Of a stretch of 64,000 bases of DNA, positions 1 to 64,000 are shown one piece after another; the stretch's first letter is position 1, and the number at the start of each line of letters is the position of its first letter. The DNA comes from Naegleria gruberi. Its lineage: Eukaryota. Made by a program: the position numbers and the translations under genes. The DNA lies in the NCBI GenBank assembly GCA_000004985.1, contig GG738884.1. One strand, written 5' to 3'. The notes below the pieces were generated by a model. That model was not told the origin of the DNA and did not search any database. It saw only the letters and a list, made by a program, of their open reading frames with translations.

Positions 1-1172
1 ATATCACTTCTTGCAGCTTTGATCACTGCAGAACTGCCATACAAATTACCAACTCCGTTCCATGCTGTGAATTGATTCTTCTTACAGAACGAATCAATAT
101 ACGATTGTGGTAGCATTCCATCGACTGCTTGATCTTTCGGATAAGGCCCAGCCATAGGCACCATGGCATAGTTATTGATTAGTTTTACAGAACCAATAAT
201 TCCATTAGAACATCTCAAGATTTCTTTGGAAGCAGAAACAGCATTCGAAAGGTCATCAAAAAAGAAGAAGAAACTTTCAACCTTTTCTGGTTTAGGATAC
301 AAGGCAATCGACATCTTGGTTACAATTCCCAAATTACTTTGAGAAAACAAACCCTCCAAATAAGGACCAGTTTGCCATTTGTAAAGTGTGGAAACATGTT
401 TCCCGCCCATTTTGTCCAACATGGATTCATGGACATTACCTGTTGGTAACACAATTCTCATACTTGTAGCAGCACCAAAATGATCAATGTATGGTGAGAT
501 TCCATATCCTCTTTCCAGAGCATTGGAAAGTAAACTACATGTTGGACCAGCACCAGTAACAGGAACTGTATAGTCAAGATTCCTTTCTTGTAAATAATCC
601 AAAAGTTGTTGTTGAGTAACACCTGGTTCGACATGTGCAACACCATTTTCTTCATCCATATCTAATCTTGTCATTTTACTCATCTTTAACAAGACAGTTC
701 TTTGATTAGTGGCAGGAAGAGCTGAGCCATAACCCCAATTCTGACCAGAACTGACAGGATTTAAAGGTACTTGATATCTGTTGGCTATCTTGACAATCTG
801 AACAACCTGATCATGACTTGTTGGATAAACAATAGCTGGAACGTTTCGAATATTTCCAGAGCAATCAGCAAGCTCTCTCGAAAGACTTTCCTCATCTGTT
901 GCCACATTAGTTGCACCAACAATAGAACGAAAGTGTTCCAGAGCTCTTGCCAACAAAATATCACCATTCGTCAAAGAGTCTTTGTTAGTAATCTTGAGTG
1001 AAGCTTGCTCGACATGTGAAAGCTCTTCTTTGACTTTCAATGGAGAATGAGTAATAATAGAAGATGAAGAATAGAAAGAGAGTGTATTAGGTGAAGTATT
1101 ATTGGTAAAAGAACCAATGAACAACAACTTATTCTTATGGACATTCGCTAATTGATTTCGAATAGTTTTCAT
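1..1172 (-). CDS. FAD-binding PCMH-type oxidoreductase (FAD_binding_4 family). Only the N-terminal ~390 codons are present; the C-terminus runs off the window edge.
   Basis: Continuous minus-strand reading frame from ATG at ~1172 to position 1, not in the ORF track because it has no stop in the window. Translation begins MKTIRNQLANVHKNKLLFIGS and contains IVYPTSHDQVVQIVKIANRYQVPLNPVSSGQNWGYGSA, typical of the FAD-binding domain of vanillyl-alcohol-oxidase/D-lactate-dehydrogenase-like flavoproteins. Confidence 0.6.
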   Translation of the reverse strand, partial: MKTIRNQLANVHKNKLLFIGSFTNNTSPNTLSFYSSSSIITHSPLKVKEELSHVEQASLKITNKDSLTNGDILLARALEHFRSIVGATNVATDEESLSRELADCSGNIRNVPAIVYPTSHDQVVQIVKIANRYQVPLNPVSSGQNWGYGSALPATNQRTVLLKMSKMTRLDMDEENGVAHVEPGVTQQQLLDYLQERNLDYTVPVTGAGPTCSLLSNALERGYGISPYIDHFGAATSMRIVLPTGNVHESMLDKMGGKHVSTLYKWQTGPYLEGLFSQSNLGIVTKMSIALYPKPEKVESFFFFFDDLSNAVSASKEILRCSNGIIGSVKLINNYAMVPMAGPYPKDQAVDGMLPQSYIDSFCKKNQFTAWNGVGNLYGSSAVIKAARSD

Positions 1173-1380
1173 TTTGTTTTTTAAATTGATTGCAAAGAGT
1201 TCACTGGTGTGAGCACTCTATCCCAACAAAAACACAAAATGATTCAAACAAATTCATTTGAGATGGCTATACTGGAATGTTTACAATATTTTTCATTGGT
1301 TGAGTAATTGATCTTGTGCACAGCATTGGGAAACCTAATCCTTTCCGGTATTTTGAACAAGATTTTCTCATGAGACTTCT

Positions 1381-1430
1381 NNNNNNNNNNNNNNNNNNNN
1401 NNNNNNNNNNNNNNNNNNNNNNNNNNNNNN
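1381..1430. other. assembly gap (50 N)
   Basis: Run of n characters. Confidence 0.99.
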
Positions 1431-1866
1431 GTCACAAAAACACAACATTCTCCTCATCTTTCGTCGATTTGTAAGTTTCGGCGGGTGTGCCTTCTGCAAT
1501 AGACGAATGGTAGAGTTGATGGAATTTTACAGATCGCTCACACAGTTGAACATTGTACCAATTGTTGTTTATCCGGAAACTGAGGAAAGAGGAGAAGATT
1601 TTTTCAATTCTGTAAGTTTACTACTGTTCAATGTTCAATAATATTAAATATTAAATACTATATTTACAATAATAATTAACTATTACTATTGAATATTTAA
1701 CAACTTACAAAAAAAATATTTAAAGTGGGAAATTCCCGAAATTTCATCACTCATTCGCGTTCCCGATCCAAACAATGAATTCGCCACTGTTTTTGATATT
1801 TACTCCGGCTCAGTTTCCAAAAAAGTAATCCTGACCTATCTCATTCCACAACTACTACTCACCAAA

Positions 1867-3030
1867 ATGGATGGATTCTCACAGGAACGTAAGAAGAGGG
1901 ATGAATACCATGGGAAAAGTTTCTACATTCGACCTGCAATGTTTCTGATTAGGAGAGGGAAGGTCATCCATTCGTGGCGATTGAATTATGCCGATCATTG
2001 TCCTAAGGTTTTGGAAGAAATTGTTTTGAAATTGGATTTGAAAAGTGGTGGAGGTGATGATTTGGAAAGTTTGAAAATGAATGAGAAAAATGTTGTGAAA
2101 ATTGAAAGTAAGAAAGTTATTGGAAAGGAAGAAGAGATGTTGAATGAAGTTTCTAATGAAAATGAAACAAGGAAGGAAGAATGTCAAAATGTAATAATGG
2201 AAATGGAATTGAAAGAATGTGAATCTCAAATCAAGGAACAAATTCAAATGGAAGAAACTAAACTTGACGAATCTACCCTTCAAACCATTGAAATTTCCAC
2301 ACAAATCGACATGCCAATCATTGACACTTCTAGAGAAATTCCAATCTACAAGAGAAAACAAGCAAGCTCATCATTGGAAATAATCACACCAACTGAAAAG
2401 AAGGAAAATGAAAAAATTCAAACAATCAAAGCAAAGAAATCTCTCCAACCTAAATATTCCTGTTTTGGAAATCGAAATGTGGTAGGAGATTCGGATTTGA
2501 ACATGTTGGTAGTTTTGGAAAATCCGAAACTTCGTAAATATTTCAAACTGTTTGCACATATGGAATTTAATATTGAGAATATTCTATTTTGGGAAGAAGT
2601 TAATACTCACTACAAGCCAATTGCTTCATTTTCCAAATTTGACAAGACGAAATCAATTGCTACAAGTATTGGAAACCTTTTCCTATTCGATTCTCATTCA
2701 GTCATGCACGTAAATACTTCGGATAAATTAAGGGAACAAGTAAGGGAACAAATTCAATTTCATTTCGAATCAAAATCCATTACTGAACTATTACCATCGA
2801 AATATAGAGTTAATAGATCATTAGAAGACACTGCTGTCGATCCACTTTCGAATACACCAGAAGAATCTGACAACATTTCACAACTTTCAATTGCTGATCG
2901 ATTTAATGAAACAGTTACTGGAATATTTGATCCCATCATTAACGAAATGTTATCCTCTTCCATACAGGACATGTTTTTAAGATTCAGGACAAGTGATTTA
3001 TTCTCCCAAATGATTTCTTCAGTAAAATAA
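1867..3030 (+). CDS. RGS (regulator of G-protein signalling) domain protein, 387 aa
   Basis: ATG start verified. C-terminal block SDLNMLVVLENPKLRKYFKLFAHMEFNIENILFWEEVNTHYK matches the RGS-box core (F..F...EFS.ENL.FW). The N-terminal part is K/E-rich. Confidence 0.7.
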   Translation: MDGFSQERKKRDEYHGKSFYIRPAMFLIRRGKVIHSWRLNYADHCPKVLEEIVLKLDLKSGGGDDLESLKMNEKNVVKIESKKVIGKEEEMLNEVSNENETRKEECQNVIMEMELKECESQIKEQIQMEETKLDESTLQTIEISTQIDMPIIDTSREIPIYKRKQASSSLEIITPTEKKENEKIQTIKAKKSLQPKYSCFGNRNVVGDSDLNMLVVLENPKLRKYFKLFAHMEFNIENILFWEEVNTHYKPIASFSKFDKTKSIATSIGNLFLFDSHSVMHVNTSDKLREQVREQIQFHFESKSITELLPSKYRVNRSLEDTAVDPLSNTPEESDNISQLSIADRFNETVTGIFDPIINEMLSSSIQDMFLRFRTSDLFSQMISSVK

Positions 3031-3565
3031 ATCTACAGATTTTTGGTCAACTAATCCAACATGATTACTATATGATTTTTATACACTTTGGTTACAATGA
3101 GTAGAGTGTTATGTGTAGTAGAACATGGAAACATGGAAAACATGGAAACATCCACAAGAAGAACAAGCTGGTACTCACTAGTTTCGTATTGACCTTATGG
3201 TTTCACATTTTGTAATAAAAAAGTTTTAACAAGTTGCGTTTTCAAAGGTATTACAATCCAAAAGAGTGAGGTGAATGGATATTGTTATTTCGATTTCCTT
3301 ATGTCGTTCATAATCATGAAATGTCATGATTATTTTTTTTATTGACATGTAAATGGTTCCAGTTGGGTTAATCGATGTTTCGAACAATATTGAGAGATTA
3401 CCTCTTGAATGTAGCTACAATTCATGATAAATCAGCTTCCATTACAAATATTCGTGAGCCTCTCCCGTGATTTTGATTTGCTTTTTTGGAGTATTACATA
3501 TTGTTTCGAATAGTTTCCACAAGTTATAATAAAAATCAAGAAAAAATAGAGTAACAACAATAATA

Positions 3566-5323
3566 ATGGATATACTCAAAGCCAAACTCAATCCTCAACA
3601 TGCTGGCATGCTGCTTAGAGACCAGGTGTTAAAAACAGACAAGGAATGGAATGTCCTCCCATCAGATTCGAATAACATTCCTTACTATTTCTTCTGGTTG
3701 ATGAATCCTGATAATCAAGCAGCCGCTCAACTGCAACATCGCTTACTCATCAAACAAGCAACTACTCCACAAGAACTCTCTTATAACTCTCTATTAGAAA
3801 CTCTAAACGATAGAGATGACATTTACCATGATGAACAAGATTGGTTTCAGAGAGAATTATACGATTTAGATGTTCAGAAGGAGAATCTCAATGAATACTT
3901 TTACTACTTTCAAAAGCATACGACTAAGAGTATGTTGAAGGTGCATGAAAACGTTCATGATAGATGGGCACAGTTTTCTCGAGTGGTTAGGGAACCAACA
4001 GCAAACGAAAGTCAACTAAACATATTCGAAACCTCAAAATTCACTCCCATGCAAAGTATGAATAATAGATCCCACTTTATTGTTGCGCTGAAGATATTGG
4101 ACACTGAATATCATGCACAGAATCCTACAATGCCACCAAAATATAACTCTGTTGGTCATGTTGCCTTCTCTGTAAAAGATCTATACATTGATGGGAAAGT
4201 TTACAAAGTTGGGTTGGCTGGTTCTGGATGGTGTGCTCAGAAATACCGTACCCAATGTCCATCTATCAAGTTTAGTGCATGGTTTATGAAGATTCTAATG
4301 ATGATTCACATGAATATTCGTTACTGCTATGCCCATGTCTTTGCTGAAAATTCGAAAAGTTTCGGTTACATTGCAAAGAGTGGAATGGCTGCAACAAGAT
4401 TTCGTTTAAAGTATTTAGGTTTCAATTTGAGTTTAGAAGATCATGTCAACATTTCTTCCTTTGACTCTCAAAAACAATTGCAAAACAAGGCAACTCCTCA
4501 ATTGACCGATCTTCACAAGGTCCAATCTTTGGAAGAATACAAAACTCTGATGGACAAAATCTATGGGAAATCCAATTTCCTCATCACACACTTGGACAAC
4601 ATCTTTTACCATCCATTCTTTGCTGGATGTTTCATTGACGAGAAGGCACAAGCTTCCTTCCAAGTATGGAAATGTAAATATGCCACCGATCAAAAGACAA
4701 ACACTCAAATTCCAGCATTCATCATCTTTAACACTGTACATTTATCACAATGTGATATTCCACTCACTTCTCAACAAGGTGATCAACTCATGCACTCCAT
4801 TCGTGAGTCACTCATTCCACAACTTGTCAAACAAGATACCAAACTTGTCAATTTAGCATTTGCCACTCATGGCGGATCCATTTATCAATATCTATTGAGA
4901 AATTACTCCCATTTAGAGAGTATTTCATTTGCCTCATTGTACTATACCTTTCAGGATAACTTTAAATTGGCTGGCTTGACTAAGAGAGCTCAGCAAACAT
5001 CTCTTGATCCAGTTTCGAAATTCCTCATGCCATCTCAACAAGATTCTAATGAAGAAGAAGCAACAGGTCAACAAGAACAACATATGGAGAGGAATCTCTT
5101 TTTGGATATCAGAGATTGCACTGGTAAGCCAATGGTATGGTCGGAGGAAATTAAGGAAACTGAGATGGCCACAATCAAACATGTTTCATTGTCTGCATCT
5201 GGCATTGTTGATAGAACAGCAAGACTTGCTGATCAATTGGCTACTAGTAAGAGTACTCCTCCTCCTCCAATTGCTGTATCTTCTCCATTCACTTCACATT
5301 CATTGTTTGCCTCCAAATTGTAA
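3566..5323 (+). CDS. hypothetical protein, 585 aa
   Basis: Long ATG-initiated ORF with ordinary codon usage. No domain recognised with confidence; a weak alpha-kinase-like impression was not trusted. Confidence 0.4.
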   Translation: MDILKAKLNPQHAGMLLRDQVLKTDKEWNVLPSDSNNIPYYFFWLMNPDNQAAAQLQHRLLIKQATTPQELSYNSLLETLNDRDDIYHDEQDWFQRELYDLDVQKENLNEYFYYFQKHTTKSMLKVHENVHDRWAQFSRVVREPTANESQLNIFETSKFTPMQSMNNRSHFIVALKILDTEYHAQNPTMPPKYNSVGHVAFSVKDLYIDGKVYKVGLAGSGWCAQKYRTQCPSIKFSAWFMKILMMIHMNIRYCYAHVFAENSKSFGYIAKSGMAATRFRLKYLGFNLSLEDHVNISSFDSQKQLQNKATPQLTDLHKVQSLEEYKTLMDKIYGKSNFLITHLDNIFYHPFFAGCFIDEKAQASFQVWKCKYATDQKTNTQIPAFIIFNTVHLSQCDIPLTSQQGDQLMHSIRESLIPQLVKQDTKLVNLAFATHGGSIYQYLLRNYSHLESISFASLYYTFQDNFKLAGLTKRAQQTSLDPVSKFLMPSQQDSNEEEATGQQEQHMERNLFLDIRDCTGKPMVWSEEIKETEMATIKHVSLSASGIVDRTARLADQLATSKSTPPPPIAVSSPFTSHSLFASKL

Positions 5324-5490
5324 CATTCTTCCGATAATAATAATTATTATTATACTATTATTATAATAATACTCATCATTAAAATCATGTAAATATTATA
5401 TTAATATTGTTAGTAATATATTATTTAATTCCGATAATAAATACTAAAATCATCATCATCAATAAATTAATTTAATTTAACAAAATTGGT

Positions 5491-5976
5491 TTAATTGAAA
5501 CCCAACAATTCAATTTCAAAAACAAGAGTAGAATTTGGTGGAATGCTTGGAGGTGCACCTCTTTGACCATATCCATAAGTTGAATCCAATTCAAAGATAC
5601 TCTTTTCTCCGACCTTCATTGAAAGACAAGCATGTTCCCATCCACTAATAACTTGATGAGCACCTAATTTGAATTCAAAAGGTTGATTTCTAGTACGAGA
5701 GCTATCAAATTGAGCACCTGTTGATTTAAGAGTTCCTACATAATGAACACTGACTGTATTTCCGTTTGATGGAGAAGCAGCATCATCCTTTGCAGCAGTG
5801 ATAATCTTCTTCTTTACCAATCCGTCTTGAGTCAAAGAAATCCACAAAGCAGCCTTCTTTTGTTCCTTTGCATCCTTCTTCTTTTGTTTTTGTTCATTCT
5901 TCTTGGCCATATCTTGCAAGAACTTTAAATCATCATCATTTTGCTTTTTTGTTGTTGGGGCCTTCTTGTTGGTCAT
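5491..5976 (-). CDS. FKBP-type peptidyl-prolyl cis-trans isomerase with a basic K-rich N-terminal tail, 161 aa
   Basis: C-terminal GNTVSVHYVGTLKSTGAQFDSSRTRNQPFEFKLGAHQVISGWEHACLSMKVGEKSIFELDSTYGYGQRGAPPSIPPNSTLVFEIELL is a canonical FKBP_C domain. ATG verified at 5976. Confidence 0.85.
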   Translation of the reverse strand: MTNKKAPTTKKQNDDDLKFLQDMAKKNEQKQKKKDAKEQKKAALWISLTQDGLVKKKIITAAKDDAASPSNGNTVSVHYVGTLKSTGAQFDSSRTRNQPFEFKLGAHQVISGWEHACLSMKVGEKSIFELDSTYGYGQRGAPPSIPPNSTLVFEIELLGFN

Positions 5977-6198
5977 TTTTTTTAAATATTAATTTTCAAT
6001 TTTTTAAAAATAGAAATTTCACGATTTCCTTCAGAATTTTTCAATCTTTTCATGAATTTTATTAAGGTGATAATCTGTTCGAAACGATTGATCTATTGGT
6101 TGTATCAATTCTCAAAGGAACAATTACATGGAGGAAATCAAGTTACAATAGAAATTTAGTTTACTTTCAATTTATTGTGAATTAGAAAATGAGAAACC

Positions 6199-6636
6199 TT
6201 AATAAACTGGCCGTATTTGGCGACCATCATCAATGTTTGAATTGTTGAGAAGTGAATCATTCAGAGAAGATTTTTCATTCTTCTCCAAATCCTTCTTCTT
6301 TTCACTAGCTCTCTTTTTACATCGATCTGAAATTTTAATAAAACTAAAGAGAAGCATAGTTGAAAAACAACAACATGAGCATACGAGAATTACTGAACAA
6401 GTAATTATTTCATCAACATTATATTGTATCTGGTGAGAATAGTAAATTCCATACGCTGAACCTCCAACTAGTGCCATTGCAATTAGAAGCGCAAGAATGA
6501 AAAAGCAATAAAGTACTGAGGGTGGTAATGGTCGAACTGTTACGGGGGGAAGTTGTCGAGCTGGGACAACTGGCTCGTAGACCTCCTCTACTCTATGGAC
6601 TGTGATAATGTAATTTCCTTTCTTGATTACTGACAT
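6199..6636 (-). CDS. small hypothetical membrane protein, ~146 aa from the first ATG; the ORF-track start at 6660 is a TTG
   Basis: ORF with one or two hydrophobic helices (LYCFFILALLIAMALVGGSAYGIYY; CSVILVCSCCCFSTMLLFSFI). No homology recognised. Confidence 0.25.
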   Translation of the reverse strand: MSVIKKGNYIITVHRVEEVYEPVVPARQLPPVTVRPLPPSVLYCFFILALLIAMALVGGSAYGIYYSHQIQYNVDEIITCSVILVCSCCCFSTMLLFSFIKISDRCKKRASEKKKDLEKNEKSSLNDSLLNNSNIDDGRQIRPVY

Positions 6637-6889
6637 TTTTTTATGTGATTTGAATTGCAAGTAAGAATAACCAACTATTTTAAACCTCTGCAGACGAAAC
6701 GTGATTTCTCAAAATAGATAATGCCATAACGTGATTTGAATTATGAATTTGAATATTAGAATCTCTTTTCATTCATTAGTTGATGATGACAATTCATATT
6801 GTGTAAGATCAAATCTGAAAACAAGTTTATGTGTATTTTTTAAGGGTTGTGTGTACAATATTTACAGTAAAGGTAAGAAGTTTAGTTTT

Positions 6890-8278
6890 TTACCTGTAGA
6901 ATGATGTGACCATGTCAGTAACAGAATCCTCATAAACTCCAATAATGTGCATGAGAATGATACCAGCAGTGACGCTTCCAATGGCATAGTAGAGCTTGGT
7001 TGGGAAATCAGAAGTTTGAGCATCCTTATGAACCTTCTTTTCAGTCTTTTCATCTTCGTTTTTAATTTCTGGAACGGCCACTAATTCACTACTTTCCACT
7101 AATTGATCCAAGATTATTGGAATCATGGATGTGGCAATGTACATAAAACTACCAGCACTCAAAGCAACCAGATGCTTTTCATTAATAAACAAAAATTCAA
7201 ATCCATGATCAGATGTCAAAATTAATCCAAATAAGCAACCAACAACTGACAAGACTCCACTCAGGAAATTGAAGAATAGAGCCTTCTTTACACTAAATCC
7301 AGCACTCAATAAAATTCCATAATCTGACAATTCTTGTGGAATTTCATGCATACAAATACACAAAACATTGGCAATACCAACAGGAATTGAAACTTGAAAA
7401 GCACCTGCAATTCCTGCACCATCCATAAAATTGTGAATACCATCTCCAATCAAATTGATCCATCCTACTGCCTTAATATGAGAATGACCGTGGTGGTGAG
7501 AGTGTCCTCCTAATTTCACCTCATTGGCCTTCTCCTTCTTTTCCTCTCTCCTTTGACGAACTCTGAGATAGACCTCAATCAACAAACACAAGATGAATCC
7601 AAATAATATGACAAATGAGTGACCAGAAGCTTCCAAATTATGAACATGTTTTCCTCCACTGCCATGACTGTGACCACTATCATGGCTGTGTTCTTCCGAA
7701 GCATAGAGAATTGGCAACAAGTGCAAGAAACAATCTCCTAACAAGGATCCAACAGCCAAACAACTCAATATAAATTGTAAATTACTCATTGTTGCACCAT
7801 TCTCTTGTCCTCTAATACCATAAAACAGTAAACTAGCCCCAACAAAAGACAATAAAGAAACTCCAAAGGAACTTCCCAACGAATACATCCAAATCGATAA
7901 TTTAGAAGGTTGATGTTGTTGCTTTTCTTCATGAAGGTTGTGATCATGGTGATGATGATCTCCTTCCTTGTGTATTTCTTTTGTTTCCAATAAATGTCGA
8001 TGAATTTGCTGATGTTTTTCATTGTTATTATTTGTATTAACTTCCTTGTGCTCATAATGATGCTCGTGATGCTCATGTTCGTGATGATGCTGGCACTTGT
8101 GTTTCTCCGAAGAGTGTTGTTTATGATGATGGTGATGAGATCCATGAGCATTCACGAGTGAAGATTCGTAATGATGAAAATTTAATAACAACAAGCTCGC
8201 CACCAACACAACTCCCATCAGCAATAACAAGACGGCTGAGAATCTTCGTGGCCGCTTCTGTTGTTGTATTAAAGACAT
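6890..8278 (-). CDS. ZIP (SLC39-type) zinc/iron transporter with His-rich loops, 462 aa
   Basis: ZIP signatures GDGIHNFMDGAGIAGAF and MHEIPQELSDYGILLSAG. Multiple TM helices; HSHHHGHSH and HHHHH runs typical of LIV-1/ZIP metal-binding loops. ATG verified. Confidence 0.9.
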   Translation of the reverse strand: MSLIQQQKRPRRFSAVLLLLMGVVLVASLLLLNFHHYESSLVNAHGSHHHHHKQHSSEKHKCQHHHEHEHHEHHYEHKEVNTNNNNEKHQQIHRHLLETKEIHKEGDHHHHDHNLHEEKQQHQPSKLSIWMYSLGSSFGVSLLSFVGASLLFYGIRGQENGATMSNLQFILSCLAVGSLLGDCFLHLLPILYASEEHSHDSGHSHGSGGKHVHNLEASGHSFVILFGFILCLLIEVYLRVRQRREEKKEKANEVKLGGHSHHHGHSHIKAVGWINLIGDGIHNFMDGAGIAGAFQVSIPVGIANVLCICMHEIPQELSDYGILLSAGFSVKKALFFNFLSGVLSVVGCLFGLILTSDHGFEFLFINEKHLVALSAGSFMYIATSMIPIILDQLVESSELVAVPEIKNEDEKTEKKVHKDAQTSDFPTKLYYAIGSVTAGIILMHIIGVYEDSVTDMVTSFYR

Positions 8279-8618
8279 TTTTTTGTAATTTAATATTTAT
8301 TATAATTTAATTTATTATTAATATTGATAAGGTCCTAAATTGAACTCTTAGTAGCATTCGTAGTCACCCTTAATATAGTTGTTGGTTTTGCTATTGGAAA
8401 TCTGTAAATGCAAAGCAACTAGAGTAATTAAACAAGTTGGTTGAACCCAATTACTTTATTGGATGTGGTGTTATTGGAACGGATGAGATTTTAGTTGCGA
8501 TCCAAAAATTGATACTTTCCATTTAATAACAGCTTTGACATTTGCAACTTTTATGGATCAAAGGGAGAAAATATGAAATTAGATTGAGTGAACCTTGTAA
8601 ATACTAAACAACAAATAA

Positions 8619-10247
8619 ATGATGCAAGTTCATCAAAAAAAAATGCAAGATTTATCCATTCTCATTCCACCAGAATTATGGCGAACTGTTTATTCATTCC
8701 TCAACACACCATATCGACCACATTTTGAAAGAGTCAATCTCCTATTCAGATCTTTATGTCTCGAAGAGGAAAGAAGAGAAATCAATGAAATATTTCAACT
8801 CCACAATAGGTATTTGTTAAAGCCACTATGTGAAGCACCTGTTGCAGAGGAAAAGATTAGAAAAATTGAAGAAATGATTCAGAGAAAGATTCCTTTCCAC
8901 TTGAGAGAATTTATTAAAGTATCGGATGGAAGAATCAAGACTATTAGAAGAAGAGAAATGCCTTCAGTGATTAATATGTCTCCTCATTGGAGTAATTGCT
9001 TGTATAGTTTTGATAATTGGTGTTTTTCTGGAAGATTTTTGACAATTTCAACTTTTCACAAACAAAAAACAGAGTTTCGTATTGACTTGGAGAATGGGAA
9101 AGTAGAAACTTGTTCAAACTCATGTAGAGAAGGGATTTCTGTAAAGGAGTGGTTGAAGATGAGCTTTGATTGTTCAAGAACTATTAATCCATTTAATATT
9201 GACAAGCTATGTCATGAATCGAATAGAAATGATCTGAAATCAATTTTAAGACATTGTGGGTATTTATTTGAAATATTACCAGAAAATCTCAGAAAAGATA
9301 GAGAACTTGTAAAAAGTGCTTTAGTTTCGTCCAATTTACCTTTCCGATTAACCAGCAAAGAGATTGCAGATGACACTGAATTAGTGAGATGGTATTTCGA
9401 GAATGGAAACACTAAATTTCAATATCTTTCAGATAAGTTTCGACAAGATAAGAATCTAATACTCAAATATTCCAAAGAATGGGAAGATGCTCATGAATCC
9501 CTTTACACCGATACGGAAATATTATTGCACTATTTAAAGACGAGTAGACAGAGAATAGTTCCAGAGTTGAAAACTCTCTCAGAAGATTTGATTATTGAAG
9601 CCACCAAATATGGAAAAGAAGTTAACATTGACAATTGCTTTTCTAATGAGCTTGTTCTAAAGATGTTGGAATATACAACACCCAAGGAAAGAAGTTTACT
9701 TGGAAAGAATCTCAAAAACCATGAAAAGAGCCTTGATGAGAGAGTTCTGAAAAGACTTTTTGAAGTGAATCCAATTTTTGTGTGTCTCAATTTTGAAAAT
9801 GAGAATTTCAAGTTGACAAAAGAACAACTATTACTTGACTTGACTGAATTGGGAGAAAACTTTAAGAATCTTCCTTATCAATGGAGAATGGATAGAGAGG
9901 TAGCAAGAGCAGCCACTCAAAAACAGTTTTATAATTACATATATCTTGATAATGAATTGGCAAATGACATTGAATTCCTGGCACCAATTCTTGAAAATGC
10001 AAAAATTCCACTTTCATTGCCACAACAATATTTCAATCAATTACTTCGAGTTATTAATAAGGATGAGGAAATATTGAGGAAGATACTAACCAATAATCCA
10101 TCATTACTTGCTCATACTCCCAATTTGGATGAGGAATTTGTTAATTCTTTGGATTTTAAATATTGTAGTGGAAGATTTATTGAAATCTTGCAAAGGACTA
10201 GTTTCGAACAATATTGCGAGCACTACAAGCAAAATTATGATTATTGA
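8619..10247 (+). CDS. F-box-like / DUF4116-repeat protein, 542 aa
   Basis: N-terminus LSILIPPELWRTVYSFLNT resembles an F-box. Downstream are repeated ~35-aa units (LPENLRKDRELVKSALVSSNLPF...; ELVRWYFENGNTKFQYLSDKFRQDKNLILKYSKEW) resembling DUF4116 repeats. ATG verified. Confidence 0.5.
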   Translation: MMQVHQKKMQDLSILIPPELWRTVYSFLNTPYRPHFERVNLLFRSLCLEEERREINEIFQLHNRYLLKPLCEAPVAEEKIRKIEEMIQRKIPFHLREFIKVSDGRIKTIRRREMPSVINMSPHWSNCLYSFDNWCFSGRFLTISTFHKQKTEFRIDLENGKVETCSNSCREGISVKEWLKMSFDCSRTINPFNIDKLCHESNRNDLKSILRHCGYLFEILPENLRKDRELVKSALVSSNLPFRLTSKEIADDTELVRWYFENGNTKFQYLSDKFRQDKNLILKYSKEWEDAHESLYTDTEILLHYLKTSRQRIVPELKTLSEDLIIEATKYGKEVNIDNCFSNELVLKMLEYTTPKERSLLGKNLKNHEKSLDERVLKRLFEVNPIFVCLNFENENFKLTKEQLLLDLTELGENFKNLPYQWRMDREVARAATQKQFYNYIYLDNELANDIEFLAPILENAKIPLSLPQQYFNQLLRVINKDEEILRKILTNNPSLLAHTPNLDEEFVNSLDFKYCSGRFIEILQRTSFEQYCEHYKQNYDY

Positions 10248-11198
10248 TGTAAAGGTCAACTTTAAATGTTCTGGTTGACCTTCCAAGGATGTGTGGTGGC
10301 ATCCAGATTAGAAAGTATTAGAAACTTCTTAAGCATGGATATCTAGATATGGAAAGCGAATATTTCTATAAATGCATTTTTGTATGAGCAACTTGGGAAA
10401 GTGAAGATACGATACAACGAAACTGTAATGATACGTTTGTATGCCACGTCTGGAGATTGGCTTCGCACATGATTTTAAGCAATTTGGCAAAACAACTTTT
10501 TTGTGTTTTAAAGTGCTTTATTTTGAAACAACACAAGAAATCAAACAACAATCTTTTGATAATTAGCTGAAGATTGAGCCAACTTTGAAATCTTTTCAAA
10601 TAACATCAAGTCTTTATTCAATAATTGCCAAATCCTTAAAATTTTCATCTCACGATCTGGCAATTTCTGCAAACTAGTTGAGAATAGGTTTAGTTTAGTC
10701 TTGTCCACCTTCTATTTCAGTATTTTGTTGAAACACTGAAAACCGCTACATATCCATCTCCACTAATTTTAAAAATCTAGTCATCAAATATGGAATATTT
10801 AAAAATCTCTATATAAAACCCTTCCTTTACTTATTGGCGATCGCTACAATGCAATTCCTTAATAGCTTTATTCGAAACTTAGAAAGTCTTTATAGCCAAG
10901 CTTCAAACACTATCAAAAAAACATTCAAACTGGTTTAGAGCATTTGTTCAGTCTTTAATTCAACGTTTCGTACAAAATAGACAGCTTACTTTAATTTATT
11001 AGAAACTCCAAGCTAACCTAAAGGTTTCGAATACTTCATCCCTCCTATTTCAAATTTACTTCCTCGATCAGTCAATAAGAAACTTGGTCATTGTACATTT
11101 CAGATAAGCTGTTATCTAAAAGAAATTTAATATTTATGTAGATTGCTGACAAGTTGCTTATTTGGAAACACCTAATTTATCTAAAACAACATTTTGCA

Positions 11199-12059
11199 AT
11201 GTGTCTTCACACCCAGAAAAAAATGTCAAGTCCTTCAACCTCAGTTTCGAATAATTTGGTTTCGTCTGGTTCATTTCACTTTCACAATTTTGATCCAAAA
11301 GCAAATGAAGAGAAGAAACGATTGAATAGAGAAATGATTGCAAAGAATACACATAATGGAATGGCATTTAAACCAAGCAAGTATATGGTTGATATTCAAC
11401 ATTCGAATAATAATCAAAGACAAGTTTCACCTGCATCTCCAGTTTCGTATAGAACAAGCCGATCAAATTCTTCTTCGAACAAGTCTGCTGCTAAAACGAT
11501 TAGCAATTCTCATTCATCGATTTCCAAACAACACAAGCTACTTTCGAATAATCACCAATACTCTAAGAGTAGAATCTGTGAGAAACAACTGACCATTAAT
11601 GCTTCTGAATGGAACTCCATCAAGCAATCTATTGAATCAAGAAGCAGAAATGTTTCTAATTGTTCAAATTCAAGCACTCTAAGCAAATCTAGTTGTTACA
11701 TTGACAAAAACTCTGTAAATGGTGATTATTCGAAAGGTTTCGTAAATTGCCCGTCCAACCGTAACTATTCAAGCAACTACCAAGTCTATTCTCCTCTGGC
11801 TCACTACTCTGAATACTCTCAAAATATATCACTAAGCAACACATCAAATCTGCCAAGTCAATTATCAATCAGCAAAACTATTCCACTAACCAGTTCAATA
11901 TCACCAAATAATGTCCCGTTCACCCGCTCCATGGCCACTCATTGTGAAAGATTACCCTCCATTCAACATTTACTTGAAACTATTCCAATAACAAAATTCG
12001 AAAGACGAAACAATAGTCAATTAAACACAGTTTCAATAATTGAATTGTTGAAACAATAA
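11199..12059 (+). CDS. Ser/Asn-rich hypothetical protein, tandem paralog A
   Basis: The ORF-track start at 11154 is TTG; the first in-frame ATG is at ~11199. Shares the motif F..DP...EEKKR..RE.....N..G..F.PSKY with the next gene. Confidence 0.4.
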   Translation: MCLHTQKKMSSPSTSVSNNLVSSGSFHFHNFDPKANEEKKRLNREMIAKNTHNGMAFKPSKYMVDIQHSNNNQRQVSPASPVSYRTSRSNSSSNKSAAKTISNSHSSISKQHKLLSNNHQYSKSRICEKQLTINASEWNSIKQSIESRSRNVSNCSNSSTLSKSSCYIDKNSVNGDYSKGFVNCPSNRNYSSNYQVYSPLAHYSEYSQNISLSNTSNLPSQLSISKTIPLTSSISPNNVPFTRSMATHCERLPSIQHLLETIPITKFERRNNSQLNTVSIIELLKQ

Positions 12060-12279
12060 ATGTCATGAATTAAATTGCCTTCAAAAGATGTTAACTCTGC
12101 ATAACATTAAAATTTGGAAAACCAAGATTTCCCTTCCTGCCAAGTTGTCATTCCCAAAATGGACAATTAAAAAAGTTGAAAGGCCAGTTACAGAGATAAA
12201 TGCCGACGCATCTTTTATCGAATTGGTAACATCATACTAACATGAAGTGGTTTGTTTTGCATCAAAAAAAACAAAAGAA

Positions 12280-12972
12280 ATGCAACAAGACAGTCCTCGT
12301 CAAGTTTTGAATGCAAATTGTAATTATTCAAGCTCAACTGTTGTGAGTAGAAGGAAGGGAAGGGGAACGTCTGGAAAATGTAGTGGAATGATGGAGAGTC
12401 ATCATTTGGTTTCGAATAATAATCCATGGTTGAGGTTTCATTCTTATGATCCAGTTGAACATGAAGAAAAGAAGAGAAAGTTGAGAGAATACTCAAAACG
12501 AAACGCATACAAGGGTTTACACTTTAGACCAAGCAAGTATAATCAAGAGGTAGTTAAATTTTCAGTACAAGCTCCTAACATGTTGAGTGAGCAGAATCTA
12601 ACAGAAAGGTCTGTATTAAAAGTTGATGAGAAGGCATGTAGTGCACATCAAGTGATCACCAACTCAAAGATACCACTCACTCATTTTCAAGTTTCTTCCA
12701 TTATTCAGTTGGAATCGAATAGCTTAATTTCAACAACAAACAACATCCAAGCACCAACCGCCTCCAAATCAACATGCATTCAATTCACCCATCAAAACTC
12801 TAGAAACGTTCTTCCCTCCATAAATGAAATACTATCTCTCTCCAAAATTCAAAAAGCACCACACAAAATGATTCACAACTCATCTCTCCAAATCATCCAA
12901 CAAAACTCAATCAATTCTGACAATTTTCAATTGGAAAATCTAACTCTTGCACCAATCAACATGTACTTCTAA
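12280..12972 (+). CDS. Ser/Asn-rich hypothetical protein, tandem paralog B
   Basis: The ORF-track start at 12247 is GTG; the first in-frame ATG is at ~12280. RFHSYDPVEHEEKKRKLREYSKRNAYKGLHFRPSKYNQE parallels FHFHNFDPKANEEKKRLNREMIAKNTHNGMAFKPSKYMVD of the upstream gene. Confidence 0.4.
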   Translation: MQQDSPRQVLNANCNYSSSTVVSRRKGRGTSGKCSGMMESHHLVSNNNPWLRFHSYDPVEHEEKKRKLREYSKRNAYKGLHFRPSKYNQEVVKFSVQAPNMLSEQNLTERSVLKVDEKACSAHQVITNSKIPLTHFQVSSIIQLESNSLISTTNNIQAPTASKSTCIQFTHQNSRNVLPSINEILSLSKIQKAPHKMIHNSSLQIIQQNSINSDNFQLENLTLAPINMYF

Positions 12973-13116
12973 CTCTCCCCAACCATTCCCACACGATCAT
13001 TCTCAACCAATTCTCTCATTCAATTTTACAATAAACCACTCAAGAAAATCTTCGAACGATGTTCTTGTTCAACAAAAAAGCTCAAAATCAAAAAAAACTC
13101 TTAAAAATAAAAAAAA

Positions 13117-15048
13117 ATGGGAAAGAGAGAATTATACAGAAATAAACAAGCTTTGGCTAATGCTGCTCCTCTGGCTCAAGCACACTCCCAACCGCTTGGT
13201 ATTACCATCGGAGCACGTACATCTAATGTAAAGATGCCTAAGGAGGCCATTCCAGCCATCTATTATGAAAAGATTTTAAAATACATGAAAACAAAGGAAA
13301 TGTTGAATGATATTGCAGGAGCTTGCACTAAATATTTGTACAAACCATCGGATTGGAAGTATTATTACTTTGAACATCGTTGGAAGGAATATTCTAACGT
13401 GAGAAGAGCCTTGCGTAAATTAATTCAAATGGGAACACTTCAAGTCTTGTTGAGAGGAAAGTATTATAAGGAAGAGACTTCTGATCCAGAAGCTATTACA
13501 AGTGGTGGTGCCTCTTCTTCTACTGATAATAATCAATCAGCTGATGCTAGTAATGTTGCTTCCGAAGAAGTTTTACAAGTAAAAGAAGAAGAATTTGAAA
13601 CTTTTGTAATTGGAGGAAGAACATTAACTAGAAAAAAGTATGTAAAGGCTTCTTCTGTGCCATCGAATAAGAAGGCCACCACTCCAGTTGATCAAGAGGA
13701 AATTCAAATTGAAGAAGAAGAAACAATTAATCAACAAGCAATGAATAAGAAGAATAAGAAGAAGAATAAGAAAAACAAAAAGAAGGATCCTTTTGAATTG
13801 GATGAGGAAAATGATGATCAAGATGATGGAACTTTTGATGGATTTGAAATTACCAGAGATGAGGATCGTCCACAATTATATGAATTGAATGAATGGAAAG
13901 ATGATCCAAAGAAGAATAAGAAACAAAATAAGAAACAAAACAAAAAGCAAAGTTCTAGTTTGGAAATTGAAGAAGATACTTTTGTAAAGGAAGAAGAAGG
14001 TGGTGATAAGGGAATTCCTTCTAAAGCTGTACATATTGATTTTAATAATATCAAAAAGATTGTAAAGGCAACTGAAAAGATTGATTGTGCTGAAAATGAA
14101 GCAGTTCAGAATATTACTCTCAACTTGACAAGAAAATCAAAGGAAGAATCATCCAGCTCTCAGAAAACTGTGATTCAGGTTGTTAAAGGTGACATGTTGG
14201 AAACTGCAATTAGTTTGAGAAGGATTTGTAAACTTAATCCACTCGTTTTGGTCTCTGGTAGCCAAACTGTTCCAGGAGGATCTTTTGCTAAGGGAGGAAA
14301 TACTCAAGAGGAAGATTTCTGTAGAAGATCATCATTGTCTTTAGCAATTGCTGATCCATACAGATTTGATGAAACTAGAGAGTGGACTTACCCATTACCT
14401 GAATTTGGAGGAATTTATACACCAAATGTTGTAGTGTTAAGAGGTCCAAAGAGCGATGGATATGCCTTCTTGGATAGAACATGGGCTTGCTCAATGTTTA
14501 TCACCTATCCTTATGTGAATCCACCAACAGAGAAGAGAAAGGTAGCCGATCCAAATACTGTCATTCCAAATGAAGAGGACGATGACGAAGAAGTAACAAC
14601 TGAGAATTTCCTCTCTACCAAATTGTCCAACTCAATGAAGAAGAAGATTGCTGCCTACTTTGATGTTGCATTAAAGAAGGGTCATGATTCTCTTGTTATT
14701 GGTGCTCTTGGTTGTGAAAATACTCACTCCAATCCTGCCTATCATATTGCTCAACTTTTCAAGGAAGTATTGGCAAGTGAAATTTTCAAGGACAAGTTCA
14801 AGGTTGTCATTTTCTCTATTTTGGTTGATAAGGAAACTGATAGCAAGTTGGCCAATGAAGGTGGTGCTGACGATGTGGAAGAAGTTGAGGATAATGATGA
14901 CGTCGAAGATCAACAAGATATCTCAACCAATCTGCTCGATACTTCAATTGAAAGAAAGAATAATCTTTCAGTATTTTCCAAATTATTCCACGGAAAGGAA
15001 GAAGCTCCAACAGCTGAAGAATTCATTCCAACCATTGAATGTAAATAA
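13117..15048 (+). CDS. macro-domain protein of the microbial-type PARG / DUF2263 (TIGR02452-like) family with a K/E/D-rich repetitive N-terminal region, 643 aa
   Basis: Signature VPGGSFAKGGNTQEEDFCRRSSL matches the GG...G..QEE....S.L catalytic motif of bacterial-type poly(ADP-ribose) glycohydrolase macro domains. The N-terminal half contains KKNKKKNKKNKKK and KKNKKQNKKQNKKQ repeats. ATG verified. Confidence 0.6.
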   Translation: MGKRELYRNKQALANAAPLAQAHSQPLGITIGARTSNVKMPKEAIPAIYYEKILKYMKTKEMLNDIAGACTKYLYKPSDWKYYYFEHRWKEYSNVRRALRKLIQMGTLQVLLRGKYYKEETSDPEAITSGGASSSTDNNQSADASNVASEEVLQVKEEEFETFVIGGRTLTRKKYVKASSVPSNKKATTPVDQEEIQIEEEETINQQAMNKKNKKKNKKNKKKDPFELDEENDDQDDGTFDGFEITRDEDRPQLYELNEWKDDPKKNKKQNKKQNKKQSSSLEIEEDTFVKEEEGGDKGIPSKAVHIDFNNIKKIVKATEKIDCAENEAVQNITLNLTRKSKEESSSSQKTVIQVVKGDMLETAISLRRICKLNPLVLVSGSQTVPGGSFAKGGNTQEEDFCRRSSLSLAIADPYRFDETREWTYPLPEFGGIYTPNVVVLRGPKSDGYAFLDRTWACSMFITYPYVNPPTEKRKVADPNTVIPNEEDDDEEVTTENFLSTKLSNSMKKKIAAYFDVALKKGHDSLVIGALGCENTHSNPAYHIAQLFKEVLASEIFKDKFKVVIFSILVDKETDSKLANEGGADDVEEVEDNDDVEDQQDISTNLLDTSIERKNNLSVFSKLFHGKEEAPTAEEFIPTIECK

Positions 15049-15166
15049 ACATATCTGTGAATAAATCGTTGAACATTTTCAATAGAATTTTTTTGCTAGA
15101 TCAGAAATTAATTGATCATCAAATATTATTCTAAATTAACTTTACAATTTTTAATTTACATAAATA

Positions 15167-16039
15167 TTAATTACTCTTGTCTGATTCTTCGCTCTTCTTG
15201 GCATTCTTGATGAGCCATTGTAAAGTCTTGTCAATATTTACAGAATTTTTAGCACTAATTGAGTAGCAAGATACTTCTCGTCCAGTAATAAGTTTGAGAT
15301 CCAATTTGTCAATTAATTCTTGTACACCTCTAGCATTTGGTAAATCATTCTTATTTCCAAGTACCAGTAAAGGAATAGTCGAAAGAGAGGCTTTTCCAAC
15401 CAATTCATGAAGCTCCTTTTTGGCTACTTCCAATGTTTGTTCATCACTTGCAGAGTCCACAACATATACAATAGCTCCAACTCCTCTACAATATCTCTGT
15501 GTTTTTTGAAATGTAATATTATAACAATCATAATATTAGATAGAATGTGATGACAACAAGTATGAAATTAAAATTAAATATATTACGTTCATATCAAATA
15601 CATACCTCCCACATGTTTCTGAATTTGGATTGACCTATTATTGTCAATTTAAATCATCGTTAGTATCATGATAATCCAAAGTTATTAGAAAAATATTAAA
15701 TGATTAGAATAACAATTTGTCATCACAGTTGAACAACATATGATGGACCATCATCATAGTTAATAGTGATGATTATAATAATAAATAATTGAATAGTTTT
15801 CAAAAGAATGACATACCTCCGATATCCCACAACTTGATTTCTACACCTCCTTTACTCACTTTTCGCATATTAAAGCCAATAGTTGGTATAGTATCCTCAT
15901 TCATCTGACCAAATGAAATTGTATTTACAAGTGTCGTTTTACCAGCATTTTGCAATCCGACCAATGTAAGTTCCAACTCTTGCTTCCAGAAGAGTGATTT
16001 AATCCAATCCATCAATGATTTCAAAGCTGCTGCTAACAT
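15167..16039 (-). CDS. ARL8: ARF-like GTPase ARL8, three exons: 15817..16039, 15606..15634 and 15167..15496 (approximate), ~193 aa
   Basis: Exon 1 [80 protein letters not shown] donor. 29-nt micro-exon encoding (G)[15 protein letters not shown] donor. Exon 3 [20 protein letters not shown]...NKNDLPNA...[17 protein letters not shown]. Splicing restores the conserved GQ.RFR..WE.Y switch-II region of Arf-family GTPases. Confidence 0.8.
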
Positions 16040-16439
16040 TTTCCTCTATTATTACTATTATTTTGTACAAATTTTGCTTTCTCTATGATGTGCTATCTCA
16101 ACGACTACGATAATGATGACTATTAATGACGATGAAATAATATTATCGTTGTTGCTCGGTGATGACAAGATTTTTTTAATAAATTTTTTTTAAAGTTGTT
16201 GTTTGCTTTGCAACGTTTATTTGCTAAATTAAAAATTGATGACGAAAATAAACTCGACAACTCCAATTGGAAGAGGTTTTGAAAAAGATTCTCCGGTAAG
16301 AGAGACTTAGTGAAACATTGAAGATTGTTAAATAGTATTAATAGAGGAATGTACATTGAATATTTGTTGAATTTGATGAAATAATAATGATATCTGCTGT
16401 CAGCCATCAAACAACTTCAGTGAAAGGAAAAACAAAAAA

Positions 16440-18494
16440 ATGGGACAAAACCATTCAGGTGGATCAAATTCTGTGGGTGGAATGGGAGGAACACTAGTTG
16501 GAGATCAATACAAACCACCAGATCGTACCACAAACAATCTAGCTTCCTCCTTTCATACCAAAGAATCCATCAAAATTCAACAGCAGCAACAACAACAACC
16601 CGATTCAAATACAAACAACAATAATACATCGTCAGGTAATCTTGTTCTGATAGCAGCATCCAACACTTCCGATGCCTTGCTCATGTCCATCGCAGAGTTA
16701 GTCATTGTTCTCCAACAATTGGGTGAGATTCATCTCGTTGTCTTGCTGGAGGAAATTTCTCGTCACTACTACGAGATTCAAATTGGAGGCAATTTTTCTT
16801 CTCTGGAAGCAATTGCTGCTGCTAACAATAACACACAAGGAAATGGCGCCACTTCTCCAACACAAAATTTACAGGGTGGTGGCCCTCTCGCCAGTACATC
16901 ATTTAAAAATGGCGCCACTGGAAATTATGGCAACTCGAATGTAGATAATGGTCTGAAGAAGTACATTAATTGTGCCAAGTATACTCCCACTTGGTTGGAA
17001 GATGAGGGTGTATTTGGAGGTGGTGGTGGTATCGGAAGTGGATCGATTGGTAGAGGGAGTAGAATTAGTATTGGAGCAACATCAGGAAATAATGGCATGG
17101 ATGAAGATGATATGGAGGAGGATTATGGTGTAAATTATAATACGGATTCTGCTTTTCAGGTCTGGTTGATTGCATTGAAGGATAGACAATTACCGAGATT
17201 TAAGAGAAAATTGGAAAAGTTATTTGTGGATAATAGTGGAGGAGCAAGGAAGGTTGCCTTCTCTTTCAATGTACAAATGTCAACCTCATCGACAAATAGT
17301 TTGAGAAGAGCTTCTTCATTCCTACACGCACAAACTAATCCAAAAACTAATTATGTCATTGATATGGATAGTAAGCAGAAATATTTTGAGGTGAGGTCAG
17401 AGATGGAAATTATTCTCACTCATACTCTTGAGGAAATTAAAGATTTGAAAGAATGTTTGGATGCAAAGAGAAAAATCGAAGGAGGAACATCAAGTACCAG
17501 TGGAGCTGATGTTGCCGATGTTTCGGTTCTCCTTCAAGATTTTGATTTTGAATGTAGTTGGTGGGAGAAGAAGATTGGCTCCTCCAATTTCAGTGTCAAG
17601 AAGAAGGCATTTATTGATGCCATTGAAGAAACTTTTGCTCACTTGAAAGTCAAGTTTGAAATTGAGGTTTTGGAAGAGATTTCAGATCCAACTTGTGATG
17701 GAGTTGTAAGTGTGACAGATTTGAAAACTCTCACTAGATGGTTGGGCAGTATTTACAAGTGGAATACTGACGAATTGAAATTGAGAAATATTGCTGGAAA
17801 AGAAGATGCTGCACCAGTTATTTTCCTTCCTCATTTTTGGGGTTCAGTGACATGTTACGATGCACAAGATATTTTACAAAAGGAAGAACCTGGAACGTAC
17901 ATTATTCGTTTCAATGAGAACGAGCCTGGGCATTACTACATTTCATGTGTTCAGGAAAATGTTGTGGAAAATGAGGAGACTAGCTCAAATACTGGATTTT
18001 TTGCCACTCGTCAAGTGTATCACTTTGTATTGAAGAGAGGAAAAACTGAGAAGGGAGAACCTTACTATTACTTGTCCGATGCTGATAAGAGTCACAAATT
18101 CAAGACCATTACTGAGCTACTTGATAAGAATTACTTTTTGACATTCAAATATCCATATGTCAATGACGATCTCAAGTCTGCATTTGTTTCAAAGAAGAGA
18201 GATGTCGATGTCTTTGGTGCATTGAAGAGTTTATCAGGAGAGGGTGATGATTTGAATCCTTATCCATTTGTTGTATATAAGGGAAAGTTCAATGTTAATG
18301 AAAAGAAGAAGGAATCAGACATGAAAAAGATTGCCAATTTAGCTAAAAAGACTACTGAGCCGTCATTGGGCAATCCAGTCAATAATAATTCATCCTCAAG
18401 CATTAAAGATCAAGAACCAGGTATGGTACGAGTGGATTCCCTCAATTTACCACTGAGTAATAGCAAGGAAGAAACTTTAGATTTATCTGAATAA
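16440..18494 (+). CDS. SH2-domain-containing protein with a Q/N-rich N-terminus (possibly STAT-like), 684 aa
   Basis: FWGSVTCYDAQDILQKEEPGTYIIRFNENEPGHYYISCVQ fits the SH2 fold (W.G.i.r..a...L.....G.fl.R.S......y.is). N-terminus has poly-Q and N runs. ATG verified. Confidence 0.7.
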   Translation: MGQNHSGGSNSVGGMGGTLVGDQYKPPDRTTNNLASSFHTKESIKIQQQQQQQPDSNTNNNNTSSGNLVLIAASNTSDALLMSIAELVIVLQQLGEIHLVVLLEEISRHYYEIQIGGNFSSLEAIAAANNNTQGNGATSPTQNLQGGGPLASTSFKNGATGNYGNSNVDNGLKKYINCAKYTPTWLEDEGVFGGGGGIGSGSIGRGSRISIGATSGNNGMDEDDMEEDYGVNYNTDSAFQVWLIALKDRQLPRFKRKLEKLFVDNSGGARKVAFSFNVQMSTSSTNSLRRASSFLHAQTNPKTNYVIDMDSKQKYFEVRSEMEIILTHTLEEIKDLKECLDAKRKIEGGTSSTSGADVADVSVLLQDFDFECSWWEKKIGSSNFSVKKKAFIDAIEETFAHLKVKFEIEVLEEISDPTCDGVVSVTDLKTLTRWLGSIYKWNTDELKLRNIAGKEDAAPVIFLPHFWGSVTCYDAQDILQKEEPGTYIIRFNENEPGHYYISCVQENVVENEETSSNTGFFATRQVYHFVLKRGKTEKGEPYYYLSDADKSHKFKTITELLDKNYFLTFKYPYVNDDLKSAFVSKKRDVDVFGALKSLSGEGDDLNPYPFVVYKGKFNVNEKKKESDMKKIANLAKKTTEPSLGNPVNNNSSSSIKDQEPGMVRVDSLNLPLSNSKEETLDLSE

Positions 18495-18674
18495 ATACTT
18501 CAGAAGATTCAATGTAAATAGATTAAGTATATTCAATTAAACAGAAAAGTTTGAAACTGGTATGACTCTTGCATTCTTACATAAGAATGTATACCCTGTT
18601 TTGGAGTGTCAAGACAATATGATATTCATTGTTAGCTATGGTTACTGGCAATAAAAATATGTGAAGCCAAAAGC

Positions 18675-18761
18675 TCCGATGAGACGGAATCGAACCGCCG
18701 ACCACAGGATTACAGTTTTTCTTGCTACAGTCCCATGCTCTACCAGCTGAGCTATCATCGG
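18675..18761 (-). tRNA. tRNA-Tyr (anticodon GTA) with a ~13-14 nt intron
   Basis: Reverse complement reads CCGATGATAGCTCAGCTGGTAGAGCATGGGACTGTAG[caagaaaaactgt]AATCCTGTGGTCGGCGGTTCGATTCCGTCTCATCGGA. Exon sequence closely resembles eukaryotic tRNA-Tyr with the intron immediately 3' of the anticodon loop; acceptor stem pairs. Confidence 0.8.
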
Positions 18762-18875
18762 TTACATATGTAAAGAAAAGTTTTATGTTCATCATGTACT
18801 GAGTTCCAAGTCCAATTAAGGGACTTGGGTGAAAACATTGCTCACAATCGTGTAGTTCAGAGTATAAATGTGAAA

Positions 18876-18946
18876 TCGGGTGTGGTATAGTGGTAGCATT
18901 CCAGACTGTCACTCTGGCGACCCGGGTTCAATTCCCGGCACTCGAG
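18876..18946 (+). tRNA. tRNA-Asp (anticodon GTC)
   Basis: TCGGGTGTGGTATAGTGGTAGCATTCCAGACTGTCACTCTGGCGACCCGGGTTCAATTCCCGGCACTCGAG. Cloverleaf with 7-bp acceptor stem (one G-U), anticodon loop CTGTCAC, T-loop TTCAATT. Confidence 0.8.
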
Positions 18947-19225
18947 TAATAATTTTATGTTTATTCAATTCTTCGATATTTTTGCTTTTCAATATTTTGT
19001 GATCTGATAGTCCACATCCTTATCTTGATTATTCATTTTTTATTTTTTAATAATTATTCTTATTTCCTTTTTTAGAAGCCTCGTCCTGACCACTATTTTT
19101 TTCAAATGAGTTAACAAGCTCTCTAAACTCAAAATCATCATGTTCTATAGAGGAAACGTATCTCTCCCATCCAATGTATGGTAAAATTTGAATAATAATA
19201 ACAATTCTGAACTTTTCAAAAAAAA

Positions 19226-20315
19226 ATGAAATTTCTTGAACTTCCTCCTGAAATCGCTTGCATTATTCGTTGCTTTCTCATACGGGAAAATAATTCATCA
19301 TCAATATCGGAATGTAAATTCAAATTTTCACATATTTCTACCAATCAACACGAGGAAATTATTTCATTCTATATGAAATTGGAAACTGAATGGTTTAAAT
19401 TAAAAAATGATCATATTTGGGTCGATTTATTGGAATATGAAGCTAAAAATTGTAATTTATCTGATTTGCAATTGAGCAAGTGGAAGAAACAATTTAAAAA
19501 GAATATCAATTTTAGAAGGAAAGTATTATTAGTGAGATGGGCAAGAGCTCAATATATTACAAATATTTTGGAAAAAGACCTGCCAATGAATGGTGTGAAA
19601 GAGAGTTTGGTCTCCTTATTGGGAATAAGTATGTATTATAATGTCGTTTCATATAATTTCTAAATTTCAATTCGATTGTGTGTGAAATTCTAATATATAG
19701 GTGGAGTTGGTAAAACATCAATTTGTAATTACTTTGCAATGGGCCATTTCTATGAAGATTATTCGTGTGGAATTGAGGACACTACACGAAAAATGATAAA
19801 TCCAAGCTTTGGTGGAGGTTGGTGATTCGTATGGAGATTACGAATTCTCAGCCATGCTGGAACACACTCTGAAAAGGTATCATTCATCAATTTATGTATT
19901 TTCCACATCTCATTCCCTAGATGAACAAGTTGTGACTTCTACACGAAAGTTGTTTAATTCATTGCTGAGAGCGAGAGATAGGGAGTGGAATGATTTCCCA
20001 GTTCTGTTTGCAATTAACAAAGTTGATATTCCAGATCAGAAAAGAAGGAGCTCCATTGAAAATATTCAATCATTCATTGGAACAATTATTGAGGAATTTG
20101 ATTTGAGAAATACAGCAATATTCGAAACAAGTGCAAGAGAAGGAATTAATATCAATGAAATATTCGAACATGTTGTGCTGAAAATGGAATATTATGAACA
20201 GTTTCCATTCCTCCCTGCCTTGGAAGATGTACTTGTTAACGATATTGAAGCCCTCAAAAACTTGGAATTATGGAATATAACAAGAAGAAAACAAAGAAAG
20301 TGTCTTGTTTGTTGA
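19226..20315 (+). CDS. F-box-like N-terminal region fused to a Ras-like small GTPase. One intron at ~19629..19700; the frame is broken at ~19800-19825 (apparent 1-nt indel, pseudogene or draft error).
   Basis: Exon 1 begins MKFLELPPEIACIIRCFL (F-box-like) and ends ...MNGVKESLVSLLGI before a GTATGT donor. After the AG at 19699-19700 the frame continues S-GVGKTSICNYFAMGHFYEDYSCGIEDTTRK (P-loop plus switch I). The frame then hits TGA at ~19823, while the overlapping +1 frame continues ALVEVGDSYGDYEFSAM...FAINKVDI...ETSAREGININEIFE (DxxG, NKxD, ETSA motifs). Confidence 0.5.
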
Positions 20316-20754
20316 AAAGTGGTAGGAGGATAAGCATTAGTTGGAGTCATGATGCTTTGTAATGACTATCATCCAATTTCACCATTTCGAAATCAAGTAA
20401 ATAATAATATTAATTTGCACAACAATAATTTTTATTAATTGTTGTGGTGCAAAACAGGAGAGAAGTGATGCAACAAAACTATAAACACCACAACCCTTTT
20501 TCGTTCAACCTAAGTGACTTCATGTTCGGAAGCGACAAACTTGCTATTTACAAAATAATAACAATAACAAGCTTGGCACTTTCAAAGTATTCCAAAATCT
20601 TTTCGCATAGAATCTTTGAGACATGAGGTAGGAGTGCTGTTCTAAAATTTAGAAACGAGCACATCCTGGCGGAAATCACCTCAGTCGAAGATGGAGAGAA
20701 GAACCAACACAATTACACCACACTCTCCTCTTTGCTTTTTAGAGATGAGGGCGT

Positions 20755-21033
20755 TTAGACCTTGGTTGGTGCTCTCTTCAATGCCTTCTTTTCAGCAATC
20801 AAAGCAGCATGCTCCTTCTTTTGAGCAACAACTTGTTGTTGTTTATCAATGCTGTTCAACTTCATCTTCATTGGATCTTGACCAGTCTTCAAGGATTCAT
20901 ATCTACAATTGCAGAGGTATCTCTTCTTGGCTCTACCAGTCTTTTCCTTTTCAGTGTTCTTTTGTGGGTCGACCTTTGGAGTTTGGTTCTTAACTTTACC
21001 AGCACGTGCGAGGGATCCGTGAACTTTTGCCAT
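20755..21033 (-). CDS. RPS30: 40S ribosomal protein eS30 with a ~30-aa C-terminal extension, 92 aa
   Basis: [45 protein letters not shown] matches the eS30 core ([17 protein letters not shown]......GRAKkR..YnrR). The reading frame continues through ...[31 protein letters not shown] to the stop, with no GT donor at the expected end. Confidence 0.8.
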
Positions 21034-21298
21034 TTTGTGTCAATATATTGTTTCTGTTTTTTTTTTGTTTTATTTTTAAAATAATTTTTTATTGGTTGGG
21101 TTATTTATTTTACAATGACCGGTTCAATTTTGAGTTTTATCTTACCTTCAGCCAAAATCAAATCTGTACTTGCTTTTCTTTTAATTTACAATAGAAAATT
21201 TATTACACAACTAGGTATGCCAATTGTAGTCACCACAACGTTATTAACTGTGAAAAGGTAATTATTTATTCAAATATTATCATGTAAAATAACTACTC

Positions 21299-22474
21299 TT
21301 AGTCTTGGTCTGCATAGACAATTGGTTCACTTCTTGCAAATGAATGGTCATATCTGGTCAAATCAATATTATCCTCAGCCTCACCGAGTCCTGTAATTCC
21401 CTTTAGAATGGTATTCAACTCTATTACTTTCCATTCCAATGCATCTTCTGTTGATCCATTGACAAGTCCCAAATCTAATGTGAAATTATCAAATGGAACG
21501 TGCTTGGTAATGAGAGAGCACATCTTTCTAATTGGTTCCATCATGTTATCATTATATTTAATATAATTCTTTCCTGTGACAAAGGACCATCCTTCATTTC
21601 CTTCATCAATAACATAGTGCAACATTTGATCGATAATGATACATCTCATTTCTTTGAGAATGTTAACTTTTGGTCGAGCAATGTATAATTCTTCATACAG
21701 ATTCAAATCTCTCATTCTCTCAAAGAAGAGATTGCAACGAGTTGATCTTTGAATGTGATCCATCAATTCATTCCAACCATTTCTGGTGGTTTCGTACAAA
21801 CATTCTGCAGAAACATCTTTAGGGGAGCAACCATCACATCTCACAAAGACTGAATCAAGATGATGAACTGATTTCAATTCGAGGAATTCCTCCTCTTCCC
21901 TAATAATATGAATTGGAGATATTAACAATTGATTAACAGCTTGCTCAGATCCAAACGATTTCTTCAATGTTTCAAACCATTGTGAAAGATCGAAACTTCT
22001 CTGAATTTTAGCCAACACAGCAGTCATTGACTTTCTCATAACAAAAACAACATTATCATCGTGAAATAGATCATCTTCCTCGGAGGCTTTCTTAGAATGT
22101 TTGATAATAAACTTGTCCATCTCCTTACTCTCATCTTGCTCCAATCTAAATTTTCTAAGATTTTGCAAATCATCAAGATGAATCATTCTACAAGTAGATT
22201 CTTCATCACCATTATTGGATTCCTCTGCTTCTTCATCACCATTTAGAGGCTCATCAAGAAAATGATCCATAAAGATTCTCCTAGAGATTAAACTCCATTC
22301 ATGATTGAATTGTTGAAGATTATTCTCTTCCGAGGAAATAGCTTGCACATTATCCAAATGCGACATTCTACCCAAATCATTCGGATAGGCCCACTTGAGA
22401 GAATACATTTGTTTAATACTCTCCTGAAGATTATTATTCGGCAAGGGACGAAACTCTAACTTGGCAACGAACAT
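21299..22474 (-). CDS. CDC123: CDC123 / D123-family protein (cell-division-cycle 123-like), 391 aa
   Basis: Blocks SLKWAYPNDL (cf. KLNWSAPRDA), the acidic stretch DEEAEESNNGDEE, FVRCDGCSPKD (cf. FIHCTDDSPDP), RNGWNEL (cf. RKWCEL) and C-terminal FDNFTLDLGLVNG...EWKVIELN (cf. VWLIDFNPFG...TWEEL) follow the D123 family order. Recalled from memory, not from a search. ATG verified. Confidence 0.5.
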   Translation of the reverse strand: MFVAKLEFRPLPNNNLQESIKQMYSLKWAYPNDLGRMSHLDNVQAISSEENNLQQFNHEWSLISRRIFMDHFLDEPLNGDEEAEESNNGDEESTCRMIHLDDLQNLRKFRLEQDESKEMDKFIIKHSKKASEEDDLFHDDNVVFVMRKSMTAVLAKIQRSFDLSQWFETLKKSFGSEQAVNQLLISPIHIIREEEEFLELKSVHHLDSVFVRCDGCSPKDVSAECLYETTRNGWNELMDHIQRSTRCNLFFERMRDLNLYEELYIARPKVNILKEMRCIIIDQMLHYVIDEGNEGWSFVTGKNYIKYNDNMMEPIRKMCSLITKHVPFDNFTLDLGLVNGSTEDALEWKVIELNTILKGITGLGEAEDNIDLTRYDHSFARSEPIVYADQD

Positions 22475-22600
22475 TTTTTTTCAAAAATTCTTAAAAATAG
22501 AAAATTTCAAAGATTTTAAGTGAATTAAGGTGAATGCATTTTGAAATTTACATCTCACACTTGGAATAATTGTTAATGCAGCTTGCTTTGAATTATTTTT

Positions 22601-23779
22601 CTATTCCCAATCTAGATGGACTAAATGTGTTAAATAGGGAGATGTTGAAATTGGGGCACTTGTGGTCAATTCATTGCATGCTACTGTGAATGATGTTAAA
22701 TGTTTCAAATTGGGAGTATTGCATAATATTTCACATCCTTCATCCAGTATTTCATTAGAGGAAATGTCCAATTTAGTCAAGTTGGTGAGGGTTTTACTTT
22801 CTGCAATTGCCTTGCAACCGTTCAGACCTAGCTCACATTCTTCCACCAATAGTGTTTTCAAATTGGAGGCATTAGGTCCATGGACAATCTTTTCAAATGC
22901 TTTACTTCCAATTACACAATACATCAAGGAGAGGAGCGTTAAATTTCTCAAGGCAGGACCATTTCCTATATACTCACAACCTTCAATTCCAATATTGTGA
23001 CATTGATCCAAAATAAGCTCACTAATGTTGGAGCATACAGAGCTGAAACAGAGATTACGAAGCGAGGATAGCGAGATAGGATTACAGGAAATATTCAAAT
23101 GAACCAATCGATGTCCAAACAGGGAAATTTCTTCAATAGCACTCGAATTATTTAGACAATCAAAAATTCTCAAAATTTCAATTGGACTAGCTTGAAGGAA
23201 TTGCCTCAATAAATCAGCACTTATTCTCATTCCATCCATGCGAAGGGATGTTAATTTTGGTAAATATCCATTAGAAAGATCAATCTCACGACAGAATATT
23301 TGCAAGGTTTTCAAATTTTCCAATGCTGAAATCTCAATTGTTCCAATGTCATGTCCTTCCAACTCTAAAACTTCCAATTTCGAAAAGGCCCCACTAGAAA
23401 AGCTCAAATAACTAATTTCTCTGAGAAAATTCATTTTCAGAACCCTCAACTCTCTTCCTAAATTCTCGAAAATACATTTCAAATTTTTCTGATTAATACT
23501 CGGACTGACTTTCAAACTTGTTAATTTTTCTAACATTCCACTCTCGAATATATTTGTTAATATTTCATCATCATTGATATCTTTTACATGTAAACTCTCG
23601 ATCATGTATTTACATTTAAAATTAACATTACAAGGAAAGTTTCTAATAGTAATAGACAACGGAATATTTCTAGCTTTTTCACACCAAAATTTGTTAATTA
23701 ATGAGAAGGCTTTGATGATCTCCATGTGATCCGAGAAGAGAAGAATGTGATAAATCTCATCAGAGAGTTGTAATGTCAT
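22601..23779 (-). CDS. F-box-like / leucine-rich-repeat (RNI-like) protein, 392 aa
   Basis: N-terminus LSDEIYHILLFSDHMEIIKAFSLINKFW is F-box-like. The rest has repeated L..L..L.L..C..I periodicity typical of LRR_RI/FBXL proteins. ATG verified. Confidence 0.55.
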   Translation of the reverse strand: MTLQLSDEIYHILLFSDHMEIIKAFSLINKFWCEKARNIPLSITIRNFPCNVNFKCKYMIESLHVKDINDDEILTNIFESGMLEKLTSLKVSPSINQKNLKCIFENLGRELRVLKMNFLREISYLSFSSGAFSKLEVLELEGHDIGTIEISALENLKTLQIFCREIDLSNGYLPKLTSLRMDGMRISADLLRQFLQASPIEILRIFDCLNNSSAIEEISLFGHRLVHLNISCNPISLSSLRNLCFSSVCSNISELILDQCHNIGIEGCEYIGNGPALRNLTLLSLMYCVIGSKAFEKIVHGPNASNLKTLLVEECELGLNGCKAIAESKTLTNLTKLDISSNEILDEGCEILCNTPNLKHLTSFTVACNELTTSAPISTSPYLTHLVHLDWE

Positions 23780-24107
23780 TTTTTGATGTTTTGAATATGA
23801 TGTTTACTTTGAATATTTGACAACCAAAAGAAAAAAATAGTAATTTCAATAAATTTTCTAATAGATCACTGCATCACATTCTTGGTAGCAATCATACTGC
23901 AAACCAAACTCTCTCAATGCCTCGAGCTGCAGGTTAGGGCCGTTGAAGGGGATTGCTGTGAAGGACCTTCAGTGACCTCTGCAGTTTTATCCTTCTCAAA
24001 TTTTGTTTGGTATGTTATTAAGAATTCAATTTTCTCTATTAGCCATTGGTGGAGCTATGTTTTTTTCGTTTTCTTAACAACAATGAAAAGTTTACAATGA
24101 GAAGAAG

Positions 24108-24501
24108 NNNNNNNNNNNNNNNNNNNNNNNNNNNNNNNNNNNNNNNNNNNNNNNNNNNNNNNNNNNNNNNNNNNNNNNNNNNNNNNNNNNNNNNNNNNNN
24201 NNNNNNNNNNNNNNNNNNNNNNNNNNNNNNNNNNNNNNNNNNNNNNNNNNNNNNNNNNNNNNNNNNNNNNNNNNNNNNNNNNNNNNNNNNNNNNNNNNNN
24301 NNNNNNNNNNNNNNNNNNNNNNNNNNNNNNNNNNNNNNNNNNNNNNNNNNNNNNNNNNNNNNNNNNNNNNNNNNNNNNNNNNNNNNNNNNNNNNNNNNNN
24401 NNNNNNNNNNNNNNNNNNNNNNNNNNNNNNNNNNNNNNNNNNNNNNNNNNNNNNNNNNNNNNNNNNNNNNNNNNNNNNNNNNNNNNNNNNNNNNNNNNNN
24501 N
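24108..24501. other. assembly gap (394 N)
   Basis: Run of n characters. ORF-track entries spanning it are artefacts. Confidence 0.99.
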
Positions 24502-24944
24502 CCAATCCAACACCACAACATGCAACAAAGTGTGTGCTGCTGTGAGATCCAACAAACACACAAGAAATAAGAGGAGATTCGGAATTTTGAATACTGTAAA
24601 AATACCTTTGTTTACCATCAACAAGATCATCGTAAGTGCGCATCACTCTCTTAATAAACCTTCTGATCATGATGAGTTTGCCAGTTTTCAAGAGTTGCAG
24701 CTGAGAAATTTCTTGTTTTTTTTCAACTTGGCGAAAAAAAGAACAAGACATCTCCTCCCTTATTCTTACCACTCGAAAAAAATCTGCCTCAATCTGCCTC
24801 GCACCTCTGTAAGATCTTAAATCTATTTTTACCTCCCCTCGCACCTTGTATGGGAGCAAAGTGAACCTTACCTTAATAAAACCATCATTGAAGAAGAATA
24901 TTCATTTTTAAGAAGAATATTATTTATAAGAAGTTTGTGCGCAG

Positions 24945-26213
24945 ATGAAGACTGATAGAAAGCCTTATCATCCACAAAATTCAGAGAGTAGTAATAGCAG
25001 TGGCGATGATGAAGATAATTTTCTGGAAATTAAGGAAAAAAGAAGCGAACCTCAACAAGAAGGAATCATGAGCAATTCACTTCCTTCGTCTTCAACGTAT
25101 CATCATTTCAAATTGCCTTCAACTGTTCTATCGAAGAGAGAACGTTCAATCAATTATCATTCTAATAGTACTCCTCCGCCTTCCAACAGTTCGCAAATAT
25201 ATCAGAGACAATCTGTTAGCATAAGTGGATCCACAGCAGTTGCCATGGAACAATCATCTTTGAATATTGTAGATGAGACTGATAAGACAACCATTGATAT
25301 TGAGAGAAGGAAAAAGAAGAGGAAGAAGATGAAAAACTCTCATAACTACTTGAATGGAGGTGGTGAAAACTGGCTTCATGATGATACCTTGAAGAAGGAT
25401 GAAGAAGATGAGCATGTCCAAGATGACTCTCCCAATTCAACTAATAGTGAAGATGAAACTTTGAAGGTTTATGCCTTTGAAAAGCCCCTCCTCAGCAATA
25501 GTTCAACATTCAAAGATAATTATTTCATATTGGCACCAGTTTCCAATTCATCTTCAACCTCCTCATCAGGCACAACTTCCAGCTCTAGAAAACAAAACTC
25601 ATTCTCCAATGATTCTTCAAGCCATCATAGCGCACAGTTTCATTCCAACAACAAGAAGAAACAATTTTCACCCCAAGCTCACAATCACCACTCAACTAAT
25701 TCATCCAATTCATTACCCTCATCATCACTGAGTCCCTCTCCACATGTTGTTCAAGCACAGAGTCCATTATTTATTTCACCACCTCAACCAGTGAATGTTC
25801 AGAAATACATGTGCAATTCACATTCAGACTCTAACACTTTCACAAGGAGATTTGTTCTGAATGAACCGACAATGACAATCTATGAGAAGAATCCACTTAA
25901 TAACTCGCCAGCTAATCAACAAGAATCGATTGGCTATGCAAATGTGCAAGATTCCATGTCAATGCAACTCTTTTCTCAAATAGTGCAATTATTAATTCAA
26001 AGATATCAACATCAGCTCGATGATTTATTGGAATCTCCAAATTCTCTCGCTCAGAATATTATTAGAGGGTTGAATAATAATGAGCAATCTCAGCAATTCA
26101 ATAATTTATCCTCTGCTGAATCCACACCATCCAATAACGTGTCCATTGAAGAAATTTACTCATTCATACTGCAAAACCAGAATCTTCTTTCGAAGAAAGA
26201 CAATAATCAATAA
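24945..26213 (+). CDS. Ser/Asn/Thr-rich low-complexity hypothetical protein, 422 aa
   Basis: ATG-initiated long ORF with long S/N/T low-complexity tracts. No recognisable domain. Confidence 0.35.
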   Translation: MKTDRKPYHPQNSESSNSSGDDEDNFLEIKEKRSEPQQEGIMSNSLPSSSTYHHFKLPSTVLSKRERSINYHSNSTPPPSNSSQIYQRQSVSISGSTAVAMEQSSLNIVDETDKTTIDIERRKKKRKKMKNSHNYLNGGGENWLHDDTLKKDEEDEHVQDDSPNSTNSEDETLKVYAFEKPLLSNSSTFKDNYFILAPVSNSSSTSSSGTTSSSRKQNSFSNDSSSHHSAQFHSNNKKKQFSPQAHNHHSTNSSNSLPSSSLSPSPHVVQAQSPLFISPPQPVNVQKYMCNSHSDSNTFTRRFVLNEPTMTIYEKNPLNNSPANQQESIGYANVQDSMSMQLFSQIVQLLIQRYQHQLDDLLESPNSLAQNIIRGLNNNEQSQQFNNLSSAESTPSNNVSIEEIYSFILQNQNLLSKKDNNQ

Positions 26214-26309
26214 AGGAATGGGATCTTAACACTAAAATGACTGCCTAGCCTATTCTATTTAATTTTTCGTTTGTAAAACAGCAAAAAATTTCATGGCTCG
26301 CCACGTTTA

Positions 26310-26380
26310 CCGTCTCGGGAGGAATCGAACCTCCGTCAATGGATTCAAAGTCCACTATGCTACCATTACACCACGAGACG
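26310..26380 (-). tRNA. tRNA-Gln (anticodon TTG)
   Basis: Reverse complement CGTCTCGTGGTGTAATGGTAGCATAGTGGACTTTGAATCCATTGACGGAGGTTCGATTCCTCCCGAGACGG. Perfect 7-bp acceptor stem, anticodon loop CTTTGAA, close to the eukaryotic tRNA-Gln(UUG) consensus. Confidence 0.8.
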
Positions 26381-26494
26381 AGCACATTCATAATGTTTGT
26401 AGTTCATTTATATTCACGAAAAGTTTTGTTGCTTTAGCTGCATTACTGCCCAAGTTATAAAATTTTATTAGAGTTCGTTCCAATCTTTTAAAAT

Positions 26495-28102
26495 TTATTG
26501 AGGATTCATATTTGTCATATAATTATCTAACAAGTGACATGAAACACCTCCATTCTTTGGACAACCAACTTGAACTTCAGCTCCAGCATGAGCATATCCA
26601 AACAATTTAGGAGGAACTTCAGTTACAAGATCTTGCTTTGTCTTTCCATTCTTTTCGAAAGTATTTACAACACGAACATAATCCTTAACATTTTGGTTGA
26701 CCACTTCAGCATGTTTCTTATCACCAACTCTAGGACCTCCAAAAGTAACCAATTCAACCTTAACTCCTGAATTCTTGTTACTCAATTCATAATCAGTTGC
26801 TGCAATTTCACTAATGGCTCCTCCCTTACTATGTCCAGTAAAAACAATCTTGTCAATTTTACCTTCTTTTTGATATTGAGCAATGACCTTGTTGATTTCT
26901 TCTCTGTCTTTCATGTAATTACTGAGGAATCCAGAGTGGATTTTACCAGCATATTGACCATTGAAATAGGTTGATTTCAATCCAATCTTCAAGTTATTTC
27001 CCCAATCTTTCAATGAAGTAGAAACAGTTCCTCTATACGAAACTACAAGAGTCTTATCTTTTTCATTGTACAAGACCTTGGAAGCGACCATTTCCTTCTT
27101 GTGATCAGTTGCTAGAACGACTTGATAACCTTGCTTTTCCAAATTCTTATCATTTGTCTTTTCGTATGCATTATTAGAAATTTGAGAAGCAATCGAAACT
27201 GTCTTGGCTGTAATTGATGTCAATGGAGAAACCTTTTGATTTGCCTTCATTCCATTAAGTGATTTAATCTTTTCAACACCTCTTGTTTGATCATTCTTCT
27301 TGGAATTCTTAATTGCTGAAATGACATTCTTTGCTTTCTTTAATTGCTTTGAAATAATCTTCCAAACTTTAGTTCCCTTTAGTTTACCGCCAGCTTGCTT
27401 TAATTTTTGCAATTTCTTCATGACATTATTCTTCAATGATTTGGAAACTTTCTTAATCTTTTCCTTGAGTTTCTTCTTTCCATTCTTGAAGAGATTGTCA
27501 ACCTTGGAACCTGCCTTTCTGAGCTTTTGCTTTGTAGTTTCAACTTTCTTTGAAATCTTCTTTCCAAGTTTGCTATTCTTCAATTTGGAACCAAATTTCT
27601 TCAATCCATTCTTGAATTTTTTAGATTTTTCTTTCAATTTCTTTCCAAATTTGCTATTTTTCAACTTGTTTCCAATTTTTTTAATTCCATTTTTGAATTT
27701 TTTAGATTTTTCCTTCAAATTACTTTTAACTTTTCTGAAATTTTGTTTTACCTTGTTGAAATTATTCTTAAATTTGGAAGTTCTCTTGGAAATTGCATTC
27801 TTTACCTTGTTAAATGTCTTTGGAATTGCTCTTTTCACTGATTGACCTATTTTTCTTTCGACAGATGACTTGAAATTCTTAATCTTGTTGGTTGTTGACT
27901 TGACCTTGTTAATTCCACCTCTGATCTTTGATTCAACAGACTTGACCTTGTTAGAAATTGAAGATCTGGCCTTGCTGACGGCTGACTTGAAACCAGAGAA
28001 GAATTTGGCTTCAGTTGGTTGGATGGAACACAAACCGACAAGCGAAATCAAAAGAAACAAGATGAACATGGATGTCCATGTTGGAATAAGTTTTCTCTTC
28101 AT
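26495..28102 (-). CDS. secreted class-3 (fungal-type) lipase with an N-terminal signal peptide and a lysine-rich tandem-repeat region, 535 aa
   Basis: C-terminal Lipase_3 domain with YRGTVSTSLKDWGNNL...GKIHSGFLSNY...IVFTGHSKGGAISEIAATDYE...VELVTFGGPRVGD (GHSxGG nucleophile elbow). N-terminal hydrophobic signal MKRKLIPTWTSMFILFLLISLVGLCSIQPTEA. Residues ~60-250 are KFKNGIKKIGNKLKNSKFGKKLKEKSKKFKNGLKKFGSKLKNSKLGKK-type repeats. ATG verified. Confidence 0.8.
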   Translation of the reverse strand: MKRKLIPTWTSMFILFLLISLVGLCSIQPTEAKFFSGFKSAVSKARSSISNKVKSVESKIRGGINKVKSTTNKIKNFKSSVERKIGQSVKRAIPKTFNKVKNAISKRTSKFKNNFNKVKQNFRKVKSNLKEKSKKFKNGIKKIGNKLKNSKFGKKLKEKSKKFKNGLKKFGSKLKNSKLGKKISKKVETTKQKLRKAGSKVDNLFKNGKKKLKEKIKKVSKSLKNNVMKKLQKLKQAGGKLKGTKVWKIISKQLKKAKNVISAIKNSKKNDQTRGVEKIKSLNGMKANQKVSPLTSITAKTVSIASQISNNAYEKTNDKNLEKQGYQVVLATDHKKEMVASKVLYNEKDKTLVVSYRGTVSTSLKDWGNNLKIGLKSTYFNGQYAGKIHSGFLSNYMKDREEINKVIAQYQKEGKIDKIVFTGHSKGGAISEIAATDYELSNKNSGVKVELVTFGGPRVGDKKHAEVVNQNVKDYVRVVNTFEKNGKTKQDLVTEVPPKLFGYAHAGAEVQVGCPKNGGVSCHLLDNYMTNMNPQ

Positions 28103-28465
28103 TATCTACTTTCTAATATCGTTGACGAAACTAAAAGAATCTATGAATCGTGATGAACGAAAGCAAGTGGTCTTGATGGAGTTTTTTTAAAGATGATTTT
28201 TTGTGTAGTTTGATGTTGAAGCTTTCGTTTGCATATGTTGGCGGTTAAATCTCCACTACTTGTGAATTTGGATTTGACACTTGACGTTATAACGAACTGT
28301 CAGGTCATTAAAAGTGGAATAGTTAATACAAAAACAAGACTTTGAACGTGAATACATGATTACAACACTTTAAGGACATATTTTCGTACATGATTCTAAT
28401 CATTTCTTTTGCATTCTCCAAGATTCGGCTTCAATATTCCATTGGCACTTTTAATTTTAAAAAAT

Positions 28466-30991
28466 TTAAGGAGATTGCACACTCTTAATATGTTCTTTCC
28501 ATTTCCTTGAATTATTAAATCTATAAAACGAGTCCATTAAATTTTTGTAAACCTCTGTTTGTAAAGTTGGGAAAATATTTGGTTTACAAATGTTTGTAAT
28601 GAGCGGTTTCATGAGTTCTTCTTGGGATTGATCGATATTTGGGAAATATCTCAATGAAATATCTTTCATGATACGAGGAAGTTGGTTGATTTTGAGTTTG
28701 TGGTTGTTGAGAAGGTTTTGAAGTTCTTTGTAATCTTTCAGTTCAGTGTGGATGATTTTGGAAGGAACGTTAATTTCGAATACTGAACTGCTTTCGGATA
28801 GGTAGAGTTTAGTCATTTCCTTGATTTTCATTACTTTGGAACGAACGTGTCTTTCGTTAATCTTTCTCAATCGATTTAAATCCTCAATGAAGAGTAAATT
28901 TTCAACTGAATATTCTTCTCTCAAATATTGATAGAATAAATCTCTTTCCTTCTTGTGTGAAATGATAAAGTCAATTGAGTAGGAACAAATTGGAGAGGAG
29001 AGTAATTGTTGAATACTTTGAATAGCGTTGGCGTTCTTATCATTGGAGGAATCACTGTTATTGAGATTGGCGGCTTTTCTCTTTTCTTTAAAGGCAAGGA
29101 AAAAGTTCCAAATGCCTTTCATTACAGTTATGCCTGGATTACTGATCGAGCCACCAAGGAAATTGAGACCAATAGCTAGTACGAGTGATGAAGTCAATTG
29201 TGAACTAATTGGGCCATATGATGGGACAATAACGAGAACTATTCCAGAAGCAATATCGAAAATGACAATGAAAAGACTTTCCACTCTATATACGAAAGGA
29301 TCAGTTTCGTAAAAGTAGTAAATAAAGAAATTTTCAGTCTTTTCTCCCTTTTCCTTATTGATTCTTCTTGTTTGGATGTATTTGTAAATGGAAAATATGA
29401 AATCCACTGCCAAAAATAATGGAATAGCAAGGAATAGTATAAAAAGAACGATAATTGCATAAATAGAAACATTGTCTCTATCAATCTTTCTACAATATCC
29501 ACTGTTTTGCTCCCAAGAGTAAAAGACACTCTCCCAGGAGTCTTTCGCATGAGAAGCAACTCTAACACTGATAATTACAAACCAAACAATGACCCACAAG
29601 GAAATATACGATATTTCAACAATTCGATATTTGATAATCTTCTTCAACAAGTTGGCAAATCTTCCTTGTTTGGAAATTTCTTCGTAAGATGTAGAGATGG
29701 CATCGTCATCGGTTGTCAAATCCAAAGCAATGTCATCGTAATCAGAGTAGGCATTGGAAATTTCATCAAGTTCTGAAGGCCTTGAACCTCTGGCAGACAT
29801 TGGTGCATCACTATTGACTGATTGTGAAAGAGAACTCAAATCCAAAGTCGAAACACCCTCATTAAGAGCAACATTTGAAGCACTAGAAGGGAATTGACCT
29901 AAATCTTCAGTACTTTCTGCTGGTCTCCTCAATGATTTTCTGTTTTGAATTGTATTGGAAGTAGCGTTTTGCTGTTCTGTCTTGTTTTGTAATTTGATGT
30001 TTTTGAATTTTTCCAATTGCTTTCGTTTGAAATCTTCCAATGATTTTACAATATCCTGTCTCTTGTCCTTTAAAAGTGTCAAAAGCAAGAGTTTGATAAT
30101 CTGAATACTATACAGAGCTACACTGAGAACGACAAGCCCATAAAGCACATACGAATTAACGAAACAATACACATTCTCAAATGTAATATAATTGACCAAC
30201 CAATTTGGCAAACCATTGCTAGAATTCAAGTTATTTTGATAAAAAGTTGCAGCGCTAACCGATTTAGTACTCTTTTCCATTAAAAATTGATTCCAATAAC
30301 TTTCAAAATACATCTTAATCCACGGTAAAAAATCAAGTGTACCCTGAATATGACTGATAACATTCAAACCAACCAAAATTAGTGAAACAAAGAATTTCGA
30401 CTTGATTGGTTCATAATTTCTCAACAGGAAAATGCAACATGTGAGAAAAATATCAAAAATGACAATTACTACTCTGATAGCAATTGTCACAGTCGTAACC
30501 AAATTATTTCCACTAATCATGACAATTGCCTGCTGAGCTGTAGTCAAATTATAAGTAACATTTCCCAACAGGATTGAAAATTCTGTCGTGTTATAATCCT
30601 TCAATGCAACATCAGATGGTGCTTGAATTACTTCATGTTGTGAAGAATTATCAACAACAACAACTGAGAGATGATGCATTGTCATGAGTGATGGTGAGTC
30701 GATATCATTTGGGATAGAGTATGTTTTAAAACGATCTGCTAGGTGACCAATTGTGTTGATTAGGAAGTTCTCCTGACTTTCTAAATGTGTTTTTGTTGAG
30801 GTGGAACGTGTTGATGGAATACTGGTGGCTGACATTGTTTCGGCAAAAAAGCATGTATTGCACAAAAAGAGAAACAAGACTACAAGTATGGTAAGAGTAT
30901 AAATTTTTCTAGAACGGCTTTTTGGAAAGTGGCTTGTTGATGGAGACATTTTGTGTACGAATGATGACATGTGGTGGCAATGCTGTTTCAT
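28466..30991 (-). CDS. multi-pass membrane protein with a C-terminal RGS domain (7TM-RGS-like), ~841 aa
   Basis: The ORF-track start at 30994 is TTG; the adjacent ATG is at 30991. Seven or more hydrophobic segments, for example AIVMISGNNLVTTVTIAIRVVIVIFDIFLTCCIFLL, FFVSLILVGLNVISHIQG, VLYGLVVLSVALYSIQIIKLLLLTLL, ISLWVIVWFVIISV, VSIYAIIVLFILFLAIPLFLAVDFIFSIY and LFIVIFDIASGIVLVIVP. These are followed by FIISHKKERDLFYQYLREEYSVENLLFIEDLNRLRK, an RGS box. Confidence 0.65.
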   Translation of the reverse strand: MKQHCHHMSSFVHKMSPSTSHFPKSRSRKIYTLTILVVLFLFLCNTCFFAETMSATSIPSTRSTSTKTHLESQENFLINTIGHLADRFKTYSIPNDIDSPSLMTMHHLSVVVVDNSSQHEVIQAPSDVALKDYNTTEFSILLGNVTYNLTTAQQAIVMISGNNLVTTVTIAIRVVIVIFDIFLTCCIFLLRNYEPIKSKFFVSLILVGLNVISHIQGTLDFLPWIKMYFESYWNQFLMEKSTKSVSAATFYQNNLNSSNGLPNWLVNYITFENVYCFVNSYVLYGLVVLSVALYSIQIIKLLLLTLLKDKRQDIVKSLEDFKRKQLEKFKNIKLQNKTEQQNATSNTIQNRKSLRRPAESTEDLGQFPSSASNVALNEGVSTLDLSSLSQSVNSDAPMSARGSRPSELDEISNAYSDYDDIALDLTTDDDAISTSYEEISKQGRFANLLKKIIKYRIVEISYISLWVIVWFVIISVRVASHAKDSWESVFYSWEQNSGYCRKIDRDNVSIYAIIVLFILFLAIPLFLAVDFIFSIYKYIQTRRINKEKGEKTENFFIYYFYETDPFVYRVESLFIVIFDIASGIVLVIVPSYGPISSQLTSSLVLAIGLNFLGGSISNPGITVMKGIWNFFLAFKEKRKAANLNNSDSSNDKNANAIQSIQQLLSSPICSYSIDFIISHKKERDLFYQYLREEYSVENLLFIEDLNRLRKINERHVRSKVMKIKEMTKLYLSESSSVFEINVPSKIIHTELKDYKELQNLLNNHKLKINQLPRIMKDISLRYFPNIDQSQEELMKPLITNICKPNIFPTLQTEVYKNLMDSFYRFNNSRKWKEHIKSVQSP

Positions 30992-31396
30992 CAAAATGAT
31001 GAAAATTGATAGTGGCTAATGTTATGTTGATGATGGAGAGAGGCTTTTTTATCTCAATATTATCTCTCAATAGTAAAATTGATAATATTTAAAGATTCTA
31101 ATAGTTTCGGCAAGTTGTTTGTTTTTTTTAGATGGTTCAATGTTCAAAAGGCATGTACAAAGTTTCCGTGTTTTTTGTTGAACTTGTAAAGCTCAAAAGT
31201 ACAGTGCTATTGTATGTTGGTGTTGAGCAATTTTTTTTCGTAATTACGAAATAACAGCCAAATCAACAAGAAACGTCAAATCATGCAGATTAAATTCCAA
31301 AAGGGAAGCATGTACCAAATTTAATAGAGAATGAACTTTACAGCCACAATACAACAACAACCATATTTATTTACAATGTATCAGTTCTCAAAGTCC

Positions 31397-34300
31397 TTAT
31401 TTATCTTCACGTCCTGGTGAATAGGCAGGAGATGATGGACTATAGCTTGGACTAGTTGGTGAATAGCTAGGACTGGTTGGAGAATAAGCAGGTGAAGATG
31501 GACTATAACCACCACCAGGATTGTAACTTGGACTGCTTGGTGAATAGGCAGGAGAAGATGGTGAATAGTTTGGACTGGATGGTGAATAAGCTGGTGATGA
31601 TGGTGAATAATTTGGACTGCTTGGTGAATAGCTTGGACTAGTTGGTGAGTAAGCTGGAGAAGATGGACTATAACCAGCACCAGGACTTGTAGCACGTGGA
31701 CTAGTTGGAGAGTAAGCTGGTGATGATGGTGAATAGTTTGGACTTGTTGGAGAATAAGCTGGTGAAGTAGGCGAGTAAGCAGGAGATGTTGGTGAATAAT
31801 TTGGTGAAGTTGGTGAGTAAGCTGGTGATGTAGGACTGTAATTTGGACTTGTTGGTGAATAAGCTGGTGAAGTTGGTGAATAGTTTGGACTACTTGGAGA
31901 ATAAGCAGGTGAGGTTGGACTATAATTACCTGGTGAGGATGGAGAATAGCCACCTTGATGTCCAGGAGAAGTTGGAGAACTAGCAACTGGAGAGAATGCA
32001 GAATTATAAGGTGAAGGACTGAATCCACCTTGGTATTCTGGTGAAGGAGTTCTTCCAAGAGGAGTCATTGCACCTTGAGTCCATGGACTTGAAGCACCAC
32101 CATGATATGGGGTAGCAACACCACCATGATAAGGTGTAGCCAAACCACTTGTATGATAAGGTGTTGTTGCACCAAGACTTCCATACATTGATTTAGTTTC
32201 AGTAACAAAGCTTGGTTTAACAGCAACAGCTTGCTTCAATAATTCTTCATCCAAATACAAACCAAAACAACCAGTACCAATTGGAGCCAATTGACCAACC
32301 ATAACGTTAGCAGAAACACCCTTCAAAGTATCAGTATCAGCAAATGTAGCAGCTTCAATAAGAATTTCAACAGTTTCTTCGAAAGAACATCTCATCAATG
32401 GACCAGTGTCACTACGATTAATACCGTGACGAGTAATAGCCATCAAACCACCTCTGTGAGTCATAACATCACACAAAATGGCCAAGTGACGATAGTTAAC
32501 ATAAGAACCGTCAAATTCAATAACCTTTCTCATTTCTCTCATGAGGGCATTTCTACATGCTTCAATACCCAAAACATCAAGAATTTCATTAACATCGTTA
32601 GATGTTGTAATAGTATGATCAACATAAGGGTGAGATAAGACAGCCAACAAGTTACATCCTTCAGTATCCAAAACCCATTGTTTAACAGTAGCAACACCAG
32701 AACTGCTGAAAACCTTCTTGTCATTTTCTTCTCTCAAAAAGACCTTCTTGAGATCCTTATAACCCTTAAGGGCCAATTCGTTCAACATGTTTGATTCGAG
32801 TCTTCTCAAAAATTCAACAGTACTATTTTCAATGTCTTCTTCTTCAAGCTTTCTGAGAACTTCATCACTTGGATCCTTTGCAACTTGAGCATCCTTTTCC
32901 TTTTCTTTATCATCCTTGTGAATACGAACAACGAGAATAAGTTTGTCAGCGTTATCGTCAGAGTAGAAACAAGTAATGTCGTTTTGGAATTCTTCTTGAA
33001 TCTTCTTAGCAACTTGAGCCATAGTCAATGTGTCACTCATCATCATCTTGTCAAGTTCAAATCTGAGAGACCATGGATTGAGAGTAGTTGAATCCAAAAC
33101 TGCTGTATCCTTGAGTTCTTCCAACAATTCTTCTATGAATTCTCTATCTTCTTCAATAACAGAGTTTGCTGGCTCTGGATCGTAAACAATTGAAGTAGCA
33201 GCAGTAACATGTCCAAGAGTAGTATATTCCAAATCTTCCTTAACCATCTTGGCCTTTTCAAAGTCACCAATATATTCATTATTCAAATAAATAGTCAAAC
33301 CTGGAGTCTTAATATTCTTGGCAACGTTCAACAATTCCTTCAAACGAGGAACACCCAAAGTAACGTTCTTTGAAGACACACCGGCAAAGTGGAAAGTATT
33401 CAAAGTCATTTGAGTAGCAGGTTCACCAATAGATTGGGCAGCAACAGAACCGACCATTTCACCTGGTTGAGCCAAACAATTGTGGAATCTCATTCTAATT
33501 TCACCAACCAAAAAGTCAAAGGCTTCTTGGGTAAGACACAATTCTTTAAGAACAACCTTTGAAGAGAAGGTTGATCTCAAGAACATACTGAAAAGTAAAG
33601 TTGCATTAGTTTGAGCTTCAGTTGACAATTCATCAGTACCCTTGATAACAACCAAGTCGTCACACAACTTCTTAATCTTTTCAATAACATAAATAGGATT
33701 CATGTCTGATGGCTTACCAATACTTGGATGGATACCATATTCTTTTTGAGCATTCTTAATAATACGTTTCAAGTTGACAGGCATGACAATCTTATTTTCA
33801 GCATTAGGGAAGATTTCAGTACGTAAAATGTGACGATCTTCCATCAAAGTCTTGTATTCTTCACGGACCTTTGAGAGATAGGTTGCAGGATCCTTCAAAA
33901 TTTCATCATAAACCTTAGTAGAAATGAAAGACTCCTTAAGAATACCACCTGATGGCATTGAAACACTAGATTCAGTTGGGTTTGTGAAAGAAGGAGAACT
34001 ACCAAGAGAATTGTACCAATACTTGTCTTGGAATTTAGCATCACTCAAATTCATAATATCAATTGATTGAGATTCAACCTTGTGGGCATCCATACCATCT
34101 TCACCATACAAGAATTGGACAACATTACCTTGAGCATCACGGACAGTACCATCGTACTTGACCATGATATCTTCCATAGCCTTTATCAATCTTCTTTGGA
34201 TATAACCAGTTTCAGATGTCTTGACGGCAGTATCGATCAAACCTTCACGACCACCCATAGTGTGGAAGAAGAATTCTTGAGGAGTTAAACCTCTGAGGTA

Positions 34301-36897
34301 ACTGTTAGCAACGAAACCACGACTTTCAGGACCATGGTCATCTTGGGCAAAGTGAGGTAAAGTTCTATTACGGAAACCATAAGGAATACGTTTACCTTCG
34401 ACGTTTTGCTGACCGACACAAGCAATAATTTGTGAAATGTTAATGTAAGAACCCTTAGAACCGGCTGTCACCATGGACTTGATGTTATTGTCATCCTTCA
34501 ATGACTTCTTAGCCTTGTTACCAGCATCTTCTCTGGCCTTGTTAAGAACCTTGTTAACTTGATTTTCGAAAGATTGTTGAATAGTTCTACCAGCTTCAGC
34601 TCTCAATTTACCTTCTTGAGCATCCTTGACAATAAGTTTGACGTCCTTTTCGGCTTTTCTAATAGTTTCTTCGATTTGTTCCATAGTAGCTTTATCGGCA
34701 ATAGTGTCACCAATACCAATACTGAAACCACGGTTAATAAGCCAATGGTTAATAACTCTTTGACATTGGCCCAAGAATTTCTTTCCTTCATTAACACCCT
34801 TTTCATTGACAATAATGTGAATCAATGAACCGTGAGAAGAACCTAGAGATTTCTTGTCCAAAACACCTGAAACTAATTCACCTCTGTCAATTAAAACCTT
34901 TGTATCAAATTCAGGTATGTCGTGATCCAAGTGATCTTTCTTATCGGTCAAATCTTCGTGGGTTGATGATGTATTTTCAAGATTGACTTTTGGAAGAAGG
35001 AATGTGAAAAGTTGTTTACCAGTCCACAATGGTTTTGGTTTCAAAATAGCTGGAACAGGTAATTTACCATCAAAATCAATCAAGTGCATTAAGCAATTCA
35101 TCATTAAATCTTTAGCAATAAAGACATCACGACGTGTAAGTTTAGAAGCAGCCAATAAAGTATCTTGGACAAGGGCAATAACTGGTCTGTTACTTTGAGG
35201 AGTAATAATATTCCTAGGGACCATCATTAATTCTAACAATTCGGCTTTTGTTTGAAGAGATTGTGGAACGTGCAAATTCATTTCGTCACCGTCAAAGTCA
35301 GCATTGTATGGGGTAGTGACTGACAAATTCATTCTGAATGTACTGTAAGGCATGACCTTAATTCTGTGACCCATCATAGACATTTTGTGGAGAGAAGGTT
35401 GTCTGTTGAAAAGAATAACATCACCATCTTGTAAGTGACGTTCAACTTTGTAACCATATTCCAATTGAATTTGATCGTTAGCTTTTCCTGAAGCAAATCT
35501 CAAATCGATACGTGTACCATCTTCACGAATAACATACTTGGCACCAGGATAAGTTAAAGGACCATTTGTAACTAATTCATTCAATCTTTCAAAATTGAAA
35601 GGTGTAACAATTTCAGGTACTGTCATATTTGAAGCAACAGTACGAGGAACACCAACTTGATCAATATCAATATTTGGATCGGCAGTAATGACAGTTCTTG
35701 CAGAAAAATCAACACGTTTACCCATCAAGTTACCTCTGACACGTCCTTCCTTACCCTTCAATCTTTGTCTGATTGACTTTAAAGGTCTTCCACTTTTAGT
35801 TGTAGCTGTTGGAACACCTGGATATTCATTATTCACATAGGTAGCACAGTGATATTGTAACATTCTAACCATTTCTTCCATTTGATGAAGTGGTGTACCT
35901 GACTTTTCATTCTTTTGAATGGCAGCATTAGCCTTGATAATATCTGCAAGTTTGTGTGTCAAGTCATCTTCAGAACGATCAGCTGAACCGTGGTGAACAC
36001 TTGGACGAACCTGTGGTGGAGGAATAGGTAAACATGTAAGAATCATCCATTCTGGACGAGCATTATCCTTATCAAAACCTAACAATTCCAAATCCTCAGC
36101 AGGAATTCTCTTAAAGATTTGAAGAGCACGTTCTGCTGTCAATTCTTGTTTTGTTAATTCTTGTTTAGCTTCGGCGCTAGTATCCTTCTTATATTCTGCA
36201 AAAATCTTTAATCCATCTCTGGAAATCTTAGGTTGGAGACCACCACAACCATTTCTTGGTTGGAAAGTTGGGTCAATATTAGCTTCTTGATTTTGTTCAT
36301 TTTCCTTGTTTCCTGTTTCTATTATACATTTGTCTTTTCTACACAGATCGATCATTTCTTTGAATCTTTTACGTCTGTTCACGAATTTTGATGCCTTCTT
36401 AAATTGTAAGCTACTCTTATCCGCTAAAAGTTTACCACAATGAATACACACACTTTGTAGCACCTTCACTACTGTATTAATAAAGAGAACATTAAACACT
36501 GGATGTATTCTAACGTGGCCAAAGTGACCAGGACATTCTGTAGCGTTACCTCCACAACTATTATTGTTAATTAGTTATTATTATTAGTGATGTTGTTGTT
36601 GTAATAGTTTGTTATCATTGTTGATGAGAGAAATTATGAAGAACAGGATTTTTGTATTAAAGATTAGAGGCTTGTTAAATTTCCTCCAAATACTTACGTC
36701 AGACAAGAAAGATGGTGATCAATGGTACCCATACGAAGATCCATCAAACCACTTTCCTTTGGTTTTCCCTTTTCTTGTGTTTCAGCGTGAAGCACTTCAC
36801 AGACAGACATCTTTTCAATAACTTCAGGATTCAAGATACCGAATTGAATTCTATCAACTCTGGCCAATTCGATTGGCGAGAACGAGAAGAGAGACAT
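31397..36897 (-). CDS. RPB1: DNA-directed RNA polymerase II largest subunit RPB1. Two exons, 36698..36897 and 31397..36557; intron ~140 nt with GTAAGT...AATAG. C-terminal domain of ~24 heptads.
   Basis: Exon 1 MSLFSFSPIELARVDRIQFGILNPEVIEKMSVCEV...GLMDLRMGTIDHHLSCL joins exon 2 T-CGGNATECPGHFGHVRIHPVFNVLF... Universal RPB1 motifs follow (NADFDGDEMNLHVPQS and others). CTD [28 protein letters not shown]... ends at 31397. Confidence 0.95.
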
Positions 36898-37477
36898 TGT
36901 AAAGAAGTTTTATAATTAGTGTTCGATGATTAAAATTTGCTAACAACAATCACACACGGGTAGAGTGTTTTTGATGTTTGCGTATTTTTTTTAAAGAAAA
37001 AAGCGTGGTTGTTTTATTTTAATTTTTTTTGAGCAACTGTTGCTGCAGATTGAATAGCGATACAAGGCTGGTGAAGAATGTGAAGTTTATGTTGTTTGCT
37101 CAAAGCAGCTTCAAGAGATGTTTATTCGTACTGACAATATTCTTAGTATTTAATACTTGCTATTCATCTTCCACAATATTTGATCTGAAATACAAAGTAG
37201 AGACTCAATTTAATTAATTTTTTTATGTAATTTTCCAAACGTAACGGTTTTGTGGCTAGAGGTACATACAGGAGGTTAGTACCACACCCATCTAATAAGA
37301 AAGTAATATTAACAAAATACCAGAACAATGATATTAAGAATAGATGTAATCATATAGTGAAGGTGATCTTGAACTTTAATATTACAAACCAATATTGAAT
37401 ACAATAATAACAACAAAAAAATCTTCCTTCACCAAATTAATTCAATCGTTAAGCTGCTATTCATCAAATCATCACAG

Positions 37478-39038
37478 ATGTTGAAAGCAAATAATGATGG
37501 AAAGGAAATTACTTTTCGGTTCAACTCTCTACAAGTTTTATCCAAGACACCAACCCTTCTCTCCTTGGAAGAATTGGTAGAAATTGAGAAACAATCTTCT
37601 GAAGACGAATTATCAGAACAGGAATTAGAACTCACTCCAATAGCAACAAGTTTCCACAGTGGTTGTCTGATTCATGCTCCTTACAATCAGCTTATCATTG
37701 TTGGAGGATGCTTTGATGAAGATGACGAGTGGTACGAGGAAGAGTCTTGTACCAATGAAGTAATGTCATTCAATTATATGGAAAATAAGTGGAAGTTGCT
37801 CTTTAGCAGAGTATTGAATGATGATGAAAGTACTAGTACAACAGTTGAGGAAAGTGATACAAACAATGTGCAAGAACAAATCTCTCATATTAACATCTCA
37901 TCCGATGAACAATATTTGGAAAGAATTGTACAATCACCAATTATTCAACAATCATCATCGACAGCAGAAAGAAGAAGTAATACTCCTCCTAGAATTTGGG
38001 GACATTCCTGTTCTTACAGTCCTCTCACAAGAAGTCTTTATGTCTTTGGAGGAATTAACTATCACGATGAATATAATGAACATTTGTTTTCCTTCTCATT
38101 GGATAGAAGAGAGTGGAAGAAGATTGATGCACAAAAAGACTCATCAATGGAGGAGCTTCCCTGTGGAAGACAAGGACATAGAACAGTCTACATTCCTTCC
38201 ATTCACAAGATGGTCTTATTCGGAGGCTTTTCTAGTTCTCATCTTGATGACTTTTGTGAATTTGATGTTAGAAATAATACGTGGAGTCGAGTTGAAGAAG
38301 ATCCAGCTTTCCTAATGAATAGACCAAGTTGTAGAGAAGTTTTTAGTATGATTTATGCTGAGAATAGAAATTCAATTATCATATTTGGAGGTAAAACTGA
38401 AGATGAGAGGTTTGTTATTTATCTAATAATTAATTTTTAATTCCAAAATTTTATTTAATTTTTAATATTATTTTGATTAATATGATACTATTATTTAAAA
38501 TGGAAAAATTGGAATTTGAAAATATAGATATTCGGATTTACGTGAATTTTCCCTCACAACAAGAAGGTGGACACTACTTTATCAAGGAAAAATCAAAAAA
38601 ACCAACCATAATGGTAACACAAAAAAAGTAACAAAATTATTCAAGGATATTCCATCGGAAAGAAGTAGTCACACTGCAGTCTATTTGGAAAATTACCAGA
38701 AAATGATAATTCTGTCTGGATATGATGGCGAGGAATGGTTCTGTGATTGTTACGAATTTGATTTTAATACCATGCAATGGGATGGAATTAAATTGGAAAC
38801 AAAAGACTTACCAGATACAGATAGAGAGATCTTTACTAAGGGATTTAGTAGTCATGTAGCTGAATTTAACAATATTACTAATGAAATGCTCGTTTTTGGA
38901 GGTTGGGATGGTGAAATAGATAGTAATATCTTATTCTCTATCAAGATTCCAAGCTATCATTCAGTTGCAATGAAATTTAAATTACTCAGCATGAATGATT
39001 TATTCTCAGATGTTTCCATTCACTGTAATGAACATTAG
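37478..39038 (+). CDS. kelch-repeat (beta-propeller) protein. Two exons, 37478..38409 and 38567..39038; intron 157 nt, GTTTGT...AAG.
   Basis: Repeated kelch units (LIIVGGCFDEDDEW; SLYVFGGINYHDEYNEHLFSFSLDRREW; HKMVLFGGFSSSHLDDFCEFDVRNNTWSRVE; SIIIFGGKTEDE; MIILSGYDGEEWFCDCYEFDFNTMQWDGI; MLVFGGWDGEID). Splicing joins ...FGGKTEDE-R-WTLLYQGKIKK...FKDIPSERSSHTAVYL, restoring the W / P..R..H.a kelch consensus across the junction. Confidence 0.7.
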
Positions 39039-39079
39039 CTGTTAGAGTCTCTTTAAAGAGAGACAATTTCAGGATTTTA

Positions 39080-40642
39080 TTAGATCATTAGGAGAGCACT
39101 TTCTTCATCAAAGTGGACTTTGAGGAATCTTTGTACAATTCTTCTTCCAAAAGCATCCATATCGAGAGTGAGATCAAACTGGAGCACATTGAGGATTTCA
39201 ACTTCTAATTGATTGAATTCTTTGAATGTAATTCTCTTGTGATCTTCTCTCTTTCTACAAAGACTACTGAATAATTTGAAATAAGTCTTGCTCTTCCAAT
39301 AATTGTCCTCATCATACATTTTACTGGACAACATGACACAAATACACATGATTGTTTTCAATTCATTCCTATTGAAGGAATTCCTTAATGAATGATCCTT
39401 ATTGGATCCATCGTGCTGACCTTTCAAAAGTGGAGAAGAAACTCGTTCATTCTCCAACAATGAAATAACCTTTTCGAAATATGACAAGCCAACAACAATA
39501 CACTTTGGATCTACAATCAATTTGAGGAAGATAATTTCAATGAACTTTCTCCAATAGATTTCTTCAGATTTACGGAGAATGGTCTTGTGAATTCTGCCCA
39601 ACATGTGAGGAGACAAGTTGTTATTGGCGCACTTCTTTTCTGTTCCATTCGAAACTGAATTGAGCTCATTCTCCAATTCCCACTTTGAACAACACAATGG
39701 AGATTGAGTTACAACAGAATAGATCATCTTGGTACAGAGTTGAACTACCAAATCGAATTGATCGACAGCCAACTCATTCTCACTCTCAATTAATCTTAAA
39801 GCCATTTGGAAATTCTTCTTAAAACCTGTGCATGTTTCTGGAGAGGTTTCCAGCTGACCACGTTTTCCATTCTCAAAATCTTGTGAGGAAGTTGAAGATT
39901 TGGAAGATTGATTTTGAACCAATTGAGTATTTTCCTCTCTTTCTCTCAAGAGAAGAGTATCTAACTTGAGCCAATTACCTCTTTCCATTGGAATTCGATG
40001 AGGTTGATATCTGGCAGCCCATTTCATTTCCTTTTCGATAATTTTCACATTCTGAACCCAATCTGTTGAAGGTAAAGTGTGTGACTTGTTGTGGTGATGG
40101 TGACCATGGTGGTGATTTTGATGTGCTGTCGATCTCTCTTGAGCCACATGTCCACCATGATGGTTATGTCTACTTCCATTTGTTGCACCACCACTTTGAT
40201 TCGAAAGTATATTAACAGAAATTGATTCTGATTGTTTCATTTTCTGAATTTCTTCCCAAGTCATTTCATTATTAGATTTGTTAAGGAATTCCTGGAGAGA
40301 AACAAAATCCTCATCATTGAAAGAAGGTTGTTTTCTCTCGTGTATTGAATTTACACCTAAATTTCTAGCAAGTCCTTGACCAGTAGTCGATGACATTTGA
40401 TTTGAATTACCAGTGCTTGCTTGATCTTTCATCACTACATCGGAATCATCGTCACAATAATCAAGTACTTTCTGCGCTTTTTGTTTTAATTCCCTCAATT
40501 CATTCAATTGAGAACAATACAATTGATGAAGTTGAATTCTTGCACTTGATTTACATTCATGAGAAGTATTAAAATAATGATCGTGGACAGGAGAAGGCAA
40601 CCAACAGAGTGGAAAGAAGAAAGATGGATGAATGGATGGCAT
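39080..40642 (-). CDS. cyclin-like protein (PHO80/PCL-type cyclin fold in the C-terminal third) with a His-rich low-complexity centre, 520 aa
   Basis: C-terminal segment FIEIIFLKLIVDPKCIVVGLSYFEKVISLL...IMCICVMLSSKMYDEDNYWKSKTYFKLFSSL...ITFKEFNQLEVEILNVLQFDLTLD resembles the PHO80-like cyclin box (..L.SK...D..Y.N..W......E.N.LE...L..L.F.L). ATG verified. Confidence 0.45.
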   Translation of the reverse strand: MPSIHPSFFFPLCWLPSPVHDHYFNTSHECKSSARIQLHQLYCSQLNELRELKQKAQKVLDYCDDDSDVVMKDQASTGNSNQMSSTTGQGLARNLGVNSIHERKQPSFNDEDFVSLQEFLNKSNNEMTWEEIQKMKQSESISVNILSNQSGGATNGSRHNHHGGHVAQERSTAHQNHHHGHHHHNKSHTLPSTDWVQNVKIIEKEMKWAARYQPHRIPMERGNWLKLDTLLLREREENTQLVQNQSSKSSTSSQDFENGKRGQLETSPETCTGFKKNFQMALRLIESENELAVDQFDLVVQLCTKMIYSVVTQSPLCCSKWELENELNSVSNGTEKKCANNNLSPHMLGRIHKTILRKSEEIYWRKFIEIIFLKLIVDPKCIVVGLSYFEKVISLLENERVSSPLLKGQHDGSNKDHSLRNSFNRNELKTIMCICVMLSSKMYDEDNYWKSKTYFKLFSSLCRKREDHKRITFKEFNQLEVEILNVLQFDLTLDMDAFGRRIVQRFLKVHFDEESALLMI

Positions 40643-41360
40643 GTTTTTTGATTTGTTTTTAAAGTTGTTGTGTTATTGTTTTTTCTGAAAGAACACAATC
40701 AAATATGTTTGAGATTAGATGTTGGATAATTGGAGTTTACAAAACGAATTTTGAAATTTGTATTTTGGATAATGGATAGTTTACAATGAAAAGTTTCAAT
40801 CTTGACGTTTTTTTTGAGAATTTGCAAGTTTGCATGAATTGAATCGTTAAGAAGAAAACCTATTCAACGTGTGCATCATGTGTCTATATTTATGGAAAGA
40901 CAATAACTATTAGAAAGAAAGTAAAAAAAGATCTTGGCCAAAGAATGAAAAGGAAGAATGAGAAGTAGTTTCAAATTAGAGTTACCACTTTATGTTTGGA
41001 ATGTTTCCTAAAATGGTTCTATTTGAAGAGATTGATAATAATATTATTGATGGGTTATATAATTGTTACTTGAATCGCATATGAAGAGTGAATGGAAGAT
41101 GAGAAAGAGTGTCAGCCAAATCACCATTTTCATGAATTAATTTAAAAATGGAAAGTTTTTGATTTTTGAATCTTGGCTCGAAAGAATTGAAGAGTTTTAT
41201 ATAATTTTTAAAATGACTTTCATGTATGTGATTCTTTCATGTATTTGATGATTGAAATGATACAAACTAAACAATAAGATGAGCTTTAAATTAGAATTTT
41301 TGTATTCCTATTATGTATCAATAACGATATATAAATAATATTTTTTAAAATATTGTGTAA

Positions 41361-41434
41361 GCAGCGATAGATCAGTTGGTTAGATCGTAAGCCTAACACG
41401 CTTAAGGTCGCGGGTTCAAGCCCCGCTCGCTGTA
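41361..41434 (+). tRNA. tRNA-Val (anticodon AAC)
   Basis: GCAGCGATAGATCAGTTGGTTAGATCGTAAGCCTAACACGCTTAAGGTCGCGGGTTCAAGCCCCGCTCGCTGTA. Anticodon arm TAAGC-CTAACAC-GCTTA, T-loop TTCAAGC, acceptor stem pairs (one G-U). Confidence 0.8.
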
Positions 41435-41474
41435 AACTTTATATTTTAATATATTGGTTTTTGCTTTACAAAAA

Positions 41475-43052
41475 ATGCACTATGATGCCAATCTCCCTCT
41501 CATATGCAGTGATGGAATCTACCTCACCATCTTTTCACAATCAATCCACAACACGAATCCACTCCGATTTATTAGAAATAATTTTCCAATTTCTTCCAAA
41601 TTTCTTTCTCTTGAGTCCTCCGATCATTGCCATGTGGAGAACATTTTCAAATTTAATGGAAATGATGAGAATATTGTTGATCAATTAATTCAACAATTAG
41701 TATTAAATCGATTCTTGAAATTAAAAGTTTTGGGTGGAATGACAACTTTTGAATTATTATCAGAGATTGTGAGTGCTAATAAGAATGGAAAATATTTTGG
41801 ATTTTATGGAACGAATCCACAAATAATTGTTGAAAAATTGGGATTAACTTATCATGTAAATGAATGGGCATGTCTATTCGAAAGGTTGTGGAGTTATTGT
41901 TCCTGTGGAGAGAAATATCCAGAAAATCCTCAAAAATTACAATTGGATTTGAAACAATTATTGATGGTGAATGAGTTGGTGTCTCGTTTCAGTCCAATAC
42001 TTTGTAATAGATTGATGAATGGAGGAGGATTCGAATCATTAGTTTTGAATTCTCCACTCGAGTTTAGTTTATTATATTTTGAAGATTTTGATTGTAAATT
42101 TTACAAACAATCACTTTTGTACAATTATTTTATGCCAGATGATAAATGGAATGTGGATTTTTCAGAAACAGTTGTTAGAGTGAGAGGAGAATTGGTCAAG
42201 AGAAACAATAGAATTGAATTTCATCCTTATTTGAATTGGTTTAGTCAACCAACTGAATCTAAACAAGTTAGAATGAAAGGATGTGAAAATTATTTAAAAA
42301 TTATGAAAGAAAAAGGAAATCTTGGTGAACACAGTGAAGATTTTCTCCAAAGATATTGGTTTAAAGCATGTGTCAGAGAAAGTGAACTATTCTATTCCTA
42401 TGCAAAGAATGAGAGTGGTTTGTATGGAAGAGTTCTTAATCTAATCAATTCAAAGAATGGAGAAATGGCAAGAGCAGATGGAAATATCAATGAATACTTG
42501 GCTGTGAAATTTCCAAAATTGTTTCGACATCAGCGATTTGGACCAACTGAAATTGCTAAATGCAACATTAGTTTGAAACCCAGGACTAATTATATCAGAG
42601 CTCTCATTATTCCACAAAATATTTCTGAATTGGTTTTTGCAATTGGAGGAAGAGCACTTGTTTCCACAATTTTATATTATAATGATTGGTTTTTCACTTG
42701 GAAATATTCGATTCAATTTTTTAAAACCAATAACTTTTCATTTTGGGGAAAGGTTTCGTTCATCATGTTGGATTTATTGACAGTGGTAGGATATCCATTT
42801 AAGGCAATGTATAGTCTTTATCATGGTTTTTGGTTTCACCACCATGTTACTCTATTCGAAACGTTTTTATACCTTTGCTTGGCTGTTTCCTACATGGATC
42901 TATTCAAATATATGTATTCGTTTAGATTTACTAAAAAGATATGGGAAGGTTCTTTCATTCAAAATAATGAGCAAATCAAGTTACTCAACTGGAATGAAAC
43001 AACACGTCATTATCCTAACTTTTACAAAAAACCGCCTTTGAAATTACAGTAA
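41475..43052 (+). CDS. hypothetical protein with C-terminal transmembrane helices, ~525 aa
   Basis: The ORF-track start at 41454 is TTG; the first ATG is at ~41475. Long ORF; hydrophobic helices near the C-terminus (LVFAIGGRALVSTILYY; VSFIMLDLLTVVGYPF; LFETFLYLCLAVSYMDLF). No recognised domain. Confidence 0.35.
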   Translation: MHYDANLPLICSDGIYLTIFSQSIHNTNPLRFIRNNFPISSKFLSLESSDHCHVENIFKFNGNDENIVDQLIQQLVLNRFLKLKVLGGMTTFELLSEIVSANKNGKYFGFYGTNPQIIVEKLGLTYHVNEWACLFERLWSYCSCGEKYPENPQKLQLDLKQLLMVNELVSRFSPILCNRLMNGGGFESLVLNSPLEFSLLYFEDFDCKFYKQSLLYNYFMPDDKWNVDFSETVVRVRGELVKRNNRIEFHPYLNWFSQPTESKQVRMKGCENYLKIMKEKGNLGEHSEDFLQRYWFKACVRESELFYSYAKNESGLYGRVLNLINSKNGEMARADGNINEYLAVKFPKLFRHQRFGPTEIAKCNISLKPRTNYIRALIIPQNISELVFAIGGRALVSTILYYNDWFFTWKYSIQFFKTNNFSFWGKVSFIMLDLLTVVGYPFKAMYSLYHGFWFHHHVTLFETFLYLCLAVSYMDLFKYMYSFRFTKKIWEGSFIQNNEQIKLLNWNETTRHYPNFYKKPPLKLQ

Positions 43053-43121
43053 ATCTACAGTTAACTAACTTGGTTTTTATAGTTGAAAGATAACGTTTAT
43101 TATCCATTCGAAAATGATTCA

Positions 43122-44555
43122 TTATTTTGCCTTTCTAATTCTCTGATCGTATAATTCACTCTCAACGAATCTCAAAAACGAATCCTTAATTGCATCTCCT
43201 TCCATGCTAACTTTCACATCATCGAACAATTCAGGAATTGCTCCTTCCTTTTCAAAGGTTGACAAGACTCTCTTTTTCATGGCTGACGAAATGTTAATTT
43301 CCAACATGGAATCCGAATTCAAATATGTATCAATTATATATTGAGCAAGTTGTCTTCTCTTTTTCAGAGTTTTTAATTTCTGATAGGCAGTTGCATGTTC
43401 CCAAAACAGTAAACTTTCAATGGCATAAATTTTGGCAGCAAATAGTTTGAAAACTTTTCGATATTGTGGATTGATTAATGATTCTTCGAGTGAAATGGTA
43501 CACGAGAGGTCAATTTGAGCTGATGTACAACTAAATGATCGTTTGTCTTTCATTTTCATTACTTCTTTTGGGAGAGAAGCAAGTTTTCGAGCCATTGGAT
43601 AATTCTGCAAAAGTTTTTTCATATTTTTTCTTTCCACAAGGTTGACCTGTGAGGTTTCTACAAATTCTGGAACAATTTCTTCCTTATCAATTGATTCTTC
43701 ATCATTTGTTGAAGAATCGTCTGATATACTCAATAAATCGAATAGATTATCACTTCCTTTTCCTTCGACATCAAGTAATAATTCGAGAAAATCTGGAATT
43801 TTCGAAGCTGAATGAGTTACAAATTGATTAACTATTCTGCCATGTGCCACAATGAAAGAACCAGCCAATTGATCTCTATCTGCCTTCTTTGAGGCATCAG
43901 GTGTCAATTTATAACCTTCTGTCAATGACAATTTAAAAGCATCCAAAGTTGACGTGAAAGTTACCATCTTTGTGGCTGAAGGCACAACTCCAAATTGCTT
44001 ATAATAATAAGTACCTTCTGGATCTTCGACTCTTAGAAATTGTTTCATCAGTTTACTCCTTGCACTCTTTTCAAAAGTTACTGACACTGTCTCACTTGTC
44101 AAAGCTTGATTATTGACAGTTATTTCTTTATCTTCCTTCTTTTCCAACTTGATCAATGGCTTAGGCATTCCCTTCTCTGAAAAGAATTCATCAGCTTCTT
44201 CCTTACTTTCTTGATGAACAAAAACGGGCACACAATTCAACTTGATTAAATTTGACAAACAGCTGACAATCTGAACAACACTTTTTTGACAGAAAACACA
44301 ACCAAAATAGCGAAGGAATATGAGAAGGACAATATGCTTTCTACTCAGCTCTTCAACTGTTACTCCAATATTAGTTTTCATTTCGGATAGAAGGTGGTGA
44401 GGTAATCCTTCAATACCAGTTAATTGTATTTGTGATTGAATATCATCGGGATGATAATCTGTTGCGTTATTATCGTTAGGTTCTATGATGATTGCATTGT
44501 CATCATTTTGGGATGTTTCTTTTTGGTTTAGGTTAGTTTCTTCTTGTCCTAACAT
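43122..44555 (-). CDS. protein with N-terminal AhpC-TSA_2-like (C-x-x-C redoxin-like) region and C-terminal RGS domain, 477 aa
   Basis: N-terminal VLLIFLRYFGCVFCQKSVVQI resembles the PF13911/PRXL2-type F.RhFGC.fCr motif. C-terminal PQYRKVFKLFAAKIYAIESLLFWEHATAYQKL is an RGS box. ATG verified. Confidence 0.55.
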   Translation of the reverse strand: MLGQEETNLNQKETSQNDDNAIIIEPNDNNATDYHPDDIQSQIQLTGIEGLPHHLLSEMKTNIGVTVEELSRKHIVLLIFLRYFGCVFCQKSVVQIVSCLSNLIKLNCVPVFVHQESKEEADEFFSEKGMPKPLIKLEKKEDKEITVNNQALTSETVSVTFEKSARSKLMKQFLRVEDPEGTYYYKQFGVVPSATKMVTFTSTLDAFKLSLTEGYKLTPDASKKADRDQLAGSFIVAHGRIVNQFVTHSASKIPDFLELLLDVEGKGSDNLFDLLSISDDSSTNDEESIDKEEIVPEFVETSQVNLVERKNMKKLLQNYPMARKLASLPKEVMKMKDKRSFSCTSAQIDLSCTISLEESLINPQYRKVFKLFAAKIYAIESLLFWEHATAYQKLKTLKKRRQLAQYIIDTYLNSDSMLEINISSAMKKRVLSTFEKEGAIPELFDDVKVSMEGDAIKDSFLRFVESELYDQRIRKAK

Positions 44556-44845
44556 GTTTCCTTCCAGTACAGTTGTGGGATATTATTATTTTGAGGGCTT
44601 GTATGGCTAAAATCTGGTTAGCTGCTTGACCGGTAAAGATGTTAGATAATTTTTTTGAACGTTTTTTTGCATGAAGTTACATGATTTTTCCACCTTCCCA
44701 AAATAAACGAAATGAGATGTTTCTTTGATTTTTTGATTTCGAGAATCCTAAAGTTCGTTGTGGTGATCATCAAGTAGTACAATTGAGTATGATCTAATTC
44801 AATTAAAATGTTAATAAGGAAATTGATAATAATAGTTATTTACAT

Positions 44846-46417
44846 TTATTTACATTTTGGAAATTGATCCATTGCATTTTGAATTAAAACATTGATGGCT
44901 TGAACTTTCTTTGCTGATTTCTTCTTGGTAAGGTAAGAAGCTTTGATTTGTTTCAGATATTGGACACGATCTTCTAGAGCTCCCTTAAGTCTTTGTCTTT
45001 TGAGTTGAGCATGGGAGTGAACATTTCTATCTTCTACGATTCGTAAAGTGACTTCTTCAGAGATGGAGAATAAATTTCCCAATGTTTTGACTCGAGAATT
45101 TTCATCATCGACCATTCTTTCTTCGAGAGCTAGGATCATTCGGACACAATCAGTGAAGGTCTTGTTCATACTGGCATAGAGAGAATCAATGAATATCTTG
45201 TGTCTTTCTAAACAGAGAATGCTCTCGTAGGATTCTAATCTTCCAAGACACATGACAATCTGCTTGCACAATTCAATTTCATCCATGTCGAGCAGTGTGA
45301 AGAAGGTGTTGGTAAAATCAATCTCTCTTGATAGCATTGCATCAGCAATTGAGTGAATCAATTCAGTATTCACTTCAGAGCTCAATGCCTTATCTTTCTT
45401 TGAAGTGTGAATCTTGACCACATTCTTCAATCCTTGATGATCCATAATCAGAGCAATATTGGAAATCAAACTTCTCAATAAATCCTCATCTTCACTAATG
45501 AAAGGAATGACATGCTTGAAATTGATACGTTTCTCCTTCAAAACTTCAATCAGGGTTGCTTCATTCATTATCATTGGAGGCTCGCTAACTATAACTTGCA
45601 CCAGTTCAGTTTCCATTACTTGATCACTCTCCTTCACTGCCTCAAATATTGTTGTCACTGAAGTATTATTCGGACTCAAAGGCTTGGCAATGACTGTCTT
45701 GACTACCACTTGTGAAGGACTTGCCGATTGAACTTTCTGCTTTTTTCTTGCAGGTGAGAATGAATCCGAAACATTAGGCTTTCTAAAATTCACCACCACA
45801 GTTTTAACATTCTTATCAACAATAATCTTTGGAATCTCTTCAATTAATTGAATAAATTCTCCAACATTATAATAAAAGCTTCCAACAACGAGAGTTTGCT
45901 TCTCTCCAGGAACTGAAAATTCATACACTTTCTTTCCGAATACATGATACAATTCAATTCTTTCATCATTTTCCCAACAATGACTGTAAATAGGCTTACA
46001 CCAATAATCCAATTCATTTCTATTCACCCAACTACACTTAACATCATCGCCACGTTCAACATGAAACTCAATCATATTCTCTGATCGGTCCTTTCTGCAG
46101 GTTCCTCTGTACAAATAATGAAGATCGGATCGTTTTAAATAAACTCTTGCTCCCAAATTAATTTCATTAAAATCTCTCGTGTACATCATCTTGTAGATGG
46201 TCAGCAATTGATTTCTTAATTTCATTGGAGGATCAATTCTAATAGGAGTTGACCACAATCTTCTACAAATTGAATCGCCAGAAGAAAGTGAATTCACCAA
46301 GTAGGTGGTATAGGTATTGTCGCAAAGAACATCCATGATGAATTGTTTTTCTTCAGTGAGGCTTCTTGCAAGAGAGAGGAATTGATTGTTAGGAAGAGTT
46401 TGATGTTGTTGAGACAT
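44846..46417 (-). CDS. hypothetical protein, 523 aa
   Basis: Long ORF. N-terminal ~200 aa globular and C/W-rich; K-rich linker with PNVSDSFSPARKKQKVQSASPSQ; alpha-helical C-terminal half. No family recognised. Confidence 0.4.
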   Translation of the reverse strand: MSQQHQTLPNNQFLSLARSLTEEKQFIMDVLCDNTYTTYLVNSLSSGDSICRRLWSTPIRIDPPMKLRNQLLTIYKMMYTRDFNEINLGARVYLKRSDLHYLYRGTCRKDRSENMIEFHVERGDDVKCSWVNRNELDYWCKPIYSHCWENDERIELYHVFGKKVYEFSVPGEKQTLVVGSFYYNVGEFIQLIEEIPKIIVDKNVKTVVVNFRKPNVSDSFSPARKKQKVQSASPSQVVVKTVIAKPLSPNNTSVTTIFEAVKESDQVMETELVQVIVSEPPMIMNEATLIEVLKEKRINFKHVIPFISEDEDLLRSLISNIALIMDHQGLKNVVKIHTSKKDKALSSEVNTELIHSIADAMLSREIDFTNTFFTLLDMDEIELCKQIVMCLGRLESYESILCLERHKIFIDSLYASMNKTFTDCVRMILALEERMVDDENSRVKTLGNLFSISEEVTLRIVEDRNVHSHAQLKRQRLKGALEDRVQYLKQIKASYLTKKKSAKKVQAINVLIQNAMDQFPKCK

Positions 46418-46789
46418 TTTTTTTTGAAATTATTTGGAGGCTTGTTCTTGTTTTTGCTCGCAGTTTTTATAGCTTTGAAAAACAAAATATTTTGTGGATA
46501 TTTTTAAGGTTGTGCGAACACAATAAAATGAATTTTGTGAAGAAGCAATTAAAATTGTTTTTTTCAAAGTTGTTGTGGTGGAAATTAATGAAATGGTTGG
46601 GAAACGTGTGAGTGTTGTTTTTGGTAAGAACGTGCTTGGGAATTCATTTACAATACTAATATTTGAAAATGTCACGTTGCTTGAGAACAAGTGTTCACAC
46701 GTTTACTTAACCACCTTCCAAGTTTATATTAAATCATATTTACAATACCATTGAAGGTAGTAAATTGGTCTGGGTTGGTTTCAAAACAA

Positions 46790-46865
46790 TAAAAAATTGA
46801 TGAACGGATTGTTACCAAGCTCGGAGTGATGGGTGTTACCGAAGTGACAATCAAAATTCCAACCA
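46790..46865 (+). pseudogene. ~75-nt duplicated fragment of the 5' end of the gene at 47838
   Basis: ttgatgaacggattgttaccaagctcggagtgatgggtgttaccgaagtgacaatcaaaattccaaccaaatt versus atgattgaacagattgttaagaagcacggagtgatgggtgttacagaagtgactatcaaaattccaaccaaatt at 47838-47910, ~85% identity. The copy has no ATG and an early stop. Confidence 0.5.
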
Positions 46866-47837
46866 AATTAAGCCATAAAAGGAATTGATATTAATCGAAA
46901 ATCATCAAGAATGAACGTACTCTTTTCATCATGTTTCTTAATGTTGTCATGTTGCTTAGTTGCACAGTTTCCAACTCTGAAAAAGCAGGATAAAGTGGTG
47001 TTCAATTCGTTGAGTTTATTTCCTGGTCTGTTCAGTTACCTGTTGAGAGTTACCCTCATTCTCTAACTGTTTCTTCGATAATGATCTCTTGATTGATGTA
47101 ATGTTAATAGTATTAATTGGAAGATTTCACATCTCAAAATTGTAGCCGGAAAGATTTTTGTTCCAAATTCTTTACTGGAATTTCCAGACTTCTTTTTCAA
47201 GGTAGTAAAACTCCAGCTATTTTGATATGAGCTGATGAAATACCTTCTATCTCAATTAATTTGACAGATATTGAAATAATAAATTGTACAGAGAGAGAAT
47301 ATATTACTGGTAATCTATCTTCTTCTAATGAATGTTTCTCATCCCTTATTCATTGAATATAATAGTAAAGTATCACAAATATTAAAAGTAATATATCCAA
47401 TAGTGAAAATTACAGTAAAAGATAATTATCTGGTAGAGAATGGATGAATGACATGCTATTCGTGATGTTTCAGTGAGAAGTCAATATCCACATCATGATA
47501 AAAACAATAAAAACATGAAAATATCAGATATCCATGATTTTCACAAATTATGCTACAGGGCGCAGGAGTTACCTTACTGTATTTGAAGAATTCTAGTGTA
47601 TTTTCAGAGCTGTACAGACAGGCAGAAGAATGTGACGAATCTATCAATTACCAGAAATCGATGAAAAGTTTAGTTTGGAGTAACGCAGAATTTGGCCAAA
47701 TGGTCATGAAAATGGTAGATTTAAATCCAAAAACAGGCCTTCAGCTCACTATTTAGAGAATTATTTCCCAATCCTAATTGATAATATGGAGTAGATAAAT
47801 CTCAATCTTGGGATTTGTTACAAAAAACTTAAAAAAA

Positions 47838-48530
47838 ATGATTGAACAGATTGTTAAGAAGCACGGAGTGATGGGTGTTACAGAAGTGACTATCAAAATT
47901 CCAACCAAATTTACATTTACTCCTTTTGAATATTGTACCTCTATCTATCGATTACTTTCTCGAATCGTGAATTTTCAGAATAATTTGATCAAGAATTTGA
48001 TGAATAATTCATTTCATGATATTGATATCATCACGGAAGGGAATAATTCAGCAAGTAATTCCTTCAAATTGCTACAAATTTATCCAACCAACAGGAATAG
48101 TAGGGAATCTATTAATTTATTGACCTTTTATATATCTACGGAATGTTTGAAGAAATCTTTGGATGGGAAATATTCGGAAAGTCTTTGTTATTATTCTCCT
48201 CTTCAGAAATTTAATATTGATTTTACAAATTATCAAAATCTTACTCGGGAGACTTTATTTAAAATTATAATGACATGTGAATCAATTAATGAAATATCTG
48301 AATGGGATATGGACAAGAAATTGGTAGATATCAGTTCAGAGCATCCAGAGACAATAATCAATTCAGTATTTCCTTTACTATTTGGATTTGAAAAGGGGAA
48401 GAGTGATTATTTTACACCTATGGAAAGTGTGATTGATAATTGTATTCGTAATTTTCTTAAATCTGCTAGTAAGGGATTTTTTGAAAAGGTTAGGATTAAG
48501 AAGGTAGCAGAAGCAGCAATTAAATTGTAA
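47838..48530 (+). CDS. hypothetical protein, ~230 aa
   Basis: The ORF-track start at 47808 is probably not ATG; the first ATG is at ~47838 (MIEQIVKKHGVMGVTEVTIKIPTKF...). No domain recognised. Confidence 0.4.
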   Translation: MIEQIVKKHGVMGVTEVTIKIPTKFTFTPFEYCTSIYRLLSRIVNFQNNLIKNLMNNSFHDIDIITEGNNSASNSFKLLQIYPTNRNSRESINLLTFYISTECLKKSLDGKYSESLCYYSPLQKFNIDFTNYQNLTRETLFKIIMTCESINEISEWDMDKKLVDISSEHPETIINSVFPLLFGFEKGKSDYFTPMESVIDNCIRNFLKSASKGFFEKVRIKKVAEAAIKL

Positions 48531-48585
48531 TATAAAATTAAATAATATTAAATATTTAAAAATTACAAAAAATATTTTCAAAAAA

Positions 48586-48837
48586 ATGTCATCAATCACA
48601 CCAGCGGGAGGTGTTAAAAATCAACAACAACAACCCCAACTTAACCTTCTTCCATCTTCGCTCAACAATAGTATCATGATGGATTTGGATGATGATGAAT
48701 TAACCAGTACATCAACACTCAACACTTCAACTTCCTATCACAATAATCATCGAACAATTTCTCATCAATTCCTTGCCTCTTCTTCCTCTCTTCATAATCG
48801 ATTCGGTTCCACATCATCTAATAATAATAATAATTAA
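48586..48837 (+). CDS. short S/N-rich ORF of 83 aa, possibly the 5' portion of the following giant gene displaced by a frameshift in an AAT/TAA simple repeat, or spurious
   Basis: ATG-initiated. Ends in an (AAT)n/TTAATTAAT low-complexity tract 60 nt before the large ORF opens in another frame. No GT donor is available to splice them. Confidence 0.2.
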   Translation: MSSITPAGGVKNQQQQPQLNLLPSSLNNSIMMDLDDDELTSTSTLNTSTSYHNNHRTISHQFLASSSSLHNRFGSTSSNNNNN

Positions 48838-48911
48838 TTAATAATAATAATAATGGAAAATATCAAGCAGCCGATTCCGATGATGAACATGAAGAAGATT
48901 TGCAGAGTTTC

Positions 48912-51900
48912 ATGTTGGAGAGTAGTACTGAACCGAATATGATCATCGGATCGGCACGAGTTGAAGCAGATGATGATGATCACCATCAAGAACCCTATAA
49001 ACAATACTTGTCATCAATTTTAGATGAAATTTCGGATGAATCATCCAATGATGATGAAAGTGGTGTCGATGAACAAAATCAACAAAAGAGAAATGGAGCA
49101 GCAGCATTGGTGAACAAACAAGCAACAAGTAAGAAACGAAAAATTACTGTAAAAACAATATTGAGAGATGATGGACCAACACAAATGGTTACTACAGGTG
49201 CTAGTGGCCATAAACAACAAGAAGATAATGATGACAATTACTACTCGGATGAATTTATGGAAGAGGAGAATGAAGCAATTTTCATGTCAAATCCGTATGC
49301 TTCATTGATGCCCTCCTCATCCAACAGCACACCAACAACAACATTGGAAAACAATGAAAAACAAAGGAAACCAAATTCGAATACTGCAAACACTGGTGGA
49401 CAACAATCACTCTACTTTTCACCGTCGAATATTTTGTTGGATATGAAATTAGAAGATTCTGAACGATTTGAAATTCTAAAGCAAGCCAGTGTTTTGGAAC
49501 AGACTAAATATCAATTGCAGAAATTGTTCATTCCCTATGATCCATCGAATAAGAGAGCTTCATTGAATAATCAACAACTTTCGAATAATCATCATGTAAC
49601 TCATCATCACCATCATCATGGAAGAAAACATCAAGATTTGGTAACAGTTCTCACAGTACCATCCGAAGAGGAATATGAAAAGAAAAAGATACTCCTGAGA
49701 ACTCTTCGTGTTAAGCACACTGACAAGGTCATTGACTCAATTTTAAATTCACCACATTCTTCAGCAGTTTCTTCTTCTTCTTCTGATAATGAGGAAGAGG
49801 ACTACAGAGGTAATGAAATTGCAAATATTGTAAAACATGCCAGAAACAACAAGTTTGACTCTGATGATGACAATTTATCCACTTCAACAACTTCTGAAAT
49901 GGGATCGGACTATATTCACAATCTCATCAATAATGGTGATATAGAAGATGATGATTCATTGGCATCAGATGATTATGATCCAGAGGCACTTCAACAAGGA
50001 TCAATCAGTCGTCAAAATTCCTCACAACAATTAGTCAAAAATACTGAGGAAGCTAGAGCTCTGATAACAGCCATGAGAAAGAAGAATATCAAGGATTTGA
50101 AGGAATTCAATTCTATTGATAATTGGAAAGATTATTATGGAGGGGTAGTGGCTCACAACCTGTCCATGATTAAGCTCGACATGATCAAATCAATTAATGA
50201 ATATTTGGAGTTGCATCGTCAAGAAATTGGTATTTGTAAAGTAATCAAAGTTTCCTCTACCATTTTGGCTATTGGTACATCTAATGGAACAACAGTTATA
50301 TTTTCCAATAGCAGCAGTAAGGTAGCTCACTTGAAATTGACCAAACAAGGAAAGGGAACACCAACAAAGAATCCACAACCAATTGTAAATCAATATAACA
50401 GTGTAACTTGTATGGATATTACATCGACAGGAAATTACGTTGTTTGTGGCTATGAATACGGTGATATAGCCTTTTGGAGTATTCAAAATGGTGGTGAGTT
50501 AATCAAGAGAATTAATGGTAAAGGAGAGGAAAATGTAAATAGTAATAGTTCAGAGTTCATGACACCAGTAGATAATATTCAATTTGTAAAAAATAATCCT
50601 TTCAAGGTACTTGTTTCTAGTCAAGGAGCTGTCAAGTTGATAACACTCAAGGAAAAGTTAATCAAATTGGGAGGAAATTCATACGTGTATGATAGTTTAC
50701 GAGTCACTGATGACAATTTTGATAGAGTAGTCGATGTGAAAATTCTTGCAGAAGGAGAAGCTTATCACGCTAGTAATGATTACCTTGTTGTTGCTATGGC
50801 AACAAGTATGGGAGTTTTTGTAATGGCTCTTGAACCATTCGTAAAGATTCTTTGCTTTTTATCTAAACCTGAGGAAGTTTCTCCAACCACACTTCCCTAT
50901 CTGTCTTGGAGAAAAGTTTTGGCTCCAATTCAGCTGGCAACCTCCCACGAAACTACACTCAACCAAATTTTAAGACTCAATAAGACTAAACCACCTCTGT
51001 TAGCTATTGCTTGGGGTAATATTTTGAATATTTTCCAATTGGAGGTGGAACCTCAACCAAAAGGATCAGTTCCAAACGACAGTGTAAATAGTGAAATGTT
51101 CAGAGTTTCATGTATGGAATTTAAGAATGATTTGATTGGAGCATTATGGTGTGGAGAGCAAGTCATGCTTTTATTGGACAGAGAGCATCAACTGCTTGTT
51201 GTTGATCCATTCGCAACAAAGAATGTCGAAGAGAGAAAGATTACATTCGAAATACCAACAAAAGCTACACAGGAGAAGGTAATTTCAACTCACCACCTAA
51301 CCTATCACTCCAGATTCGATGTAAAGAGTAATGATGGAAAATTTACTCTCCATCCTGTTCCATCTTTTCATTCTACTCTTTGTACTAGAGCTTCATCTGT
51401 TGATGGAGTTGCCTATTTATTGTGTGATAACGATATGAATATTAATAATCAAGTTGTTATCACTGTAAAAGTGTTGAGTTGGAAGGAAAGAATTGATCAG
51501 CTATTGGATATGGGATCTTGGAATCATGCACTCAAGATGGCTCTCAATTTCTATCAAGGAAGAGGTATTGCTGTTATTGGTCTGCCAACCGATTCCAGTC
51601 TCAGAAAACAATTGGCTGGTGATGTTATTGGAGATATTTTACAGGGCTATGTAGATTATTATACTTCTCAAGTTAACACTCCAGGAGATCAAGATGAAAT
51701 GTCTGATAATGGAATTGATGAGTATTATACAGAACTTGCCAAGACATGTATTAGGTATTCGATAGAGATTGAAAAATCTGACAAGATTTTCACAACCTTC
51801 TATGAAATATTTAAAGGGAAAAACAAGGAACGACTTTTCATTTCAATTATTCAAGAGTATATCATCAAAGGTTTATTAATATCGAGCGAGTCTGAAATTG

Positions 51901-53342
51901 TTATTGTTCCCAATAATTTCGTGGATAAGATTATTCAACAACATTTGGAAATTTATCAAGCTTCTAACATGCCAGCTCTCGAGAATTTCCTTCTTTGCTT
52001 GGAATATAATGATCATTTGAGTACGGATGAGTATGCCAATGTAGAATTTTGCAAACAATTAATTGAAAAGTGTATTAGACTGAGAATGTTCAAAGCCATG
52101 GTTATTATTTACAATAAGGGATTGGACGACTATGTTACTCCGCTTAAAGAATTATTGACCATTGTTTTTGATCCAAATAATAATTCGCAAGGAGACAGGC
52201 CTGCATGTATTGAGTTGGTTTTCGAATATTTGGAAAAGCTATTCATTCAAGGAACTTCCATTACGAATAATCGTATTTCTGCTGGACTTCTCTATGACAT
52301 CAAACTCCAAGTTTTGAATACCATCTTTAAAGCCAATGAGAATATTAGAGACCAATTCTCTAGCTCTGCAATGCCATTCAAGTCATCAGCGCTCTCTAAG
52401 AACTTTTCCTACAAGAAGTATTACATGCTCTCTCGGCTGCTCATCTTATCTGCCAAGAGATTCTTTGCTTGGTTAGAAAAGGTCAACAATGATAGTTCTT
52501 CATCTAGTTTATGGTACTCTACTGAGGAAAAGGAGGTTTTAGCTCATCCACTATTCAAGCCAATCACCAAACAAGAGTTAACGAATTGTTTGATTTATAT
52601 TTTCAGCTACTTGTCTGGAATTGAAAATCCTTTCTCTCCGTGGGAAATGAAAACAAAGAAATTTACCATAGAGGAGGAACAATCACCACAAGCACATTGG
52701 GCTCCAAATCTAGAAGATACTGTCTACTTTTCATTATTCTTAGCTGAACAATTGTCCAAGTCTGGAAAACAAGCTATTGATAAGAATTCAATCTTTGTCT
52801 CTGTGGATACTCTTCATAGAATTTTTTCCACGTTATGTTATGAAGGAAACTTGTTTGATGATGATATTGCCACCACACAATTGGAACTGGTTGAAATTTT
52901 AACCAATGCTCATCATATTATTGACAGAGACATTTCAAAGGAGCTAATTAACATTGAAGAGCTGATAACATCATGTAGAAATTCCAGATTTCACAAGGTC
53001 CTCATATATCTCTACTCTTTGAAAGGAGATTACGAAAAGTTATTGGATGCCTATTTGGCAGATAAGGAGTTACGTGGTGGAGTTTTTACATTCATCAACA
53101 ATCTCACCAAAGTAGAATCGAACTATACAAGTAAGGAAAATAGCTCACTCTTCAATCTTTCAGAGAAGAATCTTCTCAATAAGGAGCAAATCTATTCTAG
53201 AATCAAAATAGCCACCATCAACCATCTCTCACAGCTCATTGAATGTGACAGTGATGCCACAGCTCACTTGATTATTATGCATTTGGAAATACAAGCGATT
53301 CAATGCATGAATTATGAAACGAAAGGGTCTCACATTGGATAG
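48912..53342 (+). CDS. N-terminal and middle part (~1476 aa) of a VPS8-like CORVET/HOPS-type tethering subunit, with an acidic/S-rich N-terminal extension, beta-propeller and alpha-solenoid. Probably continuous with the next ORF.
   Basis: The ORF-track start at 48900 is TTG; the first ATG is at 48912. WD-like propeller blades (ILAIGTSNGTTVIFS...; VTCMDITSTGNYVVCGYEYGDIAFWSIQNGGEL; VLVSSQGAVKLITL) precede long helical repeats. The ORF ends at TAG 53340-53342, 29 nt inside the start of the next ORF. Confidence 0.45.
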   Translation: MLESSTEPNMIIGSARVEADDDDHHQEPYKQYLSSILDEISDESSNDDESGVDEQNQQKRNGAAALVNKQATSKKRKITVKTILRDDGPTQMVTTGASGHKQQEDNDDNYYSDEFMEEENEAIFMSNPYASLMPSSSNSTPTTTLENNEKQRKPNSNTANTGGQQSLYFSPSNILLDMKLEDSERFEILKQASVLEQTKYQLQKLFIPYDPSNKRASLNNQQLSNNHHVTHHHHHHGRKHQDLVTVLTVPSEEEYEKKKILLRTLRVKHTDKVIDSILNSPHSSAVSSSSSDNEEEDYRGNEIANIVKHARNNKFDSDDDNLSTSTTSEMGSDYIHNLINNGDIEDDDSLASDDYDPEALQQGSISRQNSSQQLVKNTEEARALITAMRKKNIKDLKEFNSIDNWKDYYGGVVAHNLSMIKLDMIKSINEYLELHRQEIGICKVIKVSSTILAIGTSNGTTVIFSNSSSKVAHLKLTKQGKGTPTKNPQPIVNQYNSVTCMDITSTGNYVVCGYEYGDIAFWSIQNGGELIKRINGKGEENVNSNSSEFMTPVDNIQFVKNNPFKVLVSSQGAVKLITLKEKLIKLGGNSYVYDSLRVTDDNFDRVVDVKILAEGEAYHASNDYLVVAMATSMGVFVMALEPFVKILCFLSKPEEVSPTTLPYLSWRKVLAPIQLATSHETTLNQILRLNKTKPPLLAIAWGNILNIFQLEVEPQPKGSVPNDSVNSEMFRVSCMEFKNDLIGALWCGEQVMLLLDREHQLLVVDPFATKNVEERKITFEIPTKATQEKVISTHHLTYHSRFDVKSNDGKFTLHPVPSFHSTLCTRASSVDGVAYLLCDNDMNINNQVVITVKVLSWKERIDQLLDMGSWNHALKMALNFYQGRGIAVIGLPTDSSLRKQLAGDVIGDILQGYVDYYTSQVNTPGDQDEMSDNGIDEYYTELAKTCIRYSIEIEKSDKIFTTFYEIFKGKNKERLFISIIQEYIIKGLLISSESEIVIVPNNFVDKIIQQHLEIYQASNMPALENFLLCLEYNDHLSTDEYANVEFCKQLIEKCIRLRMFKAMVIIYNKGLDDYVTPLKELLTIVFDPNNNSQGDRPACIELVFEYLEKLFIQGTSITNNRISAGLLYDIKLQVLNTIFKANENIRDQFSSSAMPFKSSALSKNFSYKKYYMLSRLLILSAKRFFAWLEKVNNDSSSSSLWYSTEEKEVLAHPLFKPITKQELTNCLIYIFSYLSGIENPFSPWEMKTKKFTIEEEQSPQAHWAPNLEDTVYFSLFLAEQLSKSGKQAIDKNSIFVSVDTLHRIFSTLCYEGNLFDDDIATTQLELVEILTNAHHIIDRDISKELINIEELITSCRNSRFHKVLIYLYSLKGDYEKLLDAYLADKELRGGVFTFINNLTKVESNYTSKENSSLFNLSEKNLLNKEQIYSRIKIATINHLSQLIECDSDATAHLIIMHLEIQAIQCMNYETKGSHIG

Positions 53343-55719
53343 AAATACTCACCTCAAATACTTCCAATTGTTGTGTGAATNTGAACCAAAATCTGTGTAT
53401 ACCTACGTATCTTCACAGAGGGATTATCCTCTCGATGAATGTCTCAAATTCTGTAGACAGCACAATATTTTGGATGCAACCTCTTATCTGTTAGAAAGAG
53501 GTGGAGATGTTGTTGGAGCTGTTAAACTTTACTTGGAAAAGGTTGATGAAAAGTTGAGAGAATTGTGTGAAAAATGTGTCTCTGAAGAAGATCGTTTCAC
53601 AAAGAGCATTAATTTAGCTGAACTACAACAAGATTATTACAATTCCACACAACAACAACCTAATGAAAATCATGATGAAGGATTGAATGGTCCTCCAATA
53701 ACTGATCTCTTTTACCTTCTCAAGGAATTTGATTCCAAGTACAGAAATTATTTACAAATCAAGTGGGAAGAATTACAACAACAACGAAAAATCAAACTCT
53801 CCAAAGTAATGGATCCAAATCTTGAAAAGAAACAACAGATTGATGATAAGGATGAATTGAAAGCTTGGGCTCAAAAGATGGTTTCTGTTGTGACAGCTTT
53901 CACAACCTCATCAGCTTCAGAGACTGACGAGTCTACGGTCGTACAAGACATGACAGCCATGATTGTTAGCCCTAATAGCTTATCCAAAGGAAGGAGAAGA
54001 ATTTTAGAAGTCCAATTCTATTCTAGTAGTGTAATGGGTATTCTTCAATCAGAAATTTATGAAAAGTTCAAGCAGCTAATTATTGAAATTGTCAACATGT
54101 GCAAGAGAAATATTGATAACGGTAGATTATCTGATAAGGAAGTTGAAAAATTGTGGTTTAATTTGTTGGACAAACTTGTGGTGCCGCTTCGTGAGTTATT
54201 CGAATCCTACTGTAAATCTTCAACAGATTGTGAACAAAACTTGAAAGGTCAAGCAGAACCTACAACAACATCAAAAAGCTCTGAAAAAGCAAAAAAGAGG
54301 AAGAAACATGAATCGAGTGATGATGACTCTGATGATGGAGAAAGGGATGCTCTGAACGATTCAATGACCTTTATGGATGGTCTCAGTGATGATGAGGATA
54401 TTACAATTGAGGAAAATATTAATGATCACAAGGAAATGATTGCATCATCAATTAGAGAAAAGGAAAAACTCCAAGAAAAGGTCAGATATGAATTTGATCC
54501 TGTAGTTACCAAGGAAACCTATGAGAAAATTAATAGAATTGAGAAAAGATTGGTTGCTTTACGAAATTTCCTTGCCGATTTGGAATATGAAAAAAAGAGA
54601 GAGGACGAGAGAATGATGAGAGAAGCAACTGATCCACTAGCTCCAAAGAATTTAAAGAATAGACCTAGCAACTTGTTCCTTCAAGTGTGTTTGCATCATT
54701 TACTCAAATTGGTATTCACTGAAATGTCCAACTCTTCATCAAGTATTCAGGATGAGAATGATGATTCACAATCAACGAGTATTGAGGAAAAACATCAAAG
54801 AGAAAAGAAATTTTCAGTATTCCACTTACTTCAACAAGCTGCCAAGAATTACAAGAAGGACTTGTATGGTTACTTCAAAGAGCCTCTATTAGACATGTAT
54901 GACAAGTGTGGATTTGAGCTCATGCTTTATCACTCAATTAATAGATTATTGGAAAGTGACGGCTTCTGGCTTCACAGAAGAAGATTTAGAAGAACCAGAA
55001 GGGGTATAAGGCCTAAATCAAACTATTGTAGATTGTGTGATTGTTCGATTTATGATTTAGATGAGGATAACACAAAGGGTGGAAAATTGAAAGTATTCTA
55101 TTGCGGACATGCTTTACATGAACATTGCTTGGATGAAATTAATTGTCTCAATAGATGTCCTATTTGTTCCAAGATGGACACTGATTCAGCCATTTTGGAG
55201 AGCGACACAAAGAAATCATCTCATGAGTTGGAAAAGAAAAAGTCAATGACTGGTTCTTCTCTTCTACATAATGCCACTCTTGAGGTAAATCCTGACAATG
55301 GAGTTTTTGTCAGTGTGTACAAGAAACAGAGATGGCGTATGGTTGACTCGGCCATGCAACAATCTGTCAATGAAAAGGAACGTTTACTGGAAGAGCTCAG
55401 AAGTAGTAATAGTTTGACATCAAGATTCCAAATTCCACTCCACAGCTCTCTCAAAAAATCATTGAGATATGGAAATTATCAACCATCCACAGGTATTGGA
55501 TATTCAAAAGCTAAAAAGCAACAAGAACGAAATATAGTTCAAGAATTGGTTGTAGATAATGATGAAGCCAATCAAGAACAACCAGCCACTGCCACCAGGA
55601 AGAGTAGAAAGACAACTCTAGCAATTCAACCACCAACAGTCAGAAAGACCCTCAAATTGGACTTTATTCCAAAAGGTAAAACACAAAAGGAAGAACCTGT
55701 TGAGGAAGAAGAAGAATAA
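53314..55719 (+). CDS. C-terminal part (801 aa) of the same VPS8-like gene: alpha-solenoid/CHCR-like repeats and a C-terminal RING-H2 zinc finger
   Basis: HNILDATSYLLERGGDVVGAVKLYLEKVDEKLRELCEK is clathrin-heavy-chain-repeat-like, as in Vps8/Vps41. C-terminal CRLCDCSIYDL...VFYCGHALHEHCLDEINCLNRCPICSK is a C3H2C3 RING-H2. Overlaps the previous ORF in another frame; an ambiguous base n lies at 53381. Confidence 0.5.
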   Translation: MKRKGLTLDRNTHLKYFQLLCEXEPKSVYTYVSSQRDYPLDECLKFCRQHNILDATSYLLERGGDVVGAVKLYLEKVDEKLRELCEKCVSEEDRFTKSINLAELQQDYYNSTQQQPNENHDEGLNGPPITDLFYLLKEFDSKYRNYLQIKWEELQQQRKIKLSKVMDPNLEKKQQIDDKDELKAWAQKMVSVVTAFTTSSASETDESTVVQDMTAMIVSPNSLSKGRRRILEVQFYSSSVMGILQSEIYEKFKQLIIEIVNMCKRNIDNGRLSDKEVEKLWFNLLDKLVVPLRELFESYCKSSTDCEQNLKGQAEPTTTSKSSEKAKKRKKHESSDDDSDDGERDALNDSMTFMDGLSDDEDITIEENINDHKEMIASSIREKEKLQEKVRYEFDPVVTKETYEKINRIEKRLVALRNFLADLEYEKKREDERMMREATDPLAPKNLKNRPSNLFLQVCLHHLLKLVFTEMSNSSSSIQDENDDSQSTSIEEKHQREKKFSVFHLLQQAAKNYKKDLYGYFKEPLLDMYDKCGFELMLYHSINRLLESDGFWLHRRRFRRTRRGIRPKSNYCRLCDCSIYDLDEDNTKGGKLKVFYCGHALHEHCLDEINCLNRCPICSKMDTDSAILESDTKKSSHELEKKKSMTGSSLLHNATLEVNPDNGVFVSVYKKQRWRMVDSAMQQSVNEKERLLEELRSSNSLTSRFQIPLHSSLKKSLRYGNYQPSTGIGYSKAKKQQERNIVQELVVDNDEANQEQPATATRKSRKTTLAIQPPTVRKTLKLDFIPKGKTQKEEPVEEEEE

Positions 55720-55728
55720 ATTATTTAT

Positions 55729-57486
55729 TTACAATCCCATTGTTCCTCGAATTACTTCTAAACTTTCCACACGAGTCATGTGTCGTTTATCTTCCTCATC
55801 AGATGTGATAGAAGAAATGGCCGTGGTTGGTTCCTTATCTTCCTCATCAATCAAGGTTAGTTCTGCACTACTGCTAGCACTTGCCAAAGCTGTTGGAATA
55901 GTTGCAGGTTTGGAAATTTCCTTAGCTACAAAGCTGTCAACAGTAATAGTTTGTTTCATAAAATTCAAAATATCAGTAACTAATGGTTCATAGATATTAC
56001 CCATAGCATGTGAAAGTCCAATAATTGTAAAGTGATTAGTTCCTTCCTCGTACCGTTTGTATTTTACAACTGGGGATTTTGATTCATCTTCCCACAATAT
56101 ATGTCCATTCGAATATTCATCATAAATTTGTTTCAACTTTGTAGCAAAGCTCTCTCCCTGATCCTCCAATCCAAGATCACTTGCAGCATTTGCGATATAG
56201 AATGAAGGAACTGATTTCAAATTATGTACATGTCTGGAGAGGAAAATTCTTTCTCTTTCCACATAATAAATTGGAGAGACATCATCATATCGATCAGCAA
56301 CTCCAAAAGCTGGCTCAACAATGAATTTTCTAGTAAGGAAAATTCTATCAGCAACATTCTGAACATCAAACACGGCACCAACACAAATTACTGCCTTAAT
56401 TTTCTCTAATATTTGCCTGTCGAGCTGTTCTCTCTCATCAAAATCTTTGGATTCAGTTGTGTATGGATCCTTTAAATTCTTCAAATTCATTCCATATCTC
56501 AATAAACAGAGTGAAATCAAGTGAGCTCCAGCAGAGTGACCGAAAATTGCAATATTATTAGAATCACCTCCATACTTTTCAATATTATCTGTGCAAAATT
56601 TAAATGAAGACAAGACATCTTCGCATTGATCTGGAACAGTCTTGGCACCAGGAGCCAATCTATAACCAATCACAACAACCACACAAGGATACTCTTCACA
56701 AATTCTCATGGCCATTCGACTGTATGCATCAAACCATCTGTGAGTTCTATCACCTCTTCTCCAACTTCCACCATGACAAAAGAAGAGTACTGGCAGTTTG
56801 GATTGATCTTGTGAAGATCTCTTCACTCTAGTTCTGAAAATATTCAATTTTTGCTTTGGATCATCAGAATCAGCAATATACGGAACATCTCTACATGATT
56901 CCACTTCAAACTGTCCATTTCCAACTGTCACTGATATTTTTGTTGGTTCAGTTGATGATGATGACTTGTCAATACTTGCAGAGCTCTTTCTTCTACATGT
57001 CTTTTTCTCAGGTGTTGAAGTTGTTGTTGTATTATTACCACTTGTATTATTTGTTGCAAGTTGTTGTCCATTATTATTAGTAGTATTCATCGCTGATTTT
57101 TGTAAATAAATTTCCAAAGCTTGTTTTGTCGTTCTACACAACTTCCACTTGATATTTTCCTTCTTTTCCAAAATATGTTGTTCAAATACAGCTGTAGTTT
57201 CATTCATTGATGATGTCGGTGTTGGCACCTCATTCTCATGATCAAACGATTCCGAACCTAACATTATTTTCATCTCATCATCACCATGTCCTTCAAATTC
57301 TTCATCATAATCCACATGATCATGAAGTATGTCCACCGTGGATCCATCCTTCTCCTCCACCCCCAAATAGGTTTTCTTGAAAAAGGTCCACATAGCCCCA
57401 AGTTGATTCATTTTGTCTCCCTCTCTTGCAGAAACGTGAAGAGTTTGTTTTTGTATTTTTTTTGTTTGTCTATTTTTAAGTTCCAT
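55729..57486 (-). CDS. alpha/beta-hydrolase fold-3 esterase (prenylcysteine-methylesterase / kynurenine-formamidase-like) with a T/N-rich N-terminal extension, ~585 aa
   Basis: The ORF-track start at 57492 is TTG; the ATG is at 57486. VLFFCHGGSWRRGDRTHRW...VVVIGYRLAPGAKTVPDQCEDVLSSFKFCTDNIEKYGGDSNNIAIFGHSAGAHLISLCLL carries the HGG oxyanion motif and the GHSAG nucleophile elbow of the Abhydrolase_3 family. Confidence 0.75.
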   Translation of the reverse strand: MELKNRQTKKIQKQTLHVSAREGDKMNQLGAMWTFFKKTYLGVEEKDGSTVDILHDHVDYDEEFEGHGDDEMKIMLGSESFDHENEVPTPTSSMNETTAVFEQHILEKKENIKWKLCRTTKQALEIYLQKSAMNTTNNNGQQLATNNTSGNNTTTTSTPEKKTCRRKSSASIDKSSSSTEPTKISVTVGNGQFEVESCRDVPYIADSDDPKQKLNIFRTRVKRSSQDQSKLPVLFFCHGGSWRRGDRTHRWFDAYSRMAMRICEEYPCVVVVIGYRLAPGAKTVPDQCEDVLSSFKFCTDNIEKYGGDSNNIAIFGHSAGAHLISLCLLRYGMNLKNLKDPYTTESKDFDEREQLDRQILEKIKAVICVGAVFDVQNVADRIFLTRKFIVEPAFGVADRYDDVSPIYYVERERIFLSRHVHNLKSVPSFYIANAASDLGLEDQGESFATKLKQIYDEYSNGHILWEDESKSPVVKYKRYEEGTNHFTIIGLSHAMGNIYEPLVTDILNFMKQTITVDSFVAKEISKPATIPTALASASSSAELTLIDEEDKEPTTAISSITSDEEDKRHMTRVESLEVIRGTMGL

Positions 57487-57920
57487 TTTCAAAAAAGCCG
57501 AATTTTGTGCGTCCTTGTTGAATCAGCAAAGTTCTCGGAGGAAATTAAAATGGTGCGAGTGAGGAATAAACAGAGTTGACTCTTGGATGAATTGTAAGCA
57601 GTAAGATTGTTTAATATATTGAAGAAATATTACAAAATATTTAAAAATAAGGAAATTTTCCATCAAGATGTGGAAATTTTAAACGGGTAACCTTTGATAT
57701 TTGGCGGGAAATCAAAAAACTGTTGGTTCTAATCAAATTTGTTTCCTTTTAAAAATCTGTGAAAAATTCAAAAAAATGTCCAAACGAATGAGCAACACTG
57801 AATTACAGGTTGACAATAAGAAAATCAAAATGACTACTAATATCCTTCTCCTTCCGAAAGAATTATTGTGTTCCATCATGTCGTTTAATGATGGTTGCCA
57901 AACCATCAAGATGAGAAGAA

Positions 57921-57938
57921 TTTGGGTTTGGGTTTGGG
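57921..57938 (+). repeat. interstitial telomere-like repeat (TTTGGG)x3 at the boundary between the last gene and the subtelomeric block
   Basis: tttgggtttgggtttggg, identical in unit and orientation to the terminal array. Immediately followed by a small hairpin gggtaaatccattaccc. Confidence 0.7.
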
Positions 57939-58685
57939 AGACTGTAGGGTAAATCCATTACCCAAATTTAGTTGTCCAATTATTGAAAATTGACTTTTAC
58001 CAATATCATACTAGACGTTGTGTACTATACAATAAAAAAGAAATGGAATTTTAATTCACTGTACTTATTCAGAAAATCAACTCTGAAAACTAGTGTTTAA
58101 CTTTTATTTTTCATTTCCTAGTAACAAGTATGACTTGGAACACAATCATATCAAATATGATAGATACACATATGAGTTGACTATAATCACAAAAATATTT
58201 GAAAAATATAAAGTCTAGAAAAAGTTATAAGGCACTGCCTAAAACATAAAGATTTTTACCCTGTTGGGTCTGAAATTTCAAAGTTGAGTTGGAATGTAAA
58301 TTTGAATATATTGTAGATATATAGATGAATAGATGATATTTTCAATTAATCATGTTGAATCAGTATATATAAAAAGTTACATCTTGTCTAAAAATTAACT
58401 TTTCAACATTTATTGTACTGTAATATGAGTGTTATTAGAATCATCACCAATCTCATATATATGATGTATAATGATGATATTCACATTGTAGAAGTGTTGG
58501 AAGTATAACATATAATATCCTTAGTAAACTGTACTCATTCTACCTTAATTGACCAAGATATTGAGCCATACTATGGAAACACTATAACATTCAATCAAAC
58601 TCATAGATATTGTATTAAATATTAATTATAATCATATATAATTGAAATAATCATTATTGGATCCATATTCAGACTGTAGGAAGTC

Positions 58686-59042
58686 NNNNNNNNNNNNNNN
58701 NNNNNNNNNNNNNNNNNNNNNNNNNNNNNNNNNNNNNNNNNNNNNNNNNNNNNNNNNNNNNNNNNNNNNNNNNNNNNNNNNNNNNNNNNNNNNNNNNNNN
58801 NNNNNNNNNNNNNNNNNNNNNNNNNNNNNNNNNNNNNNNNNNNNNNNNNNNNNNNNNNNNNNNNNNNNNNNNNNNNNNNNNNNNNNNNNNNNNNNNNNNN
58901 NNNNNNNNNNNNNNNNNNNNNNNNNNNNNNNNNNNNNNNNNNNNNNNNNNNNNNNNNNNNNNNNNNNNNNNNNNNNNNNNNNNNNNNNNNNNNNNNNNNN
59001 NNNNNNNNNNNNNNNNNNNNNNNNNNNNNNNNNNNNNNNNNN
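58686..59042. other. assembly gap (357 N)
   Basis: Run of n characters. Confidence 0.99.
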
Positions 59043-61008
59043 CATGTTATATATGTAAATTGAAGCATTTTGATATCAGTTTTGATATTATAATATGATT
59101 TATTAGATATTATATATAGCTACTCTTAGTTTTTCAAAATTGACTTTGAGATTCCCTAATTGACCATATATATATGACCAATTGATGAAACTAATATCAA
59201 TCGACTAGATTTTCAATTGTGAACACAATGATATCAATAGTTATATGATTCATGATAGTTTAAAATTGAGTTGGTCAACTAAGGATAGGTCATTAAGGTT
59301 TGAATGAATTGATATGAAAGTCAATACCAATTATTGATATACCATTATTAATTGATCTATATATGATATTATAATTGAAAGATTTTAAAATTAATATGAT
59401 TTCATTATCTTGACATTCATTATTCTCATGATTACACTCCTGACATGTTGAATGATTTCAAATTGTCATGAAACTGATACAGTAGTGTTTATTCACCATT
59501 AGTAAGGTACTGTATCAATGTCATAATGATCTGTATAGTAGATGTTATTGTCACATCCCTGTAGGTATCAAGTTGATCAGCCATGTACCATATATGATAT
59601 GGATGAATGTCAAAATGATATAGATGTATTTAATTATCATGTATATATGTATTGGAAGTGAATTGAAGTGGTATAGATTTCTATCTTCAATGTTAGAATA
59701 GGTCAGTTGACAAGTTGAATAGTTAGTTCCATGAGATGATTCCACATTATATGAAATTGATATATATTGTTATTAACATGATTTATAAGGTGATATATTG
59801 ATTTGAAATGAATTTGAAATGTTTTCATTGATATTATAATTGTCTAATCTATTATATGAAATTAACTTATATAAGTCATTATAATGATGTAATATTATGT
59901 TATATTATGATTATATATTCAATTTGGAGTATATTGATATATAATCTATTGATTTATAATGAGTATTTATTGAGATAATGAATTAAGATGAATAAAAGTC
60001 AAAATGTTGGGTCTGACCTTAGTCGTGGGTTTGTTGTTATGGGTCCCCGCAAGGGGTATGAAGTCAATTGATTCAAGTAGAAGGTCTATTAATTGAAATA
60101 AACCAATGTGCAATCACCAAGAAACGAACCTGTGACCTCATGGTGTTGAATCCATGATTAAACCGCACCAATATGAAGGGAAGCAGAAATCATCCCTTAG
60201 TTACCCGTTAAGTAACTAAGGGAATCATCCTGCTTCTTCATATTATTAGTTTCTAGCACTTGTCTTCAATCCACTATGGATATCTCTTCATTTACTACTT
60301 GTAATCTGAGTTTCTGCATTCTGAACTAGGAATTATACTTGATTTGATGTCTGACACCCTTCAGCCATCTATGGGTTTGGAAACGTGTTGTTTTGATTTG
60401 TTTCTTCTGTGGCTCCATGGTCTTTATGATCTGATATAGGGTTATTAAGCGCCGTTTGGGTATTTTGTTGGTTTTTTTAGTAAAGTTTTAAAAAAAGTAT
60501 ATAGTTCTTATCTAGTTATCGAGTTGTGGTGTAAATGTGTTGTTTTCAAGCTATTCGAAAGTAGTAACGATTTCGATATTCCGTTACTTTGCGTCACTTT
60601 GCGGACGGACTTATATTCAATCAATTTGATTGTCATTCATATTGATGCGTAGAATTTTTGAGAGTATTTTTGAATGTACGTTATTTTTATCTACGCATGA
60701 ATGAAAAGTACAACAATGATCAAGAGGAATTGAGTCATGAGTATGATACTTTCTCAGATTGTTCTACGCATCAAGAGTATTCGATTCAGGATTCTATTCA
60801 TATATGATATTTGTAATACATATATTGAATTGGATGAGATGGAGTGCCATCTTGTTGTTAAAAGTTGAGTCGACATTAAGGTATTCAGTAAATTGATACC
60901 ACATGACTAATTAGAGTGATTATATGTCATTATATCAATTTCTTTGAAAACAGACTTGCTTCTGGACCTTTCAGATTTCTAGCCACATATGACAGATCAC
61001 CAAGTACT

Positions 61009-61375
61009 NNNNNNNNNNNNNNNNNNNNNNNNNNNNNNNNNNNNNNNNNNNNNNNNNNNNNNNNNNNNNNNNNNNNNNNNNNNNNNNNNNNNNNNNNNNN
61101 NNNNNNNNNNNNNNNNNNNNNNNNNNNNNNNNNNNNNNNNNNNNNNNNNNNNNNNNNNNNNNNNNNNNNNNNNNNNNNNNNNNNNNNNNNNNNNNNNNNN
61201 NNNNNNNNNNNNNNNNNNNNNNNNNNNNNNNNNNNNNNNNNNNNNNNNNNNNNNNNNNNNNNNNNNNNNNNNNNNNNNNNNNNNNNNNNNNNNNNNNNNN
61301 NNNNNNNNNNNNNNNNNNNNNNNNNNNNNNNNNNNNNNNNNNNNNNNNNNNNNNNNNNNNNNNNNNNNNNNNNNN
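61009..61375. other. assembly gap (367 N)
   Basis: Run of n characters. Confidence 0.99.
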
Positions 61376-62592
61376 ATTCAATAATAAACCGTTCTATACA
61401 TCATGTGTGTCATACAGAATGAGTTTCAATATTTAATATTGTGAACTGACTCTGTTGGATACCATCTCTATAAATATAACAAGATGAAAAGTGTCAACAT
61501 TCAATTACACATATGGAGTGTCACCATTGTATCATCTAGACAGATAGCATTTCAAGTTTTAGTGGAATTGACAGTCTAGATATTGAGATGTGTATTCTAA
61601 GGTTTAAGAAGTGTCACCTTCACTGATTAGTGACATGACTATAACAATTGAACATATGATTCTTGTATCAATAATTCATTGTTCAATGATTGTGATATGA
61701 TGGTAAAATTTAATTTTGGAAATATGATTCTTCCCTATTGACAACCTTAGATGTTCCTTTGTTGACTTGAAGTTATTGAGCCATCAACATGAAACTTTCT
61801 CAGATTGTTGTCCTCATCAAGGGAAGTGTATTCATGTTTGACACTTGTATGATATTTTGTAAATTGACTGAGATGGTATACAATCTATATGTTGAAATGT
61901 GACAATTTGACAGATTGTTATTATTATCATACTGAATTCAGTTCTAACAGTATGTAATTGATACCATATGTATAATAGAGTGATTAAAGGTATATGGTAA
62001 AGTTACAGGATGATTGGATGTACTTTCACTGATATGGAGTGTTCACTAGGATATATAAAGTGTTGAGATTGAACATTTACTGATTAATTTTATGAAAGTA
62101 GGGGTTGGTTATCGTTTCGTCCTCATTGGATCTTCATTATTACTGAAATACATAATCAATGATATACATCATTAAATAGGTTACAATCTCAGCTATCCAG
62201 TGGGCTATAGATTATGTATAGTTTCTTATCTAATTATTGAGATAATCAGCAATTCCTCCCTCAATATATTGCGATTTTACTATTCCTAGGGAAAGGTAAA
62301 AGAATGATAAGAAATTGATCAATAAAAAATATATGTCATACTAGAGATGATTTGCTATCGATTGGTGTTTCAACTTTGGATTTCACTAAGTAATTATTGA
62401 ATTATCACCGATTAAATATTTAGTTATTCTTGTTGGAAATCCTTGCTGGTAATTAAAGAGAGTTGATTCGTTCTGTCTTGGTTGTATGGAGGTGAGAGTT
62501 GGAGGTGAGAGTGCGGACGCACTCTAATTGTCGGTTGGAAAAGTAACATACAAAAAAAATGTTGTGATGTTTCCTCTCTCTTCCTCATTCAA

Positions 62593-62640
62593 TCATCTCA
62601 TCATATCATCATCATATCATCATCATATCATCATATCATC
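62593..62640 (+). repeat. microsatellite (CATCATAT / CATCAT mixed units)
   Basis: catcatatcatcatcatatcatcatcatatcatcatatcatc. Confidence 0.8.
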
Positions 62641-62854
62641 AGGAGTTGTTTCATAATAATTTTAAAAATATATATTGATTGGAATTATTTGGAAGATGAT
62701 GTTTCGGAATTGGAATAATATTTATTTGGAAGTTATTATAATGGTGGAGGTGTGGTGCCTTTGGCACTCACTTCCACCAAGTTGCAAAATTAATTGGAAA
62801 TTAGGATAGCTTTAATAATGTAATTGGATTGGATTGGTAGATGTATCATCTCTG

Positions 62855-62931
62855 ANNNNNNNNNNNNNNNNNNNNNNNNNNNNNNNNNNNNNNNNNNNNN
62901 NNNNNNNNNNNNNNNNNNNNNNNNNNNNNNN
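62855..62931. other. assembly gap (77 N)
   Basis: Run of n characters. Confidence 0.99.
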
Positions 62932-63646
62932 AAATCTGTAATATGAATGTGAAAATAAACTTGATATTCTATCTCTACACATCGAATGGAGCATTTTCAT
63001 GTATAATTTGTTGATTGAAGTGATATATTTGATAGACTTGGTCTGACTTGTCTTTCCTTTCAGTCAACCAACTTTGGAAAATCAACATTTACATTCCCAT
63101 GGTACCATTTCTAATTCTTATGATATGAAATTGAATTCTATATCACTATAGATCATATAAATCATTTTGGTAAAGTTTCAATAGGTGGTCCTTTTTCAAG
63201 ATTTCCATCCTTATCATACAAGTTGACCATGTGTGGTTGAGGGAAGAAATCTTTAAATATGAAAGTTAAAATAAATTTGATATTCGATGTTTACTCATCA
63301 AATGGAACATTTTCATATCAGGTTTCAATATGTTTTGATGAGAAACTCAAAAGTTATTGTTGACCTCTTTTACCTCACAACTTCCCTTTTCACTTGATAC
63401 TTTTATATGTACAGACTTGAAATATTGAAATTTCTTATGAGAGTGATTATAAATGTTGTTATTGATGATATAGACTATATAATCTCATTAAAGGATTTTG
63501 AAATTATTATCCTTCCTATGGTTTCATTTTACAAATTTTTAATCTTACATTATTTACAATGTTAATATTTTATAAATTGAAAAACTAAATATAATACATT
63601 GTTCTATTCATCATTTACAATCGAATGATATAATAATCAATAAATT

Positions 63647-64000
63647 GGGCTAGGGTTTGAACTTTGAAAGGTTTGGGTTTGGGTTTGGGTTTGGGTTTGG
63701 GTTTGGGTTTGGGTTTGGGTTTGGGTTTGGGTTTGGGTTTGGGTTTGGGTTTGGGTTTGGGTTTGGGTTTGGGTTTGGGTTTGGGTTTGGGTTTGGGTTT
63801 GGGTTTGGGTTTGGGTTTGGGTTTGGGTTTGGGTTTGGGTTTGGGTTTGGGTTTGGGTTTGGGTTTGGGTTTGGGTTTGGGTTTGGGTTTGGGTTTGGGT
63901 TTTGGTTTGGGTTTGGGTTTGGGCTTGGGTTTGGGTTTGGGTTTGGGTTTGGGTTTGGGTTTGGGTTTGGGTTTGGGTTTGGGTTTGGGTTTGGGTTTGG
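63647..64000 (+). repeat. terminal telomere array (GGGTTT)n, ~57 units reaching the window end, G-rich strand 5'->3' toward the end (right chromosome end)
   Basis: Perfect gggttt hexamer tandem array from ~63671 to 64000, with two variant units (ggtttt near 63900, gggctt near 63923). Degenerate lead-in gggctagggtttgaactttgaaaggtttggg. Confidence 0.9.

What the first reader, a model, noticed from the sequence alone, without database searches (positions are those of the whole stretch)
13117..15048. Microbial-type PARG-like macro-domain protein with lysine-rich (KKNKK)n repeats
The C-terminal half has the diagnostic GGSFAKGGNTQEEDFCRRSSL signature of bacterial-type poly(ADP-ribose) glycohydrolase (DUF2263/TIGR02452) macro domains, a family patchily distributed in eukaryotes and often attributed to horizontal transfer. 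It is fused to a long acidic region interspersed with basic KKNKKKNKKNKKK / KKNKKQNKKQNKKQ repeats that resemble nuclear or nucleolar targeting, suggesting a nuclear ADP-ribose-processing enzyme.
Basis: partly seen in the sequence, partly recalled or inferred. Interest (0 to 1): 0.5.

Follow-up and report, generated by a model that had tools for sequence, protein, structure and literature searches.

The report
Naegleria bacterial-type PARG with disordered insertion
This is a real, intron-free gene of a Naegleria-like amoeba for a bacterial-type poly(ADP-ribose) glycohydrolase, a family already reported in Naegleria; its lysine-rich stretch is a disordered insertion inside the enzyme domain, and two ADP-ribose-binding loops differ from the family norm, so it is an ordinary family member with some unusual details.

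Summary

The interpretation needs three corrections.
- **Not a fusion.** Residues 93-119 are the first helix of the PARG domain. The acidic/lysine-rich stretch (about residues 120-305) is a disordered insertion of about 180 aa, where relatives have a median of 8 residues.
- **Signature only partly canonical.** The catalytic Q-E-E is kept (E398, E399). GGG is GGS, and the diphosphate-loop G[AV][FY] motif is N-T-H with one extra residue. These derived loops are conserved among Naegleria orthologues and a paralogue, which suggests a remodelled site still under selection.
- **No sign of recent transfer.** The gene sits in a heterolobosean clade (bootstrap 78-94%) beside eukaryotic relatives that share an N-terminal extension.

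The window ends in TTTGGG repeats, published as the candidate N. gruberi telomere. N. gruberi was already reported to have up to seven such genes with variable signatures. Nuclear targeting and activity remain inferences. Interest is low to moderate.

The parts
13117..15048 (+). Complete intron-free CDS, 643 aa, bacterial-type PARG family protein
   Evidence: ORF list. Full-length alignment to N. lovaniensis C9374_002239, at 53% by BLASTP and 59% in the MAFFT alignment.
13117..13188 (+). Residues 1-24: basic N-terminal tail with low model confidence
   Evidence: pLDDT 46-50. Conserved only among close orthologues.
13189..13392 (+). Residues 25-92: N-terminal helical extension (P[LF]GI...PK..P..Y....F.P..W..Y), specific to a largely eukaryotic subfamily of bactPARGs
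   Evidence: A profile search of 1.84 billion representatives gave 17 hits; every hit scanned against Pfam carried PF10021 except one spurious HTH-repeat protein. An iterated HMM finds the extension in Balamuthia, Planoprotostelium, Ramicandelaber, Acrasis and Willaertia proteins. pLDDT is above 90 from residue 41. Modelled alone it has no PDB fold match, best E=2.9.
13393..13473 (+). Residues 93-119: first helix plus short strand of the PARG catalytic domain (RRALRKLIQMGTLQVLLRGKYY), separated from the rest of the domain
   Evidence: R100, T107 and Y116 are near-invariant in 80 family members. Deleting residues 122-305 extends the Pfam and TIGR02452 matches to model positions 4 and 5 and adds about 5 bits. 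Relatives without the insertion have this helix contiguous with the domain.
13474..14031 (+). Residues 120-305: disordered acidic/lysine-rich insertion inside the catalytic domain
   Evidence: 189 residues lie between Y116 and H306, against a family median of 8 (IQR 8-9, n=76). pLDDT is below 50 for 131-157, 175-247, 251-264 and 269-288. 32 K/R and 43 D/E. No Pfam hit.
13747..13785 (+). Basic cluster 1, K211-K223 (KKNKKKNKKNKKK), NLS-like
   Evidence: Three overlapping K-K-x-K matches. 12-nt tandem periodicity. A basic cluster at the same position occurs in the orthologues and in N. fowleri paralogue P0012.
13822..13905 (+). Residues 236-263: conserved acidic-aromatic motif DDGTFDGFEI.R.ED...LYELNEWKDD inside the insertion; candidate short linear interaction motif
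   Evidence: Conserved in window, P0001, P0002 and P0003, and recognisable in P0012 (STFEGFEI) and Acrasis (LPEWKDD). Its function is unknown.
13909..13950 (+). Basic cluster 2, K265-Q278 (KKNKKQNKKQNKKQ), NLS-like
   Evidence: K-K-x-K match. 12-nt periodicity. Position conserved in orthologues.
14032..14841 (+). Residues 306-575: core of the bactPARG macro domain
14272..14331 (+). Residues 386-405: catalytic loop PGGSFAKGGNTQEEDFCRRS. GGS stands in place of GGG. Q397-E398-E399 are kept, and E399 corresponds to the catalytic Glu (DrPARG E112)
   Evidence: Q, E and E are invariant in 80/80 sequences; G389 is G in 70/80 and S in 3/80. Alignment to DrPARG. DrPARG E112A is inactive (PMC6445106).
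14533..14601 (+). Residues 473-495: second, short acidic insertion
   Evidence: 23 residues against a family median of 4. Locally lower pLDDT of 68.
14710..14736 (+). Residues 532-540: diphosphate-binding loop GCENTHSNP. The family consensus GC-GA[FY]xNP is replaced by a one-residue insertion plus N-T-H
   Evidence: Column counts: a residue at the E534 column in 5/80 sequences, N535 in 3/80 (G in 75), T536 in 3/80 (A in 74), H537 in 4/80 (F/Y in 76). The derived form is conserved in N. lovaniensis, P0002 and paralogue P0012. The role of the motif is taken from PMC7050489.
14842..14952 (+). Residues 576-612: third, acidic C-terminal insertion
   Evidence: 44 residues between D571 and N616, against a family median of 11. 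pLDDT 51-59.
14953..15036 (+). Residues 613-640: conserved C-terminal segment (KNNLSVFSKLFHGKEEAPTAEEFIP), the last element of the family domain
   Evidence: N616 and F620 are near-invariant in the family. pLDDT 84-96.

Best explanation
The ORF encodes a heterolobosean (Naegleria) paralogue of the bacterial-type poly(ADP-ribose) glycohydrolase family, and it most likely still works as an ADP-ribose O-glycosidic hydrolase.

Shown here:
- It has the bactPARG macro fold.
- It keeps the Q-E-E catalytic triplet. E399 is equivalent to the catalytic Glu of the D. radiodurans and T. curvata enzymes.
- The fold is split after its first helix by a disordered insertion of about 180 aa. The insertion carries two lysine clusters that flank a conserved acidic-aromatic motif.
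- It is preceded by an ordered helical extension shared with other eukaryotic family members.

Inferred:
- The macro cleft binds a terminal ADP-ribose. E398 holds the distal ribose, and E399 protonates the leaving group and activates water to cleave the ribose-ribose bond, as in the solved bacterial enzymes.
- The lysine clusters act as classical nuclear or nucleolar import signals, or as polyanion tethers. This would bring the enzyme to PAR made by the PARP1-type enzymes that Naegleria has.
- The altered Gly-rich and diphosphate loops (GGS; N-T-H) are a remodelled binding site that is still under selection, not a decaying one. The substitutions are sterically conservative: Asn for Gly, Thr for Val/Ala, His for Phe/Tyr.
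Against: GGG is GGS, and the G[AV][FY] hydrophobic patch is absent. That patch strains the distal ribose in PARG-like enzymes (PMC7050489). It is replaced by N-T-H with an extra residue. Sister sequences show further erosion: N. fowleri paralogue P0012 has Q-E-D, Acrasis has Q-E-A, and Willaertia P0004 has a 4-residue deletion in the loop. Perina et al. stated that the functionality of Naegleria bactPARGs with partial signatures is only speculative. No localisation or activity data exist. I had no model coordinates, so I could not inspect the site geometry.
Confidence: 0.6

Rival explanations
1. Neofunctionalised hydrolase. The remodelled loops (GGS, KGGNT, GCENTH) change substrate preference from PAR chain ends to another ADP-ribose conjugate, for example ADP-ribosylated RNA/DNA ends or 2'-OH RNA. 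The lysine-rich insertion would bind the nucleic acid.
For: The derived loops are conserved across Naegleria orthologues and a paralogue rather than drifting. Bacterial-type PARGs hydrolyse 2'-OH RNA ADP-ribosylation and ADP-ribosylated 5'-phosphate ends of RNA/DNA (PMC11833690). The insertion is strongly polybasic in two blocks.
Against: There is no direct evidence for any substrate. The same catalytic residues serve PAR and nucleic-acid substrates in the bacterial enzymes, so loop changes need not imply a new substrate. The insertion is net acidic overall, with 43 D/E against 32 K/R.
Confidence: 0.2
2. Catalytically impaired pseudo-enzyme. The macro domain has lost efficient hydrolysis and acts as an ADP-ribose/PAR reader or as a scaffold. 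The conserved acidic-aromatic motif and the K clusters would mediate interactions.
For: Two of the three family-defining active-site motifs depart from consensus. The close paralogue and sister sequences show loss of the catalytic Glu (Q-E-D, Q-E-A) or a loop deletion. Perina et al. doubted the functionality of such variants. N. gruberi has up to seven paralogues, so redundancy would allow loss of activity.
Against: In this gene both Glu residues, R403/R404 and the YPLPEFGG block are intact. The derived loops are more conserved than the domain average. The substitutions are sterically conservative (inference).
Confidence: 0.15
3. Recent horizontal acquisition from bacteria of a DUF2263 gene that then picked up eukaryotic low-complexity sequence.
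For: The family is mostly bacterial and patchy in eukaryotes (PMC4245714, PMC6445106). Bacterial members (Microscilla, Treponema, a deltaproteobacterium) appear among the profile hits.
Against: The gene nests in a clade of Naegleria, Willaertia and Acrasis paralogues (bootstrap 86%, 78%, and 94% with P0019). Its nearest outside relatives are eukaryotic proteins that share the same N-terminal extension. GC content of 0.34 equals that of the surroundings. Any transfer would predate heterolobosean diversification. Caveat: this is only a neighbour-joining tree, it is midpoint rooted, and the hit list is biased by a eukaryote-built profile.
Confidence: 0.03
4. Gene-model artefact: the low-complexity stretch is an unspliced intron or an assembly artefact joining two genes.
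For: The sequence is A-rich and low in complexity with short tandem periodicity. The N. lovaniensis gene model does contain an intron elsewhere.
Against: 184 codons run in frame without a stop (P of about 4e-8 to 2e-6). The basic clusters and the intervening motif are conserved at protein level in at least five other sequences. Both flanks belong to one fold.
Confidence: 0.02

Closest known systems
Bacterial-type PARG of Deinococcus radiodurans (PDB 5ZDA-5ZDG) and Thermomonospora curvata (PDB 3SIG/3SIH)
   Different: About 20% identity. GGG is GGS. The diphosphate loop GCG[VA]F is GCENTH. The window protein has an ordered N-terminal extension of about 90 aa, a disordered insertion of about 180 aa after helix 1, and two further acidic insertions. 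It is eukaryotic and probably nuclear, not a bacterial single-domain protein.
Naegleria lovaniensis C9374_002239 (P0001) and related uncharacterised Naegleria/Willaertia proteins (P0002, P0003, P0004, P0011, N. fowleri FDP41_008054)
   Same: Same architecture end to end: N-terminal extension, split helix 1, K-rich/acidic insertion with the TFDGFEI...LNEWK motif, derived KGGNTQE and GC.N[TS]H loops, and conserved C-terminal tail.
   Different: 53-59% identity to the closest. No conserved gene neighbourhood with the N. lovaniensis locus. The window gene has no intron. None of these proteins has been characterised.
The 'up to seven' bactPARG genes of Naegleria gruberi reported by Perina et al. 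2014 (PMC4245714)
   Same: Same organism group and same family. The authors noted that only three copies keep GGG-X6-8-QEE and the others have partial signatures. The window's TTTGGG terminal repeats match the candidate N. gruberi telomere.
   Different: The paper gives no per-gene description in the text held here, so I could not confirm that this exact gene is one of the seven. It does not describe the intradomain insertion, the N-terminal extension or the diphosphate-loop change.
Canonical eukaryotic PARG (e.g. Tetrahymena 4EPP, Drosophila 8ADJ)
   Different: No match to the canonical PARG_cat family. It lacks the canonical helical accessory domain. Here the targeting-like region is inserted within the fold rather than N-terminal.
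UBA-fused bactPARGs of Balamuthia and Glomeromycotina (P0030, P0066, P0080)
   Same: Eukaryotic bactPARGs. The Balamuthia UBA-annotated protein P0030 carries the same N-terminal extension, showing that the family acquired eukaryotic accessory modules.
   Different: They carry a folded UBA domain. They keep the short canonical helix-1-to-core spacing (family median 8, and they are not among the long-insertion outliers). The window protein has a disordered insertion and no UBA.

Membership tests
Microbial/bacterial-type PARG (Pfam PF10021 PARG_cat_microb; NCBIfam TIGR02452; formerly DUF2263) | Sequence match to the family HMMs above the curated thresholds | tested here: met
   PF10021 64.8 bits vs cut-off 23.5. 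TIGR02452 79.3 bits vs cut-off 50. With the insertion deleted, the scores are 72.1 and 87.3 bits and the match covers model positions 4/5 onward: to position 145 of 146 in PF10021 and to position 255 of 266 in TIGR02452.
Microbial/bacterial-type PARG | Macro-domain fold closest to the solved bacterial PARGs | tested here: met
Microbial/bacterial-type PARG | Catalytic Gln-Glu-Glu of the PARG signature (second Glu = catalytic, DrPARG E112 / TcPARG E115) | tested here: met
   Q397-E398-E399 are present; these columns are invariant in 80/80 homologues. Alignment to DrPARG. E112A is inactive (PMC6445106).
Microbial/bacterial-type PARG | Full signature GGG-X6-8-QEE (Gly triad) | tested here: not met
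   The sequence is G387-G388-S389-X7-QEE. Position 389 is Gly in 70/80 homologues and Ser in 3/80. Signature as defined in PMC4245714.
PARG-like macrodomain hydrolases (canonical and microbial) | Diphosphate-binding loop with the G[A,V][F,Y] hydrophobic patch that strains the distal ribose (PMC7050489) | tested here: not met
   The loop is G532-C-E-N-T-H537, i.e. N-T-H in place of G-A-F/Y, plus a one-residue insertion. The derived form is conserved within Naegleria.
Microbial/bacterial-type PARG | Hydrolysis of poly(ADP-ribose) ribose-ribose bonds; exo vs endo mode set by the ribose cap | not testable with these tools
   This needs enzyme assays.
Nuclear/nucleolar proteins with a classical NLS | Basic cluster matching K-K/R-x-K/R that is necessary for nuclear import | tested here: inconclusive
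   Four K-K-x-K matches lie in two clusters that are conserved in position. Import itself cannot be tested in silico here.
Recently horizontally transferred bacterial gene | Phylogenetic nesting within a bacterial clade and/or atypical composition | tested here: not met
   Heterolobosean clade with bootstrap 78-94%. The nearest outgroups are eukaryotic and share the N-terminal extension. GC 0.34 matches the flanks. Neighbour-joining tree only.

The most novel reading that the evidence does not exclude
The Naegleria-specific subclade to which this gene belongs is a neofunctionalised branch of the bactPARG family. Its ADP-ribose-binding loops have been rebuilt (GGS; KGGNT; GC-E-N-T-H), and a conserved disordered module (two polylysine blocks around a TFDGFEI...LNEWK motif) has been inserted into the fold. 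The result would be an enzyme or reader with a substrate or partner different from PAR chain ends, for example ADP-ribosylated nucleic acids in the nucleolus.
Probability: 0.25. Interest if true: 0.45.

Novelty: new member of a known kind. Interest (0 to 1): 0.27.

Why it matters
Bacterial-type PARGs in eukaryotes are catalogued but essentially uncharacterised, and Naegleria has the largest reported set. This copy shows how a compact bacterial macro-domain enzyme was adapted to a eukaryote. It gained a subfamily-specific N-terminal helical extension. It tolerates a disordered, NLS-like insertion of about 180 aa within the fold. It also carries a conserved variant of the two loops that grip ADP-ribose.

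If the variant site is active, it widens the sequence definition of a functional PARG signature. If it is not, it is a clear case of a macro-domain pseudo-enzyme. Either result would help in annotating the many 'partial-signature' PARGs. It does not open a new kind of system, and no pathogen-specific or therapeutic implication follows from the data here.

Tried and rejected
- **Independent fold for the N-terminal region:** an AF2 model of residues 1-125 (pLDDT 78.5) gave no significant PDB match (best E=2.9). I therefore treat it as a family-specific helical extension, not a known domain.
- **Other domains in the protein or the insertion:** Pfam and NCBIfam at E≤1 gave only the PARG models plus one noise hit.
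- **Paralogues in the window:** tblastn of the protein against the window found only itself.
- **Exact-sequence look-up to identify the source record:** not on record.
- **Synteny with the N. lovaniensis orthologue:** none within ±10 kb, so orthology rests on the tree (75% bootstrap) and on the shared architecture.
- **Functional link to neighbouring genes:** the neighbours are a ZIP transporter, DUF4116, an Arf-like GTPase, an SH2 protein and RGS proteins. They are unrelated, as expected for a eukaryote.
- **Primary T. curvata PARG paper:** the PMC id I tried (PMC3184140, recalled from memory) was not held. I took residue roles from PMC7050489 and PMC6445106 instead.
- **Perina et al. supplement for per-gene N. 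gruberi accessions:** nothing held.
- **P0016:** I rejected this hit of the N-terminal profile as spurious; it is a repetitive HTH protein.
- **Intron or artefact reading of the insertion:** rejected (conservation).
Full report
**1. What is in the sequence**

Window 13117..15048 (+) is a single ORF of 643 aa.
- PGGSFAKGGNTQEEDFCRRSSL at residues 386-407.
- KKNKKKNKKNKKK at residues 211-223.
- KKNKKQNKKQNKKQ at residues 265-278.

The two lysine blocks coincide with short 12-nt DNA periodicities. The start codon is right, because MGKRELYRNK aligns with MGRRELYRNK of the closest homologue. The low-complexity part is coding. 184 codons without a stop have a chance probability of about 4e-8 (local composition) to 2e-6 (window composition). 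The encoded motifs are also conserved in other species.

**2. Source organism and context**

The best homologue is a hypothetical protein of Naegleria lovaniensis. It is 53% identical by BLASTP and 59% in the alignment, over the full length. Others come from Willaertia magna, N. fowleri and Acrasis kona.

The surrounding genes are ordinary eukaryotic nuclear genes: Rpb1 with CTD repeats, Vps8, RGS proteins, an Arf-like GTPase with an intron, an SH2 protein and a ZIP transporter. The window ends in 55 copies of GGTTTG, which is TTTGGG permuted. TTTGGG has been published as the candidate telomeric repeat of N. gruberi (PMC3622300).

No N. gruberi protein appeared in any search, and the exact protein is not on record. 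My inference is that the window is a chromosome end of N. gruberi or a close relative that the databases do not include. GC content is 0.34 in the gene and in its flanks.

**3. Family assignment**

- PF10021 (PARG_cat_microb): E=1.5e-17, 64.8 bits, cut-off 23.5, residues 317-442.
- TIGR02452: E=3.3e-22, 79.3 bits, cut-off 50, residues 316-572.
- phmmer finds the solved D. radiodurans and T. curvata PARGs.
- The AlphaFold2 model was built with an 80-sequence alignment. It has pLDDT above 90 for residues 41-125, for most of 301-575 and for the C-terminal tail, and pTM 0.74.
- Foldseek ranks TcPARG and DrPARG first (E=2.9e-12, TMt 0.68).

Membership of the bactPARG family by homology and by fold is therefore secure.

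**4. Architecture: an insertion, not a fusion**

The data show something different.

A profile of the conserved N-terminal 120 residues was searched against 1.84 billion representatives. It found 17 proteins. Every hit that I scanned against Pfam carried PF10021, apart from one spurious HTH-repeat protein. In relatives such as P0018, P0020 and P0022, the segment ...R.A.R..VQ.GT....LRGKYF runs straight into ...LPDG..V.L.., and Pfam aligns it to model positions 3-4 onward.

In the window protein, R100, T107 and Y116 are family-wide near-invariant positions. Deleting residues 122-305 in silico extends both HMM matches to model positions 4-5 and adds about 5 bits. The spacing between Y116 and H306 is 189 residues here, against a family median of 8 (IQR 8-9, n=76). 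The stretch between them is predicted to be disordered, with pLDDT below 50.

So residues 93-119 are the first helix and strand of the catalytic domain, and residues ~120-305 are an intradomain insertion. Two smaller acidic insertions exist: residues 473-495 (23 against a median of 4) and residues 576-612 (44 against a median of 11).

Within the big insertion, two lysine clusters flank a conserved motif, DDGTFDGFEI.R.ED...LYELNEWKDD. This motif is shared with the Naegleria orthologues. It is recognisable in an N. fowleri paralogue and, in part, in Acrasis. That is the signature of a short linear interaction motif embedded in disorder.

**5. The N-terminal extension**

Residues ~25-92 (P[LF]GI..PK..P..Y....F.P..W..Y) are ordered in the model. 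An iterated HMM finds the extension in many eukaryotic bactPARGs: Balamuthia (including a UBA-annotated protein), Planoprotostelium, Ramicandelaber, EukProt transcriptomes, and more weakly Capsaspora and cnidarians. Modelled alone it gives no significant PDB match. It is best described as a subfamily-specific helical extension of unknown role.

**6. Active site**

Across 80 homologues, Q397, E398, E399, R403 and R404 are invariant, and all are kept here. E399 aligns with the catalytic Glu of DrPARG (E112; E112A is inactive; PMC6445106).

Two other defining elements depart from the norm.
- **Gly triad.** The GGG of the GGG-X6-8-QEE signature is GGS. Position 389 is Gly in 70/80 homologues.
- **Diphosphate-binding loop.** The consensus GC-GA[FY]xNP is GCENTHSNP here, i.e. 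a one-residue insertion and N-T-H in place of G-A-F/Y. Each of these states occurs in only 3-5 of 80 sequences. [quoted passage not shown]

These are not random lesions. KGGNTQE and GC[EDG]N[TS]HSNPA[YF]H are shared by the window protein, N. lovaniensis, P0002 and the N. fowleri paralogue P0012. Loop identities are 0.70-0.82, against 0.50-0.63 for the catalytic domain as a whole. By general structural reasoning, which I did not test, Asn often substitutes for Gly in positive-phi positions, Thr is isosteric with Val, and His can replace an aromatic. The loop may therefore keep its shape.

On the other side, close relatives show real erosion: Q-E-D in P0012, Q-E-A in Acrasis, and a loop deletion in Willaertia P0004.

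**7. Evolution**

I built a neighbour-joining tree of 118 catalytic domains (255 columns, Kimura distances) with 200 bootstraps. Support values are:
- window + N. lovaniensis + P0002: 75%
- the Naegleria/Willaertia copies: 86%
- adding Acrasis: 78%
- adding metagenomic P0019: 94%

The nearest sequences outside this clade are eukaryotic proteins with the same N-terminal extension. Labelled bacterial members lie further away. This is a lineage-specific paralogue expansion, not a recent transfer.

This agrees with the literature. Perina et al. reported bactPARGs in all eukaryotic supergroups except plants, up to seven in N. gruberi, with only three having the complete signature and the functionality of the rest being 'speculative' (PMC4245714).

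Caveats: the tree is neighbour-joining only, midpoint rooted, and the sampling is biased by a profile built from eukaryotic sequences.

**8. Mechanism proposed**

Shown: the bactPARG fold, the intact catalytic Glu pair, the split domain with a disordered insertion, the conserved basic clusters and motif, and the derived loops that are nonetheless conserved.

Inferred: the enzyme binds a terminal ADP-ribose and uses E399 for acid/base catalysis of the O-glycosidic bond. The K clusters (four K-K-x-K matches) drive nuclear or nucleolar import, or tether the enzyme to a polyanion. The substrate is PAR made by Naegleria PARPs, which include a PARP1-type enzyme (PMC2964712).

My probability estimates:
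- active and probably nuclear ADP-ribose glycohydrolase: about 0.6
- changed substrate, for example ADP-ribosylated nucleic acids, which bacterial PARGs can reverse (PMC11833690): about 0.2
- reader or pseudo-enzyme: about 0.15
- recent HGT or gene-model artefact: together about 0.05

**9. Verdict**

The 'fusion', 'diagnostic signature' and horizontal-transfer parts of the interpretation need correcting. The gene is an uncharacterised member of a family whose presence, multiplicity and signature variability in Naegleria are already published.

The intradomain disordered insertion, the eukaryotic N-terminal extension and the conserved variant of the diphosphate loop are useful annotation details, and they give a testable question about PARG signature tolerance. 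They do not define a new kind of system. Interest is 0.27.

Noticed in passing
window 63670-64000 (runs to the window end); preceded by 58000-62000: 55 tandem copies of GGTTTG (TTTGGG permuted, 98% matches) with the G-rich strand running 5'->3' to the end of the window. An AT-rich zone (GC 0.20-0.27) and strong positive GC skew lie just before it. This looks like a chromosome end. TTTGGG is the published candidate telomere repeat of N. gruberi (PMC3622300).
   Followed up: partly
window 11154-12059 (+) and 12247-12972 (+): Two adjacent ORFs just upstream of the PARG gene share a 48-aa motif (F/L-H-x-F/Y-DP..EEKKR..RE...N..G..F[KR]PSKY; 46% identity, E=5e-10). They have no Pfam family. They appear to be tandem paralogues of unknown function. 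Both were listed with non-ATG starts, so their true starts are uncertain.
   Followed up: partly
window 15167-15460 and 15800-16039 (-): An Arf/Arl-family small GTPase encoded in two exons separated by an intron of about 340 nt, convergent with the 3' end of the PARG gene.
   Followed up: partly
window 16440-18494 (+): A 684-aa protein with a single SH2 domain (E=1.4e-7) near residues 466-561 and long low-complexity Q/N/G-rich regions. It may be STAT-like, which I did not examine.
   Followed up: no
window 1867-3030 (+), 28466-30994 (-), 43122-44555 (-): Three separate genes with RGS (regulator of G-protein signalling) domains within 45 kb.
   Followed up: no
window 31397-36499 (-); 48900-53342 and 53314-55719 (+): The RNA polymerase II largest subunit (Rpb1, all seven domains plus CTD repeat hits). 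A Vps8-like gene is apparently continued in an overlapping second ORF with a Vps41-type TPR hit, which suggests a frameshift or an intron between the two ORFs.
   Followed up: no
P0012 (N. fowleri FDP41_008054), P0015 (Acrasis kona AKO1_011855), P0004 (Willaertia magna): Paralogues or sister sequences of the window protein have lost canonical catalytic features: Q-E-D, Q-E-A, and a 4-residue deletion of the diphosphate loop, respectively. They keep the rest of the domain. This suggests repeated drift toward non-catalytic forms in Heterolobosea.
   Followed up: partly
L001 10001-12065 (N. lovaniensis PYSW02000015.1): The N. lovaniensis orthologue is annotated with an intron; two overlapping reading frames meet near L001 11367-11412. 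It sits in a different gene neighbourhood (actin, Elongator Iki1, ankyrin protein, histone deacetylase). The window gene is intron-free.
   Followed up: partly
P0030 (Balamuthia), P0066/P0080/P0083 (Glomeromycotina), P0074 (metagenome): Other eukaryotic or metagenomic bactPARGs are fused to UBA domains (PF00627/PF22562) or to a PF08719 domain (source name: 'ribA/ribD-fused uncharacterized protein'). This hints at ubiquitin-linked and nucleic-acid-linked roles in the wider family.
   Followed up: no

What the first reader, a model, noticed from the sequence alone, without database searches (positions are those of the whole stretch)
19226..20315. F-box-like N-terminus fused in frame to a Ras-like GTPase, interrupted by a frameshift
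The same reading frame that starts with an F-box-like motif (MKFLELPPEIACIIRCFL) runs without a stop into a textbook small-GTPase start (MNGVKESLVSLLGI|S-GVGKTSI...) across a 72-nt GTATGT...TATAG intron, followed by a switch I IEDTTRK. The frame then terminates at ~19823, and the G3/G4/G5 motifs (DSYG, NKVD, ETSA) continue in the +1 frame. The putative catalytic Gln of DTAGQ is replaced (DSYGD). This is either an unusual F-box::GTPase architecture carrying a 1-nt assembly error, or a decaying pseudogene of such a fusion.
Basis: partly seen in the sequence, partly recalled or inferred. Interest (0 to 1): 0.55.

Follow-up and report, generated by a model that had tools for sequence, protein, structure and literature searches.

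The report
Broken Naegleria Ras gene with F-box-like head
This is a known Naegleria gruberi gene (XP_002674418.1) from a family of odd Ras-like GTPases with an F-box-like N-terminal extension; this copy is broken by two lost bases and was already listed as a likely pseudogene, so it is mostly ordinary.

Summary
One ORF starts at 19226 (MKFLELPPEI...). It runs into a GTPase P-loop split by a 72-nt GTATGT..TATAG intron (19629-19700) and hits TGA at 19823-25. G3, G4, G5 and a polybasic CaaX tail continue in the next frame to 20315.

The window is Naegleria gruberi NEG-M (Heterolobosea), not an amoebozoan. The locus is XP_002674418.1. Its database model hides the frameshift with a spurious 103-nt intron that removes beta3 and switch II. 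Herman et al. 2021 (Table S8) already list it as a Ras-family putative pseudogene.

A roughly 96-98% identical, syntenic metagenome contig has an intact frame. Against it, the window lacks two separate A's (after 19802 and after 19807). dN/dS between the two copies is about 0.9.

The N-terminal extension is not an orphan. At least 10 N. gruberi Ras paralogs share it, the closest at 50% identity. Its first helix (LPxEIL..ILSF) matches an F-box profile (hhalign 81%; 0 of 200 shuffles reach the score). No family member reaches a Pfam F-box cutoff, and AlphaFold models were uninformative.

[quoted passage not shown] Verdict: a probably recent pseudogene, or less likely a sequence error, of a lineage-specific F-box-like Ras paralog. 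Low to moderate interest.

The parts
19226..19628 (+). Exon 1. It holds the start codon, the ~120-aa N-terminal extension, GTPase strand beta1 (SLVSLLGI) and the first base of the P-loop Ser codon.
   Evidence: Open frame. Identical to residues 1-134 of XP_002674418.1. 52% identical to the N-terminal extension of paralog XP_002680941.1*.
19235..19279 (+). F-box-like helix-1 motif, LELPPEIACIIRCFL (family consensus F..LP.EIL..ILSF).
   Evidence: hhalign of the family profile against a Pfam-validated F-box set gives Prob 81% and E 1.2e-5 over 20 columns. 0 of 200 column shuffles reach the score. No Pfam F-box hit for this protein.
19629..19700 (+). Intron 1: 72 nt, GTATGT...TATAG, phase 1, inside the P-loop.
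   Evidence: Removing it restores GISGVGKT. The NCBI model uses the same splice. The 65 nt covered by contig L001 are identical.
19701..19797 (+). Exon 2, the part still in frame: P-loop GVGKT (19703-17), helix alpha1 and switch I IEDTTRK (19772-92).
   Evidence: Translation. Aligns to R-Ras residues 12-45.
19798..19812 (+). Frameshift site AAATCCAAGCTTTGG. One A is missing after 19802 and one after 19807, relative to the intact homologue (AAATCACAAGCATTTGG, reading N-H-K-H-L).
   Evidence: DNA alignment with L001. Inserting the two A's gives an ORF identical in length to L001's. Paralog XP_002680941.1* has the same segment length as L001.
19823..19825 (+). Premature TGA in the frame set by the start codon.
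19809..20315 (+). Rest of the GTPase coding sequence in the shifted frame: beta3 LVEVGD, G3 DSYG (19824-35), G4 NKVD (20016-27), G5 ETSA (20124-35), C-terminal extension, polybasic RRKQRK (20283-300), CaaX CLVC (20301-12) and stop (20313-15).
   Evidence: ORF list and motif coordinates. Pfam Ras covers positions 4-160 of 162 on the repaired protein. PDB best hits are R-Ras at 65 bits and Rap1b at 52 bits.
19818..19920 (+). The 103-nt 'intron' (GTTGGT...CCCTAG) used by database model XP_002674418.1 to bridge the frameshift. It is almost certainly an annotation artefact.
   Evidence: P0001 reads ...RKMINPSFGG|DEQVV.... The skipped stretch encodes beta3, G3, switch II and beta4, aligns residue for residue to R-Ras, and is a continuous ORF in L001.

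Best explanation
The locus is gene XP_002674418.1 of Naegleria gruberi NEG-M. It belongs to a Naegleria-specific, expanded clade of divergent Ras-family GTPases built from three parts:
1. A ~110-120-aa N-terminal extension. It opens with an F-box-like LPxEIL helix, followed by a variable insert, an NFQS/FW segment and an RRK-LL helix.
2. A Ras-type G domain.
3. A C-terminal extension ending in a polybasic stretch and a CaaX box.

In this genome copy the coding sequence is broken once. Two single A's have been lost 5 nt apart (net -2), which gives a premature TGA 11-25 nt downstream. The most likely status is a recently inactivated copy: a unitary pseudogene or a null allele of a birth-and-death family.

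How the intact form would work is inferred, not shown. The protein would be prenylated and held on a membrane by the CaaX box and the basic patch. It would bind guanine nucleotide, because the P-loop Lys/Thr, DxxG, NKxD and SAK-type motifs are present. It would hydrolyse GTP poorly, because Gly12 is Ser, Thr35 is Gly and Gln61 is Asp. The N-terminal F-box-like helix would couple it to Skp1/SCF. The protein would then be either a GTPase-shaped substrate receptor or a protein whose own turnover is SCF-controlled.
For: Identity:
- A 100%-coverage match to 'ras family small GTPase [Naegleria gruberi]' P0001 = XP_002674418.1/EFC41674.1.

Family:
- Alignments A3 and A4 with 10 curated N. gruberi Ras paralogs show 50-52% identity to XP_002680941.1*. 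The N-terminal motifs, G domain, C-terminal extension and CaaX are conserved.
- In an independent strain, paralog ORFs P0004 and P0005 run uninterrupted from the extension into the P-loop.

Ras class:
- Pfam Ras scores 46-49 bits. R-Ras and Rap1 are the best solved relatives.

Lesion:
- The syntenic contig L001 is 96% identical by mean column identity and has the same eS30 neighbour. It carries an intact frame and differs at the site only by two extra A's.
- The paralog has L001's segment length, so the window state is derived.

Relaxed constraint:
- dN/dS is 0.90 (7 nonsynonymous, 2 synonymous). CDS divergence is 1.79%, against 0% in eS30 and 1.65-4.2% in flanking non-coding DNA.

Prior curation:
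- Table S8 of PMC8296547 marks XP_002674418.1 as 'putative pseudogene: yes'.
- The same paper describes disrupted members and birth-and-death dynamics in the F-box-bearing Rab-like clades.

F-box-like head:
- hhalign gives 81% over helix 1. With the insert excised, the best of 200 tried cuts gives 93% over 41 columns. 0 of 200 shuffles reach the helix-1 score.
- Sub-threshold F-box-type Pfam hits occur in 4 of 9 family N-termini.
Against: - No reads or transcripts could be examined, so a sequencing or assembly error cannot be excluded. There is only one lesion in an otherwise clean 1-kb gene.
- The dN/dS estimate rests on 9 substitutions. It cannot be polarised, and it would also fit a fast-evolving functional gene.
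- No member of the family reaches a Pfam F-box gathering score. The best is 17.5 bits against 21.6, and the window protein has no F-box hit even at E<=10.
- The family profile finds no F-box protein among PDB sequences.
- Two AlphaFold runs gave pLDDT of 49-51.
- Skp1 binding and nucleotide binding are untested.
Confidence: 0.6

Rival explanations
1. The gene is intact in the organism, and the two missing A's are errors in the published NEG-M assembly or a low-quality consensus. The locus would then encode a functional F-box-like Ras paralog of about 339 aa.
For: There is a single lesion in an otherwise fully open, well-conserved gene. No other stop or frameshift occurs in 1017 coding nt. A 96-98% identical strain is intact. 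All nucleotide-binding motifs are still present.
Against: The two lost bases are at separate, non-homopolymer positions (C[A]C and C[A]T), which is an unusual error pattern. Curators who re-inspected the Ras superfamily gene models kept the locus as a putative pseudogene. Near-neutral divergence fits relaxed constraint.
Confidence: 0.28
2. The database model is right. A real 103-nt intron (19818-19920) is spliced out, giving a 304-aa protein that lacks beta3, G3 and switch II.
For: GT...AG boundaries exist and the splice restores the frame. It is the deposited model.
Against: The 'intron' encodes, in frame with the downstream exon, the segment LVEVGDSYGDYEFSAMLEHTLKRYHSSIYVFSTSHSL. That segment aligns column for column with R-Ras beta3, DTAGQ, switch II and beta4, and it is present as exon in L001 and in all paralogs. 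The donor is GTTGGT, unlike the GTATGT of intron 1. A G domain without beta3 and switch II cannot fold as a GTPase (established structural knowledge of the Ras fold).
Confidence: 0.04
3. There are two separate units. The GTPase starts at the internal Met (MNGVKE, 19586), and the upstream 120 codons are a 5' leader, an upstream ORF or a separate small gene. On this reading there is no fusion.
For: MNGVKESLVSLLGISGVGKT looks like a textbook small-GTPase N-terminus. No transcript data are available.
Against: There is no stop between the two parts. The open frame has P of about 7e-4 by chance. The same extension sits in the same position in at least 10 paralogs, with conserved motifs right up to the G domain. 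In P0004 and P0005 it is one uninterrupted ORF with the P-loop. The closest paralog has no Met at the equivalent position (IQERYMVLVGEGGVGKT).
Confidence: 0.04
4. Programmed +1 ribosomal frameshifting at or before the TGA restores the downstream frame.
For: A +1 shift is the geometry needed.
Against: Any shift near the stop would translate PSFGGGW in place of the conserved beta3 strand HKHLVEVG seen in L001, or TMIELL in the paralog. The close relative needs no shift. No evidence for a recoding signal was seen or sought.
Confidence: 0.01

Closest known systems
Naegleria F-box-GTPase fusions (Herman et al. 2021, BMC Biol, PMC8296547, Supplementary Material 4 and Table S8; for example the RabX13 clade)
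   Same: Same genus. Both have an N-terminal extension upstream of a small-GTPase domain that begins with an LPxE(I/L) F-box helix. Both are lineage-specific expansions, with a CaaX tail in one subgroup and several members with disrupted coding sequence (birth-and-death). This very accession is listed there as a Ras putative pseudogene.
   Different: [quoted passage not shown] The Ras entries, including this one and its paralogs, have no extra domain recorded. Here the F-box signal is sub-threshold and seems interrupted by an insert after helix 1.
XP_002680941.1* (N. gruberi Ras paralog, curated model in Table S8)
   Same: 50% identity over the full length. It shares the start (M-x-x-L-x-LP-x-E), WxxLLEYEAKNCN, RR-VLL-RWA-QY, NDFPVLFAINK-DIP, FIGTII-EF-L-NTAIFETSA and QRK-C-L-C.
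   Different: The paralog is intact, whereas the window copy is frameshifted. The paralog has lost DxxG (KLYT), whereas the window copy keeps it (DSYG). The paralog's N-terminus gets a sub-threshold PF13013 F-box-like_2 hit (17.5 bits) and the window protein does not.
TbFRP (Tb927.7.3790), the FYVE-F-box-GTPase of Euglenozoa (PMC3593210)
   Same: An F-box lies N-terminal to a small-GTPase domain in one polypeptide, in another Discoba lineage.
   Different: TbFRP has a FYVE domain and a Rab18-like G domain. This protein has no FYVE hit and a Ras/Rap-like G domain. The TbFRP authors found no Naegleria orthologue. The two are most likely independent fusions.
Rab40 (SOCS box) and RhoBTB (BTB domains): small GTPases carrying a cullin-adaptor module
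   Same: Conceptually the same design, a Ras-superfamily G domain fused to a module that recruits a cullin-RING ligase. Herman et al. note RhoBTB in Naegleria and BTB and F-box domains as ubiquitin-ligase components. The comparison with Rab40 rests on my own knowledge.
   Different: The adaptor type differs (SOCS with Cul5, BTB with Cul3, against a putative F-box with Skp1-Cul1). The position differs too: C-terminal in Rab40 and RhoBTB, N-terminal here.
R-Ras / Rap1 (PDB 2fn4, 7s0z, 3brw)
   Same: These are the best solved relatives of the G domain (65 and 52 bits). They share the effector-loop core IED, NKxD, SAK and a C-terminal CaaX.
   Different: Gly12 is Ser, Thr35 is Gly, Ala59 is Tyr and Gln61 is Asp. 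The beta2-beta3 hairpin is 3 residues shorter. There is a 120-aa N-terminal extension and a ~40-aa C-terminal extension.

Membership tests
Ras-family small GTPase (Pfam PF00071) | Pfam Ras score above the gathering threshold | tested here: met
   46.2-49.5 bits against a cutoff of 21.6, covering profile positions 4-160 of 162, on the frame-repaired protein.
Ras-family small GTPase (Pfam PF00071) | G1 P-loop GxxxxGK[ST] | tested here: met
   GISGVGKT, restored by removing the 72-nt intron. Position 12 is Ser, not Gly.
Ras-family small GTPase (Pfam PF00071) | G2 switch I threonine (Thr35 of H-Ras) | tested here: not met
   SCGIEDTTRK aligns to DPTIEDSYTK of R-Ras, and the Thr position is Gly. 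Canonical family members keep DPTIED.
Ras-family small GTPase (Pfam PF00071) | G3 DxxG and catalytic Gln61 | tested here: inconclusive
   DxxG is present (DSYG, 19824-35), but only in the shifted frame. The Gln61 position is Asp.
Ras-family small GTPase (Pfam PF00071) | G4 NKxD and G5 SAK | tested here: met
   NKVD at 20016-27 and ETSAR at 20124-38.
Ras-family small GTPase (Pfam PF00071) | Uninterrupted coding sequence | tested here: not met
   The frame is broken at 19798-19812 and a TGA follows at 19823-25.
F-box domain (PF00646 / PF12937 / PF13013) | Score above a Pfam F-box gathering threshold | tested here: not met
   The window protein has no F-box hit even at E<=10. The best in the family is 17.5 bits against 21.6 (PF13013, closest paralog); three others have E of 0.05-0.11. 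Control F-boxes, including three from Naegleria Rab proteins, score 28-77 bits.
F-box domain (PF00646 / PF12937 / PF13013) | Helix-1 LPxE(I/L)xxxI(L/F) motif | tested here: met
   LELPPEIACIIRCFL. The family consensus is F..LP.EIL..ILSF. hhalign gives Prob 81% and E 1.2e-5, and 0 of 200 shuffles reach the score (30.6 against a maximum of 15.1).
F-box domain (PF00646 / PF12937 / PF13013) | Helices 2-3 (the hydrophobic/VCKxW...LW half), giving the full ~45-residue three-helix domain | tested here: inconclusive
   The alignment extends to 41 columns (Prob 93%, score 37.5) only after the variable insert is cut out, and the cut was chosen from 200 tried. AlphaFold models have pLDDT of 49-51. The family profile finds no F-box protein in PDB sequences.
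F-box domain (PF00646 / PF12937 / PF13013) | Binding to Skp1 | not testable with these tools
   Needs pull-down or yeast two-hybrid with Naegleria Skp1.
Naegleria-specific Ras paralog clade with N-terminal extension (Ras list of Table S8, PMC8296547) | Alignable N-terminal extension, Ras G domain, C-terminal extension and CaaX | tested here: met
   Alignments A3 and A4. Nearly invariant F64, W65, R98 and L101, and CaaX in 8 of 11. The accession is listed in Table S8.
TbFRP (FYVE-F-box-GTPase) | N-terminal FYVE domain and a Rab18-like G domain | tested here: not met
   No FYVE hit. The G domain is closest to R-Ras/Rap. The TbFRP authors report no Naegleria orthologue.
Unitary pseudogene | Disabling lesion absent from a close orthologue, neutral evolution and no expression | tested here: inconclusive
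   The lesion is present and is absent in L001. dN/dS is 0.90 but rests on only 9 changes. Read support and expression could not be tested.

The most novel reading that the evidence does not exclude
The ~110-aa extension shared by this gene and at least 10 N. gruberi Ras paralogs may be a genuine Skp1-binding F-box that carries an insertion after helix 1. That would extend Naegleria's F-box-GTPase fusions to the Ras family proper. It would define a set of prenylated, membrane-anchored, hydrolysis-impaired Ras-like modules acting as SCF substrate receptors (or self-degrading switches). On this reading the NEG-M copy is either intact, if the lesion is a sequence error, or a very recent loss.
Probability: 0.35. 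Interest if true: 0.45.

Novelty: new member of a known kind. Interest (0 to 1): 0.25.

Why it matters
- **Annotation.** The deposited model XP_002674418.1 is wrong. It splices out beta3, G3 and switch II to hide a frameshift. It should be replaced by a pseudogene annotation or a corrected 339-aa product.
- **Biology.** The one addition to the published picture is that the unrecorded N-terminal extension of a whole clade of Naegleria Ras paralogs starts with a statistically supported F-box helix. If it binds Skp1, GTPase-linked ubiquitination in Naegleria would also cover Ras-type proteins.
- **Population data.** The intact and broken copies in two near-identical strains give a small, datable example of the birth-and-death turnover proposed for these families.

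None of this overturns current understanding.

Tried and rejected
- **phmmer of the N-terminal 134 aa against 1.84 billion representatives.** The only hit was a bacterial KDTLVNFAR-repeat protein (P0003), which is spurious. The protein's own entry was not recovered.
- **phmmer and profile search of the N-terminus against PDB sequences.** There were no F-box proteins. The best hits were IBP39, CapV and ApoA-I at E of 0.45-0.9, all rejected.
- **AlphaFold2 of the window N-terminus and of paralog P0005 with 3-sequence alignments.** pLDDT was 51 and 49, helical but unreliable. No fold search was run, because it would be meaningless at that confidence.
- **MAFFT of P0001, P0002 and the window ORF.** It mis-aligned because of the model's deletion and was not used.
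- **tblastn of both domains against the window.** No paralog lies within the 64 kb.
- **JGI metagenome scan.** No relatives were found.
- **Exact look-ups of the SH2 neighbour and of P0001.** Neither is on record.
- **Literature search by accession.** No papers.
- **Profile search with the N-terminal alignment.** It returned only two ENA paralog fragments and missed P0001 itself, so the absence of N. fowleri hits is not evidence of absence.
- **Considered and rejected:** a short 42-nt intron to bridge the shift (it would delete switch I), +1 programmed frameshifting, and orthology with TbFRP.
Full report
**1. What is in the sequence**

Reading 18600-21000 and listing ORFs, then translating with and without the proposed intron, confirms every element of the observation.

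- An ATG at 19226 opens a frame that reads MKFLELPPEIACIIRCFL... and stays open for 134 codons.
- At 19629 a GTATGT donor begins a 72-nt intron that ends TATAG at 19700.
- Removing the intron joins ...SLVSLLGI-S-GVGKTSICNYF..., which makes a P-loop (GISGVGKT). The switch I core IEDTTRK follows at 19772-92.
- This frame ends at TGA 19823-25.
- One base downstream, a frame with no stop from 19803 (listed ORF 19809-20315) encodes LVEVGDSYGDYEFSAML (G3 DSYG at 19824-35), NKVD (20016-27), ETSA (20124-35), a ~40-residue tail, RRKQRK and CLVC. Its stop is at 20313-15.

The arrangement is unlikely to be chance. With the window's stop-trinucleotide frequency (5.9%), a 120-codon open stretch in frame directly upstream of a GTPase start has P of about 7e-4. 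The frame-repaired protein scores 46-49 bits on Pfam Ras, against a cutoff of 21.6, across the whole model.

**2. Whose gene it is**

A search with the repaired protein returned P0001, 'ras family small GTPase [Naegleria gruberi]'.

P0001 is identical to the window translation through RKMINPSFGG and then jumps to DEQVV.... The deposited model therefore uses the same first intron. It also invents a second one (19818-19920, 103 nt, GTTGGT...CCCTAG) to get past the frameshift.

That 'intron' encodes beta3, G3, switch II and beta4. The segment aligns column for column with R-Ras. The model is an annotation artefact.

**3. The lesion**

The second hit, P0002, comes from a 1768-nt ENA metagenome contig (L001). 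It shows 96% mean column identity with the window, and 98.2% in the GTPase coding sequence downstream of the lesion. L001 is syntenic, with the same eS30 gene downstream. It begins inside intron 1, so it says nothing about the N-terminal extension.

Its GTPase ORF is intact and reads ...RKMINHKHLVEVGDSYG.... At the site, the window's AAATCCAAGCTTTGG differs from L001's AAATCACAAGCATTTGG by exactly two missing A's and no substitutions.

Paralog XP_002680941.1* has the same number of residues between RK and EH as L001. The intact state is therefore ancestral and the window state is derived.

Elsewhere in the coding sequence the two copies differ at 9 of 503 sites. There are 7 nonsynonymous and 2 synonymous changes, giving dN/dS of 0.90. 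For comparison:

| Region | Divergence, window vs L001 |
|---|---|
| GTPase CDS downstream of the site | 1.79% |
| Adjacent eS30 CDS | 0% |
| Flanking non-coding DNA | 1.65-4.2% |

This fits relaxed constraint. With so few changes it also fits a fast-evolving functional gene.

**4. Prior knowledge**

Herman et al. 2021 (PMC8296547) re-curated all Ras-superfamily genes of N. gruberi and N. fowleri. Their Table S8 lists 'Ras, XP_002674418.1, putative pseudogene: yes' with no additional domain.

Their supplementary text makes three relevant statements:
- Three divergent Rab-like clades carry a conserved N-terminal extension, identifiable as an F-box in some members. One of these clades has a CaaX motif.
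- Several members are disrupted, which suggests birth-and-death evolution.

Ras plus F-box is not mentioned. Another Discoba example is TbFRP (FYVE-F-box-Rab18-like GTPase). Its authors found no Naegleria orthologue.

**5. The N-terminal extension is a family feature**

Table S8 gives curated sequences of other N. gruberi 'Ras' genes. Aligning ten of them with the repaired window protein shows one common architecture:
- a start F..LP.EIL..ILSF.V;
- a variable insert of 0-30 residues;
- I..V.NFQSL...FN.FWWNL;
- a helix ending LKRKVLL.R;
- the G domain;
- a conserved C-terminal segment (LK.V...D), basic residues and CaaX.

The closest paralog, XP_002680941.1*, is 50% identical overall. The ORFs P0004 and P0005, from the metagenome strain, run uninterrupted from the extension into the P-loop. 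This argues against the idea that the upstream ORF is a separate unit.

The family also shows that loss of Gln61 is general. Members have DTAGP, DLAGP or wholly degenerate G3 motifs. It is not decay specific to this copy. The window protein additionally has Gly12 replaced by Ser and Thr35 replaced by Gly.

**6. Is the extension an F-box?**

By the standard test, no.
- The window protein has no F-box hit even at E<=10.
- Among nine family N-termini the best is PF13013 at 17.5 bits (cutoff 21.6, closest paralog). Three more have PF12937 or PF00646 hits at E of 0.05-0.11.
- Nine control F-boxes, including three from Naegleria Rab proteins, scored 28-77 bits.

Profile-profile comparison of the family alignment with those nine controls gives a different picture.
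- hhalign reports Prob 81% and E 1.2e-5, but over only 20 columns, which is helix 1.
- None of 200 column-shuffled versions came near. The maximum shuffled score was 15.1, against 30.6 for the real alignment.
- Cutting out the variable insert extends the match to 41 columns (Prob 93%, score 37.5). That cut was the best of 200 tried, so the gain is only suggestive.

Other tests gave nothing:
- The family profile finds no F-box protein among PDB sequences.
- phmmer of the extension against 1.84 billion representatives finds nothing real.
- Two AlphaFold runs were unreliable, with pLDDT of 51 and 49.

My reading is that this is probably a divergent F-box with an insertion after helix 1, with probability roughly 0.35-0.5. 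Membership is not demonstrated.

**7. Mechanism**

Shown:
- a Ras/Rap-like G domain with intact P-loop Lys/Thr, DxxG, NKxD and SAK-type motifs;
- substitutions at residues 12, 35, 59 and 61;
- a polybasic-CaaX tail;
- an N-terminal LPxEI helix.

Inferred, using established knowledge of Ras biochemistry and of SCF ligases:
- The intact protein would be prenylated and membrane-bound.
- It would bind nucleotide but hydrolyse it poorly.
- It would use the N-terminal helix to engage Skp1-Cul1, either as a substrate receptor or to control its own turnover. This parallels Rab40-SOCS and RhoBTB.

In NEG-M the copy in this window cannot make that protein unless the two missing bases are an assembly error.

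**8. Verdict**

The locus is already catalogued as a putative pseudogene, and the architecture is a known Naegleria theme.

The small additions from this work are:
- the exact lesion, two single-base losses, with an intact relative for comparison;
- the demonstration that the database model's second intron is spurious;
- statistical support for an F-box-like helix at the head of a whole Ras paralog clade for which no extra domain had been recorded.

**9. Caveats**

The word-indexed protein search behaved erratically. One search did not return P0001, although its N-terminus was the first row of the query. The lack of hits from other Naegleria species therefore carries little weight. No reads or transcripts were available, so a real mutation and a sequence error cannot be told apart.

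Noticed in passing
window 18675-18761 (-): An 87-nt tRNA gene, apparently intron-containing; by eye the anticodon region reads GTA, suggesting tRNA-Tyr. Rfam RF00005 finds it at 54.8 bits, but ARAGORN missed it. It sits back to back with tRNA-Asp(GTC) at 18876-18946 (+), about 280 nt upstream of the GTPase start codon.
   Followed up: partly
window 19818-19920 (database model XP_002674418.1): The deposited NCBI/JGI gene model contains a spurious 103-nt intron that deletes beta3, G3 and switch II to keep the frame. The record should be corrected or marked as a pseudogene.
   Followed up: yes
window 16440-18494 (+): A 684-aa single-exon ORF with a Pfam SH2 domain (32 bits, residues 466-561) and Gln/Asn/Gly-rich low-complexity regions. 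It may be a STAT-like signalling protein. The exact product is not on record in the contig look-up.
   Followed up: partly
window 20755-21033 (-) and L001 1146-1424: The ribosomal protein eS30 gene (Pfam Ribosomal_S30, 77.8 bits) is 100% identical between the window and the metagenome strain over 279 nt. It served as a handy internal control for purifying selection next to the near-neutral GTPase gene.
   Followed up: yes
window 20316-20754 and 21034-21298 versus L001: There are several strain-specific indels in the intergenic DNA: about 30 nt present only in L001 just after the GTPase stop, a 6-nt deletion, and a 21-nt stretch present only in the window upstream of eS30. This shows the two sources are distinct strains rather than copies of one assembly.
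   Followed up: no
window 21299-22474 (-): A 391-aa ORF with no Pfam family at E<=0.001. Its last ~100 nt are identical in L001. Function unknown.
   Followed up: no
(tool behaviour): The word-indexed protein search missed obvious N. gruberi paralogs. In one search it even missed P0001 itself, although its N-terminus was in the query alignment. The 50%-cluster representative library also did not return the protein's own entry. Negative results from these searches should not be read as absence.
   Followed up: no
paralog family (alignment A3): Most members of this Ras paralog clade have degenerate G3 motifs (KLYT, DTIE, EMKG, DTDA, EEPS), and none of the aligned members has the Ras-type DTAGQ. 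Many may be pseudo-GTPases that no longer cycle. The window gene is one of the few that keeps DxxG.
   Followed up: partly

What the first reader, a model, noticed from the sequence alone, without database searches (positions are those of the whole stretch)
57921..57938. Interstitial (TTTGGG)3 exactly at the boundary between the last gene and the AT-rich subtelomere
Three perfect telomere units, in the same orientation as the terminal array, sit ~435 nt beyond the last gene. They are followed by the small hairpin gggtaaatccattaccc, and then the sequence becomes gene-free repetitive DNA. This looks like a relic of an older chromosome end or telomere-healing event onto which ~5.7 kb of subtelomeric repeats was later appended, or a recombination seed for subtelomere exchange. 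The ORF-track ORF 57701..57952 that contains it (translating it as WVWVW) is almost certainly not a gene.
Basis: partly seen in the sequence, partly recalled or inferred. Interest (0 to 1): 0.5.

Follow-up and report, generated by a model that had tools for sequence, protein, structure and literature searches.

The report
Short internal telomere repeat, Naegleria chromosome end
Three perfect copies of the Naegleria gruberi telomere unit sit about 5.7 kb inside a chromosome end, just beyond the last gene; this is an ordinary kind of telomere-derived scar, and its exact origin cannot be settled from this one window.

Summary
The window is the end of a Naegleria gruberi scaffold. It finishes in about 55 TTTGGG units, the repeat already proposed as this species' telomere. 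(TTTGGG)3 at 57921-57938 is real and in telomere orientation. It is the only such block in the window and the only perfect three-unit hexamer repeat of any motif in 63.65 kb, so it is a genuine interstitial telomeric sequence (ITS).

It lies 509 nt upstream of the start codon of the last annotated gene, an esterase. It also sits at the start of the only long ORF-free stretch (about 6 kb) and at the point where gene order shared with N. fowleri and N. lovaniensis ends.

The ORF that reads it as WVWVW has no homologue, domain or gene model, and its codon usage is weak, so "not a gene" is supported. "Repetitive" is not supported within the window. "AT-rich" is only modest: 29% GC against 31.6% for other non-coding DNA.

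The most likely origin is the stub of a former, very short telomere internalised when distal DNA was added (about 0.4). Telomerase insertion during break repair is a serious rival (about 0.25). This is a new member of a known kind, of low to moderate interest.

The parts
57921..57938 (+). Interstitial telomeric sequence: (TTTGGG)3, perfect, in telomere orientation
63670..64000 (+). Terminal telomere array, about 55 TTTGGG units with two variant units near 63900 and 63924; it runs to the end of the window
   Evidence: TTTGGG was proposed as the N. gruberi telomere in PMC3622300
63645..63671 (+). Degenerate telomere-like units at the base of the terminal array (TTGGGC TAGGG TTTGAAC TTTGAAAGG). 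The internal block has no such degenerate fringe.
55729..57411 (-). Last gene: alpha/beta-hydrolase (BD-FAE / Abhydrolase_3) esterase, 560 aa, identical to an annotated N. gruberi protein. The ITS lies 509 nt upstream of its start codon.
57776..57952 (+). 58-codon ORF that reads the repeat as WVWVW (83 codons from a TTG at 57701). No evidence that it is a gene.
57947..57963 (.).
57919..57968 (.). Compound palindrome: AATTTGGGT (57919-57927) is perfectly complementary to ACCCAAATT (57960-57968), so one inverted telomere-like unit sits 22 nt distal to the ITS. P is about 0.004, a post hoc figure.
57924..57949 (+). The only four-G3-tract (G-quadruplex-type) motif outside the terminal array, with loops of 3, 3 and 8 nt
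57939..63669 (.). Distal ORF-free DNA, 29% GC, with scaffold gaps at 58686-59042, 61009-61375 and 62856-62931. It has only weak internal repeats.

Best explanation
The block is a genuine, non-coding interstitial telomeric sequence in the subtelomere of a Naegleria gruberi chromosome. The most likely history has three steps. First, the chromosome once ended here, about 0.5 kb upstream of the esterase gene. That end arose either because a break was healed by telomerase or because this was the original terminus. Second, the telomere eroded to a few repeats. Third, the deprotected end acquired about 5.7 kb of non-coding DNA carrying its own telomere, by break-induced replication or recombination with another end, or by end joining. 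This left three repeats trapped in telomere orientation.

Today the block probably does little. At most it is a weak binding site for telomere-repeat proteins, a G-quadruplex-prone spot, or a ready seed for telomerase if the end is lost again.

Shown here: the sequence, its orientation, its uniqueness, its non-coding status and its position at the boundary of genes and shared gene order. Inferred: every step of the history and any present function.
For: - The repeat is exact, in telomere orientation, and is the only telomere-like block and the only perfect 3x hexamer repeat in 63.65 kb.
- The unit equals that of the terminal array and the published candidate telomere of N. gruberi.
- It lies in the last 10% of the window. 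The only long ORF-free stretch (about 6.1 kb, against 1.7 kb or less elsewhere) begins within a few hundred nt of it.
- The distal DNA shows no residual coding signal.
- VPS8-esterase adjacency is shared with N. fowleri and N. lovaniensis. The genes that flank the esterase 5' side there (727/733-aa protein, RING, thioredoxin, KxDL) are absent from the window. In those species that side continues for about 105-120 kb to the contig end.
- The proximal junction is abrupt, as expected for de novo telomere addition.
- The esterase upstream regions of the two relatives carry no telomere-like motif, so the block is not a conserved promoter element.
- The region has three assembly gaps in 5.7 kb. The proximal 58 kb also has three gaps, one of them a single N. 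This fits DNA that was hard to assemble.
Against: - Only 18 nt remain, with no degenerate fringe of the kind seen at the base of the real array.
- The distal DNA is not visibly repetitive, and it could not be shown to be shared with other ends.
- N. gruberi is distant from the two relatives (about 50% protein identity). The shared gene order demonstrated is only two genes long, and Willaertia shows none, so the direction of change and the precision of the breakpoint are unknown.
- Both flanks of the block show a weak resemblance to one contiguous stretch 243 nt upstream (P about 0.02-0.04). If real, this favours insertion into pre-existing DNA.
- Among 25 unrelated metagenome contigs capped by TTTGGG arrays, only 2 carry a comparable block, so it is not a general feature of such ends.
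Confidence: 0.4

Rival explanations
1. Telomerase-mediated repair insertion (the short-ITS class). A double-strand break in pre-existing subtelomeric non-coding DNA was patched, telomerase added about three repeats at one broken end, and the ends were rejoined. The chromosome never ended here.
For: - A few perfect hexamers flanked by unique DNA is the signature of short ITSs shown to be inserted at break-repair sites in mammals (PMC2246262, PMC7215372, PMC6410037).
- Both junctions are abrupt and there is no degenerate fringe.
- Both flanks weakly match one contiguous sequence 243 nt upstream.
- GC content falls before the block rather than at it, so there is no compositional discontinuity at the block itself.
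Against: - The telomere orientation, the position 5.7 kb from the end, and the coincidence with the gene boundary and the end of shared gene order would all be coincidences.
- The flank similarity is statistically thin and was found post hoc.
Confidence: 0.25
2. Scar of a head-to-head telomere fusion or a fold-back repair. The G-strand repeats face an inverted telomere-like unit (TTACCCAAATT) 22 nt away, so the distal DNA would be an inverted piece of another end, or of the sister chromatid.
For: There is a 9-nt perfect inverted repeat, AATTTGGGT / ACCCAAATT, with P about 0.004 under a Markov null.
Against: - There is only one inverted unit.
- The inverted match includes two non-telomeric bases.
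- No longer palindrome extends outward, and the fold energy is unremarkable (z = -1.1).
- The statistic is post hoc.
Confidence: 0.07
3. No telomeric origin: a chance sequence or a small slippage product, possibly inside a real short gene whose product contains WVWVW.
For: - An 83-codon open frame covers the block, and the ATG at 57776 has an A-rich context.
- The peptide contains an LPxELLxxI motif reminiscent of an F-box; this is my reading, not a tool result.
Against: - My own rough calculation, not a tool result, from about 0.33 T and 0.17 G per base: an exact 18-mer of this motif has an expectation of about 0.003 for a genome taken as about 41 Mb, a size recalled from the published genome paper.
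- It is the only 3x hexamer repeat in the window, and it happens to be the telomere unit in telomere orientation.
- There is no F-box or other Pfam hit at E <= 1, no homologue anywhere, no gene model and weak codon usage.
Confidence: 0.08
4. The distal 5.7 kb is a telomere-targeted mobile element that attached to, or inserted into, the telomere, splitting off a short proximal stub.
For: - The layout of stub, several kb, then telomere is what terminal elements produce.
- An unrelated metagenome contig (L010) shows a 17-nt stub, then 5.6 kb containing a 796-aa ORF, then a TTTGGG array.
Against: - In the window the distal DNA has no ORF longer than 64 aa.
- Stop density is at the random expectation in all six frames.
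- There are no terminal repeats and no poly(A) tract.
- About 800 nt are hidden in gaps.
- L010 has no similarity to the window, and its ORF has no Pfam domain.
Confidence: 0.08

Closest known systems
Subtelomeric interstitial telomeric sequences, such as the TG1-3 tracts between X and Y' elements in budding yeast and the degenerate (TTAGGG)n blocks that split human subtelomeres into proximal and distal domains (reviewed in PMC6410037)
   Same: It lies within a few kb of the true telomere, in the same orientation as the telomere. It sits between chromosome-specific gene-bearing DNA and distal non-coding DNA.
   Different: - It is only 18 nt and perfect, whereas the known examples are tens to hundreds of bp and degenerate.
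- The distal domain could not be shown to be shared between ends.
- No adjacent replication origin or other element was identified.
Short ITSs inserted by telomerase during double-strand-break repair in primates, rodents and horse (PMC2246262, PMC7215372, PMC8537989)
   Same: It has a few exact hexamers, abrupt junctions and unique flanks.
   Different: - Those ITSs are scattered through chromosome interiors in either orientation, and each was proven by comparison with an ITS-less orthologous locus.
- Here the block is subterminal, in telomere orientation, and no empty site is available.
Fusion ITSs, i.e. head-to-head telomere arrays such as human 2q13-q14 (PMC6410037)
   Same: A G-strand block faces an inverted telomere-like unit 22 nt away.
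   Different: There is only one inverted unit, no array on the second side, and the position is subterminal rather than internal.
De novo telomere addition (chromosome healing) sites
   Same: There is an abrupt transition from unique sequence to perfect repeats, and the flank ends in T-rich sequence (..GAATTT) that could pair with a telomerase template.
   Different: A healed end is terminal and carries a full-length array. Here only three units remain and they are internal.

Membership tests
Interstitial telomeric sequence (generic) | Tandem copies of the species' own telomere unit | tested here: met
   There are three exact TTTGGG units, identical to the unit of the terminal array. TTTGGG was reported as the candidate N. 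gruberi telomere (PMC3622300). The organism was identified by a 100% protein match.
Interstitial telomeric sequence (generic) | Non-terminal, with non-telomeric DNA on both sides in contiguous sequence | tested here: met
   The block lies inside the gap-free contig 53382-58685, with 747 nt of non-telomeric sequence distal to it before the first gap.
Interstitial telomeric sequence (generic) | Not explicable by base composition or general microsatellite content | tested here: met
   Shuffles give an expectation of 0.01 for a 12-mer. It is the only perfect 3x hexamer tandem of any motif in 63.65 kb.
Subtelomeric ITS (yeast X-Y' / human type) | Within the subtelomere, in the same orientation as the telomere | tested here: met
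   It is on the + strand like the array, 5.73 kb proximal by scaffold distance.
Subtelomeric ITS (yeast X-Y' / human type) | Separates a distal domain shared among chromosome ends from a proximal chromosome-specific domain | not testable with these tools
   The N. gruberi assembly was not retrievable. Metagenome scans found no related DNA.
Subtelomeric ITS (yeast X-Y' / human type) | Degenerate repeats spanning tens to hundreds of bp | tested here: not met
   The block is 18 nt and perfect, and no degenerate units flank it even allowing up to 3 mismatches per 18 nt.
Short ITS inserted at a repaired double-strand break | A few exact units with abrupt junctions | tested here: met
Short ITS inserted at a repaired double-strand break | Flanks contiguous in an ITS-less orthologous locus | not testable with these tools
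   N. fowleri and N. lovaniensis have different genes on this side of the esterase, and their non-coding DNA is not alignable. There is only a weak paralogous hint.
Fusion ITS (head-to-head) | Two arrays in opposite orientation meeting head to head | tested here: inconclusive
   There is one inverted telomere-like unit 22 nt away (9-nt inverted repeat, P about 0.004, post hoc) but no second array.
Protein-coding exon (for example F-box) | Homologues, a domain match, coding-type codon usage, or a gene model | tested here: not met
   - No Pfam hit at E <= 1 apart from a below-threshold DUF.
- No word-sharing protein and no HMMER hit.
- The codon score is 0.068 bits per codon, the 10th percentile of real coding chunks, and 17% of spurious ORFs score higher.
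- It is not a called gene.
Telomere-targeted mobile element | Element-encoded ORFs (reverse transcriptase, endonuclease or recombinase) or terminal repeats in the DNA between the stub and the telomere | tested here: not met
   The longest ORF is 64 aa, stop density is at the random expectation in six frames, and there are no terminal repeats. About 800 nt in gaps were not seen.

The most novel reading that the evidence does not exclude
The block is the fossil of a terminal truncation or translocation in the N. gruberi lineage. The chromosome broke just upstream of the esterase gene and lost the roughly 105-120 kb that still lies on that side in N. fowleri and N. lovaniensis. Telomerase healed it at a TTTGG seed, possibly inside a gene whose 48-codon 5' remnant is the ORF at 57776-57919. 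A new subtelomere was later captured. If so, it would be a base-pair-resolution record of karyotype change in a heterolobosean. If the 8-30 nt after the repeats were copied from the telomerase RNA beyond its template, as in rodent TERC-ITSs, they would also give a handle for finding the unknown Naegleria telomerase RNA.
Probability: 0.1. Interest if true: 0.45.

Novelty: new member of a known kind. Interest (0 to 1): 0.25.

Why it matters
Nothing on Naegleria subtelomeres turned up in the papers searched. The only published statement found is that TTTGGG is the candidate telomere repeat. A trapped telomere stub at the boundary between genes and subtelomere would show that Naegleria chromosome ends are remodelled by the same break, heal and capture processes known from yeast, humans and other organisms. 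It would also mark a candidate evolutionary breakpoint relative to the pathogen N. fowleri. As a single 18-nt block of a well-known class, it is a useful annotation and a lead for a genome-wide survey, not a surprise.

Tried and rejected
- **Retrieving other N. gruberi ends.** Exact-protein look-ups of the esterase (two start choices), the annotated proteins P0001 and P0018, and the small ORF all returned nothing.
- **Metagenome scan with the telomere-adjacent 27-mer.** No match.
- **Metagenome scan with (TTTGGG)6.** This gave 120 loci, 25 of them with properly oriented terminal arrays. None resembles the window. Only L010 (17 nt) and L043 (11 nt, at chance level) have internal blocks. The JAESGV01 contigs belong to an unidentified organism and were dropped.
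- **F-box idea for the ORF (LPKELLCSI motif).** No Pfam support, so rejected.
- **Truncated orthologue idea.** The N. fowleri 733-aa neighbour shows no similarity to the ORF.
- **RNA genes.** There is no tRNA and no credible Rfam hit in 57000-64000.
- **Promoter-element idea.** The esterase upstream regions of N. fowleri and N. lovaniensis have no telomere-like motif, and no second block occurs in the window.
- **Pfam on six-frame translations of the distal DNA.** Stop-density statistics replaced this check.
- **Extending the synteny comparison.** The last protein search returned only the N. gruberi and Willaertia VPS8, not the N. fowleri one, so shared gene order beyond two genes could not be assessed.
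- **Literature.** No paper on Naegleria subtelomeres was found.

Full report
**Identity of the window.** The last long ORF (55729-57411, minus strand) is 100% identical over its full 560 aa to an NCBI "predicted protein" of Naegleria gruberi on a 363,092-bp contig. Its nearest relatives come from N. lovaniensis (53%), N. fowleri (51%) and Willaertia magna (45%). The VPS8-like ORF just proximal matches N. gruberi NAEGRDRAFT_58764 at 100%. The window ends in about 55 TTTGGG units (63670-64000, 98% matches). Fulneckova et al. 2013 found TTTGGG at N. gruberi scaffold ends and proposed it as the telomere repeat (PMC3622300). The window is therefore a chromosome end of N. gruberi.

**The observation.**
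- TTTGGGTTTGGGTTTGGG occupies exactly 57921-57938 on the + strand, the orientation of the terminal G-strand.
- Dinucleotide shuffles give 0.01 matches to a 12-mer of the repeat.
- No other block of two or more units, even with one mismatch, and no 18-mer on the + strand with up to three mismatches, exists elsewhere. The minus strand has only three chance-level 3-mismatch hits far away.
- Single TTTGGG and CCCAAA hexamers occur 14 and 12 times, about the number I expect from base composition by my own estimate, and are not enriched distally.
- It is the only perfect three-unit repeat of any true hexamer in 63.65 kb, so it is not one microsatellite among many.
- It lies within an uninterrupted contig (53382-58685), with 747 nt of ordinary sequence distal to it. 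An assembler could not have joined reads on an 18-nt overlap, so an artefact is very unlikely.

**The surroundings.**
- The esterase start codon is at 57411, so the block is 509 nt upstream of it.
- Distal to the block, 57939-63669 contains no ORF longer than 64 aa. Stop codons occur at 0.072-0.084 per codon in all six frames, against 0.083 expected from composition.
- This ORF-free stretch of about 6.1 kb compares with 1.7 kb or less anywhere else in a window that is otherwise 78% long ORFs. "Gene-free" is correct.
- "Repetitive" is not correct within the window. Self-comparison finds one 70-nt pair at 84% (62932-63000 / 63247-63316), one 89-nt pair at 75% (60729-60816 / 61775-61862), a hairpin at 60170-60244 and a few microsatellites. 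Nothing is shared with the proximal 58 kb.
- "AT-rich" is only modestly true. With N excluded, the distal DNA is 29.0% GC, against 31.6% for non-ORF DNA elsewhere and 35.4% for coding DNA. The decline begins near 57600, before the block. The 20% in the first profile comes from counting N.
- Three scaffold gaps (357, 367 and 76 N) lie between the block and the telomere. The 5.7 kb distance therefore rests on read-pair scaffolding.

**The ORF.** ORF 57701-57952 (83 codons from TTG, 58 from the ATG at 57776) reads the repeat as WVWVW.
- I noticed an LPKELLCSIMSF motif reminiscent of an F-box, but Pfam gives no F-box or other hit at E <= 1.
- No protein in the 5.8-billion set shares even three 5-residue words with it. 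N. gruberi's annotated proteins are in that set, so no gene model covers it.
- An exhaustive HMMER scan of 1.84 billion representatives gives nothing at E <= 0.001. For a 58-aa query this only excludes fairly close relatives.
- A codon-usage log-odds trained on 21 long ORFs of the window scores the pre-repeat part at 0.068 bits per codon. That is the 10th percentile of real coding chunks, and 17% of spurious short ORFs score higher.
- No exon-sized ORF follows it.

**The hairpin and the palindrome.** Perfect 6-bp hairpins occur 3.1 per kb, or 0.38 per kb with three or more G/C in the stem. The 91-nt region folds no better than shuffles (z = -1.1).

Folding did reveal something else. AATTTGGGT (57919-57927) is perfectly complementary to ACCCAAATT (57960-57968), so a single inverted telomere-like unit lies 22 nt distal to the block. 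An inverted match this long within 60 nt has P of about 0.004 under a first-order Markov null. The test was post hoc and I leave the feature unexplained.

The block plus the GGG at 57947-57949 is also the only four-G3-tract motif outside the telomere.

**Comparative evidence.**
- In N. fowleri (L001) and N. lovaniensis (L123) the esterase orthologue is flanked on its 3' side by a gene of about 3,100 aa and then VPS8. On its 5' side it is flanked by a 727/733-aa protein, a RING-finger protein, a thioredoxin and a KxDL protein.
- In both species the locus is 105-120 kb from the contig end, and the 5' side points toward that end.
- tblastx of both loci against the window finds only the esterase.
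- Shared gene order (VPS8-esterase) therefore stops in exactly the intergenic region that holds the block, and N. gruberi has a telomere 6.6 kb away where the relatives have more than 100 kb of genes.
- This fits a terminal rearrangement at or near the block, with three caveats. The species are distant. The demonstrated collinearity is only two genes. Willaertia shows no synteny that could polarise the change.
- The relatives' esterase upstream regions contain no telomere-like motif, so the block is not a conserved promoter element.

**Other chromosome ends.** The decisive comparison, with other N. gruberi ends, could not be made. Every exact-protein look-up for N. gruberi failed.
- A metagenome scan with the telomere-adjacent 27-mer found nothing.
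- A scan with (TTTGGG)6 returned 120 contigs, 25 of them with correctly oriented terminal arrays, and none is similar to the window.
- Among their 123 kb of subterminal DNA, one contig has a 17-nt block in telomere orientation 5.59 kb from the array, with a 796-aa ORF of unknown family in between (L010, 26% GC, unknown organism). Another has an 11-nt block at chance level.
- Such stubs therefore occur elsewhere but are not a rule.

**Interpretation.** The block is a real interstitial telomeric sequence. Four origins fit known biology (classes reviewed in PMC6410037):
1. A trapped stub of a former short telomere, the subtelomeric-ITS logic of yeast X-Y' junctions and human subtelomeres.
2. Telomerase insertion during break repair (PMC2246262, PMC7215372).
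3. A head-to-head fusion or fold-back scar.
4. Attachment of a terminal mobile element.

I favour the first (0.4) because of the orientation, the closeness to the end, and the coincidence with the boundary of both genes and shared gene order. The second remains serious (0.25) for three reasons. The block is tiny and perfect, with abrupt junctions and no degenerate fringe, unlike the base of the true array (63645-63671). GC content does not change at the block. Both flanks weakly resemble one contiguous stretch 243 nt upstream (P about 0.02-0.04).

The fusion and fold-back reading rests on one inverted unit. The mobile-element reading has no ORF or terminal-repeat support. A non-telomeric or coding origin is unlikely.

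Any present-day function, such as binding of telomere proteins, G-quadruplex formation or acting as a seed for re-healing, is inference only.

**Verdict.** The core observation is confirmed, with corrections: 509 nt rather than about 435, the distal DNA is not repetitive in the window, and the AT shift is modest. "Not a gene" stands, while "relic of an older end" is plausible but unproven. This is a new member of a known kind, of low to moderate interest (0.25). Its main value is as a pointer to a genome-wide survey of Naegleria chromosome ends.

Noticed in passing
window 57919-57968: AATTTGGGT (57919-57927) and ACCCAAATT (57960-57968) form a 9-nt perfect inverted repeat. This places one inverted telomere-like unit 22 nt distal to the ITS (P about 0.004, post hoc).
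   Followed up: partly
window 57924-57949: This is the only G-quadruplex-type motif (four G3 tracts, loops of 12 nt or less) in the 63.65 kb outside the terminal array. It is formed by the ITS plus the next GGG.
   Followed up: partly
window 57660-57690 vs 57903-57952: CCATCAAGATG..AATTT..GGGTAA occurs 243 nt upstream and matches both flanks of the ITS once the repeats and 8 further nt are removed. Significance is weak (P about 0.02-0.04). It would hint at insertion into duplicated DNA.
   Followed up: partly
window 60000-60600, hairpin 60170-60244: A GC-richer island (35-39% GC against about 29% around it) inside the ORF-free distal DNA contains a hairpin with arms of about 25 bp (80% complementary, 7-nt loop). 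There is no Rfam or tRNA hit.
   Followed up: partly
window 62932-63000 / 63247-63316 and 60729-60816 / 61775-61862: These are the only dispersed repeats in the distal DNA (84% over 70 nt and 75% over 89 nt). There are also microsatellites at 62487-62512 and 62592-62641.
   Followed up: yes
window 63645-63671 and 63900-63930: Degenerate telomere-like units (TTGGGC TAGGG TTTGAAC TTTGAAAGG) lie at the base of the terminal array, and two variant units (TTTTGG, GGGCTT) lie inside it.
   Followed up: no
L010 1-6142 (metagenome contig Ga0100402_1016031): An unknown AT-rich organism (26% GC) has the same layout: a 17-nt TTTGGG block at 437-453, then 5.6 kb containing a 796-aa ORF (2505-4895, no Pfam hit), then a terminal TTTGGG array. 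A tandem duplication of about 85 bp lies just proximal. It has no similarity to the window.
   Followed up: partly
L008, L030, L032, L043, L055, L078, L079, L084, L085, L103, L116, L121 (JAESGV01 contigs): At least a dozen 2-19 kb contigs of one sequencing project are capped by TTTGGG arrays. Some share subterminal DNA (L079/L103 91.6% over 1771 nt; L008/L084 96% over 518 nt). The organism was not identified.
   Followed up: partly
L001 12114-21605 and L123 12075-21359 vs window 55720-55729: N. fowleri and N. lovaniensis carry a gene of about 3,100 aa between the esterase and VPS8. In N. gruberi these two genes abut tail to tail, with no such gene between them.
   Followed up: no
window 53314-53381: The VPS8-like gene appears as two overlapping ORFs (48900-53342 and 53314-55719) in different frames, with a single N at 53381. 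The annotated N. gruberi protein is 2230 aa, so an intron or a sequence error lies here.
   Followed up: no
window 58001-62000: The composition tool counts N as non-GC. The apparent 20-27% GC of the distal region is an artefact, and the true value is 29%.
   Followed up: yes

What the first reader, a model, noticed from the sequence alone, without database searches (positions are those of the whole stretch)
63647..64000. Window ends in a (TTTGGG)n telomere, so this is a right chromosome end
About 57 tandem GGGTTT hexamers run to the last base, with the G-rich strand oriented 5'->3' outward as expected for a chromosome terminus. TTTGGG is not the common TTAGGG or TTTAGGG unit, which helps place the organism taxonomically. 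All genes in the window are therefore chromosome-distal; the last gene lies only ~6.5 kb from the telomere.
Basis: seen in the sequence. Interest (0 to 1): 0.6.

Follow-up and report, generated by a model that had tools for sequence, protein, structure and literature searches.

The report
Naegleria gruberi TTTGGG telomere, already described
The window ends in a genuine chromosome-end (telomere) repeat, (TTTGGG)n, of the amoeboflagellate Naegleria gruberi; this unusual repeat unit was already reported for this species in 2013, so the finding is correct but not new.

Summary
Window 63672-64000 is 54 full TTTGGG units plus 5 nt. 52 units are perfect, and the array runs to the last base with the G-rich strand 5'->3' outward. 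A 25-nt degenerate lead-in (63647-63671) precedes it. Shuffles expect 0.34 matches; 55 were found.

RPB1 in the window is 100% identical to Naegleria gruberi RPB1 on a 363-kb scaffold, so the organism is N. gruberi. Fulneckova et al. 2013 (PMC3622300) already list TTTGGG as the in-silico candidate telomere of N. gruberi. That makes the finding already known, though it is not experimentally verified in the literature I could search.

New supporting evidence comes from a metagenome scan. 20 of 20 contigs from an independent, Acrasis-related heterolobosean end in outward-pointing pure TTTGGG, each on a different unique flank.

Caveats:
- Three assembly gaps lie between the last gene (ending at 57492) and the 1.07-kb telomere-bearing contig.
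- 329 bp is only a lower bound for telomere length.
- Telomerase involvement is inferred, not shown.

A same-orientation interstitial (TTTGGG)3 sits 5.7 kb inside, at 57921-57938. It may mark an older chromosome end. Interest is low.

The parts
63672..64000 (+). Terminal telomeric array (TTTGGG)n: 54 full units plus TTTGG, 52 of them perfect; G-rich strand 5'->3' toward the end
63647..63671 (+). Degenerate telomere-like junction (TTGGGCTAGGGTTTGAACTTTGAAAGG) between the unique subtelomere and the perfect array
   Evidence: sequence reading
57939..63646 (.). Subtelomeric region: AT-rich (26-31% GC against 34.6% in the gene-bearing part). It has no ORF above about 60 aa apart from artefacts spanning N runs. 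It holds three assembly gaps (58686-59042, 61009-61375, 62856-62931) and small local repeats (60729-60816/61775-61862; 62932-63000/63247-63316)
   Evidence: no Rfam family
57921..57938 (+). Interstitial (TTTGGG)3 in the same orientation as the terminal array, 5.7 kb internal; expected 4e-6 times by base composition
57776..57952 (+). 58-codon ATG ORF that runs into the interstitial repeat and stops just after it. It may be a remnant of a truncated gene, but no Pfam hit or homologue supports this
55729..57492 (-). Last substantial gene before the telomere: alpha/beta-hydrolase (BD-FAE / Abhydrolase_3 / carboxylesterase-like)
31397..36499 (-). RPB1 (RNA polymerase II largest subunit), used to identify the organism; 100% identical to N. 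gruberi RPB1

Best explanation
The array is the assembled, centromere-proximal part of a true telomere of a Naegleria gruberi nuclear chromosome.

Shown here:
- A pure TTTGGG minisatellite of at least 329 bp runs to the end of the sequence.
- Its G-strand points outward.
- It is joined through a short degenerate junction to an AT-rich, gene-poor subtelomere.

Inferred from general telomere biology:
- The repeats are added to the 3' end by telomerase, whose RNA would carry a template of roughly 1.5 repeats (a permutation of CCCAAACCC).
- The real end carries a longer array and a single-stranded G-rich 3' overhang.
- Sequence-specific end-binding proteins cap the end, and this solves the end-replication problem.

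The interstitial (TTTGGG)3, 5.7 kb inside and in the same orientation, is best read as the residue of an earlier chromosome end. The present distal 5.7-kb block would have been added onto it later by recombination or end capture.
For: - Array anatomy and significance.
- Organism is N. gruberi: RPB1 100% identical, on a 363,092-bp scaffold.
- Prior report: TTTGGG was identified as the candidate telomeric minisatellite of N. gruberi from position and orientation in the genome assembly (PMC3622300).
- Subtelomere-like flank: GC drops from about 35% to 20-31%, there are no real ORFs, and the region holds assembly gaps and local repeats.
- Independent organism: in a (TTTGGG)8 scan of metagenome contigs, all 20 contigs of assembly JAESGV01 carry the array at a contig end pointing outward, each on a different unique flank.
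- That organism is a heterolobosean. Its Set1 is by far closest to Acrasis kona (E 3e-227; 79% identity over the C-terminal 272 aa). It encodes DYW-type PPR proteins and has AT-rich, standard-code, intron-poor genes.
- Across all 53 terminal arrays, 42 point outward and 11 inward (binomial p = 2e-5).
Against: - No experiment (Bal31 sensitivity, terminal restriction fragments, FISH or a telomerase assay) supports terminal location in Naegleria. The 2013 paper itself says experimental tests are required.
- I could not retrieve other N. gruberi scaffolds or the scaffold coordinates, because exact-protein look-ups returned nothing on record. 'Window end = scaffold end' is therefore an inference.
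- The telomere sits on a 1,069-bp contig linked to the genes only across three N gaps, so a scaffolding error is possible.
- Telomerase (TERT and its RNA) was not examined, and the literature search found nothing on it for Naegleria.
- Without the JAESGV01 contigs, the outward bias in metagenomes is only 22 to 11 (p = 0.08).
- 67 of the 120 hits are internal arrays, so TTTGGG also occurs as an ordinary microsatellite.
Confidence: 0.9

Rival explanations
1. The array is a real N. gruberi telomere but is mis-scaffolded. The 1,069-bp telomere-bearing contig (62932-64000) would belong to another chromosome end and was joined to this gene block by misleading mate pairs in repetitive subtelomeric DNA.
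For: Three N gaps (357, 367 and 76 nt) separate the last gene from the telomere contig. No sequence overlap or repeat ties the terminal contig to the neighbouring pieces. Subtelomeres are often shared between chromosome ends.
Against: The orientation is the expected one. The unique part of the terminal contig has 25.9% GC, matching the proximal subtelomere piece at 25.8%. GC declines progressively toward the end. A same-orientation interstitial telomere seed lies at 57921, which is typical of a region already close to an end.
Confidence: 0.07
2. The array is an internal TTTGGG microsatellite or a large interstitial telomeric block at which the window or assembly happens to stop, not a physical chromosome end.
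For: 67 of 120 metagenomic (TTTGGG)>=8 arrays are internal. I could not verify the scaffold coordinates. Fulneckova et al. note that many genomes with terminal repeats also carry internal blocks.
Against: The array is 329 bp and nearly pure, whereas the internal metagenomic arrays are 48-133 bp and lie mostly in GC-rich genomes. It ends exactly at the last base in the telomeric orientation. It is preceded by a gene desert. The published survey rated N. gruberi as a convincing terminal pattern.
Confidence: 0.03
3. The array is a true telomere but is maintained without telomerase, by recombination or rolling-circle copying of the repeat (ALT-like).
For: No TERT or telomerase RNA was examined here or found in the searched literature for Naegleria. 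The interstitial seed and the distal block suggest that recombination acts at these ends.
Against: The repeat is a very homogeneous short TxGy unit (52 of 54 perfect). The same pure repeat caps 20 different unique flanks directly in a related organism. This is the signature of templated de novo addition. Recombination-maintained ends usually share long subtelomeric or complex units.
Confidence: 0.08

Closest known systems
Candidate N. gruberi telomere TTTGGG (Fulneckova et al. 2013, Genome Biol Evol, PMC3622300)
   Same: Same species, same assembly, same repeat unit and same criterion (terminal position and orientation on scaffolds). This window is one instance of what that survey reported.
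   Different: Nothing substantive differs. This report adds the anatomy of one end (junction, gaps, interstitial seed) and an independent heterolobosean metagenome assembly with the same terminal repeat.
Paramecium macronuclear and micronuclear telomeres (TTGGGG/TTTGGG mixture)
   Same: TTTGGG hexamers occur at chromosome ends and are made by telomerase.
   Different: In Paramecium, TTTGGG arises by misincorporation or stuttering on a TTGGGG-type template and is interspersed with TTGGGG. Here no unit among 54 is TTGGGG. The genes use the standard genetic code with long ORFs, so the organism is not a ciliate.
Canonical TxAyGz / TxGy telomerase repeats (TTAGGG human-type, TTGGGG Tetrahymena, TTTAGGG plant-type)
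   Same: Short G/T-rich unit, G-strand 3' outward, tandem array at the terminus, degenerate proximal junction, and an AT-rich repeat-bearing subtelomere with interstitial seeds.
   Different: The unit differs from TTAGGG by one base (A to T) and from TTGGGG by one base (G to T). TTAGGG is thought to be ancestral, including for Excavata, so TTTGGG would be a derived heterolobosean state.
Subtelomeric interstitial telomere repeats (yeast X-(TG1-3)-Y' junctions, human subtelomeric (TTAGGG)n islands); comparison from my own knowledge
   Same: A short telomere-repeat tract lies in the same orientation as the terminal array, a few kb internal, at the boundary between gene-bearing DNA and a distal AT-rich block.
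   Different: Only 3 units are present, and I could not show that the distal block is shared with other chromosome ends because no other N. gruberi sequence was available.

Membership tests
Telomerase-type telomeric minisatellite (chromosome-end repeat) | Short G/T-rich unit in a long head-to-tail array | tested here: met
   Period 6, 55.2 copies, 98% matches; 52 of 54 units perfect
Telomerase-type telomeric minisatellite (chromosome-end repeat) | Array lies at the terminus of the assembled molecule | tested here: inconclusive
   The array runs to the last base of the window. I could not retrieve scaffold coordinates. A terminal pattern in this assembly is reported in PMC3622300.
Telomerase-type telomeric minisatellite (chromosome-end repeat) | G-rich strand runs 5'->3' toward the end | tested here: met
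   TTTGGG is on the + strand at the 3' end of the window
Telomerase-type telomeric minisatellite (chromosome-end repeat) | The same repeat caps many different chromosome ends | tested here: inconclusive
   Not testable for N. gruberi itself, because only one end was available. Met in a related heterolobosean: 20 of 20 JAESGV01 contigs with different unique flanks. Stated for N. gruberi in the literature.
Telomerase-type telomeric minisatellite (chromosome-end repeat) | Physical end of the DNA (Bal31 sensitivity, terminal restriction fragment smear, 3' G-overhang) | not testable with these tools
   Requires wet-lab work. None is reported for Naegleria in the searched literature.
Telomerase-type telomeric minisatellite (chromosome-end repeat) | Telomerase (TERT plus an RNA with a complementary template) synthesises the unit | not tested
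   No N. gruberi proteome or genome was accessible beyond this window. The literature searches gave nothing. The only CCCAAA-type run in the window outside the telomere is the interstitial repeat, and the minus-strand RNA around it shows no unusual structure (z = 0.05).
Paramecium-type variable telomere (TTGGGG/TTTGGG mix) | Interspersed TTGGGG and TTTGGG units | tested here: not met
   No TTGGGG unit among the 54. The only variants are one TTTTGG and one CTTGGG.
Paramecium-type variable telomere (TTGGGG/TTTGGG mix) | Ciliate host (TAA/TAG reassigned, nuclear dimorphism) | tested here: not met
   ORFs of up to 1,700 aa read through in the standard code. RPB1 is 100% N. gruberi.

The most novel reading that the evidence does not exclude
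TTTGGG may not be an idiosyncrasy of N. gruberi but the shared, possibly ancestral, telomere motif of a large part of Heterolobosea, covering at least the Naegleria and Acrasis-related lineages. An uncultured Acrasis-related organism caps 20 different chromosome ends with it. The interstitial (TTTGGG)3 at 57921 would then record an old chromosome break in N. gruberi that telomerase healed and that was later extended by a captured 5.7-kb distal block. Neither point appears in the literature I could search.
Probability: 0.5. Interest if true: 0.35.

Novelty: already known. Interest (0 to 1): 0.2.

Why it matters
The finding anchors this scaffold as a chromosome end of N. gruberi and shows the layout of one heterolobosean subtelomere. 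That layout is a roughly 6-kb AT-rich gene desert containing an internal telomere seed, with housekeeping genes such as RPB1 only 27 kb from the end.

The repeat identity was published in 2013, so little is learned about telomere diversity. The modest added value is twofold. An independent heterolobosean lineage shows the same terminal repeat, which hints at a clade-level trait. It also gives a concrete target, the TTTGGG motif, for the experimental telomere and telomerase work that still seems to be missing for Naegleria, including the pathogen N. fowleri.

Tried and rejected
- **Exact-protein look-ups for the N. gruberi scaffold or other assemblies.** I tried the 523-aa ORF, P0001 and the 58-aa ORF. 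None is on record, so I could not verify scaffold coordinates or see other N. gruberi ends.
- **Metagenome scan with the window-specific junction.** It gave 0 hits.
- **Reaching telomeres of relatives through homologues.** The A. kona Set1 contig starts 670 bp upstream of the gene with no repeat, which is an assembly break. Metagenomic contig L122 has no repeats at either end. N. lovaniensis RPB1 lies 22-47 kb from the start of a 1.08-Mb contig, but in the opposite orientation relative to its Kelch neighbour, and the contig end is outside the 10-kb flank. All three are uninformative.
- **'Truncated F-box gene' reading of the small ORF before the interstitial repeat.** Pfam gave nothing relevant, the homology search found no candidates, and local blastp against window ORFs found only an insignificant resemblance (E = 0.84) to the N-terminus of the DUF4116 protein. 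I do not claim this reading.
- **Telomerase RNA template idea.** The interstitial (CCCAAA)3 on the minus strand could in principle be a template. The fold z-score is 0.05, Rfam has no hit, and 18 nt is longer than typical templates. Rejected as unsupported.
- **Ciliate origin (Paramecium).** Rejected because of the standard genetic code and the RPB1 identity.
- **DNA similarity between the window and the 120 metagenomic loci.** blastn found no hits. The accompanying translated comparison (tblastx) returned no output and may simply not have run, because that program is not among the listed installed tools, so it counts as no evidence either way.
- **Literature on Naegleria, Acrasis or Heterolobosea telomeres or telomerase beyond the 2013 survey.** Nothing relevant was found.

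Full report
**Observation.**
The last 1 kb of the window shows unique AT-rich sequence up to about 63646. A 25-nt degenerate telomere-like stretch follows (TTGGGCTAGGGTTTGAACTTTGAAAGG, 63647-63671). From 63672 an uninterrupted array of TTTGGG runs to base 64000.

Tandem Repeats Finder reports 63670-64000, period 6, 55.2 copies, 98% matches and score 648. A script counts 54 full units plus a final TTTGG. Of these, 52 are perfect; the variants are TTTTGG at 63900 and CTTGGG at 63924. The 12-mer TTTGGGTTTGGG with up to 1 mismatch occurs 55 times, against 0.34 expected in dinucleotide shuffles.

The G-rich strand does run 5'->3' toward the end. The opposite window end has no complementary array.

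**Organism.**
The window is 33-38% GC and densely packed with long standard-code ORFs. Pfam identifies RPB1, Vps8, RGS, SH2, Kelch, ZIP, lipase and microbial-type PARG genes.

The RPB1 ORF (31397-36499, minus strand) is 100% identical to the NCBI Naegleria gruberi RNA polymerase II protein, on a 363,092-bp scaffold. It is 84% identical to N. lovaniensis and 73% to Willaertia magna. The window is thus part of the N. gruberi draft assembly. The N runs are scaffolding gaps.

**What is already known.**
Fulneckova et al. 2013 (PMC3622300) searched 143 genome assemblies for terminal minisatellites. [quoted passage not shown] They also caution that experiments are needed to confirm terminal position.

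My searches for later work on Naegleria, Acrasis or heterolobosean telomeres or telomerase found nothing relevant.

TTTGGG units are otherwise documented in Paramecium, but there they are interspersed with TTGGGG through misincorporation or stuttering of telomerase. Here no unit is TTGGGG and the host is not a ciliate.

**Surroundings.**
- The last substantial gene is an alpha/beta-hydrolase (55729-57492, minus strand).
- From there to the array is 6.2 kb. GC is 26-31%, against 34.6% for the gene-bearing part.
- The only long 'ORFs' in this stretch are artefacts that span N runs.
- No Rfam family matches the stretch.
- It contains a few diverged local repeats: 60729-60816 with 61775-61862, and 62932-63000 with 63247-63316.
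- Three gaps (357, 367 and 76 N) interrupt it. The telomere therefore sits on a 1,069-bp contig that is linked to the genes only by scaffolding.
- This is the main technical caveat. The unique part of the terminal contig has the same composition as the proximal subtelomere (25.9% against 25.8% GC), which is consistent with correct placement but does not prove it.

**Interstitial seed.**
A perfect (TTTGGG)3 lies at 57921-57938, in the same orientation as the terminal array. Its expected frequency from base composition is 4e-6 per window. A 58-codon ATG ORF (57776-57952) runs straight into it and terminates just after it.

By eye the ORF's N-terminus resembles an F-box, suggesting a gene truncated at an old healed break. 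Pfam, the 5.8-billion-protein homology search and a local blastp gave no support, so I report that only as an unverified impression.

I also asked whether the minus-strand (CCCAAA)3 could be a telomerase RNA template. The surrounding RNA folds no better than shuffles (z = 0.05). Nothing else supports the idea, and I reject it.

The most economical reading is a subtelomeric interstitial telomere tract that marks a former end. This is analogous to yeast X-Y' junctions or human subtelomeric TTAGGG islands; that comparison is from my own knowledge.

**Independent evidence from elsewhere.**
Exact look-ups of N. gruberi proteins were not on record. A scan with the window-specific junction found nothing.

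I classified them by position and orientation:
- 42 terminal and pointing outward
- 11 terminal and pointing inward
- 67 internal

For the terminal arrays, the outward-versus-inward split has binomial p = 2e-5. Without one dominant assembly it is 22 to 11, p = 0.08.

That dominant assembly, JAESGV01, contributes 20 contigs, and all 20 are terminal and outward. They have 20-39% GC and long standard-code ORFs. Each has a different unique flank directly capped by pure TTTGGG that reaches the contig end.

The JAESGV01 organism is a heterolobosean:
- Its Set1-like protein (L064) has Acrasis kona as by far the best named hit, at E = 3e-227. All other named organisms score 1e-65 or weaker and match only the SET domain.
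- It is 79% identical to the A. kona protein over the C-terminal 272 residues.
- Its contigs encode PPR proteins with DYW deaminase domains. From my own knowledge, that family outside plants is characteristic of Naegleria, Acrasis and a few other protists.

A second heterolobosean lineage, assembled independently from short reads, therefore shows the classic telomere signature with the same unit.

Attempts to see the ends of A. kona, N. lovaniensis and another metagenomic relative were uninformative.

**Mechanism.**
Shown: a nearly pure TxGy minisatellite at the end of the assembled molecule, G-strand outward, with a degenerate proximal junction and a subtelomeric gene desert.

Inferred from established telomere biology:
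- synthesis by telomerase on an RNA template containing a permutation of CCCAAACCC
- a longer array in vivo, since 329 bp is only what the assembly retained
- a 3' G-overhang
- capping by sequence-specific proteins
- G3N3 tracts, which satisfy the G-quadruplex consensus

None of the telomerase components could be examined here.

**Rivals.**
- Mis-scaffolding of a genuine telomere contig: about 0.07.
- An internal microsatellite or interstitial block at an arbitrary cut: about 0.03.
- Telomerase-independent maintenance: about 0.08. This rival is not exclusive of the telomere identity.

**Verdict.**
The feature is already known as an in-silico candidate in the literature, so interest is low (0.2).

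The modest extras are the evidence that TTTGGG may be a clade-level heterolobosean motif and the interstitial seed that suggests an older chromosome end. Both would be simple to test with existing long-read assemblies.

Noticed in passing
window 57921-57938 (with ORF 57776-57952): A perfect interstitial (TTTGGG)3 in the same orientation as the telomere, 5.7 kb internal, at the exact point where a 58-codon ORF ends and the AT-rich distal block begins. It may be an old healed chromosome end. The truncated-gene idea has no homology support.
   Followed up: partly
window 58686-59042, 61009-61375, 62856-62931 (also 1381-1430, 24108-24501, 53381): Runs of N (assembly gaps). Three of them lie between the last gene and the telomere contig, so the gene-to-telomere distance and linkage rest on scaffolding.
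   Followed up: yes
window 48900-53342 and 53314-55719 (+): A Vps8-like gene (beta-propeller, TPR, RING-like C-terminus) is split into two overlapping ORFs in different frames, next to a single N at 53381. It is probably one gene of about 2,280 aa with a base-call ambiguity or a short intron.
   Followed up: no
window 60000-60620, hairpin 60180-60236: A GC-richer island inside the AT-rich subtelomere contains a hairpin with 25-nt arms (80% complementary, 7-nt loop). There is no Rfam match and no ORF; its nature is unknown.
   Followed up: partly
window 60729-60816 / 61775-61862 and 62932-63000 / 63247-63316: Diverged direct repeats (75% and 84% identity; spacing about 1,046 and about 315 bp) suggest small tandem duplications in the subtelomere.
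   Followed up: partly
L042 1-3762 (JAESGV010000876.1): In the Acrasis-related metagenomic heterolobosean, a Ty3/gypsy-type retroelement ORF (RT, RNase H, integrase) abuts the telomere repeat directly. DYW-type PPR genes cluster on the same subtelomeric contig (5671-8631, 8705-11509).
   Followed up: partly
L123 (N. lovaniensis PYSW02000001.1, 22093-47623): The N. lovaniensis RPB1 orthologue also lies within about 22-47 kb of the end of a 1.08-Mb contig and keeps its Kelch and 830-aa RGS-like neighbours. Its orientation relative to the contig end is opposite to that in N. gruberi. This could be a subtelomeric inversion or a coincidence.
   Followed up: no
window 18876-18946, 26309-26381, 41361-41434: Three tRNA genes (Asp-GTC, Gln-TTG, Val-AAC) are interspersed among protein genes in the distal 64 kb.
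   Followed up: no
window 1867-3030, 28466-30994, 43122-44555, 16440-18494: Three RGS-domain genes and an SH2-domain gene lie within 64 kb, which fits the rich signalling repertoire known for Naegleria.
   Followed up: no
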